IMG/VR virus record: IMGVR_UViG_3300037045_000353
Span: 1 to 34,519 of that record
Direction: 5' to 3' (one strand)
Length of the DNA: 34,519 bases
From: a virus
Taxonomy: Duplodnaviria; Caudoviricetes
The notes under the pieces were generated by a model. The model ran no database searches. It was not told the origin of the DNA and was given only the letters and a program-made list of their open reading frames with translations. Position numbers and translations under genes: made by a program. Below, one piece after another: positions 1 to 34,519 of the stretch; the first letter of the stretch is position 1; the number at the start of each line of letters is the position of its first letter.

Positions 1-264
1 ATGGTCCTCCCCGATGATGACGTGATCGAGGCAAGCGATGCCCACGATATGACCGGCCTCGACGAGCCGCTCCGACACCTCGATATCTTCCCGGCTCGGG
101 GTCGCGTCCCCGCTCGGATGGTTATGGACGGCGATGAAACAAGCAGCCGACAGCTTGAGCGCCTCGCGGAACACGTCGCGCGGATGGACAATCGACGAAT
201 TGAGCCCACCAACGAATAACGTCTTGCGGGCGATGAGCTGGTTCTTCGTGTTCAAATACAGGCA
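1..264 (-). pseudogene. radC: 3' half of host radC (JAB/MPN-domain protein), interrupted by the prophage; continues off the left edge
   Basis: Minus frame reads [88 protein letters not shown], with the RadC signatures HNHPSG and LDHVIIG. Upstream the expected QEHFV is replaced by FR and an in-frame TAA (271-273), with an abrupt switch to AT-rich DNA. Confidence 0.93.
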
Positions 265-295
265 TCTAAATTAGATATAAATACTATAATTATAT
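255..295. other. Probable att junction (attL/attR)
   Basis: RadC similarity ends at ~264-270 and composition shifts. Palindrome ATCTAA-A-TTAGAT at 264-276. The exact crossover dinucleotide cannot be determined without the other end. Confidence 0.7.
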
Positions 296-461
296 TTGTT
301 TTGATTCAATATCTTCATATTGAAAGGCACCTGTTCTTGAAGTGGCGCGATAATCTCTTAAATAGAGGTTTTTCTTATGATATATATCATACATTTGTTT
401 AATGATATAGACACGTGACGACTCTCTCCTCGAGCATTATGCTCAATATGAGGTGATGATA

Positions 462-701
462 TTGGAGATTTTTAGATATAGTAAGCCATTCCGCCAAGCA
501 AGCGAAGAGGAACTAAACTGGATCTATACACGGCTCTCGACTGCGCTTGAGAGGCGAGATGTCATCTTCAGCATTGAAAAAATCCTGAAAGGTCGAGTCT
601 TATTGCATGTCAGCTGTGACGGCGACCTATGTTCCGTGTACTTCAATTTTATGACAGGGAGATTTTCACGACCGAAAGATTTACTAGTTCCTGAAAAATA
701 A
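462..701 (+). CDS. Hypothetical protein (~79 aa) next to att
   Basis: GAGGTG RBS at 450-455 fits TTG at 462 (alternatives 453/456). Ends at a hairpin shared with the lysis operon. Confidence 0.7.
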   Translation: MEIFRYSKPFRQASEEELNWIYTRLSTALERRDVIFSIEKILKGRVLLHVSCDGDLCSVYFNFMTGRFSRPKDLLVPEK

Positions 702-711
702 ATTGTCCAAT

Positions 712-740
712 AAAAAAAGCCCCACTCGCTTGAGTGGGGT
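712..740 (-). terminator. Intrinsic terminator ending the lysis operon (possibly bidirectional)
   Basis: Stem GCCCCACTC/GAGTGGGGT with 4-nt loop; A7 run at 712-718 is the U-tract on the minus strand. Confidence 0.85.
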
Positions 741-748
741 TGCTGTGT

Positions 749-1018
749 TCATTCCTTCGTGTAACCGTCCCTTGTTTTACCTGACTCATATAGACCGACC
801 GAGGCAAGTCCTGCGATCACACCTGCCCAAATACGGATATAAATGTCGACCGTTGTGAACGGGGCGGCGGCGATTCCGACCAAGATGCCAATAAAGATAG
901 CGACAAGTGGAATCATATTTTTCGGGATGCGGACCGTTTGTTTCGCTACTTCACTCAATCCGATGATGACTGGCGAAATCAATGTAACGAGCAATAGGAG
1001 TTCTTCTGGGAATTCCAT
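749..1018 (-). CDS. Holin, Hol118-like (3 TM)
   Basis: MEFPEELLLLVTL...IPLVAIFIGILVG...IWAGVIAGLASVGLYE resembles the Listeria A118 holin. Three hydrophobic segments and a charged tail. Confidence 0.88.
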   Translation of the reverse strand: MEFPEELLLLVTLISPVIIGLSEVAKQTVRIPKNMIPLVAIFIGILVGIAAAPFTTVDIYIRIWAGVIAGLASVGLYESGKTRDGYTKE

Positions 1019-1019
1019 G

Positions 1020-2033
1020 TTACACACGCTCCAATTCTACTTTTTTCTTCCCATCTTTGATCGCTTTCTCCGCTTCTTCTAATGCGTTTTTAGGATTGCC
1101 GTATGCGCCGACCTGCTCCCCGTCTACTTTGACGCGATAGACGTCCACCTTTGCCGCTTCCGGTTTGGCCGTCGGCTTAGGTGCTACCGGTTTCGGAGCC
1201 GCCGGTTTTGGCGGTTCAGGCTTTTTTACAGGTTCATAGTTGAAGTTCTTGCCGTACCCGCTCGGGATGTATTCCCCGTTAAACAATTGATACCATCCGT
1301 TCTTGATCGCATAAATGTGGAGCGCCTTGCCTTTTTTGATGACGTCGCCCGTCTGCGTGCCGAATTTTGGTTCTGCGTATGCATGGACGTCTTGGAGCAT
1401 CGTCGCCGTACCGATCTTAACGAGTGATGTCGGAGGCTTGACTGTCGCCGCTTCGGGAACATATTTGACCTTGTAATATTCACAGACCGCCATCGCAATC
1501 TCTTTCGCACATTCCTTCTGGAAGTTCTTGTTGAGCATGAGCAGAGCTTCCCGCTCATTGTCCATGAACCCGAGCTCGAACAAGACTGCAGGCAACTTGG
1601 TGTTTGCTGTGACATAGAGCTGTTGGAGCACAAGGCCACGGTTCACCTGTTTTGTTCCGGCGGCGAGATGTTTGAGCGCGATCTTCGCAAAGACCTCGCT
1701 CTGACCACGCGACGGGTCGATATGGGCTGAAAATCCTTCCGGGTTCTTGCCTTCGAATGTTCCGTCAAATGCATTGAAGTGAATCGATATGAACAAGTCT
1801 GCCTTTGCGTTGTTGGCAATCGACACACGTTGAGCGAGCGGTGTATCGGCATCCGTCGGAGCTGTCAGCACCGTTTTGAATCCGCATCGTTGCAATTCCG
1901 CCTTCAGATAGTTCACGACGGGCTCGTTGAATTCGTTCTCCCGAATCTCACGACCGAGCGATTTGATATACGGCGTCCGTTTGCCCGCCGTGTTTTTTCC
2001 ATGTCCGTCATCAAGTGCGACCAGTTTTGTCAT
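1020..2033 (-). CDS. Endolysin, N-acetylmuramoyl-L-alanine amidase (Amidase_3) with C-terminal cell-wall-binding modules
   Basis: ALDDGHG, E..FN, FISIHFNA and AVLFELGFMDN motifs, then an SH3-like segment, a P/K/A-rich linker and a SPOR-like YRV..QVGAY end. Confidence 0.95.
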   Translation of the reverse strand: MTKLVALDDGHGKNTAGKRTPYIKSLGREIRENEFNEPVVNYLKAELQRCGFKTVLTAPTDADTPLAQRVSIANNAKADLFISIHFNAFDGTFEGKNPEGFSAHIDPSRGQSEVFAKIALKHLAAGTKQVNRGLVLQQLYVTANTKLPAVLFELGFMDNEREALLMLNKNFQKECAKEIAMAVCEYYKVKYVPEAATVKPPTSLVKIGTATMLQDVHAYAEPKFGTQTGDVIKKGKALHIYAIKNGWYQLFNGEYIPSGYGKNFNYEPVKKPEPPKPAAPKPVAPKPTAKPEAAKVDVYRVKVDGEQVGAYGNPKNALEEAEKAIKDGKKKVELERV

Positions 2034-2048
2034 TATATTTCCTCCTTG

Positions 2049-2528
2049 TTATTGAAAATATTGATAGAGCGCGGTCAATACTGCCGCCGCTCCCGTCCAG
2101 ACGATGCCGGCCCACTTCCAAAAGCCGTCCCACTGTGAGCGCCGAGTCGTCTCCCGTTCCTTCTGCAAATCGGCAGCAGTCTCCCGATCGCTTTTCAGAA
2201 TCCCGAGCAATTCCTTGTTCTGGTCCGTGACGTGAGAGAGCACCGCTTGGGTCTCCCCCGATTTTGACGCAAAGTCTGTCCGGAGCGAGTTGATGTTCTG
2301 CGTCAGCCCGTCCACTTTGACGTTCGTCTCCGTCTGTGCCTTCCCGTGAAGCGTCAACTTGTCGCCAATCTCGTGCAAGAAGAGCCAGATGTTCTTGTCC
2401 TCTTCCATCAATTCCTTCTGTCCGCCTTCGAGCTTATTAATCCGCGGTGGCAGTTCTTCGAGCTTCCCAACCCTTTCTTCCAGTCGTCCCATGCGTTCAT
2501 GCATGTCCTTCACCTCCGATTCGTTCAA
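2049..2528 (-). CDS. Coiled-coil protein with C-terminal TM anchor (XhlA-like lysis accessory)
   Basis: Heptad-rich body plus GFWKWAGIVWTGAAAVLTALYQYFQ; directly upstream of the endolysin; AAGGGGG RBS. Confidence 0.65.
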   Translation of the reverse strand: MNESEVKDMHERMGRLEERVGKLEELPPRINKLEGGQKELMEEDKNIWLFLHEIGDKLTLHGKAQTETNVKVDGLTQNINSLRTDFASKSGETQAVLSHVTDQNKELLGILKSDRETAADLQKERETTRRSQWDGFWKWAGIVWTGAAAVLTALYQYFQ

Positions 2529-2590
2529 ATCAGATGACCCCCTTGTTACCTTGTTTTGCTGTGATTAGACTGCATTCGTAAGTGAATAGG

Positions 2591-2614
2591 AAAAGCGCCC
2601 CACGAGGAGCGCTT
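2591..2614 (-). terminator. Terminator-like hairpin after the tail appendage gene
   Basis: AAGCGCTCCTCGTGGGGCGCTTTT on the minus strand, immediately after TAA. Confidence 0.65.
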
Positions 2615-4931
2615 ACGTTAATTTAAAACCTTTAAAATCAACTTTATTTGAGAGCCCGGTGAAGACTTCAAGTCGGTGCAATCCCAAATCTAAGTCACCG
2701 ATATTCTTAATCAATGTGTTCAACGCTGTCGTGACGCCGTCAACTTTGACGTAAGTTAATGAAGCCGCATCCGACTTATAAGCCGTCAGATTTAACTTGC
2801 GATCAGAGTCCACGAAAATCCAAAACTCTCCAATCTTCAAGTCGTCAGCATTGGCTTTGGTGTAATTCGCGATCACTTTAAACCCATCAGAATCATTAGT
2901 TGTGTAAGAAGCTAAATCAGACGGAATGCCGTCGGTCACGCGTTGGCTTGAATAATCGAGTTTATCCGAGCCAGTTACAAGCTGCGTCAACGGCACGATG
3001 TGAGCAAACATCAATCCAGCTTCGTACTCATGACCGACATTCCCGAAGTGCAATCTGTCCGCGATAATGTCTTGCAATGAAAATGCGGAATATTTCATGA
3101 ATCGTTCTGTGAAATCGTTAACGTCGATGATTTCAAGGTTGTATTCTCGCGCGATGTCGTGTTTTACTTCGTTCGCGATCGTTTCAATGTGGTGAGAGGT
3201 TCGCATCGGATAAGCGGAATACGTCGTCCCGATTCCCGGTTCAACTGTTGCTTGTGTCGTGATTAAAAACGGCTGAATCTCATGATCATAGAGCCAGTTT
3301 ACCATCGAGATAATATTTGATTTGAAACCGTCTCGATACGCTTTTTCGTCTGGATATTGTAGACGGTCGTTGATGCCCCAACCGATTCCGACCATCTTGA
3401 CATCGTTATACGCTGATGCCCCCGCAAATTCCGCTTCGATGTTCGCGAGTCCCCAAATCGCTGTCATGCCGCTATGGCCGGCGTTATAGATTCTCATCGT
3501 GTTGTTATTGGTCAGATTTCGAATCTTATCTTGTAACTTCATAGAAAACGCGTTCGGCGGTTGATGGTCTACACCTGGCGTAAGGTTTTCAGTATGATTG
3601 GACGTTCCGACTCCGTCCACCGTGCTATTTCCCCAAAAAGCTACCGGGAATTTTTGACCGTCGAGCCAGTTGACCCACGCATCGTTGAACGTATAAATCG
3701 GTTTAGGGGGGAGGTCTAACGAATTGCGGTCGAATTTCACACCGAACGACTCGTAAGACGTCTTCGTGTCTCCTTTTTCAATTTGCGCGATAGGCAAGTC
3801 ACTGACTGCGCTTGCGAAACGAATATAATACGCTTCAGCTGGTACGACGAACGTATCAGCACCGTCAACGACAGAAATATAAGAACCTTCCGCCGTATAA
3901 TACGCGACACGTTTATAGCCATCGTTAGCCGTCAATGCGTATGTCGCATTTGGTTCCACAACGATTAAATCACTTGAAAAATATCCGGCAATGCTAAATA
4001 AAGAACCGTTGTTCGAATCGATATAAACATCGTTTGTAATCGATTCTTTATCAAAAATGTTCTTACTCTTTACGCCCTCAACAGCTGCAAAAGCGAGCTC
4101 TGTTTGAGTAATCGCTCCGGCTTGAATTCGATCCGCCGGAATAGTCCGCTCTCGAATGTACTGTTCATTTAAAAACACACCGTATTTTTCATACGGGGAC
4201 TTCGTTGATGCTTGTTCAAACTGAGCAGTAGATATATGGGACATGTGGTGTGCTATCCGTGCATAGTAAGCATTTGCCGGTGCGTTTGCGACAGTAACAT
4301 TAGTCTCAGAACTGATATATACTTTCTCCTGCGTGTAAAACGACATGCGTGGTTGGAGAGACAATGGTTGAATCGCATAAGGCAAACCGGCTGTGACAAC
4401 GATCCAATCCGAAACAAAATAGTCTTCTAAATCGAAAAGGATTCCCGTTTCCCCATTAATATATTTATTCAATGATGCGGTGGACTCGTTGAATAGGTTG
4501 CGAGAGCGCGAACCTACGACTGCGGGGAACGCGAGTTTCTTTTCGGTGATGCTATTATCTGCCGGCGTTACGTTGATGGGCGTTGTCCCGGCCATCTGTT
4601 GCAAAAACTCGTCCGCCATGTACGTTTGGTCGAGTTTGCCTTTGTTCTTGTCGATTTGATTGACGCTCAATCCCTTGATTCGACTATTCGAAATGTCTTC
4701 CGTACGAGCAGCCTCGACTTCTTCTTTTAATACGATGTTTTCGTTGTCTAAGCGTTGCTTCAATGTCGCATAAGTGTTCCCCTCAGAGTCAATGCGAGCT
4801 TGCGCCGCCTCCGGGGACGAATCCCCTTCCAAAACTAGAGTGTCAAGCTGCTCTTGCAACTGCGTGAAGTTGCTGTTGATTTTTCCCCTTACATCCGGTG
4901 ATATAAAATTTTCAATTTCTTCGATAGCCAT
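2613..4931 (-). CDS. Tail appendage / receptor-binding protein with tandem duplicated domains and an SGNH/GDSL hydrolase
   Basis: ATG 4931 with AAAGGGGG RBS. N-terminal EAAQARIDSEGNTYATLKQRLD anchor motif. SGNH blocks WGNSTVDG, NAGHSG, WGINDR and DRLH. Confidence 0.85.
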   Translation of the reverse strand: MAIEEIENFISPDVRGKINSNFTQLQEQLDTLVLEGDSSPEAAQARIDSEGNTYATLKQRLDNENIVLKEEVEAARTEDISNSRIKGLSVNQIDKNKGKLDQTYMADEFLQQMAGTTPINVTPADNSITEKKLAFPAVVGSRSRNLFNESTASLNKYINGETGILFDLEDYFVSDWIVVTAGLPYAIQPLSLQPRMSFYTQEKVYISSETNVTVANAPANAYYARIAHHMSHISTAQFEQASTKSPYEKYGVFLNEQYIRERTIPADRIQAGAITQTELAFAAVEGVKSKNIFDKESITNDVYIDSNNGSLFSIAGYFSSDLIVVEPNATYALTANDGYKRVAYYTAEGSYISVVDGADTFVVPAEAYYIRFASAVSDLPIAQIEKGDTKTSYESFGVKFDRNSLDLPPKPIYTFNDAWVNWLDGQKFPVAFWGNSTVDGVGTSNHTENLTPGVDHQPPNAFSMKLQDKIRNLTNNNTMRIYNAGHSGMTAIWGLANIEAEFAGASAYNDVKMVGIGWGINDRLQYPDEKAYRDGFKSNIISMVNWLYDHEIQPFLITTQATVEPGIGTTYSAYPMRTSHHIETIANEVKHDIAREYNLEIIDVNDFTERFMKYSAFSLQDIIADRLHFGNVGHEYEAGLMFAHIVPLTQLVTGSDKLDYSSQRVTDGIPSDLASYTTNDSDGFKVIANYTKANADDLKIGEFWIFVDSDRKLNLTAYKSDAASLTYVKVDGVTTALNTLIKNIGDLDLGLHRLEVFTGLSNKVDFKGFKLT

Positions 4932-4948
4932 TAAATGACCCCCTTTGT

Positions 4949-6907
4949 TTAATCTACTGTTGTGTAGGTACCGCGCCAATATTTGAACGTTCCGGCGGTA
5001 CCTGTCCCGACGACATATAACCAAAATCCGTCGGTCGTGATGTCTATCGCTGTGGCGGTCGTGTTACTTGATGTTCCTGTCAGTGTGATACTACTCGGTA
5101 CGTTGTAGCGCTTGTGTTGAAACTGGACATAAGTTCCCGCTACGACTCCAATCGTCCCTGCTGCATCAACGCCACCAATGCCACAATGTCCCGATTCGGG
5201 GCTTGATCGCCGACTCTCCTGGTCAAAACGTACGTCGCTTGTGAACTCAACATCGTTGAATGAACCGATTTCTAGGTTTCGAGTCAATGGGTTGTAGGTA
5301 ATAAAAGCCGTTTCATTGAAAATGATACTTTTTTCATCATCCTGCCAATCCTCGCCTAGATAAACGTTCCGCCCCACACTGATGTCTGTCTCGACATCGA
5401 TTGTTCCTGTCGAACGTAACGAGTCAGCGACGACCCCATCGGCATTGATGGCCGTATTAAACGACACGCCGCCGTCATCTGTGAACCGAATCCCCTGCTC
5501 GTTGATCAGCAAGAACTTGTCCGGATTAACAGAATCGACGCAATAAAGGCCACCCGCCCCCCAATAAAAGTTGGCGCTCCCGAGGATCGTCACGTTGTTC
5601 GCGTTGAGCTGGCCGGCCGTGATGATGTCCGCGACCAATCCTTCACCTGTCAAGGCGGTCTGGTATGTGACGCCGCCATCGTCCGATATACCGAGACCTG
5701 CAGCTGTAAGGACGACTCGGAGGAGCGGGTTCGTCTTGTCGATAGCTCGGATGCCGTTGATGAATTCGAGCTCTGTCTGTGCGCTTTGAATGGCTATCGT
5801 CGCGTCTTGCACCGCTTGAGGGAGGGCGTTGTTGACCAGACTTCCATCTGCATTGAACACCTTCTCCACGGTCTTTGACGTGCCACTGAATTGAGCAAGC
5901 GTGTCGGTGATGTCTTTTCGGATGTTCGCAAGCGTGACCTTCGTCCGTATGGGACGCATTTGCACGTCATATTCCGTCGCAATCTTCGTGATCCGTGTGT
6001 CGAGTACGAGGTTGTTCATCGGCTCATAGACCAAGATGACGGTGTCACCAAGTCCTGGCACGCTGTACGGATATCCGGCCGCTCTCAAGTCCACGAAATC
6101 GAGCTCGATGGACATGGCTGGGACGTCATTGACCGCCTGTTGCATGAGCGTGTTAAGTGTGCCGATCGTGGTCACTCGGTCGTCTCTGATAGGCTTTGCA
6201 TGGCGGATTCCATACAGGGCGACGTTTGGACTGAAATACTCTCCCGTTACAGCATAACCGCCTGTCGGATTGCCTGCCGAATCGGTGAGCGGTTTCCCGA
6301 ATCCCTTGACGTATGTCGTCAGATTACTTGTATCGATTTTCACGTTGATCGCCTTGATGTTGTGGCCGTAACGGAATTGAAAGTCCGTCTCGGTACCGAG
6401 TTGCTGTCGAAGGATGATTTGACTCCCGATAATCTCGAACTCCGCACCGTACCTCGTGAGAAGCGTCTGAAAGAGGGCGAGCGAGTTGTCGTCCCCGAAG
6501 TTGTCAAATTCCTGCGAGCCAAAGCTGTCTACGACCGAAAACGTGAAAGGTGTACCATCGAGAATCATATCCATGAGCAAGGACAATGATTTGGTGCCGC
6601 TCGTCGTTTCATAGACGTGGTTGTCGATGAGGTCGGCAAAAATCTTTCGGACCGCAACAAAGTTTTTCGCCGTGACGTTGCCGATGCCGGCGTCGCCCAA
6701 TTCCTTGACGACATAGTCGATTGATTCAAACGTAAGAATGGATTCTTCGAGCAAAGCGTCATGTCCCTCGATTTGGGACAAAAGAAAAGGGACGACACCC
6801 AAAATGTTGTCATCCCCGTTGAGCTCGACCTCGTGGGTAAAGCCCTGCACAGCGGCAAGGCGTCCGTCGTTGCCTAGTAGATTGGTTACGAGTAGCAATC
6901 TTGCCAC
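4949..6907 (-). CDS. Tail-associated hub/spike protein (Tal, prophage tail endopeptidase family)
   Basis: FQFRYGHNIKAINVKIDTSNLTTYVKGFG, LGDTVILVYEP and TALTGEGLVADIITAGQLNA motifs; follows Dit. Confidence 0.88.
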   Translation of the reverse strand: MARLLLVTNLLGNDGRLAAVQGFTHEVELNGDDNILGVVPFLLSQIEGHDALLEESILTFESIDYVVKELGDAGIGNVTAKNFVAVRKIFADLIDNHVYETTSGTKSLSLLMDMILDGTPFTFSVVDSFGSQEFDNFGDDNSLALFQTLLTRYGAEFEIIGSQIILRQQLGTETDFQFRYGHNIKAINVKIDTSNLTTYVKGFGKPLTDSAGNPTGGYAVTGEYFSPNVALYGIRHAKPIRDDRVTTIGTLNTLMQQAVNDVPAMSIELDFVDLRAAGYPYSVPGLGDTVILVYEPMNNLVLDTRITKIATEYDVQMRPIRTKVTLANIRKDITDTLAQFSGTSKTVEKVFNADGSLVNNALPQAVQDATIAIQSAQTELEFINGIRAIDKTNPLLRVVLTAAGLGISDDGGVTYQTALTGEGLVADIITAGQLNANNVTILGSANFYWGAGGLYCVDSVNPDKFLLINEQGIRFTDDGGVSFNTAINADGVVADSLRSTGTIDVETDISVGRNVYLGEDWQDDEKSIIFNETAFITYNPLTRNLEIGSFNDVEFTSDVRFDQESRRSSPESGHCGIGGVDAAGTIGVVAGTYVQFQHKRYNVPSSITLTGTSSNTTATAIDITTDGFWLYVVGTGTAGTFKYWRGTYTTVD

Positions 6908-6910
6908 CTC

Positions 6911-7747
6911 CTAGAGATAAGGGAACCTAAACTCGAAGCTGATGGTGAACGCTCCGGACGTTCCCGATAGTTGAATCTGATTGTCCCCGGGATCCAACGT
7001 CAAAATGGCGAGGTTCGTATCTCTCAAGATACTCGTCCCATTCTTTTTGGCGCTGATTCCCGAGATGACGAGGCTGTCGGTGGCAAGCGTAGAGCCGTTG
7101 TATTGCCATGTCTCGCCTGTCGTGAGGTTAGCTATGGTCAGACCCGTCGAAGCCCCAGAGAACCGGATAATCAAGTCCATCTGATAGGGATTCGAGAAGC
7201 GAGGATTGACCGGAACGTCTCCCCAGTTCGGTACCGTGAACGAGGTCGAATCGAACACGAAGTCCTCATCGCTCCACTCGATACCCGCTCCCCACGTCCA
7301 TCCCTCATCCTCCCAGACGCGAGGTTGCAAGGACGTCACGTAGCTCTCTGCGTAAGGTAGGAACACCGTCACGAACGTGAACGACGCCTCTCCCTTTGCC
7401 GAAGCATTGAACTGTGAAGCATCGATACTGCCCTCTAGCCGGACGAGGTACCGTTTGAATGTCTGTCGGCTGTCGTAGAGATAAAACGGCTCGAGGCGGT
7501 TGAGTTGCTTGATCAAACGGTCGCGGTAGTCGGGGAACGAGCTGGCGTCATACGCGAAAAAGTCGCCCGTGACGTCAATCGTGGTCGGGCCATGTACCGC
7601 TCCCATGTCGATGGTTCCGGGACGACCGATCGCCGACTCGAAGTTGTTTTCTACCGGTGACGAGTGCGGCACAAACTCCTTTATCCGGAAGCCGATTTCA
7701 TTCGATCGCCAGATGTCACCGTTGATCCGTTCGATTTTTAGATACAT
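6911..7747 (-). CDS. Distal tail protein (Dit)
   Basis: Lies between TMP and Tal; C-terminal LTLDPGDNQIQLSG...FEFRFPYL is typical; TGATG overlap with TMP. Confidence 0.88.
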   Translation of the reverse strand: MYLKIERINGDIWRSNEIGFRIKEFVPHSSPVENNFESAIGRPGTIDMGAVHGPTTIDVTGDFFAYDASSFPDYRDRLIKQLNRLEPFYLYDSRQTFKRYLVRLEGSIDASQFNASAKGEASFTFVTVFLPYAESYVTSLQPRVWEDEGWTWGAGIEWSDEDFVFDSTSFTVPNWGDVPVNPRFSNPYQMDLIIRFSGASTGLTIANLTTGETWQYNGSTLATDSLVISGISAKKNGTSILRDTNLAILTLDPGDNQIQLSGTSGAFTISFEFRFPYL

Positions 7748-10302
7748 CACCGCACCCCCTTATTGAACGCTTTGAAGGAGCGTTGTCTTTCTTGCATTCT
7801 GTTGATCGTCGGGACGATGACCTGCCCGACCTGTTGCCCATCGATATTGAGGTTGATGACCTGCGGGCCACCAGACGCCATCGATGGAGCTGCGCTCGGT
7901 TGCTTGGCCATGATGTTTGAAGCCATCTGACGCGGTGCATTGACCATCATGTCTTTCGTCATGCCAGAGAGCGCCTTTGTCGCCGCTCCCGTGTTGGCCT
8001 CGATACCGATCCCGACACCCGCCGGAATCATCTTACCGACGTTGTCTCTCATCCAGCGAGAAGGCGAATGGATGCCGAGCAAGCCCGTGATTCCGTCCTT
8101 GACCTTGTTGGCCACGGATGCCACTGCATCACCGATTGCGCCGACCATCGACTTGATCCCGTTGACGAGACCTTGAATGATGTTCTTACCGATCGATGAG
8201 AGGTTGATGGACGACAGGAACGATTTGGCTGCGTTCCACCCGTTCACGATTGCCGACTTGACGTTATTCATTGCGCTCGATACGACTGAACGCAAACTGT
8301 TGAACACGCTCGTCACAATGGAGCGGATGCTGTTCACGGCAGATGTGACCGCTGAACGGGCCGCATTCCATACGCTTGTGATGATGGAACGGATTGCGTT
8401 CATGACCGCTGTCACGACCGAGCGAATTCCATTGAATACCGACGTTATGATAGAGCGGATTGCGTTGACCGCTCCTGTTACAACGGAACGGATCGTGTTC
8501 CAGATGGAACGAATGATATTCATCACCGCTCGCATCGCTCCGTTGATGACGTTTCGGTAAGCGTTGAACGCTGTGGTCACAAGCGAGCGGATGGTCGCCA
8601 TCGTCGCTGTGAAGATGCCTTTGATGAAGTTCCAAGCAGATTTGATTACACTTCCGGCCGCTTTGCCGAACCCTCTTAGTGGTCCGAGAAACTTCCCGAT
8701 GAAGTACAGATTGATGAGCCCCCATGCCAATTGGAGAGCACCCATGAGAATCTGCTTCACTGCAGCCCACATCGCCGACCAGTTTCCGGTGAATAGCGCC
8801 GAGAAGAAGCTGATGATTCCGGTGATGATGGTGATCGCGCCTTGAATCACGTTTTTGATTGCGGTCCAAGTCGATTGGATTATCGAAAGCACCATCGGCC
8901 AGATGAAGATGATCGCTTGACCGATTCCGGCAAAAATTATCTTGATAAAATTCCATAGATTTTGTGCCGCTTGAATAATCATCGCGCCGTTTTGTTGCCA
9001 CCAAGCGGTGATTTGGGAAAGCGCCTGCTGAACGAAATTCTTCACGGCCGTCATCGCCTGTTGCACATACGGGGCAAGGAAGGCGAAGACCGCCATCGCC
9101 GCCGCTTTTATCTGATTCCACGCCGAGATGACACCCGAGCGGAACGTCTCGCTCCTCGTCCATAGCAGGTAGAACACGGCCGCTAGACCTGCGATTGCGG
9201 CGGCCACGACGAGCACAGTACCCATCATCGCCGCAAATCCGGTGACGATCGGACCGATTATCATCCATATCGCACCCATCGCGGCTTGAAGTCCACCAAA
9301 CAGCCCGATGCCGATGGCAAGCGGGGACAGGATGAGCGTCAATGCCGGAATGAGTAACAAGAACCCTGCGATGATTTTCGAGAGCACGGGATTCGCCTCG
9401 TTGAATTTGATGACGAGGTTGGCTATGGCGGCTATGAAGTTGTAGACCGGTGGCATGACCGCGGCAAACACGTCAATCATCGGCTGGAACGCCTCACGGA
9501 CGCTCGAGAGCATGCCCTTGAACGCCGTCGCATAGGCCGCATTGGTCTCCATCGCCCCGTCGTGCATGGCCTTATAGAAAAGACCCGCTCCGACAGCGGC
9601 AATCATGGCGACCATCGTGAACCGCATGAGCCCCTGTGTGATCATCATCGTCATGTCCTGCAATTGCTTCATGTTTGCCGTAGGCCCGAGCATTTTCAAG
9701 GCAAGGGCGGCCGGCTGTCCCTGCATGGCGATACGGTTCATCCCGTCCGCGACTCGGAGCAATCCTTGGTTGACGTTATAGAGCGGGTTACCCATACGTT
9801 CGAAGTTGTCACCGATCTTTGACGCTTGCGTGCTACGTGCGAGCATGGCGCCGACGGATTGATAGAAGCTCATCTTGGCCATTTCGTTGTTCGCCATCAT
9901 CTGGTCATTGATCTTCTTGTGCTTTTTGCCCATCGCCTCGATTCCGGACATGAACTCCTCGTTCGTGCCCTGGTAATCCCTTGCGCCCCTAGCCATTTGA
10001 AAATAGCCGTATTGGACGCCAATCATGTCGTCACGAAGACCGCTCATGGCGACACGTTGTTGGGCGAATGCGGACCGCATCTCTGAGCTCATCCGCTGTG
10101 CTTCCGGGGACGTCCCTCGATAGACCTCACGGATCCGTCTGCCCAAGCGGTCATATTGCTGACCGACCGCATCCGTCATGGCTGCAGAGTTTTGAGGGAT
10201 GGTCTCTCCGATACGGTTTAGCTCCTGGTTGACCTGCGCCACGTTCCTGCGAATATCCGATGTGTCCATCGAGGTGTCGATAATGACTCTACCGTCTGAC
10301 AT
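7747..10302 (-). CDS. Tape measure protein
   Basis: MSDGRVIIDT N-terminus, hydrophobic core, 11/22-aa W/F repeats and the GIHSPSR C-terminal motif. Confidence 0.95.
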   Translation of the reverse strand: MSDGRVIIDTSMDTSDIRRNVAQVNQELNRIGETIPQNSAAMTDAVGQQYDRLGRRIREVYRGTSPEAQRMSSEMRSAFAQQRVAMSGLRDDMIGVQYGYFQMARGARDYQGTNEEFMSGIEAMGKKHKKINDQMMANNEMAKMSFYQSVGAMLARSTQASKIGDNFERMGNPLYNVNQGLLRVADGMNRIAMQGQPAALALKMLGPTANMKQLQDMTMMITQGLMRFTMVAMIAAVGAGLFYKAMHDGAMETNAAYATAFKGMLSSVREAFQPMIDVFAAVMPPVYNFIAAIANLVIKFNEANPVLSKIIAGFLLLIPALTLILSPLAIGIGLFGGLQAAMGAIWMIIGPIVTGFAAMMGTVLVVAAAIAGLAAVFYLLWTRSETFRSGVISAWNQIKAAAMAVFAFLAPYVQQAMTAVKNFVQQALSQITAWWQQNGAMIIQAAQNLWNFIKIIFAGIGQAIIFIWPMVLSIIQSTWTAIKNVIQGAITIITGIISFFSALFTGNWSAMWAAVKQILMGALQLAWGLINLYFIGKFLGPLRGFGKAAGSVIKSAWNFIKGIFTATMATIRSLVTTAFNAYRNVINGAMRAVMNIIRSIWNTIRSVVTGAVNAIRSIITSVFNGIRSVVTAVMNAIRSIITSVWNAARSAVTSAVNSIRSIVTSVFNSLRSVVSSAMNNVKSAIVNGWNAAKSFLSSINLSSIGKNIIQGLVNGIKSMVGAIGDAVASVANKVKDGITGLLGIHSPSRWMRDNVGKMIPAGVGIGIEANTGAATKALSGMTKDMMVNAPRQMASNIMAKQPSAAPSMASGGPQVINLNIDGQQVGQVIVPTINRMQERQRSFKAFNKGVR
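8220..8620 (-). repeat. 33/66-bp coding repeats in TMP
   Basis: SIITSVFNGIR-SVVTAVMNAIR-SIITSVWNAAR-SAVTSAVNSIR-SIVTSVFNSLR. Confidence 0.85.
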
Positions 10303-10944
10303 CTAGTTCCCTCCCTTCTGCTGTAATGCCGCTTTGAGACGGGCGGATTGTGCTTGCATTTTAGCGAGCGCTTCACGGTCTTTTGCGGCTTTGACTTGTT
10401 TCTGAAGGCGTTCTGATTTGAACGCATACTTTTTCTTCATGTCTTCGATGTTCTTGATCTCTTCTTTGTTGTACTCGGTCCGTCGAGGAACCTTCATCTT
10501 GCGATAGCCAATCGCCTTTTGAACCTGCGTGTCCTCTGAAAGATTTTCGAGCAACTGTAAGAAGTCCGACCAGCCCATCTTGCCCTGCCTCGCATATAAG
10601 TCGATGTTGTAGTCATAGAGGAACGACGCATAGATACGCCCGGCGTCCTCGAAAAAGTCGAATGTCGGGACAGGCGCGTCGTCCTGTTCCTTCTCCAAAT
10701 CGAGGTCGAGCAAATCACGCATCATCTTGATCATGAAATCGACGCGTGAGGTGACGTCGAACTGTTCCGAGACTTCTTGCTCGGTAAAAATCTCGAAGCC
10801 GATATACAGGCGCTCGTGAGGTTTGAACGCCTCGTCCTGCATTAGCTCGAGCAACATGAGCACGTTATCGAATGCAAGATTGACATCGATGACTAGACCG
10901 TTCCACTTATAGTCTTGAATCGGTGACGGGTCACGCCAGAACAT
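10303..10944 (-). CDS. A118 Gp15-like tail assembly chaperone
   Basis: VNLAFDNVL, FDFFEDAGRIYASFLYDYNIDL and LENLSEDT...IGYR motifs; immediately upstream of TMP. Confidence 0.88.
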   Translation of the reverse strand: MFWRDPSPIQDYKWNGLVIDVNLAFDNVLMLLELMQDEAFKPHERLYIGFEIFTEQEVSEQFDVTSRVDFMIKMMRDLLDLDLEKEQDDAPVPTFDFFEDAGRIYASFLYDYNIDLYARQGKMGWSDFLQLLENLSEDTQVQKAIGYRKMKVPRRTEYNKEEIKNIEDMKKKYAFKSERLQKQVKAAKDREALAKMQAQSARLKAALQQKGGN

Positions 10945-10950
10945 GACTCA

Positions 10951-11343
10951 TCACTTCTTTTTCTTGAGATATTTGTCTTTCTTGACGTCTAACGCCTCGG
11001 ATTGCTCCTGCTCGTACAAATCGATGAGGTAGCTGACAAGGCTCATGAGGTTGAGCACCGAGCGTCCCGCCATCTCATAGAGCCCGTCGAACGATTCCTC
11101 ACCGAGAAACGCCTCGATGACCTTCTTGACCGCTTCTTTTTGCTTGTCGCGGTGCCCATGTAACTCTTCCTTGCTGGCATTCTCTACGTCGAACTGATCG
11201 AGCGCTTTGAACTCGTCGCGTGCATCTGTGGCCACGTCCATGTACCGGTCCATCGCCTCGTCGTCAAAGCTGACACGGTAGATTTCCCCGTTGATGTCGA
11301 TTTCCTTAAACGTCTTTTTAAACTCAAATTTTGGCATTGTCAT
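10951..11343 (-). CDS. Tail assembly chaperone (A118 gp14 position)
   Basis: Lies between the major tail gene and gp15; IDINGEIYRVSFDD and AFLGEESFDGLY segments; GGAGGG RBS. Confidence 0.75.
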   Translation of the reverse strand: MTMPKFEFKKTFKEIDINGEIYRVSFDDEAMDRYMDVATDARDEFKALDQFDVENASKEELHGHRDKQKEAVKKVIEAFLGEESFDGLYEMAGRSVLNLMSLVSYLIDLYEQEQSEALDVKKDKYLKKKK

Positions 11344-11368
11344 GTGTCGTTTCCCTCCGATTCAAAAT

Positions 11369-11393
11369 AAAAAGGCGAGCAATATGCCCGCCT
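11369..11393 (-). terminator. Intrinsic terminator after the major tail gene
   Basis: AGGCGGGCA-TAT-TGCTCGCC-TTTTT on the minus strand. Confidence 0.8.
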
Positions 11394-11396
11394 GTG

Positions 11397-11846
11397 TTAT
11401 GGTGTCACCGGTGCCGGTGTGACCGTTGGCAATCCGTCATAAGTGATCGTGAACTCGATTTCACCTTTCGAGTTAGCGTCACCGCCTGGCGCTTTGATCT
11501 CAAGGATTGTAGCGGGTCCGGAAATGATGGTGCCGTCTGGCTCTGTGACCTCGAAAATGGTTTTGCGTTGTGGTCCAGTCGTGTCGCGAAGTGAATAGAT
11601 GTAGTTCTGGGCGTCGTCATTGTAGTCGCGATGTCCCTCGAATGAATACGACATCTGAATACCCGTGACGTCGACCGTCGCCGCTCCGCCTCCGTCGTAG
11701 TAGTAGCTCTCGTCCGTCTCTTCGTTCGAATCCGGGTCGACAGACGTGATACCTGCAGCGATCTCGAGTTTTGTGACGCCTGTGAGCCCTTCTGTGATTG
11801 AGAATCCGTAACCGTGGTTAAGCAGGAATGCAGAGTTTGCTCCCAT
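11397..11846 (-). CDS. Major tail (tube) protein
   Basis: EIAAGITSVDPDSNEETDESYYYDGGG...YSFEGHRDYNDDAQNYI...GGDANSKGEIEFTI, A118 Tsh-like. Confidence 0.9.
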   Translation of the reverse strand: MGANSAFLLNHGYGFSITEGLTGVTKLEIAAGITSVDPDSNEETDESYYYDGGGAATVDVTGIQMSYSFEGHRDYNDDAQNYIYSLRDTTGPQRKTIFEVTEPDGTIISGPATILEIKAPGGDANSKGEIEFTITYDGLPTVTPAPVTP

Positions 11847-11852
11847 GTGGTG

Positions 11853-12242
11853 TTACCCCCTTTTGATTAGTTCCGCTTGGAATAGAGCGGTGTATAGATA
11901 TTCATTGTTGCTCGTCTTCTCGACGAAGTTCGGCTCGGTGTAGACTCCGCACTTGATGAAGTCGTACCCCGTGACCGTCAGCTCTCCGGATGACAGCTCG
12001 AGCGACTGCGTCATCAGCTCCATCGTGTCCATGACCTCGCCTTGACTCTCTGATTTGGCCAAAAGCTGAACCGTGACGTTCTTGATCATCGAGCGGTTCA
12101 TGTAACGGACGCCCGCAGGAGCGGGAGCCTGCCGTATGCTGATGGCTTTCGGTTCTAAGTCGAGGCTACCGATCTTCACGGGAGCGAATAGCGTGAGTTG
12201 GGCCTCCAAGTGGTCCGCAAGAGAGAGTAGAAACTCTTTCAT
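11853..12242 (-). CDS. Tail terminator / neck protein (A118 gp11-like)
   Basis: Synteny; C-terminal EPNFVEKTSNNEYLYTALFQAEL. Confidence 0.78.
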   Translation of the reverse strand: MKEFLLSLADHLEAQLTLFAPVKIGSLDLEPKAISIRQAPAPAGVRYMNRSMIKNVTVQLLAKSESQGEVMDTMELMTQSLELSSGELTVTGYDFIKCGVYTEPNFVEKTSNNEYLYTALFQAELIKRG

Positions 12243-12592
12243 CGCACCCGACCTCCCATCTCACGAGCGGCCAAGTTCAACCATTCCGGAAGATGAGCCG
12301 CTTTCGCCGCCTCGAACCAAAGCCCTTGGGCGTTCGGGTTCTTGTCTTTGGAGAAATTGTATTGCGGATTGTAGTACAAGCGCCTTGCGTATGGCGTCGC
12401 CCAGATGAGCTGGCCCTGTCCGATCAAGGACATTCGCAGGGACGAGTTGATGAGCTCGCTCGTGTCCTGTGGCGCATAGTTGTTGCTGTCTTTCAGAATC
12501 TGTTCATCAAGGACGAGCTGTGCCTTCTCCTTCCGCTTCTCAATGGCAGCGGCGAGGTCGTTCAATTGAACATTGACTCTTGTTCGGATCAT
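12239..12592 (-). CDS. Neck protein (A118 gp10-like, minor capsid 2 family)
   Basis: DSNNYAPQDTSELINS, WATPYARRLYY and NPNAQGLWFEAAK motifs; ATGA overlap gives a start at 12592. Confidence 0.88.
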   Translation of the reverse strand: MIRTRVNVQLNDLAAAIEKRKEKAQLVLDEQILKDSNNYAPQDTSELINSSLRMSLIGQGQLIWATPYARRLYYNPQYNFSKDKNPNAQGLWFEAAKAAHLPEWLNLAAREMGGRVR

Positions 12593-12921
12593 ACGAGAAT
12601 CGCCTCCCAATGATGGACTCGGTTGGAGCCGGCATAGAACGTGTTGACCTTCTGGACGATATAGGAGACCCCTTCGAACACGACCTTGGACTTCTCCTTC
12701 GGGACAATCCGCGGCGCCGTGTGATAGGCGTCAATGAACAGTAACGTGTTGGAAACGATTGATTCATTGTTCGTATTCACAACGACGGACCGTTTCGGCT
12801 CGACCCGTACCAAGCTCACGTTGATAGAGGGCTTGTAGGTCTCACCGAGGCGGTCGTTGCCGTCGTATTCTTGATAACCGATTTCATGGACGAGAAGACT
12901 CTTTCTGATGGGTTTAGCCAC
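12589..12921 (-). CDS. Head closure protein (A118 gp9-like)
   Basis: PIRKSLLVHEIGY...VRVEP...LLFIDA...VHHWEAILV; GTG start inferred. Confidence 0.82.
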   Translation of the reverse strand: MAKPIRKSLLVHEIGYQEYDGNDRLGETYKPSINVSLVRVEPKRSVVVNTNNESIVSNTLLFIDAYHTAPRIVPKEKSKVVFEGVSYIVQKVNTFYAGSNRVHHWEAILV

Positions 12922-13315
12922 ACGGACCACCGTCCCACGCCGCCACGCCACGATAGAGCAAGCCGGTGGCAAGCAGATAGTCTAAGACACTGCTTGCGTA
13001 CCGTCCGCTCCACGAGCTGGCTGACGAGCCTTTCTGCTCACTATATGAGCCGATGGAAAATCCACCGCCCGATGATTCACCCATCGAGGAAGCGGTCTCG
13101 CCGTATTCGACCAAGAACTCCACCTGTGACGCCGTGGCCAACTTGATTTTGTCTTGAATCGATACGTGCATATTCTCGAAGTCCGTTATGTTAAACCGTG
13201 TCAACACGTCGATGTCACGAGAGGCACGGTTGATGAGACGTTGAAGCGCCGTATCATCCGGCACCTCGACGCCCATGAAGTCGTTCCGATAATAATCGAT
13301 GTCGATGTAAGCCAT
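12914..13315 (-). CDS. Head-tail adaptor (A118 gp8-like)
   Basis: MAYIDIDYY, RASRDIDVLT, IKLATASQVEF, FSIGSYS and YLLATGLLYRGV motifs. Confidence 0.88.
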   Translation of the reverse strand: MAYIDIDYYRNDFMGVEVPDDTALQRLINRASRDIDVLTRFNITDFENMHVSIQDKIKLATASQVEFLVEYGETASSMGESSGGGFSIGSYSEQKGSSASSWSGRYASSVLDYLLATGLLYRGVAAWDGGPCG

Positions 13316-13345
13316 ATTCATCCCTCCTTGTTGAGAAGGAGCGGC

Positions 13346-13714
13346 TTACTTCTTCTCAAGCAATGCGATCAGTTCGTCTTTTGTTGCGCTAGATGAGTAT
13401 TCTGTACCCGCCTCGTCCAATTTCGCCTTGAGCTGGTCCTTCGTGAGGACGGAGAGGTCGAGACCTTCGTCCGCCAATCCTTCTTTCAGCTCCGCGTTCG
13501 CTTCGTCGAGTGCCGCAATCTTGGCTTTCTCGACGTCGACGAGGACGTCCATTTTCTTCATGTCGTCCTCATCGTATGGGTTCGGCTGTGTCGCCACCTC
13601 ATCTGAGACGACCTCGTCTGCTCCGTCCTCGACCCATCCTTGCAAGGCAAGCTCACGGGCGAGACCTTCAGATGCTTTGATCACTGCGTTGTCTTTTTTC
13701 ATGATTTTTGTCAT
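13346..13714 (-). CDS. HeH/LEM-like domain protein downstream of the capsid gene
   Basis: C-terminal LTKDQLKAKLDEAGTEYSSSATKDELIALL; own AGGAGGG RBS. Confidence 0.8.
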   Translation of the reverse strand: MTKIMKKDNAVIKASEGLARELALQGWVEDGADEVVSDEVATQPNPYDEDDMKKMDVLVDVEKAKIAALDEANAELKEGLADEGLDLSVLTKDQLKAKLDEAGTEYSSSATKDELIALLEKK

Positions 13715-13751
13715 GTGGTTTCCCTCCTAGAGATAAGAATAGCCGCTAGAA

Positions 13752-14636
13752 TTAAGCGGCCGGTTTAGTGTGTACGAATACGCCGTCAGCCTTGTTCTTC
13801 ATCACGAAGAGGTCATGGTAGAGGCGGTTTTGGTAGAGGTATCCGTCACCCTCTGTGTGTTGACCTGGCTGGAAGAGGTAGATTGATGCGATTTTCGCTT
13901 TGGCGATGATGGCAGGCTTCGCGACGATGAGGAAGTTGATCGCCTTCGCTCCGATTGCAGGCACGAATCCTTCTGTGAAGTCGAACGCCGTGTGGAAGCG
14001 AGCGGCATCCCATACTTCGACAAGACGTACGCCGTCGATGGCAGTGATGCGAGACTCAAGGACGCCAGGGCCTCCGCCTTGGACTGTGATTTGACGTGTG
14101 AAGTTGTCCGCTTGCTCGAGCAAGTCCATGACCTCTGACGACACGTAGACGACGATGTTTGCTGGACCGTATTTACGGAGCGGGAGGATGGCCGCTTTCA
14201 ATGCACCGTAGACAGTCGATTTCGTGAGGGCTGCCTCCGCTGTGTTCGATTCTGCCACGGCTTTCGTCGCTAGTTTCGAGAAGCGGTATGCATCCATCTC
14301 TGGCGCCGAGTGTTCAGTTGTGAAAGTACGAGTGATGTTGGCAGCTGATGCCGCTTGTGCCGACTCATCGACATCCGCCTGATCGACGAAGAACTCGATG
14401 TCGCGGTCAAACCCGAGCGTGTAGACCTCGTGTGTCACATCGACGTCACCGCGGTTGAATCCGCCGTTACGTGAGTGCGGCTTGTAACCTGTCACCGATA
14501 CAGATGGAACTTGGAACGACTTGGCGTTCAACCAGTTGACCTGTGGCGTCTCGAGCTCTGCTGATAGCGCCTGTTGAACGAGCACCTGGTCGAGCTCGTT
14601 TTGATATTTCGTTGCGTAGTTGATTGCGTTTGGCAT
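13752..14636 (-). CDS. Major capsid protein
   Basis: AINYATKYQNELDQ, FDRDIEFFVDQADVDE, PEMDAYRFSKLA and YLYQNRLYHDLFV motifs; follows the scaffold gene. Confidence 0.93.
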   Translation of the reverse strand: MPNAINYATKYQNELDQVLVQQALSAELETPQVNWLNAKSFQVPSVSVTGYKPHSRNGGFNRGDVDVTHEVYTLGFDRDIEFFVDQADVDESAQAASAANITRTFTTEHSAPEMDAYRFSKLATKAVAESNTAEAALTKSTVYGALKAAILPLRKYGPANIVVYVSSEVMDLLEQADNFTRQITVQGGGPGVLESRITAIDGVRLVEVWDAARFHTAFDFTEGFVPAIGAKAINFLIVAKPAIIAKAKIASIYLFQPGQHTEGDGYLYQNRLYHDLFVMKNKADGVFVHTKPAA

Positions 14637-14656
14637 GTGTTTGCCCTCCTAATTAA

Positions 14657-15319
14657 TCATTTTTTGCCGAACAACGCCGAAACAAATGTGTCAGTGTCGC
14701 CCGAATCTTTCTTGTGCTGACCTTGCGTGAATTTGGGAGGCGTTTGACCTCCTTGATCTTCCTGTTGAACCGCTTTGAAGTGGGGATGACGGTCGAGTAC
14801 GCTCGCGATCGCATCTTCAATCGTCTCCGCATCTTTTGACTTGGCGAGAAGGAGCACGTCGTCCAGATAGTCCGGATTGACGTTTGCTTTGAATGCGGCG
14901 ATTTGTGCTTTGAGTGCTGCAGCTTCTTCTTTTGCCTGTTGTGCCTCTTGTTGAACGGCGGTGAGTTGCTCTGTCTGCTTCTCCGCTTCAGTCTTTTGCG
15001 ACTCCTTCCACTCATTGAACTTCGTCAAAGCCTCTTTCGCTGAATCCAAATTCTCGACACCGAGCTGTTTTAAAATCTTGGTCTGTGTGTCCTTCTTTTG
15101 GTTGGCCAAGAAGCTGTTGAGCTCCGTTTGAGTGAATGTCTTTTCTTGTCCCTCTCCGCCCTGCTCAGAGCCTTGAGTCGTTCCAGCGCCGTCCGTGCCC
15201 TGTTGTTGCAGGTCCGTCCCTTGCTGTCCTTCCGTACCTTGCGAGCCTTGCCCCTCTCCACCTTCTGCAAAGAACTGAAGGTCGAGCGGTAGATAATTGC
15301 GTTTTTTTCGTTTTAACAT
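14657..15319 (-). CDS. Capsid scaffolding protein with N-terminal Prp-type cleavage motif
   Basis: LPLDLQFFAEG, G/Q-rich linker, KTFTQTELN and a coiled coil. Confidence 0.9.
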   Translation of the reverse strand: MLKRKKRNYLPLDLQFFAEGGEGQGSQGTEGQQGTDLQQQGTDGAGTTQGSEQGGEGQEKTFTQTELNSFLANQKKDTQTKILKQLGVENLDSAKEALTKFNEWKESQKTEAEKQTEQLTAVQQEAQQAKEEAAALKAQIAAFKANVNPDYLDDVLLLAKSKDAETIEDAIASVLDRHPHFKAVQQEDQGGQTPPKFTQGQHKKDSGDTDTFVSALFGKK

Positions 15320-15388
15320 GATAGTGCCCTCCTAATGAGTAGAATCCTGCGTTTTGTTTAATGTCCACTACGAGTAAACGGACATGAT

Positions 15389-16486
15389 TCAAACGATTTG
15401 TTCCCGCTTGTAGCGGCGTGTACGGCCCGTCATGTCGATGAACCGTCTCATCTTCGCCTGCTTCATGCGGATGTTCTGTTTCGCCTCTTTGATGCCGGTT
15501 TCGTCTTTCATCGCCTCCATCATGCGAAGCTCTTTCTTGCCGGCGCGGATTTCCCTCTCGATCGATCGCTGTCGCTGCGACTCCTTGTAGAGCTTTTCCG
15601 ACTGCCGTTTGTCATATGGGTTGGGTCGACGAATCGATTTCCCATTGACGAACGGATAGAACTGATGACCGCAGTTGATACCCGTGATGATCCCGTCAAT
15701 CTTGCCGTATGTGGTCGAGGCGAGAGCAGGGTACCGCTTGGCCCGTCCGCTCCGGCTGTATATGTTGCCTTGATATTCGAAATGAGAGGGACGTGAGCCG
15801 ACGTGTGAGCTGATTTCGACGAGGTCGATGTTGTACTCGTCCATGCGCGACTCCTGCGCCTTGGCGGCGACCTGTGAGCTGATGGAGCGTGTGACCATGT
15901 TGACGTATGCCTCGGTGCTCCATCGCTTCCCTGCCTTGTCTATGAGCGCAGGGACACCCTTCTCCGCCCATTGCTTTGCGACCTTCCGCATCGCCTGGTC
16001 ATGAGTCGACAGCCCCGTCAACACCTCGGCCGTCGACTTGTTCACGATGTCGATATAGACCTGTTGTGACGAGCTCAATAGCGTCGTGTTGACGAGGTTC
16101 ATCGTGTTGATGGCGTTCTGCTCGAATAACAGGAGCGTCCCAAGCAAGACGTTCGACTGTGAGACGGCGGTGACGGTCGCACCGGGCAAAGCCGCTGCCA
16201 TTCCCGCCTCGATCTCGTTGACCGCCATGAACCCGATTTCCCGAATCCATGCTTTGACCGCCTCGGGCGTCTTTCCGGAAGCCCTTGCGATCGTCTTGAT
16301 CTGTTCCTCTTGGAGCGGCCCGAGCTGTTGCAACTTCGTGACCTGCCATTGAAGGACGTTGTCTTGCGTGATGGTCTGATTCGTGGCGAGCTTCCGCCCG
16401 ATGTTGGTCAGCAGTTCCAGCTCGAGTTCTTGGTACAACTCGTTAATGAATAGGCTACTCTGCTGTATTTGTTCCGGTGTCGGCAT
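15389..16486 (-). CDS. Minor capsid / head morphogenesis protein (A118 gp4-like)
   Basis: DKAGKRWSTEAYVNMVTRS, VEISSHVGSRPSH, GINCGHQFYPF and QRQRSIEREIR motifs. Confidence 0.9.
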   Translation of the reverse strand: MPTPEQIQQSSLFINELYQELELELLTNIGRKLATNQTITQDNVLQWQVTKLQQLGPLQEEQIKTIARASGKTPEAVKAWIREIGFMAVNEIEAGMAAALPGATVTAVSQSNVLLGTLLLFEQNAINTMNLVNTTLLSSSQQVYIDIVNKSTAEVLTGLSTHDQAMRKVAKQWAEKGVPALIDKAGKRWSTEAYVNMVTRSISSQVAAKAQESRMDEYNIDLVEISSHVGSRPSHFEYQGNIYSRSGRAKRYPALASTTYGKIDGIITGINCGHQFYPFVNGKSIRRPNPYDKRQSEKLYKESQRQRSIEREIRAGKKELRMMEAMKDETGIKEAKQNIRMKQAKMRRFIDMTGRTRRYKREQIV

Positions 16487-17963
16487 TCATCTCAACTCCT
16501 AGCCCGATTCCCATCATATCGACCTGTGACGACATGGCCATCCGCTGTTCCTCGACGATCGCCTTGAGGATTTCCTCGGCCTCGTCTTTGGAGACGCCTT
16601 GAACCTTCATGATGGCTCTGACTTTCGATTGAAGTCCCGCTCCGACGAGAAGGATTTGACGGTTTGCTGTGGCTGTCGCGTCCTCTGCAATCGAATCATC
16701 GAACGACACCGTGACCTCGTAGCTTTCTGGGGCACGATAGACGCCGTAGAGTGCGGACACGTCGGCGATGATGGCAATCAAACGTTGAACGAATGCCTCG
16801 ACCGTCGTCTCATGGCTCTGCTTTGTCCGGAACGTCTCGTCATTCTGCGAGATGACCTCGGTCGCCGTCTTCAAGCCGTTGGCGTCGAAGCTGAATGCGC
16901 CTGGCGACATCCCTATTTGAGTTGCAAGGATGGTCAGATATGCATTGATTGCTCCGATATGCTCCTCGACTCGTAAGGTCGTGCCGACCTCTTGGATCAT
17001 GTTCTCGTCGCCCGTGTCCATCGCCTCATAGACCTCGTCGGATGAATCGAACCAACGTCTCATCTGACCCGTTTGCGTGTCCACGACAGTCCGGATAGCT
17101 TTCTCTGAAACGATGATCCGTTTTTTGCCGAGCTTGAACTCACGTTGAAAACTGTCAAACGCCGCGTCCAAATCTTTGAGCGTGTCCAGCGCATTGGCGA
17201 AGAGAGAGATGCCGAGCGGGGATTGGAAATCGAAGTTGTTTGCGGTGTTCGGTTTCCAATAGGCGAACATCGGACCGCTCAACCCTGTGATGCCGACCCG
17301 TTCCTCAAGATCTGGGTACAACTCGGGTAGCGGCACCTTGACGCCTAACTCCTCACGGTTTTTCGATTTGTAAAGCTCGTTCTTGATGATGTATTCCTGA
17401 CCTTCCCAGACGTGCCATTCGAGCAACGTGTAGCGGTCTTGGCCTTTTGTCGTCTCGGTGACGAATACACCTTCTTGCACTTCGTCGGCCGACCATCTGA
17501 CCGGCACGAAACAATCCGCTGTGACGAACGACACTCTGACCTTGCCATCGAAATAGACCTTCGCGACATGGCCACCTAATGCGAATCCGTATTCGAGATA
17601 ACGTTGATACTCTCGATTGAACGAGTTTGCCTTCAGCACGTCCTTGATGTAGTCCTCGAACGGTTGGTCATCGATATTGATCTCGCATTTTTCGTTGAAG
17701 ATGAGCGTTGCCATCTTAGACGATGCGACCTTTGGCATGTTCAGCGTGGAACGTCTGCGCTCTTTCCTTCCATCCGGCGTCATGTACACGACGTCGTGGA
17801 ACTCTGGGCAATAGCCGCGGTAAAGCATCTTCCACAGCTCGATTCGGCTGTAATGCTCATGCCCGACGTCGACGTTCGCGATCTGCGACACGCTTTTCAG
17901 TCCCTTGATGATGTTCATCCGATACATCAACTCCTTTATCTTGTTGATGAGGCTTTTCAGCAT
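16455..17963 (-). CDS. Portal protein (A118 gp3 type)
   Basis: LNMPKVASSKMATLIFNEK, YTLLEWH, SPLGISLFANA, GLKTATEVISQN and SFDDSI motifs. Confidence 0.93.
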   Translation of the reverse strand: MLKSLINKIKELMYRMNIIKGLKSVSQIANVDVGHEHYSRIELWKMLYRGYCPEFHDVVYMTPDGRKERRRSTLNMPKVASSKMATLIFNEKCEINIDDQPFEDYIKDVLKANSFNREYQRYLEYGFALGGHVAKVYFDGKVRVSFVTADCFVPVRWSADEVQEGVFVTETTKGQDRYTLLEWHVWEGQEYIIKNELYKSKNREELGVKVPLPELYPDLEERVGITGLSGPMFAYWKPNTANNFDFQSPLGISLFANALDTLKDLDAAFDSFQREFKLGKKRIIVSEKAIRTVVDTQTGQMRRWFDSSDEVYEAMDTGDENMIQEVGTTLRVEEHIGAINAYLTILATQIGMSPGAFSFDANGLKTATEVISQNDETFRTKQSHETTVEAFVQRLIAIIADVSALYGVYRAPESYEVTVSFDDSIAEDATATANRQILLVGAGLQSKVRAIMKVQGVSKDEAEEILKAIVEEQRMAMSSQVDMMGIGLGVEMNADTGTNTAE

Positions 17964-17975
17964 CCGCTCACCTCC

Positions 17976-19262
17976 TTAAACGACATAGCGTTTATAAAAA
18001 TAGTTGTTGGCATAACGATCTTCGTCCATTGCGTGGTTCCAGTCGTCGATTGGTTTGCCGTTGCCGTCACGACAGTACATCCCGAGCTCTTTGAGAAAGT
18101 CGTAATGGCCGTAGCGGTCGGTCTCGACGAGGATGAACTGCCCGCTCGTGATGGCGTTCTGCACCCGCTCGATTCCGACCTCGATTCCCTTCGAGCTCCC
18201 TTTGATGTCCCTGGCGTTGTTGTCGGCACCGTCCGTCTGAACGCCGAGCAGATGCAATTCCTCTCGGAGCGACTTACAAGCGGGATCCACGAAGACGCGG
18301 GAATAGTTCAAATTGAATTGGAGGCGTGCCCAATCCATGAATTCCTTGATTTCTTTCGCATATTGACTCATCGCTTTCACTTGGCCCGTCTCCGAACCGC
18401 TGTGATAGTAGTTGGCCACACGGTTGCGCCGGTACCACAAGCGGCCGTCCTCGCGTCTGTGCTTGGTGACGATGTGACAACTGCAGCTGGTCGCATCGCT
18501 CTGACCACCATCGGCGACGAAATACATCTCCATCGGCTCGCCTTCGAGCTGCGGCTTGATGTTCTTTTGCATGTCGAACATGGAATAGATGACCCCTTCC
18601 GGCATGACCCGCTTCCCTTCCCAATCTCGCGCGAACAGATACGGATTCTTCGATAGTGTCTCGTGAATCTCCGCTTTCCGTTCGTCGGTGAGTATCGGGT
18701 TGTCGTGAATCGTCCAATGCGTCCACCGAGTGTTTTGAACCTCGAAAACGTCTGTAATGACCGGATGATTCGGCGCCGGTGGGTTAAGGTCTGCCAGATG
18801 ATAGCGATTCTTTGCCGCGAACGTCCGACGGAAACACTCTTGGATCATGTCGATGTGCAGCAAGTTGATTTCAAGGAAGACGACCGAACCGAGCGACATG
18901 CCGGTGATTGCCTTGTGGCTGTCACTCTTGCCGCCGCCTTTGTAATAGATCTTTCGAATGCCTTTCGATGTCTGCAGTTCCAGATGGTCGCCGTGCTCGT
19001 CGTGTTTCGTTCGAGCCAGATTCCCGAAGATGTGCTGCAAGCCATAGCCGTCACCATCGATGAACAAGCGATAGGCCTGCTCTTGGTTATAACCGACGAT
19101 CAGATGGTTCTCGTCCTCGGTCTCGATGTAATAACGGGCCATCCGGAAGATACCGCCCGTCGTCTTGCCCGAACGTGGCGTCCCTTCATTGACCTCTAGC
19201 GTGACGTCGAATGGCAGTTTGATGAGCCGCTTCTGCTTTTCACCGAATGCTATATTACTCAT
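17976..19262 (-). CDS. terL: Terminase large subunit (PBSX family)
   Basis: Walker A GTPRSGKT; nuclease ADGGQSDAT, VFVDPA and NHAMDEDRY. Confidence 0.95.
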   Translation of the reverse strand: MSNIAFGEKQKRLIKLPFDVTLEVNEGTPRSGKTTGGIFRMARYYIETEDENHLIVGYNQEQAYRLFIDGDGYGLQHIFGNLARTKHDEHGDHLELQTSKGIRKIYYKGGGKSDSHKAITGMSLGSVVFLEINLLHIDMIQECFRRTFAAKNRYHLADLNPPAPNHPVITDVFEVQNTRWTHWTIHDNPILTDERKAEIHETLSKNPYLFARDWEGKRVMPEGVIYSMFDMQKNIKPQLEGEPMEMYFVADGGQSDATSCSCHIVTKHRREDGRLWYRRNRVANYYHSGSETGQVKAMSQYAKEIKEFMDWARLQFNLNYSRVFVDPACKSLREELHLLGVQTDGADNNARDIKGSSKGIEVGIERVQNAITSGQFILVETDRYGHYDFLKELGMYCRDGNGKPIDDWNHAMDEDRYANNYFYKRYVV

Positions 19263-19713
19263 CTTTCATCACATCCAATATAGCTTCAAGCAGCGTCGTG
19301 TCTTTCTTGTCCGACTTGAGCAGTTCGAGCTTGGCCTTGAGATACTCGGTCTGTAGCTTCGCCTGTTCGTAGACGTTCTCGACTGCATTGAGCTCCTTGA
19401 TGGCATTTAAAAACGCCGAGCTGTTCGCCTGGCGCACTCCATTCTCATGTATGCTCGTCTCTGCCGCTTCGACGAGGAAGAGCAACTTCTCGATTGCCTT
19501 CTCACGTGTCCAGATTGCGTCCTTCTTCGCTTCGGCCATCAATTCGTCGTACCTCGCCCTAACCTTGGCATTCTTTAACAGCTTCGATGCCTTATTGTCG
19601 ACCGTCTCGTCTTTCATCCTGCTATTCGGATATGCATCTCGATAGGCGGAACGCTGACTCATGCCGGCTATAACATTCAGCACGAACTTCTCTTGTTTCG
19701 CCGTTAGAGCCAC
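19255..19713 (-). CDS. terS: Terminase small subunit
   Basis: LTAKQEKFV...SQRSAYRDAY...ASKLLKNAKVRARYDEL HTH; AAAGGAGGTG RBS before GTG 19713. Confidence 0.92.
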   Translation of the reverse strand: MALTAKQEKFVLNVIAGMSQRSAYRDAYPNSRMKDETVDNKASKLLKNAKVRARYDELMAEAKKDAIWTREKAIEKLLFLVEAAETSIHENGVRQANSSAFLNAIKELNAVENVYEQAKLQTEYLKAKLELLKSDKKDTTLLEAILDVMKDE

Positions 19714-19797
19714 CGTCTCACCTCCTTTTATGTCTACAAGGCCGCGCGCGTTAGGGGTGTCTAGGGAGTGTCGACACGCGAGCGGTTTTCTAGGCAC

Positions 19798-19819
19798 AAA
19801 AAAGACGCCCGCAGGCGTC
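19798..19819 (-). terminator. Intrinsic terminator-like hairpin
   Basis: GACGCCTGCGGGCGTC-TTTTTT on the minus strand. Confidence 0.75.
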
Positions 19820-19824
19820 GAAGT

Positions 19825-19980
19825 TCAATCTAACTGTTCAAACTTCCATTCGAAGCATTCCTGATGAAACGCATCTTCTCGTTCCTGCCACGTATGCAAC
19901 ACACCGTCACAAATTAAGCAGCACTCCAAATGATTCGTATTCCGTTCCTGATCAGCCAGCAACTCTTTTGCATGACCCAT
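19825..19980 (-). CDS. 51-aa putative Zn-binding microprotein (not in ORF track)
   Basis: MGHAKELLADQERNTNHLECCLICDGVLHTWQEREDAFHQECFEWKFEQLD; AGGAGCGTG RBS; CxxC...HxxC; terminator right after the stop. Confidence 0.7.
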   Translation of the reverse strand: MGHAKELLADQERNTNHLECCLICDGVLHTWQEREDAFHQECFEWKFEQLD

Positions 19981-20100
19981 ATAATCACGCTCCTATATAT
20001 TCTTTTGCCAAGTTCGTTTACCTGACACTTTATATAGGCGTTTCACATGCGAAATTAGCAGGTTTTTTGAAAAATTGTGGATAACTTTCGTTCGACAAAC

Positions 20101-20124
20101 AAAAAAGACGCCCCTAGGAGCGTC
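20101..20124 (-). terminator. Intrinsic terminator-like hairpin
   Basis: GACGCTCCTAGGGGCGTC-TTTTTT on the minus strand. Confidence 0.75.
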
Positions 20125-20130
20125 ACAGTT

Positions 20131-20637
20131 TTAAACCATTCTTGCTTCGTGCACAGCTGTCATAAAGTCTTTCATTACTTTCTCGAAGAATAATGAGTCT
20201 AAGAGCACGTTTGATTTAATAATGTTTGAATCATCTTGAATCTGAGGTTTCAAAATGAAAGCGTCACCTAATGCATTTAAAGACAATAAGTATTTTTCGG
20301 TATTGTCTGTACCACCATCAGGTTGAACTCTAAATTCGAACATCACTTCAGAACCTTGGCGAACATTCTCGACAAGAATGTAGTTGTTAGCTTTTGAATA
20401 ACGACTATAATCGTTTCTTACTATAAAACTTTTACCATTAGACTCAGTCTCAACGTAAAGCTCGTAATTTGTCAGTTCTAAAAATTCTTCAAAACCTTTT
20501 CGCAAAGATGTCATAAGTTTTCCTGAATTTCGAACAAATTCATAAGCTTTGGCATTCAGACTGATTAAATTCAAGACTTCTTTAAGCTGCTCAGTCTTAG
20601 GTAATAATGTTTCACTTTTTTCGGTTGCCTCACTCAT
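20131..20637 (-). CDS. Hypothetical AT-rich moron protein (168 aa)
   Basis: GGAGGTG RBS before ATG 20637; own terminator; no recognised motif. Confidence 0.8.
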   Translation of the reverse strand: MSEATEKSETLLPKTEQLKEVLNLISLNAKAYEFVRNSGKLMTSLRKGFEEFLELTNYELYVETESNGKSFIVRNDYSRYSKANNYILVENVRQGSEVMFEFRVQPDGGTDNTEKYLLSLNALGDAFILKPQIQDDSNIIKSNVLLDSLFFEKVMKDFMTAVHEARMV

Positions 20638-20755
20638 TTTAATCACCTCCTTCCATAAATGAATTTTCTCATGGAAAAAGAGGAATTACTAGTATTTGGT
20701 AATTGTAATTTTAATTTGTAATGTATTTGGAAATGTTGGAGACATCCACTCTTTC

Positions 20756-20821
20756 ATCTTACTTGCGATTTCAAACTAATGGTTACCTGTATCTCTCCTA
20801 AATCTCTCCTGTTTTTTACCT
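20756..20821 (-). promoter_or_regulatory. Probable late promoter with four 11-bp-phased activator repeats
   Basis: Minus strand AGGTAAAAAAC-AGGAGAGATTT-AGGAGAGATAC-AGGTAACCATT, followed by -10-like TAAGAT (20756-20761), pointing toward terS. Confidence 0.65.
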
Positions 20822-20874
20822 CTACAAATGCTTATAATTTAATCAATACTAAACGACAAAGGAGAAAACAGTAA

Positions 20875-21615
20875 ATGCGACCAAAAGATAATAATCTTGA
20901 AATTGTTCTCAAATCGACAAAGTCTTTGGATTTCAAAAGAATTGTAGCTGACATTATCGATAAGATTACCCCTATCCCAGCACGTTCTATCTTAGAGAAC
21001 TGTGAAGTATTTACTAGTAACCTTAGAACAAATTATATAGATGTATTGATGGCGAAAATTTATGCAGACTCTAATCGCCATGAAGAAGATTTAGAAGCTC
21101 TATTTTCACAGTTAAAAAATAATGATGCACTTCAGATTTACATAGGAAGATGTATAGAAATTTCCAAACAGACTAATAGTAATATTGCAACCATCCTATT
21201 AGGTATCTATTCAGGACAAGTTTTTGTAAATCCTGAACTCTTAAAAAGTCATATTTCAGTGGTTATGCTAGAAATTCTATCGAGTTTGAACGATACCGAT
21301 ATAAAGCACTTTTGCACGTTATACGATTATTTAATTGATCATCAAGAATCCGGTGTCTCTTCACATCAAGCCTATTACGGATTAAATGAAATGAAACACG
21401 AATCATTTCTCAAAGAACAAATACAAGTCGACCCTAATCTAGTTTCATATTTTACAAGTGTTAATAAACTTTCAAACTTAGGATTAATATCGAAAGGTGC
21501 TGGGATGTGGGGTGGCATTGATAATTTTGCAGTCACTATTAACGCATACAGCCATGCACTTAAAGATTTAATTTTGGAATATGAAGAGCTTTCGAAATAT
21601 CAAACTTCACCATAA
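20875..21615 (+). CDS. Abi-alpha (DUF4393)-like protein, moron
   Basis: AAAGGAG RBS and upstream TATAAT. Motifs MLEILSSLNDTDIKHF, VNKLSNLGLI and VTINAYSHALKDLI resemble the Abi-alpha C-terminal winged helix. Opposite strand to the lytic genes and AT-rich. Confidence 0.55.
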   Translation: MRPKDNNLEIVLKSTKSLDFKRIVADIIDKITPIPARSILENCEVFTSNLRTNYIDVLMAKIYADSNRHEEDLEALFSQLKNNDALQIYIGRCIEISKQTNSNIATILLGIYSGQVFVNPELLKSHISVVMLEILSSLNDTDIKHFCTLYDYLIDHQESGVSSHQAYYGLNEMKHESFLKEQIQVDPNLVSYFTSVNKLSNLGLISKGAGMWGGIDNFAVTINAYSHALKDLILEYEELSKYQTSP

Positions 21616-22074
21616 TCTGAAAACATCAGCTATCTGCCCACGAAGTCCGTCAAGCGCATTGTAGTAACGGTCATTGCCCCACCCCAGCTCATCACGCACA
21701 TGGATGTCCTTGCGCCGGCGTCTTTTGTATTTATAATCCCAAACGGTCAACTCGTCCTCGGCTAAGTAAGTACGTATCGTGTTCATCTTTTCGAATTCAT
21801 TTTTAATGACAATCAATTCGCGCTCAGCTTCAACAATCATCTGGTCATAGTGCTGCTGTTCTTTTAAACGATGCGGATGACTCATCGACTCACTGGCAGC
21901 ATAGTTGACAGTCAGAGAGGACCGAAGACTTATCTCCGGTCCACCATTGATGATTTCCTCTGCCTGTTGGATTAGCAAAGGGAGTCTGAAATATCGATGA
22001 AGCAATTCATCTACTTGTCTGCGTAATCGCTTGTCGTCTTTGACACGCGTTTCAATCCATTTGAGTTGGTTCAA
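21607..22074 (-). CDS. arpU: ArpU/RinA-like late transcriptional activator
   Basis: End of the early operon; VDELLHRY, SSLTVNY, YLAEDELTVWDYKY...DIHVRDELGWGNDRYYN sigma-region-4-like HTH. Confidence 0.8.
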   Translation of the reverse strand: MNQLKWIETRVKDDKRLRRQVDELLHRYFRLPLLIQQAEEIINGGPEISLRSSLTVNYAASESMSHPHRLKEQQHYDQMIVEAERELIVIKNEFEKMNTIRTYLAEDELTVWDYKYKRRRRKDIHVRDELGWGNDRYYNALDGLRGQIADVFRLW

Positions 22075-22231
22075 TCTGCTTCACCTCACTGAATATTTGT
22101 TTTTGATGATTGAGAGATTGTTTTTCAAAGAGTATTCCAGCCAAATAAATCGCCCGCTCACGTTGCATGTCTTGGGCGTACCGTCTCCGGCGATACTGTT
22201 CAAGGCTAATGACTTTCGGTTGCTCCCTCAT
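22052..22231 (-). CDS. Hypothetical 59-aa protein (not in ORF track)
   Basis: MREQPKVISLEQYRRRR...; AAGGTG RBS; overlaps both neighbours. Confidence 0.6.
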   Translation of the reverse strand: MREQPKVISLEQYRRRRYAQDMQRERAIYLAGILFEKQSLNHQKQIFSEVKQIEPTQMD

Positions 22232-22358
22232 ACTTAATCACCTTCAGCAATTCGCCGCCTTTCTGTTGAATGAACTGCTCACATTCTGCTTTCGAACGTT
22301 TCCATGTCACTATTTTTTCGTGACGCCCATCTTTGACGTAATAGATCCTGACGAACAT
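22206..22358 (-). CDS. Hypothetical 50-aa protein (not in ORF track)
   Basis: MFVRIYYVKDGRHEKIVTWKRSKAECEQFIQQKGGELLKVIKYEGATESH; GAGGAG RBS. Confidence 0.6.
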   Translation of the reverse strand: MFVRIYYVKDGRHEKIVTWKRSKAECEQFIQQKGGELLKVIKYEGATESH

Positions 22359-22363
22359 CAATC

Positions 22364-22582
22364 TTACTCCTCATAGTGTTTGACGAGAGAACGCCCGCAT
22401 AACGATTCAATCTGTTCAATGGTCATCATCTTGACGAGTCGATCTAGTGGTTGAAAGTATGTTGCGCGAGGAATGATTTCGTAGTAGCCGTTCTTAAAAT
22501 CGATACCGCTTGCGACCGGGTGGCCCTTATACATGAAGGTGACCCGATTTTTGAGTCTCTTATTAGGGATGATTTGAATCAT
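22364..22582 (-). CDS. Hypothetical early protein
   Basis: GGAGGAG RBS; ATGA coupling with the upstream gene. Confidence 0.75.
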   Translation of the reverse strand: MIQIIPNKRLKNRVTFMYKGHPVASGIDFKNGYYEIIPRATYFQPLDRLVKMMTIEQIESLCGRSLVKHYEE

Positions 22583-22809
22583 TCTGTTCTCTCCTCCAAC
22601 ACCTGTAGCATCACGCGAGTCGTTGCAAGCTCGGCCATAATGGCACGTGAGGGTGAGCTTTCTGCGTTCCTCACAATCATTTCGATATGATTGATTGCGT
22701 TTGTCAGAACGTCACACTCCCTTTCTTTCAGCTGCAGTAGCTGCAATGCATCAAGTAACATTTCGTTCTCTGTTTCCAAATGCCTAACCCTCTCCTGAAT
22801 GTCCATCAT
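22579..22809 (-). CDS. Hypothetical coiled-coil early protein
   Basis: GGAGG RBS fits ATG 22809; operon packing. Confidence 0.7.
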   Translation of the reverse strand: MMDIQERVRHLETENEMLLDALQLLQLKERECDVLTNAINHIEMIVRNAESSPSRAIMAELATTRVMLQVLEERTE

Positions 22810-22901
22810 TTCATCCTCCATTTTTCATGAATGTTCCAAACAATGTATCCGACACAGATGGCAATTCCAGCTATCACGAATTCCGTCTCAGAATCAATCA
22901 T
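22806..22901 (-). CDS. 31-aa single-TM peptide
   Basis: MIDSETEFVIAGIAICVGYIVWNIHEKWRMK; ATGA overlaps on both sides. Confidence 0.55.
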   Translation of the reverse strand: MIDSETEFVIAGIAICVGYIVWNIHEKWRMK

Positions 22902-23008
22902 CGCTCAAGCTCTTGAACGTGTTCATACGACCAAATGAGGATAATGATCAATGAAACGGCAGGGACTGCCACAATAGCAGCCGCTGCCATAATCCCCAAC
23001 ATTGTCAT
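22898..23008 (-). CDS. 36-aa single-TM peptide
   Basis: MTMLGIMAAAAIVAVPAVSLIIILIWSYEHVQELER; ATGA overlaps on both sides. Confidence 0.55.
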   Translation of the reverse strand: MTMLGIMAAAAIVAVPAVSLIIILIWSYEHVQELER

Positions 23009-23145
23009 GCGACTCGATCTTCTTCTAATTTCTTCAGTAGTTCGTCAAATCGACGCTCTGCCTCTGCAATCTTCTCTGGGTCCGTTTCTATCACCGGTTT
23101 ATAAGCCCAGCAGTTGCCTTCTTCCGTATATTTAAAAGGGTCCAT
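23005..23145 (-). CDS. Hypothetical 46-aa protein
   Basis: AAGGAGTG RBS before ATG 23145 (MDPFKY...). Confidence 0.65.
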   Translation of the reverse strand: MDPFKYTEEGNCWAYKPVIETDPEKIAEAERRFDELLKKLEEDRVA

Positions 23146-23158
23146 CTCGTTCACTCCT

Positions 23159-24154
23159 TCATTCAAATAAGAGACTGGATAGGTCTTCGTTTTCAGACTT
23201 GGCAAGCTTCAGTCGCGCACTTTCTTCAGGCATCGCAATCGAAAATGACATCTTCGTAATCCTGGACTGGATTCGTCCATCGTCCATTTGGAACTTCTGG
23301 CCAAGTTCCTCGACTGGGATGTTTGACGTGAAGATGGTAGGTAGTTCTTTCGTCATGCGATGATTTAGCAAACGGTATAGTATCTGATTGACAAAAGTGC
23401 TGTCGCTCTCGACACCCAAGTCATCCAAGACGAGCACGTCGGCATTTTTCACAGCGTCTGTGACATCCTTTGTTTTCAATTTGCTGTCATTGTCGAATGT
23501 CTCCTTGATCTGTTCAATCAAATCAACTAGTACCGCATACCTGACGTCAATTTGTTCGCCGCGCTCCGCATGGATTTGAATCAATGCATTTGCAATCGAT
23601 GCACCAAGTCGCGTTTTCCCGCTGCCTTTAGTCCGGCTCCAGAAGTACAGCCCCTTTCCGCTGAAATCAACCTTGATTCGGTCGAAGTTACGAACAAAGT
23701 TGGCAGCTGCTTGCTTGGCTCTAGAAGCAATGGCTTTCGCCTCTTCATGTTCATAGATGTTCACATCGAAGCTTCTCAGGGTCAGCCCACGAAATTCCTC
23801 CGGGATCCCTGCAATCCGTGCCCGATTCTTGAGACGCAATTGAGGCAAACACTTACATGCTTTTTGATATTCATATGGTGGATAGATAGGCAGACGCTTC
23901 CCCTGCACCCGTCGCTCTTCACGGTCTTTCAATTGGCGTTCATGTTCCTCATGGTCGTAAACCAAGACATGCCCTGTCCCATCGCACGTCCCGAATGGGC
24001 ACTGGTCAGAAATCGAGTTCTGAATCGTCAAAGTCTTTCCATTCTCCTTTAGCACGGAGCTCGGCTTCTCGCTCTGCGAGATAGTCGCGTGGAGTTTCGC
24101 TTTGGCTGCCACTTTCATGAGTAGTTCGTCCATTTCGTCGGCCACTCGTTGCAT
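23159..24154 (-). CDS. DnaC/IstB-like AAA+ helicase loader
   Basis: CPFGTCDGTG/CKC Zn site, Walker A TKGSGKT, Walker B VLVLDDLG, PTIFTSN and RIQSRI. Confidence 0.93.
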   Translation of the reverse strand: MQRVADEMDELLMKVAAKAKLHATISQSEKPSSVLKENGKTLTIQNSISDQCPFGTCDGTGHVLVYDHEEHERQLKDREERRVQGKRLPIYPPYEYQKACKCLPQLRLKNRARIAGIPEEFRGLTLRSFDVNIYEHEEAKAIASRAKQAAANFVRNFDRIKVDFSGKGLYFWSRTKGSGKTRLGASIANALIQIHAERGEQIDVRYAVLVDLIEQIKETFDNDSKLKTKDVTDAVKNADVLVLDDLGVESDSTFVNQILYRLLNHRMTKELPTIFTSNIPVEELGQKFQMDDGRIQSRITKMSFSIAMPEESARLKLAKSENEDLSSLLFE

Positions 24155-24839
24155 GATTGTTTGCCCCTTTCTTTCGCAGCGCTTCGAAGTCTGACAAAGT
24201 TTTGATGCCTTGATGATCTCTCAAGTTGGCCAAGATGCCGGATGCATAGTCCCACTTCTTACCACGCTCGATTGCAATATCGATAGCTCGAACAATTAGG
24301 TCAGGTTCCATACCTTGCTCGAGGAACTTATCAATGGCTCTTGACACAAGTGATGGGATATTCCCGTAATTATTTTGATAATGCTCGACAATGATTTTCT
24401 GACTACTACCGGTAGTAGTGTTAGTTAAATCATTCTTAGTTAAGTTATTCTTAGTTAAATCATTATTAGTAGTGGCAGGTTTACCGCTGCGGGTAATCCG
24501 TTGCGGTAAACCCGTTGCGGTAAATCCGCAATGGTTAGGAAGCTCGTAGACTGTTACATTGTGGTGCTTAATTCTCCCTCTCTCATCCCGCACTTCTTCT
24601 TGAGTTAAATAACCATGTTGTTCAAGTTCTTTTAGTGCTCCACGCAGTGAGTCTCTTCCATCAGTAAAATGCTTAACCAATTCTGACTTGAATAATATCC
24701 AGTCGTCTGGAAGGCTCAAAATGTAAGCTAGTACACCTTTTGCTTTCGCGGACAACTCGGGGTTCTGCAGGAACCCCTTGTCCATCATCACGAAATTACT
24801 TTCTTTTCTGACACGATTAATTCGCCCATGTCCCATCAT
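24006..24839 (-). CDS. Replication initiator (N-terminal HTH, DnaD-like C-domain)
   Basis: NFVMMDKGFLQNPELSAKAKGVLAYILSLPDDW...LKELEQHGY; LIVRAIDIA...WDYASGILANL; internal iterons. Confidence 0.9.
   Translation of the reverse strand: MMGHGRINRVRKESNFVMMDKGFLQNPELSAKAKGVLAYILSLPDDWILFKSELVKHFTDGRDSLRGALKELEQHGYLTQEEVRDERGRIKHHNVTVYELPNHCGFTATGLPQRITRSGKPATTNNDLTKNNLTKNDLTNTTTGSSQKIIVEHYQNNYGNIPSLVSRAIDKFLEQGMEPDLIVRAIDIAIERGKKWDYASGILANLRDHQGIKTLSDFEALRKKGANNHATSGRRNGRTTHESGSQSETPRDYLAEREAELRAKGEWKDFDDSELDF
24421..24530. repeat. Probable replication origin: 14-bp iterons plus AT-rich 15-bp repeats
   Basis: CCGCTGCGGGTAAT/CCGTTGCGGTAAAC/CCGTTGCGGTAAAT at 24484, 24498 and 24512; TTAGTTAAATCATTC-type x3 at 24421-24465. 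Confidence 0.85.
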
Positions 24840-24846
24840 CTACACC

Positions 24847-25746
24847 TCACAAGAACGGATCTTCGTCAGCTTTTGATTTTGATTCTTCTGGCTGTACGTC
24901 GACGATTGTAACTTCAGTTCCGTTATCGACAAATGAAGTATCAATGATGGCCTGACTAGTTACGGCTGACTGACGTACTCGAGATACGCTGTTATCCGCA
25001 TTAATGAGCTCACCTAGATGCTGTACTTCACCATTCTCTTTTTCAATCGATAGAGGGGCCGTTTTTAACAGACGAATAATGACGGTCTTTTTGGCCATCT
25101 CGACAAAATGGTCTTTCCACGGTCCCACGACGGCACCGTTGTACTTGGACTTTGTGAACCGGTCCCGATGGTTCTCGATCTGTTCTCGAGTCATGACGAC
25201 GAAGTCGTTCCCGCCATCTTTGAGGTGATAGACGGCGTACACATGAGTGACCTTATCCGGGTCTGATTCTCCACAAGGCACGTGATGCAAGTCTTTGTTG
25301 AGCCCATATGCATATTCGAACTCATCGCCTTCATACACTTCATGTGCATACAGTTGCTTCAACTCGCCAGAGCGACGCGCTAAGTCAATCGCTCCTTTGA
25401 AGCCCAGTTGAAACTGCGCCTCCATTTGCTTCGTCTTTCCGTTATAGAACGGCAAGATGTAGGCGTGTCCAATGAGGTTCGGTTCGACTCCTAGCGCCGC
25501 ACAGTTGACGATTGCGCCGACTAGGGTCATCTCATCACATTCGAATAGCTTTGGGTTCCGAGTTGCGGCGCTGATTGTCAGACGTGCCAGTCGCTCGGGT
25601 GTTACATGCTTCGGAACAAGCGACTGGATCGCCTTATAGTTGTCGTTGATGAGCGATTTGAGTCTTCGTTCGTTATCCCCTGCCTGCGCCGGCGCCTGTG
25701 CGCTTCGATTCGCCAACTGATTCTTTACGTCTGCAGTTTTTGCCAT
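24847..25746 (-). CDS. recT: RecT-family single-strand annealing protein
   Basis: LVPKHVTPERLAR, LGVEPNLIGHAYILPF, QFQLGFKGAIDLARRSG and PWKDHFVEMAKKTVI motifs. Confidence 0.95.
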   Translation of the reverse strand: MAKTADVKNQLANRSAQAPAQAGDNERRLKSLINDNYKAIQSLVPKHVTPERLARLTISAATRNPKLFECDEMTLVGAIVNCAALGVEPNLIGHAYILPFYNGKTKQMEAQFQLGFKGAIDLARRSGELKQLYAHEVYEGDEFEYAYGLNKDLHHVPCGESDPDKVTHVYAVYHLKDGGNDFVVMTREQIENHRDRFTKSKYNGAVVGPWKDHFVEMAKKTVIIRLLKTAPLSIEKENGEVQHLGELINADNSVSRVRQSAVTSQAIIDTSFVDNGTEVTIVDVQPEESKSKADEDPFL

Positions 25747-25748
25747 GA

Positions 25749-26702
25749 TTATTTAGCCTCCTTGATTGCAAATCTTCTTGTTGATTTTCCGATTTTGATG
25801 CATTGCGTGTAGATATCCGGATGCTCGAGTTTAAGTTTTTTCGAGTCGATGGTTTCGCGTGCTTTGACCGTCTTCCATTCGACAAAATGATTCTGAGCGA
25901 TACCGACTTCCGCTTCACCAATCAACGCCTTGAGTTTATTTTCCGCTTCCGTCTTTTGGACTTTCAGTTCTTCCAATCGTTCGCTTGTTTCTTGATACTG
26001 TTTAATCAAATCTTCTGCTTCATCTGGAAGCTCTGTCTCCGAGCCTTGTTCTGCTGTCGGGAACATCCGGCCAAGTAAATCACTCGATGCTTTCGAACCA
26101 TCGTAGGCCGGTGGCACTCTCTTGAGCACATGGTTGTTCCAGAAGTCAGACGCAATCTCGATGATGAACTGAATCATTTCTTCGTCTCGCTCGATCCGTT
26201 TGTAGATAAACTTTTGACCCCCGACAAGAACCGCAATCCATGCTGCTTCATATCCAGTGACCGCGAGATAATGCATAACTTGAATGATGTATTCTGCGGG
26301 TATCTCGTCCGCCTCCCATTCCTTCAAACGATAAGCAGAAGACGTTTTGCACTCGAGTATCTCTTTCTTACCGACCAAGACCCGGTCGAGGTTCGCAATC
26401 ATATAGGGATGATTTGGGTGTGCAAGCATTCTGTTGTCACGACGTACCTTATGACCCGTCTGGGATTGAAACTCTTTTGCAACAACGTCTTCGAGAACAT
26501 TGCCCCAATAAGCGGCTTCCCCTGCGATGTCTTCGACCACAGTTTCTCCGACCTTGTCTAAATAGACGCTCATCGCTGACTTGTATTTATTTAATCCTGC
26601 GATGGCAGAGATGTCTGAGCCGCCGATGCCATTACGACGCATCTCTAACCATTCATCACGACTCATCCCGCTCACGTTCGCCAGTGCAATCACGTTATTC
26701 AT
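25749..26702 (-). CDS. YqaJ-like (lambda-exonuclease family) recombination nuclease
   Basis: WLEMRRNGIGGSD, WGNVLEDVVA, ANLDR, LECKT and YIIQVMHYLAVTG motifs. Confidence 0.95.
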   Translation of the reverse strand: MNNVIALANVSGMSRDEWLEMRRNGIGGSDISAIAGLNKYKSAMSVYLDKVGETVVEDIAGEAAYWGNVLEDVVAKEFQSQTGHKVRRDNRMLAHPNHPYMIANLDRVLVGKKEILECKTSSAYRLKEWEADEIPAEYIIQVMHYLAVTGYEAAWIAVLVGGQKFIYKRIERDEEMIQFIIEIASDFWNNHVLKRVPPAYDGSKASSDLLGRMFPTAEQGSETELPDEAEDLIKQYQETSERLEELKVQKTEAENKLKALIGEAEVGIAQNHFVEWKTVKARETIDSKKLKLEHPDIYTQCIKIGKSTRRFAIKEAK

Positions 26703-27184
26703 TTGGTATCCTCCTCAATTTTCCGAATGTATTCTTGCTCTTCCTCCCACGACATGAACTCATCATGTTCACGGTCTGTTTGATAGACACGAATGCTATT
26801 TTTTCTCATGTCGATCCGCTCCTTTTCAGTTGGGTATTGGCGTGGAATTTCAAACAGTCTTCTTACTTTCAAGAGATACAGTCCTTCTGAGCGCTCTCGT
26901 GTGGTAGCCAAAGTGACAAGTGCATATTCGACGGCTGCCATCCAATCAACAAATTTGTATTTACGATTGAACTCCAAATGAGAGAGCGTCAATGCGTCCG
27001 TACAAAACGCCTCTTCATTTTTCAGTTCATCCATGCACGTGGTATACTTTCTCCATAAGATATAGTTACGTGCTTGATCTTCATCAAGGACAATTAGGCT
27101 GACCAAATAGTCCAGTCCTTCACGTCCTTGAGACAGACGTTCTTCTACGATGTCACGTAGAGCGTTCTCCAAAAGTTCATTCAC
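26699..27184 (-). CDS. Hypothetical early protein
   Basis: 161-aa ORF; AAGGGA RBS; ATGA coupling to the YqaJ-like gene. Confidence 0.75.
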   Translation of the reverse strand: MNELLENALRDIVEERLSQGREGLDYLVSLIVLDEDQARNYILWRKYTTCMDELKNEEAFCTDALTLSHLEFNRKYKFVDWMAAVEYALVTLATTRERSEGLYLLKVRRLFEIPRQYPTEKERIDMRKNSIRVYQTDREHDEFMSWEEEQEYIRKIEEDTK

Positions 27185-27204
27185 AGCTATATCCCTTCTT
27201 TCCG

Positions 27205-27232
27205 GACCGGCTCCGCATGGCCGGTCTTTTTT
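27205..27232 (+). terminator. Plus-strand terminator-like hairpin inside the minus-strand early operon
   Basis: GACCGGC-8 nt-GCCGGTC-TTTTTT. Confidence 0.55.
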
Positions 27233-27238
27233 GTTGTC

Positions 27239-27385
27239 TCATTTATTCAGCTTCTCTTCTTCTCGAGCTTTGGCCGCAGCTAGACGAGGAGCCGAGGTCT
27301 TTTTGAAAAACTGGACCATCGCCTTAGCCGTTTGTGGCGAAATACCAAAGTCGGCCGGGCTTTTTCTAAGTTGTTTCTCTTCCAT
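27239..27385 (-). CDS. 48-aa protein after cro (not in ORF track)
   Basis: MEEKQLRKSPADFGISPQTAKAMVQFFKKTSAPRLAAAKAREEEKLNK; AAAGGAG RBS. Confidence 0.7.
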   Translation of the reverse strand: MEEKQLRKSPADFGISPQTAKAMVQFFKKTSAPRLAAAKAREEEKLNK

Positions 27386-27402
27386 CTAGAATGCTCCTTT
27401 CT

Positions 27403-27633
27403 TTAAATCGCCAAGTGTTTTTCTAACTTAAAGTTAGGTTTTACTCTAAAAAAAATAATCTCGTCTGTTTCACACTCAAATAATTCAGCTAACAAGAGTG
27501 CTTGACGAATAGTAATCAATTCTGGATTCTTCTCTAATTTAGAGTAAGTTACGTAATGGACACCTAAATACTCCGCTACATCAGTCATTTTCAAATCATG
27601 ATGAGCACGCCATTCCTTAAGTGTTCGTTTCAT
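27403..27633 (-). CDS. cro: Cro-like XRE HTH regulator
   Basis: TLKEWRAHHDLKMTDVAEYLGVHYVTYSKLEKNP; divergent from cI; AAGGAGGTG RBS. Confidence 0.9.
   Translation of the reverse strand: MKRTLKEWRAHHDLKMTDVAEYLGVHYVTYSKLEKNPELITIRQALLLAELFECETDEIIFFRVKPNFKLEKHLAI
27423..27437. promoter_or_regulatory. Operator palindrome inside the 3' end of cro
   Basis: CTAACTTAAAGTTAG, the best match to the switch-region consensus. Confidence 0.75.
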
Positions 27634-27653
27634 CGTATCACCTCCTTGAACAA

Positions 27654-27761
27654 ACTATAACCTAACATAAAGTTAGAAGTCAATCACAAAACCTAACTTT
27701 TATTTAATGATAAAACACTTTACACTAACTTTCATTCATATTATCCTTAATTTAAAGTTAG
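27654..27761. promoter_or_regulatory. Lysis-lysogeny switch: divergent promoters and operators
   Basis: Minus TTGACT-18-TATAGT (27683-27654); plus TTTACA-17-TATCCT (27719-27747). Operators CTAACATAAAGTTAG (27662), CTAACTTTTATTTAA (27693), half-site at 27725 and TTAATTTAAAGTTAG (27747). Confidence 0.8.
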
Positions 27762-27772
27762 GAGGTGAAAAT

Positions 27773-28429
27773 TTGGATTTCGCAAAAAATATTAAGAAAT
27801 TACGTGAAGAGAAAAAGTGGAGTAAGAAAGAAATGGCCGATTTTTTACAGGTTTCTGATGTAACAATTCACTATTGGGAAACTGGAAGAAATGAACCTAG
27901 AATGGGACGAGTAGAAGAGATTGCAAAGAAATTTGATATTAAGGTTTCTGAATTAATCGGAAAAAATGCAATAGATGCTTCTCTTCCCCCCGACGCGATC
28001 ACTCGTATCACTGCATCGAATTATAAAATCCCAGTGTACGGCAGCATATCAGCCGGCATCCCGCTCGAGGCGATTGAGAACCTGACGGAGACGTCGGTTC
28101 CGGATCACGTCATTCTCAAGCATGGAGAAGACAAGCTGTTCGGTTTGCTCGTAAGAGGCGATTCGATGAACAAGATTGTCCATGATGGTCATTACGCTAT
28201 CCTGTGTAAAACGGATCGTGTGGAGTCTGGTGAAGTGGCTGCGGTGATCGTGAATGGATATGACGCTACGTTAAAGCGCGTCATTCTGTTAGATCGAGGA
28301 GTCTTGCTGGAGCCATCAAGCTACAACCCGGAGCACACGCCTAAGATGTATCTTGATGAAGAAGCGAAGGATATTAAAGTGATCGGCAAGTTGGTGGCCG
28401 TTATGTCGCCGCCAGATTTTAAGTTTTAA
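27773..28429 (+). CDS. cI: CI-like repressor with S24 autopeptidase domain
   Basis: XRE HTH; Ala-Gly site ISAG; catalytic GDSM and TLKR; AGGAGGTG RBS before TTG 27773. Confidence 0.95.
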   Translation: MDFAKNIKKLREEKKWSKKEMADFLQVSDVTIHYWETGRNEPRMGRVEEIAKKFDIKVSELIGKNAIDASLPPDAITRITASNYKIPVYGSISAGIPLEAIENLTETSVPDHVILKHGEDKLFGLLVRGDSMNKIVHDGHYAILCKTDRVESGEVAAVIVNGYDATLKRVILLDRGVLLEPSSYNPEHTPKMYLDEEAKDIKVIGKLVAVMSPPDFKF

Positions 28430-28576
28430 GCATTTTATAGGGAATTACGAATTGAAAAAGTATTATTTTTCTTAGCCTTAACGAATTACAAAAGTATTTT
28501 TTTGTCCTATATACGAGACTCAAATACTTTTTGATTTCGTTACGTTCTATCTCTCCAAAGCAAAAGTATTGCATTT

Positions 28577-28598
28577 GACGCCATTTGGCGTCTTTTTT
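28577..28598 (+). terminator. Intrinsic terminator downstream of cI
   Basis: GACGCCA-TT-TGGCGTC-TTTTTT. Confidence 0.75.
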
Positions 28599-28729
28599 AT
28601 TCGACATGCTCGAAAACTCATGTCGAATCATTCCTGCTATACGCTTACATCTATATGTAATTTTGCTCTCATGGTCTGATATGATTGTATTAAATTGTAA
28701 GTCTATGTTTTCCCCGAGGAGCAAGTTAA

Positions 28730-28882
28730 ATGCGAAATAAAATCAGCTTACTAATGATTATCGGAGGTATTGCAGCACTAACTCAGACTATTCTGGGGCA
28801 CTATAATGTCTTAACGATTATTACGATTCTTTGTTGTTTGTGTTGGTTTGTAATTTGTACATATGAAAGTGCTAAGGAATAA
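28730..28882 (+). CDS. 50-aa two-TM membrane protein (not in ORF track)
   Basis: MRNKISLLMIIGGIAALTQTILGHYNVLTIITILCCLCWFVICTYESAKE; GAGGAG RBS. Confidence 0.6.
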   Translation: MRNKISLLMIIGGIAALTQTILGHYNVLTIITILCCLCWFVICTYESAKE

Positions 28883-28916
28883 CCTGATTTCATAACATTC
28901 AAAAGGAGTGTATTCG

Positions 28917-29402
28917 ATGGGTAAGTTCGAAAAAATTAATCACCGCTTTGCTATCGTGGAGTATCCAATTACATTACAAGAGATGGACGAAATTAAGATG
29001 GAATTCCCTAAGTCAGAACGCGCTTTTTATGAAATCACTTTAAAGGCTCTGAAGAAATCTTTAAAACCTACTGACGAAATCTTTGGATTCGAAGGTGTAC
29101 AACCAACATTCACTCATATGGGTTTTCTCGTACTAATGCAAAATGAAGTCATTCTTTCTATCCATAAAGGTGGTTTAATGCCTAGTGCAACACTGGAACG
29201 AATACCGATGAATAAAATCACTGAAGTAGATTTCGACATTATCCCTGCCCCTATAAATCCGTTCAATGTAAACGAGGGAGAAATCCACATTACATACAAA
29301 AAAGGATTTGGATCGAAAAAATATACTATACGTAATGTACCAACAATCAACCTGGATAGTTTAGTCGCCCGGATACGTAACTTTGTTAAAACATCTGGCT
29401 GA
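28917..29402 (+). CDS. Bacterial PH-domain-like protein
   Basis: LKPTDEIF...GFLVLMQNEVILSIHKG...ERIPMNKITEVDF...GEIHITY pattern; AAAGGAGTG RBS. Confidence 0.65.
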   Translation: MGKFEKINHRFAIVEYPITLQEMDEIKMEFPKSERAFYEITLKALKKSLKPTDEIFGFEGVQPTFTHMGFLVLMQNEVILSIHKGGLMPSATLERIPMNKITEVDFDIIPAPINPFNVNEGEIHITYKKGFGSKKYTIRNVPTINLDSLVARIRNFVKTSG

Positions 29403-29425
29403 TATAAAACTGTTACGTTCACCAT

Positions 29426-29462
29426 AAAAAAGAAACTCATCAGATGCGATGAGTTTCTTTTT
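29426..29462. terminator. Bidirectional terminator
   Basis: AAAAAAGAAACTCATC-AGATGC-GATGAGTTTCTTTTT between convergent genes. Confidence 0.88.
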
Positions 29463-29467
29463 GTTGT

Positions 29468-29656
29468 TCAATTATCCACAGCCCTAGGCTTCTTATTGCC
29501 ACCATAAAAAATCATAGATGTGGCAATAATAATACAAATTAAACCACCAAGACTTGTAGTAATTATTGAAAGCTGTTCGTCAAAAAATGCTTTACTTATA
29601 CCAAGGAATATAAGAAATAACCACCCTATTAGGTTAATCTTATTTTTTTTAGACAC
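29468..29656 (-). CDS. 62-aa two-TM membrane protein
   Basis: AGGAGG RBS before GTG 29656; two hydrophobic segments. Confidence 0.7.
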   Translation of the reverse strand: MSKKNKINLIGWLFLIFLGISKAFFDEQLSIITTSLGGLICIIIATSMIFYGGNKKPRAVDN

Positions 29657-29666
29657 TTTATTTCCT

Positions 29667-29770
29667 CCTAACGAACTAATCAGCAAATGATATTGAATAG
29701 CTAAATTACCCTAAATGAAAACCACCCATTTGAACTACCACGTAAGTCAGATTTCATGTCCAACTTTTAT
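29667..29770. repeat. ~105-bp imperfect direct repeat, copy 1
   Basis: CCTAACGAACTA...ATTGAA...CTAAAT...AAAACCACCC.TTTGAACT...AGTC.GATTT...TCCAACTTT, shared with 30627-30732 (offset 960). Confidence 0.88.
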
Positions 29771-29809
29771 CGAACTTTCATTTTCTACTCTTTTGCAGAA
29801 TTGAAAGAA

Positions 29810-29859
29810 AAGCGACTCTCGAGGCGAACCTGAAGGTGGATCGAGTCGATGCGTCGCTT
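29810..29859 (-). terminator. GC-rich long hairpin downstream of the lipoprotein gene
   Basis: AAGCGAC...TCGA...ACC-TGAA-GGT...TCGA...GTCGCTT, with a U-rich tail on the minus strand. Confidence 0.55.
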
Positions 29860-29899
29860 CGTTTATAGATACTCAAGATAGTTGAATTATAAAAATTTA

Positions 29900-30424
29900 T
29901 TACTCAAAAGTTTCGATGGTCCTTAGAACTCTCGTATATATTTCCTTTACACTACTTTCATTCTCAACATCATTATAAAGACCAAATTCCCAATACGAAT
30001 ACTCATCTTGAGTCTTCTGCAAATATCCTGCAATGTATGAATCAGGAATATCAGGGGCATCTTCATATGCTAGGTCTTCTAATACAAAAGGTAAAAATCC
30101 TTTAGTAGTCCCAACAAAAAGTATTGGTATTGTCATTTCTTTATATACATTTATATATTTTTCTTCATCAGCTTGTGTTAAATGATCTTGCATGATAAAT
30201 ATTCCGTCAAACCTTTCGGAAGTTGATTTTGTATCTTCAAGATCTTCGAAAGATATGGCCGTAAATTTAACACTATCCTCTTTAATATCAGGGCTACTTC
30301 CTATAACACCTATATCTAAGTTTTTACCTTTGTAGACTGTAGGTTTTACTTCTGACGAATATTCGGATGTACATCCTAACAAAGTCATCACACTCAAAAG
30401 AAAAATTAAAAGTATTTTTTTCAT
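29900..30424 (-). CDS. Lipoprotein of unknown function
   Basis: MKKILLIFLLSVMTLLGC signal peptide II and lipobox; AAAGGAG RBS. Confidence 0.88.
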   Translation of the reverse strand: MKKILLIFLLSVMTLLGCTSEYSSEVKPTVYKGKNLDIGVIGSSPDIKEDSVKFTAISFEDLEDTKSTSERFDGIFIMQDHLTQADEEKYINVYKEMTIPILFVGTTKGFLPFVLEDLAYEDAPDIPDSYIAGYLQKTQDEYSYWEFGLYNDVENESSVKEIYTRVLRTIETFE

Positions 30425-30626
30425 GAAAAGACTCCTTTTCATCATCAACGTAAATCATACCTTATGTACATCAATCAACCTAATTACTACTAAAAATTCA
30501 ATTCACTCTTTGTGTTCCACTAATAAAAAGATAACTTATGTTTAAATATTATTGCGAATTACCATTATTTTCAACGTGCAAATTATTATTATCGGGCTTA
30601 TGTTATATCGTTGTAAATTACTCCAG

Positions 30627-30756
30627 CCTAACGAACTATTTTGCTATTGAAATTGAACAACTAAATAAGTGCAAACAAAAACCACCCGTTTTGAACTGCC
30701 CATAATAGTCGGATTTTTAGATCCAACTTTATGGTGTAGTTCAAAGGGTGGTTTTT
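30627..30756. repeat. Direct repeat copy 2, including an ~80-bp palindrome with IS3-like inverted ends (terminator of the nuclease operon)
   Basis: AAAACCACCC-GTTTTGAACTGCCCATAATAGTCGGAT...ATCCAACTTTATGGTGTAGTTCAAA-GGGTGGTTTT. Confidence 0.85.
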
Positions 30757-31472
30757 TAATTAGGAGATGGTTCAGGTTCATATTGAGATTGGTTAGGATG
30801 TTCTGTGATTAAATCGTTAATTGAAATATCTTGAGACATAGCAAATATTTTATCGTTAATTAATCCATTAAACGATTTCCCAGTTGCTAATTGATTAAAA
30901 TCATCGATATTAAAATCAATAATATAAGTTTTACTGTCTTTCAGTAGAAGCTTTTTTGTGAGACCAGTTCCGTTCACCCATCCTGATCCAGACAATCCAT
31001 GATAATTGAATAGTATCCCTAATGAGTTTTGTGTATATGACATTAAAGAAGCAAATTTCCCAACCCAAGTAGAAGCGATTCGCTTATCATAGTTTTTACA
31101 TTCAGCTATAAACTTCTCATGGCTAATCTCTAAGCCATGCTTTAAAAGTTGTCTGCCCTTAGGATTAAGTCTAACTAAAATATCTATCTCATTTGAAGAC
31201 GTTCTCAAATTTTGATATCCATCAAAAATGACAGATTTATCGATAACAAACTTCACTAAATTTTCAAGAGCCAGACCTTTCTCATTAGTCGAAGCCGAAG
31301 ATGCGTTTGTCGTTTTAAAACGCTCTAACAATTCACCGTATTCTTCCATTTCTTCCTTGCTATAACTAAGCATTGTGTCTAAAACATTTACTTCTTCGCC
31401 TAGTTGTTCTTCAAGAAAACGCTTTTGAACATCCAAGTATTCGCCTAAATTAAAACCTAAATCCTGCCTCAT
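30756..31472 (-). CDS. PD-(D/E)xK restriction-endonuclease-fold (Mrr-like) nuclease
   Basis: KGLALENLV (motif I), NEIDILV (motif II) and IAECKNY (ExK); ATGA-coupled to the upstream gene. Confidence 0.85.
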   Translation of the reverse strand: MRQDLGFNLGEYLDVQKRFLEEQLGEEVNVLDTMLSYSKEEMEEYGELLERFKTTNASSASTNEKGLALENLVKFVIDKSVIFDGYQNLRTSSNEIDILVRLNPKGRQLLKHGLEISHEKFIAECKNYDKRIASTWVGKFASLMSYTQNSLGILFNYHGLSGSGWVNGTGLTKKLLLKDSKTYIIDFNIDDFNQLATGKSFNGLINDKIFAMSQDISINDLITEHPNQSQYEPEPSPN

Positions 31473-31840
31473 ACTACAAGCACCCGATATATAACAATCA
31501 CGTTTTCATAGGAATCAAAATCATTATCACAATTGTCACAAGAGTGAGTAATGGGTAAGTCATTTAAACTACTGTAGATTTCACCTGTAGAGTATTTACA
31601 ACTAGGACAATAAACTTCGTATTGTCTCTCAATATACCCCAAATTTTCTATTTGAGTAAGAATTTCATATGTTTTTTTCATATCAATTCCAACAGTTCTA
31701 ATAAATGATCCGGGGTAAATATACTTTCTTCTTTCATTATTGTAGAAAGAAAGTTGTTTACTGAACTTCTGGACTTGGAGTGAATTCAGGTTCTTCATTA
31801 AGATAGTCTGTTCTATTTTCGATAAGGTATTTGGTAACAT
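31469..31840 (-). CDS. Winged-helix plus Zn-ribbon protein
   Basis: YIYPGSFIRTVGIDMKKTYEILTQIENLGYI, then CPSC...CDNC; GGAGAGG RBS 7 nt before ATG 31840. Confidence 0.8.
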   Translation of the reverse strand: MLPNTLSKIEQTILMKNLNSLQVQKFSKQLSFYNNERRKYIYPGSFIRTVGIDMKKTYEILTQIENLGYIERQYEVYCPSCKYSTGEIYSSLNDLPITHSCDNCDNDFDSYENVIVIYRVLVV

Positions 31841-32888
31841 CATTCATCCTCTCCATTTCAGCATTGCTACCATAATAGTTCAACAGTGTATAAACAGGTA
31901 AAAACGAGAATTTAACTTTAACTGCTCTTGCTTTTACTTCATGGGTCCAAGTAAGTGAAAGCCAAGGCATATTTGATGTACGCTCTGTTTCCATGATAAA
32001 GTTTTCAATTAATTCTTTAATCGACTTTGTTTCTTCATTTGATTCGAATAATTGTAAATTGTCTGCAATTAAGTATTGTAATTCCCCTAGTAAAGGTAAC
32101 ACAAACTCATCATTAATTCCTGTGTCTAGAATAGCTTTCGAACCAGTCGCTAAATCCATTGCTTGAGCAGAAACACGGATATCTCCGTTTCTTTGGAGTC
32201 GCGGTTTGATAAATTCAATTACAGGAGCCAGGTTTATCGGAGACAAATCCCATCCTAGATTTTGTCCTAACCATGACTCGACATAGGCTATTTGCTTTGT
32301 GTAAAAATTGTCATCGCCATTTCCGCTTCTAAAGTACCCTTTAGTTTTATCTAAACGAATTTCTACCGCATTTAATTCTTTATGGATTAATACAAGAATT
32401 GGATATTTAATTATTCTTTGATTATCGTCTCGAATTGGTAAATATCCTGTGATTTCATTAGAGAACTTCAAGCAGTCAATAGAATCGTTTAATTTTCTAT
32501 ATGTAGGACTTACTCCAACCATCTCATCTGAAAATCGAGTGCATTGATCATTTGCATTCGATTCGTAAGATATTATAGAACCTCTTTCTATTAAAGCTTC
32601 TATCACTGAAATGTCATAATTAACTAAATCAAACAATGTTGCATATTTATATGTATGAAAATACTCTAAATCTTCAACGTGTCTGATTAGTTCATCTGGA
32701 TTGGCATCAAAAACAGTATTTAATTGTGTGAGAAGTGATGCATCTGGCGCCACTACTACTGTATCTCCAAATAAACTACCTGATGAAGAAATAACACTAT
32801 TTTGTTCCAATCTTTTTTTTACTTTCTCTTGAGAATATTTAGGATATGTAGATGCCAAAGTGGTTTTTATAATGTCTTTATAAATCAT
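31758..32888 (-). CDS. Hypothetical 376-aa protein, first gene of the nuclease operon
   Basis: Long ORF in AT-rich DNA; GGGTG RBS; no recognised motif or TM segment. Confidence 0.85.
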   Translation of the reverse strand: MIYKDIIKTTLASTYPKYSQEKVKKRLEQNSVISSSGSLFGDTVVVAPDASLLTQLNTVFDANPDELIRHVEDLEYFHTYKYATLFDLVNYDISVIEALIERGSIISYESNANDQCTRFSDEMVGVSPTYRKLNDSIDCLKFSNEITGYLPIRDDNQRIIKYPILVLIHKELNAVEIRLDKTKGYFRSGNGDDNFYTKQIAYVESWLGQNLGWDLSPINLAPVIEFIKPRLQRNGDIRVSAQAMDLATGSKAILDTGINDEFVLPLLGELQYLIADNLQLFESNEETKSIKELIENFIMETERTSNMPWLSLTWTHEVKARAVKVKFSFLPVYTLLNYYGSNAEMERMNDVTKYLIENRTDYLNEEPEFTPSPEVQ

Positions 32889-32928
32889 TTCTTCACCCCA
32901 ATTTTAGTTTTCCGTAGATTGCTTATTC

Positions 32929-32957
32929 ATTATATATCACTCTTATATAAGATTGAA
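32929..32957 (-). promoter_or_regulatory. SigA-type promoter of the three-gene operon
   Basis: TTCAAT-17 bp-TATAAT on the minus strand. Confidence 0.6.
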
Positions 32958-33091
32958 TTGGTTTTTATTTTTTGAAGTCAACATTTAACTACTAAATCAG
33001 TCCAAATACTTCACTTTAACACCAATCTTGTTTATCAGAATATTTCCTTACTTTTTTAAATGAAATATAGTATCAATAGGAGGCGATTTAC

Positions 33092-34519
33092 ATGATGCAA
33101 AAACGAATAGGATTATACATTCGAGTTTCGACAGAAGAACAAGCCATGGAAGGTTACTCTATTTCAGGTCAACGGGAACGCTTAAAAGCATTCTGCGTCG
33201 CGCAGAGTTGGGAGACAATCAAATTTTATGTAGACGAAGGTATCTCTGGACGTTCCACAGAGCGCCCAGCACTAAAGAAAATGATGAAGGACATCGAGGA
33301 TGGTTTAATTGATGTGCTATTGGTTTATCGTCTCGATCGACTTACGCGAAGTGTACGTGATCTACACGACATCCTAGACTTTCTTGAGAAACACAATTGC
33401 CAATTCCGTTCAGCAACCGAAGTTTATGACACCTCGACTGCTATGGGCCGTATGTTTATCACCATTGTCGCAGCCATTGCGGAATGGGAATCGGCAAACT
33501 TAGGCGAACGTGTGCGACTTGGTCAGATTGAAAAAGCAAGACAAGGTGAATGGTCTGCTCCTGCTCCTTACGGCTTCAGAAAGAACGACCAAAAACGCCT
33601 GGAAGTGAATCCAGACGAGATTGAGGCCGTAAAACTTATGGTAAGCAAGGTTAAAGAGGGGTACAGCTTTCGACAACTATCTATGTATATGCAGAACACA
33701 TCCTATAAGCCACGTAGAGGCTATAAATGGCACATTGCATCTCTACTAGACCTGTTGCATAACCCAGCGCTTTATGGAGCAATGCAGTGGAATGATGAGG
33801 TCTATGAAGGCACACATGAAGGAATCATGAGCAAAGAAGAGTTCATGCAACTCCAGAACATCATTAAGTCACGACAGCTTCAGAAAAAACGAGAAACGAA
33901 TTACAACTTTATTTATCAAACGAAAATCGTCTGTCCATCGTGTGGCAATCGATTGAGCTCGGAATGCTCACGCTGGAAAAATAAGAACGGGATGGAGCGA
34001 TCAGCTAACCGATACCGCTGCCAGTCATGTGCTCTAGATGGACGAGAGCCGGTAAGCATTTCAGAATATAAACTTACACTGCAGCTCATTCAGCACATGA
34101 ATGCTCTAACATTTGATGAGAATGATCACGAGGAACTCGAGGCTGAAAAAGATAACCTGCAACTAATCGAAAATGAGATGCGCCGCATTGAACGAGAACG
34201 TGAAAAATATCAGCGCGCATGGGCCTCAGACTTAATCTCTGACACCGAGTTCAAAAATCGAATGGACGACACTAGAAAACGTTACTCGGACTTAGAACGG
34301 CAATTAAACGCCTCACAGGATGAAACGACTTTTGGTAATGTTAACCCAGAGTATATCAAACAACTTTCGAACGAATTTAACCAAAACTACGAGTACCTTA
34401 CAGATGAGGAGAAAAGAACTTTCGTTCAGCAGTTTATCGAATCAATTGAACTAGTCAAGGTCACTTCTACCTCAGCTGAAAAGAAAGTATACGATGTAAA
34501 AATGGTAAGATTTTTTTAG
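33092..34519 (+). CDS. int: Large serine recombinase (phage integrase)
   Basis: YIRVSTEEQ catalytic Ser, VYRLDRLTRS, recombinase domain (APYGF), Zn ribbon CPSCG...YRCQSC and coiled coil; AGGAGG RBS. Confidence 0.97.
   Translation: MMQKRIGLYIRVSTEEQAMEGYSISGQRERLKAFCVAQSWETIKFYVDEGISGRSTERPALKKMMKDIEDGLIDVLLVYRLDRLTRSVRDLHDILDFLEKHNCQFRSATEVYDTSTAMGRMFITIVAAIAEWESANLGERVRLGQIEKARQGEWSAPAPYGFRKNDQKRLEVNPDEIEAVKLMVSKVKEGYSFRQLSMYMQNTSYKPRRGYKWHIASLLDLLHNPALYGAMQWNDEVYEGTHEGIMSKEEFMQLQNIIKSRQLQKKRETNYNFIYQTKIVCPSCGNRLSSECSRWKNKNGMERSANRYRCQSCALDGREPVSISEYKLTLQLIQHMNALTFDENDHEELEAEKDNLQLIENEMRRIEREREKYQRAWASDLISDTEFKNRMDDTRKRYSDLERQLNASQDETTFGNVNPEYIKQLSNEFNQNYEYLTDEEKRTFVQQFIESIELVKVTSTSAEKKVYDVKMVRFF

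Follow-up and report, generated by a model that had tools for sequence, protein, structure and literature searches.

The provirus analysed here carries three genes, termed A, B and C, which form a conserved, co-inherited, methylase-free and removable cassette, and the genomic context of this cassette makes it likely that its products defend against phages or other mobile elements. More tentatively, the trio may represent a so far undescribed family of anti-phage systems of Bacillota, whose clamp, of the RdgC/RexA/CENP-N fold, would act on a canonical PD-(D/E)xK nuclease by way of a separate adaptor with its start fixed in the last helix of the clamp. The window, by which we mean the whole stretch of 34,519 bases that was analysed, is the complete provirus record, with an estimated completeness of 81%, and it contains structural genes (SPP1-type portal, terminase, tail, amidase and holin) as well as genes for recombination and replication (YqaJ/RecT, DnaD/DnaC). 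The host probably belongs to the Bacillales, because the closest named relatives of the cassette are those of Robertmurraya, Metabacillus and Bhargavaea. As the original prediction stated, the cassette lies in the interval between the integrase and cI and consists of three ORFs of 376, 123 and 238 aa, which overlap by 83 nt (A/B, with the B start at 31840, the position favoured by the homologues) and by 4 nt (B/C); the ORFs are located on the minus strand, divergent from the serine integrase. The features of this region are as follows:

27707..28429, plus strand: CI-like repressor (HTH and S24 peptidase), the second border of the cargo interval
33092..34519, plus strand: large serine integrase, the divergent neighbour of the cassette
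31758..32888, minus strand: gene A, 376 aa, an ORF with an N-terminal helical domain and a predicted RdgC-type fold
31469..31840, minus strand: gene B, 123 aa, starting at the second ATG (124 aa if from 31843)
30756..31472, minus strand: gene C, 238 aa, predicted Mrr_cat-like PD-(D/E)xK nuclease
31848..31854, minus strand: Shine-Dalgarno sequence of B, GGAGAGG, inside the conserved MERM codons of A
32894..32899, minus strand: likely Shine-Dalgarno sequence of A, GGGGTG, judged from the sequence

The three genes travel together in Gram-positive bacteria and in phages of such hosts. All three were adjacent and ordered A, B, C in 125 of 132 related loci, a count that includes the best 80 of 263 metagenome matches and omits the window's own locus and two loci from the Bacillota genome sample. 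When these loci were grouped at 90% identity of C, again with the best 80 of 263 metagenome matches, the trio was complete in 61 of 65 clusters, and the expectation that the homologues would co-occur as a trio was thus confirmed. The loci were fetched with A and separately with C; B and C were present in all 19 loci fetched with A (some of which are the same element twice), and among isolated phages A and C independently matched the same 14 records. Among S. aureus phages the trio is carried, for example, by Henu2 (gp12-14), and among Clostridium phages by phiCT9441A (75-77); in both it follows the lysin. Seven loci are exceptions: three are cut by contig ends (L060, L124 and L125), two carry C alone and apparently intact (L052 and L056), one lacks A and has a broken C beside B (L114), and in one a 420-aa gene stands ahead of C (L053). 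No family was found for the ORF ahead of C in L056. Because the search patterns were built from members of the close family, distant forms with other partners are under-sampled in these counts. The pairwise identities of A, B and C are correlated (rho 0.55-0.72, compared with 0.21 for the best of 300 label shuffles), a result that shared ancestry alone would give. The cassette is rare in the sample of 401 Bacillota genomes, since only the centre genome held a real match to A, the one other match covering 55 positions with a stop.

The cassette also has the marks of mobile cargo. It had been described as an AT-rich unit, and its GC content is indeed 0.326, compared with 0.518 in the structural region (1-19800) and 0.463 in the replication region (22100-27400); among the relatives with enough flanking sequence, the cassette had a lower GC content than its flanks in 50 of 54. 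Related contigs from two public runs skip the cassette, joining 30743 to 33101 (X1) and 30756 to 33090 (X5), and because these contigs of sister prophages are without exactly that stretch, the cassette is dispensable, removable cargo. Other related contigs keep the cassette but skip 29368-30663, which shows the cI-integrase interval of this phage group to be modular. A search for sister prophages anchored on the integrase yielded two distant matches. In the two RNA runs, a fraction of 0.06-0.07 of the sequence words was present. The position of the cassette varies among its relatives: it may follow the lysin, adjoin the integrase or lie amid defence genes, and some copies are found outside prophages. 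At 26 of 65 representative loci, a hand count found a mobile-element gene (integrase, recombinase, lysin, transposase or similar) within the two nearest ORFs on either side, and within the same distance a PADLOC defence gene was found at 9 of 65 loci, a count without control from a scan that covered 71 hand-picked neighbours out of 208. These defence neighbours were Wadjet II, Lamassu, type I RM, AbiD, Tmn, PDC-M03, SoFic, a retron III-A with a dGTPase, and Drt8 with an Avs5-like SIR2. The original prediction also held that the window has no methyltransferase, and none was found among the ORFs scanned in this provirus, which is 81% complete. Moreover, no methylase is linked to the trio, because a DNA methyltransferase was nearby in only 3 of the 65 loci (L004, L050 and L118), each time of a different kind. 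The cognate linked methyltransferase of a type II restriction-modification system was therefore not encountered in the window ORFs scanned or in the 65 relatives.

What A might do is suggested mainly by its predicted structure. The AF2 model of A (pLDDT 93.8, 149 sequences) consists of a helical N-terminus (about residues 1-75) and a two-lobed alpha/beta fold of the RdgC type (78-364). In three fold searches with this predicted model, including the Foldseek check that had been proposed, RdgC was the top match among solved structures (Foldseek: E 1.9e-5, TM 0.36; VIA: Z 10.8-11.1, rmsd 4.5-4.6, 209-214 residues aligned; Z 10.4-11.1 across the RdgC structures PDB 2owl and 2owy), with an identity of about 10%. 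We consider this match moderate, and a common fold is no proof of function. After RdgC, the model matches Iml3 and CENP-N/L with Z of about 7-8.7, and in the viral structure library the named top matches include RdgC phage proteins. Profile searches returned no relationship of this kind: A has no Pfam or NCBIfam family (in a Pfam copy without PF26110, GAPS4b_N), the RdgC family did not match A in Pfam/NCBIfam at E <= 1, the A profile matched none of the PDB sequences, RdgC included, and an NCBIfam scan of 30 relatives gave nothing meaningful. A belongs to PHROG 17559, whose function is unknown, and its profile reaches 294 clusters at 50% identity. The conserved basic positions include K81, K141, K161, R178, K326 and R347. 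Both RdgC rings and RexA dimers are reported to bind DNA non-specifically, and lambda RexA, which forms dimers, is described as having the same structural relatives (RdgC/Iml3/CENP-N) (PMC11077077). On the basis of the model, A is likely to be a dimeric DNA clamp and sensor, which by analogy with RdgC, RexA and GAPS4 would dimerise and be threaded by DNA. In its predicted model, A shares with RdgC, its best structural match, the two-lobed fold, but differs from it in having about 75 extra N-terminal residues and in standing beside B and C wherever the sequence allowed this to be seen.

B is predicted to be a winged-helix protein with a zinc ribbon, usually of the C4 type, and is likely an adaptor or DNA reader. 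The earlier assignment of a wHTH and a C4 Zn-ribbon can be kept for the window, in which B has weak winged-helix matches (TrmB, MCM_C) and the four ligands C78, C81, C101 and C104, but it cannot be generalised to the family, as the strict CxxC..CxxC pattern is found in 60 of 74 distinct B proteins and the B of S. aureus has lost the cysteines at the zinc-ligand positions. Across 53 aligned B homologues, C78 and C101 are invariant and C81 and C104 are conserved in at least 90%. The Atlas model of B resembles part of the DUF5939 proteins (TM 0.75-0.78).

The way in which B is encoded is more uniform. For the nested start, 52 loci were given, two of which had no aligned start, and in all 50 loci scored B starts in the +1 frame inside the last helix of A, 35-110 bases ahead of the stop of A. 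Its ribosome site, tested with a loose pattern, lies within the MERM codons of A, and this arrangement was the same in 50 of 50. The nesting of both start and ribosome site in A implies, as far as the sequence can tell, a translational coupling of A and B. It also means that MERM, the most conserved motif of A, is partly kept for the sake of B, and the conservation of this nesting suggests that a fixed A:B ratio is under selection. A frameshift programmed to fuse A with B was considered and found unnecessary, because B has retained a start and a ribosome site of its own at every locus scored. In a P2-like proteobacterial prophage (L053), the 420-aa gene ahead of the C homologue matches A over residues 27-232 with 32.6 bits, compared with 3.8 for shuffles, and its end matches B with 10.2 bits (hhalign probability 13%), where the best of 200 shuffles reached 7.4, and is without zinc ligands. 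This gene is a probable A-B fusion by sequence, with a weakly supported B half; follow-up searches found no second fused A-B copy. The predicted RdgC fold of A, the B start nested in its last helix and this probable fusion are the points that are new in the present analysis.

C, in turn, is likely the effector nuclease. The residues E70, D97, E124 and K126 are invariant in two sets of aligned homologues (35/35 and 53/53), in agreement with the claim that the PD-(D/E)xK residues are intact, and because these catalytic residues are conserved, C probably has a canonical and active PD-(D/E)xK core. The motif EC[KR] was found in 83 of 84 C proteins and HGxD in none of the 84. Mrr_cat (PF04471), the only recurring Pfam family among the C homologues, was matched at E <= 0.1 by 29 of 35 (best 2.4e-6); C of the window scored 14.6 bits with a cut-off of 21, and two relatives were above the cut-off. 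Some homologues had weak PADLOC matches to PDC-S02 and PD_DExK, and the C profile matched none of the PDB sequences searched. The database label "acetylglutamate semialdehyde dehydrogenase" carried by C homologues was taken as a misannotation, because their alignment shows nuclease motifs.

The Mrr_cat-like core of C and the lack of a linked methylase could also fit a modification-dependent restriction similar to type IV, in which B would read a modified base, A would hold the complex and C would cut, so that the cell survives. DpnI is an example of a protein whose winged helix can read methylated DNA, and the winged helix of B is a possible reader. Nevertheless, we consider this explanation unlikely. 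C resembles Mrr-like type IV enzymes in its catalytic core, but it is without Mrr_N and almost always tied to A and B; neither Mrr_N nor another known modification-reading domain was found, the window proteins had no PADLOC type IV match (one weak mREase match came from a solo homologue), and the near-obligatory partner with an RdgC fold would be left unexplained.

We then come to the question of whether the trio belongs to a system that already has a name. The PADLOC check gave no match to A, B or C at E <= 1 in PADLOC-DB 2.0 (2023), a library that also misses GAPS4, NCBIfam yielded no meaningful match to any of the three, and no description of the trio was found in the literature, of which most subscription papers and the bioRxiv supplements, which might list the candidate, were outside reach. 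The trio is therefore likely undescribed in the libraries and literature covered, with systems from after 2023 covered by paper searches alone. Thus, the claim that the architecture has no name stands, but the trio is less unprecedented than it had seemed, because GAPS4 and RexAB are described analogues. Azaca is a three-gene system. It was rejected as a candidate: it is listed among systems that pair a nuclease with an accessory NTPase, and the Pfam, PADLOC and NCBIfam scans of the three proteins showed no NTPase domain.

As a working analogue, GAPS4 comes closest. It is reported as a two-gene system with a PD-(D/E)xK nuclease and a partner predicted to form a ring (PMC13748975; 10.1101/2023.03.28.534373; 10.1101/2025.09.07.674715), it is reported to degrade host DNA upon DNA damage, a 2:2 complex counts among its defining traits, and its authors are reported not to have identified the activating DNA in vitro (PMC13748975). 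The trio shares with GAPS4 a methylase-free PD-(D/E)xK nuclease on mobile elements and a non-catalytic partner of about 370 aa that may form a dimeric ring encircling DNA, as is predicted for GAPS4. An Atlas feature search connects A with GAPS4b_N clusters, with a score of 0.94 and 56% of members, and a low-confidence model of GapS4b (pLDDT 54.8, 4-sequence alignment) has, similar to A, a helical N-domain and two alpha/beta lobes, with RdgC not listed among its fold matches. GAPS4 has two genes with the nuclease first, in tandem or fused, whereas the trio has three genes with the nuclease last, the third being the extra winged-helix/zinc-ribbon protein; GAPS4 has the motif HGxD-SxK (HGxD was present in the GapS4a control), whereas C has E..D..ExK. 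The reference GAPS4 gene order was seen in L136. No homology of A or C to GAPS4a or GAPS4b was detected, with hhalign probabilities <1% and hmmsearch scores at or below the shuffled level, in a comparison with the annotated E. coli locus and relatives for which the GAPS4b template held 1-5 sequences, so that remote homology is possible. Membership in GAPS4 was rejected because homology was not detected at the sequence level, because the nuclease motif and the order of the genes are not those of GAPS4, and because the trio has one gene more. By analogy, the trio probably works like GAPS4 without being a member of it.

Taken together with the predicted fold of A, this analogy suggests a route in which the nuclease is gated by the clamp. 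During infection A, as an RdgC-like dimeric clamp, would close around DNA that is free or damaged, B would couple this clamp to C, and C would then degrade DNA, likely aborting the infection; we regard the chances for and against this route as evenly balanced. In it, A, B and C would form a complex, DNA ends or damage would activate this complex, and the cell would kill itself, all of which we infer by analogy. The original scheme of sensor, adaptor and effector thereby gains a basis, because A has a predicted RdgC/RexA clamp fold and there is a probable A-B fusion. A complex prediction of A, B and C, with C as the partner, scored 0.63, and the control with A replaced scored higher, at 0.72, so the prediction was not counted for or against a complex. 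A point that counts against the clamp is that the carrier prophage, on its own excision and replication, would have to avoid triggering it. If the route is true, the cassette would be a strictly conserved defence system of Gram-positive bacteria that is invisible to PADLOC 2.0 and also carried by temperate phages of S. aureus and clostridia. It would offer a small, soluble, three-protein test case for what RdgC-fold proteins sense in infection, a question that covers RexA and probably GAPS4b, and, on the more tentative reading given at the start, it would together with these two make the RdgC clamp a general, swappable DNA-end sensor of bacterial immunity.

The trigger may also differ from DNA damage. 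In an exclusion mechanism of the Rex kind, A would respond to a phage protein or a protein-DNA complex, and C would replace RexB. The trio has in common with lambda RexAB that it is prophage cargo near the immunity region with a DNA-binding component of the RdgC fold (predicted for A); A falls within the structural neighbourhood (RdgC/Iml3/CENP-N) that has been reported for RexA, the cassette is located, as is rexAB, in the immunity-integration region, and DNA binding by RexA is reportedly not strictly required for exclusion (PMC11077077). We find such a trigger rather improbable, as RexA is not among the listed fold matches of A, even if a likeness to RexA is still possible, and a PD-(D/E)xK effector would suit a DNA-bound trigger more directly. 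The two systems also differ in that A has an extra N-terminal helical domain and in that RexB is a membrane effector, as reported for RexAB-type systems (PMC12894663), whereas the trio has a presumably soluble nuclease and an adaptor. No membrane effector of the RexB type was met beside A in the sequences, where the partners were the winged-helix/zinc-ribbon protein B and the nuclease C.

The tight translational coupling, with the nuclease encoded last, and the presence of the trio on many kinds of mobile element would also be compatible with a module of the toxin-antitoxin or addiction type that keeps the element stable, in which C is a toxin neutralised by A or B. A large protein with a clamp fold would be an unusual antitoxin. 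In addition, the solitary C of L052 and L056 seems to be intact, and sister prophages persist without the cassette, so addiction is quite improbable. Non-defence DNA processing, such as recombination control, fork processing or a lysis-lysogeny switch, finds some encouragement in the reports that RdgC is a modulator of RecA and that RexA shifts the balance of the lambda switch (PMC11077077) and in the occurrence of RdgC-like genes in phages, but it is very doubtful for a low-GC cassette that is absent from sister prophages, variable in position and also found outside prophages.

Beyond a gated nuclease in defence, the cassette had been credited with its own promoter and terminator, for which two flanking signals come into question:

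32929..32957, minus strand: possible SigA-type promoter TTCAAT-17-TATAAT, with a weak -35 and not above chance
30677..30756, no strand assigned: long inverted repeat that immediately follows C and may be a bidirectional terminator and a junction of the cassette

The SigA-like promoter is a weaker candidate than first described. It has a perfect -10 but only 3/6 matches in the -35, it was not among the sites reported by the promoter scan of the window, and TATAAT occurs 4 times in 4.1 kb, compared with 6.1 expected. The terminator fared better in part: the inverted repeat forms a strong hairpin (-41.5 kcal/mol, z -8.7) with a long stem and a U run at its end, and it could terminate transcription. 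The sole Rfam match of this hairpin, to a microRNA family, was taken as chance. The hairpin also looks like a repeated junction element, because its long stem was missed by the terminator scan and a degenerate second copy is located near 29660-29745, 960 bases away. The joints in the related contigs fall within 30662-30756, at the hairpin.

The stretch at 29368-30663, which carries the first two ORFs listed below, was skipped by contigs from two public sequencing runs matching this prophage. Because these contigs retained the three-gene candidate anti-phage system (the trio), this stretch is a cassette separate from it, and perhaps it serves in superinfection exclusion.

Features of the optional stretch and its surroundings
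within 29368-30663, 72-aa membrane-like ORF
29900-30448, minus strand, 182-aa lipoprotein-like ORF
30677-30756, 29658-29745 and 29808-29860, hairpin-forming repeats at the cassette junctions
28447-28542, direct and inverted repeats (a 23-nt direct pair and a 32-nt palindrome) immediately after cI, the CI-like repressor gene

The contig depth of the junction repeats was higher than that of the surrounding genes, and they have a TGAACT...AGTTCA core, which may resemble the ends of IS3-family elements. These repeats may be recombination points in the exchange of cargo. The repeats behind cI are possible operators or a possible terminator, and a strong, bidirectional terminator-like hairpin at 29418-29471 (z -6.0) separates the convergent 164-aa and 72-aa genes.

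A second low-GC patch (20131-22074, GC 0.32-0.37) lies between the terminase and replication genes, and is possibly a second cargo slot.

Features of the second low-GC patch
20131-20646, minus strand, 171-aa ORF with a weak PADLOC match to SAVED_PDDEXK (E 4.5e-4)
20875-21615, plus strand, uncharacterised 246-aa ORF
inside 20131-22074, ArpU-like regulator (weak match)

Among related loci, the trio lies within dense defence clusters in L110, with a retron III-A and a dGTPase nearby, and in L112, with Drt8 and an Avs5-like SIR2 protein nearby. In a third locus, L053, which belongs to a P2-like prophage, a probable fusion of A and B and a nuclease gene (4649-6597) lie in the interval from the repressor to late gene D; with a GC content of 0.37 versus 0.61, they are low-GC cargo and probably a two-gene form outside Bacillota-type loci.

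In the predicted structure of A, the helical residues 1-75 align with CARD/death folds at middling Z scores (5.4-5.9), and the alignment with CENP-N spans residues 1 to 364 (Z 8.2); this modelled likeness may reflect only a common helical arrangement.
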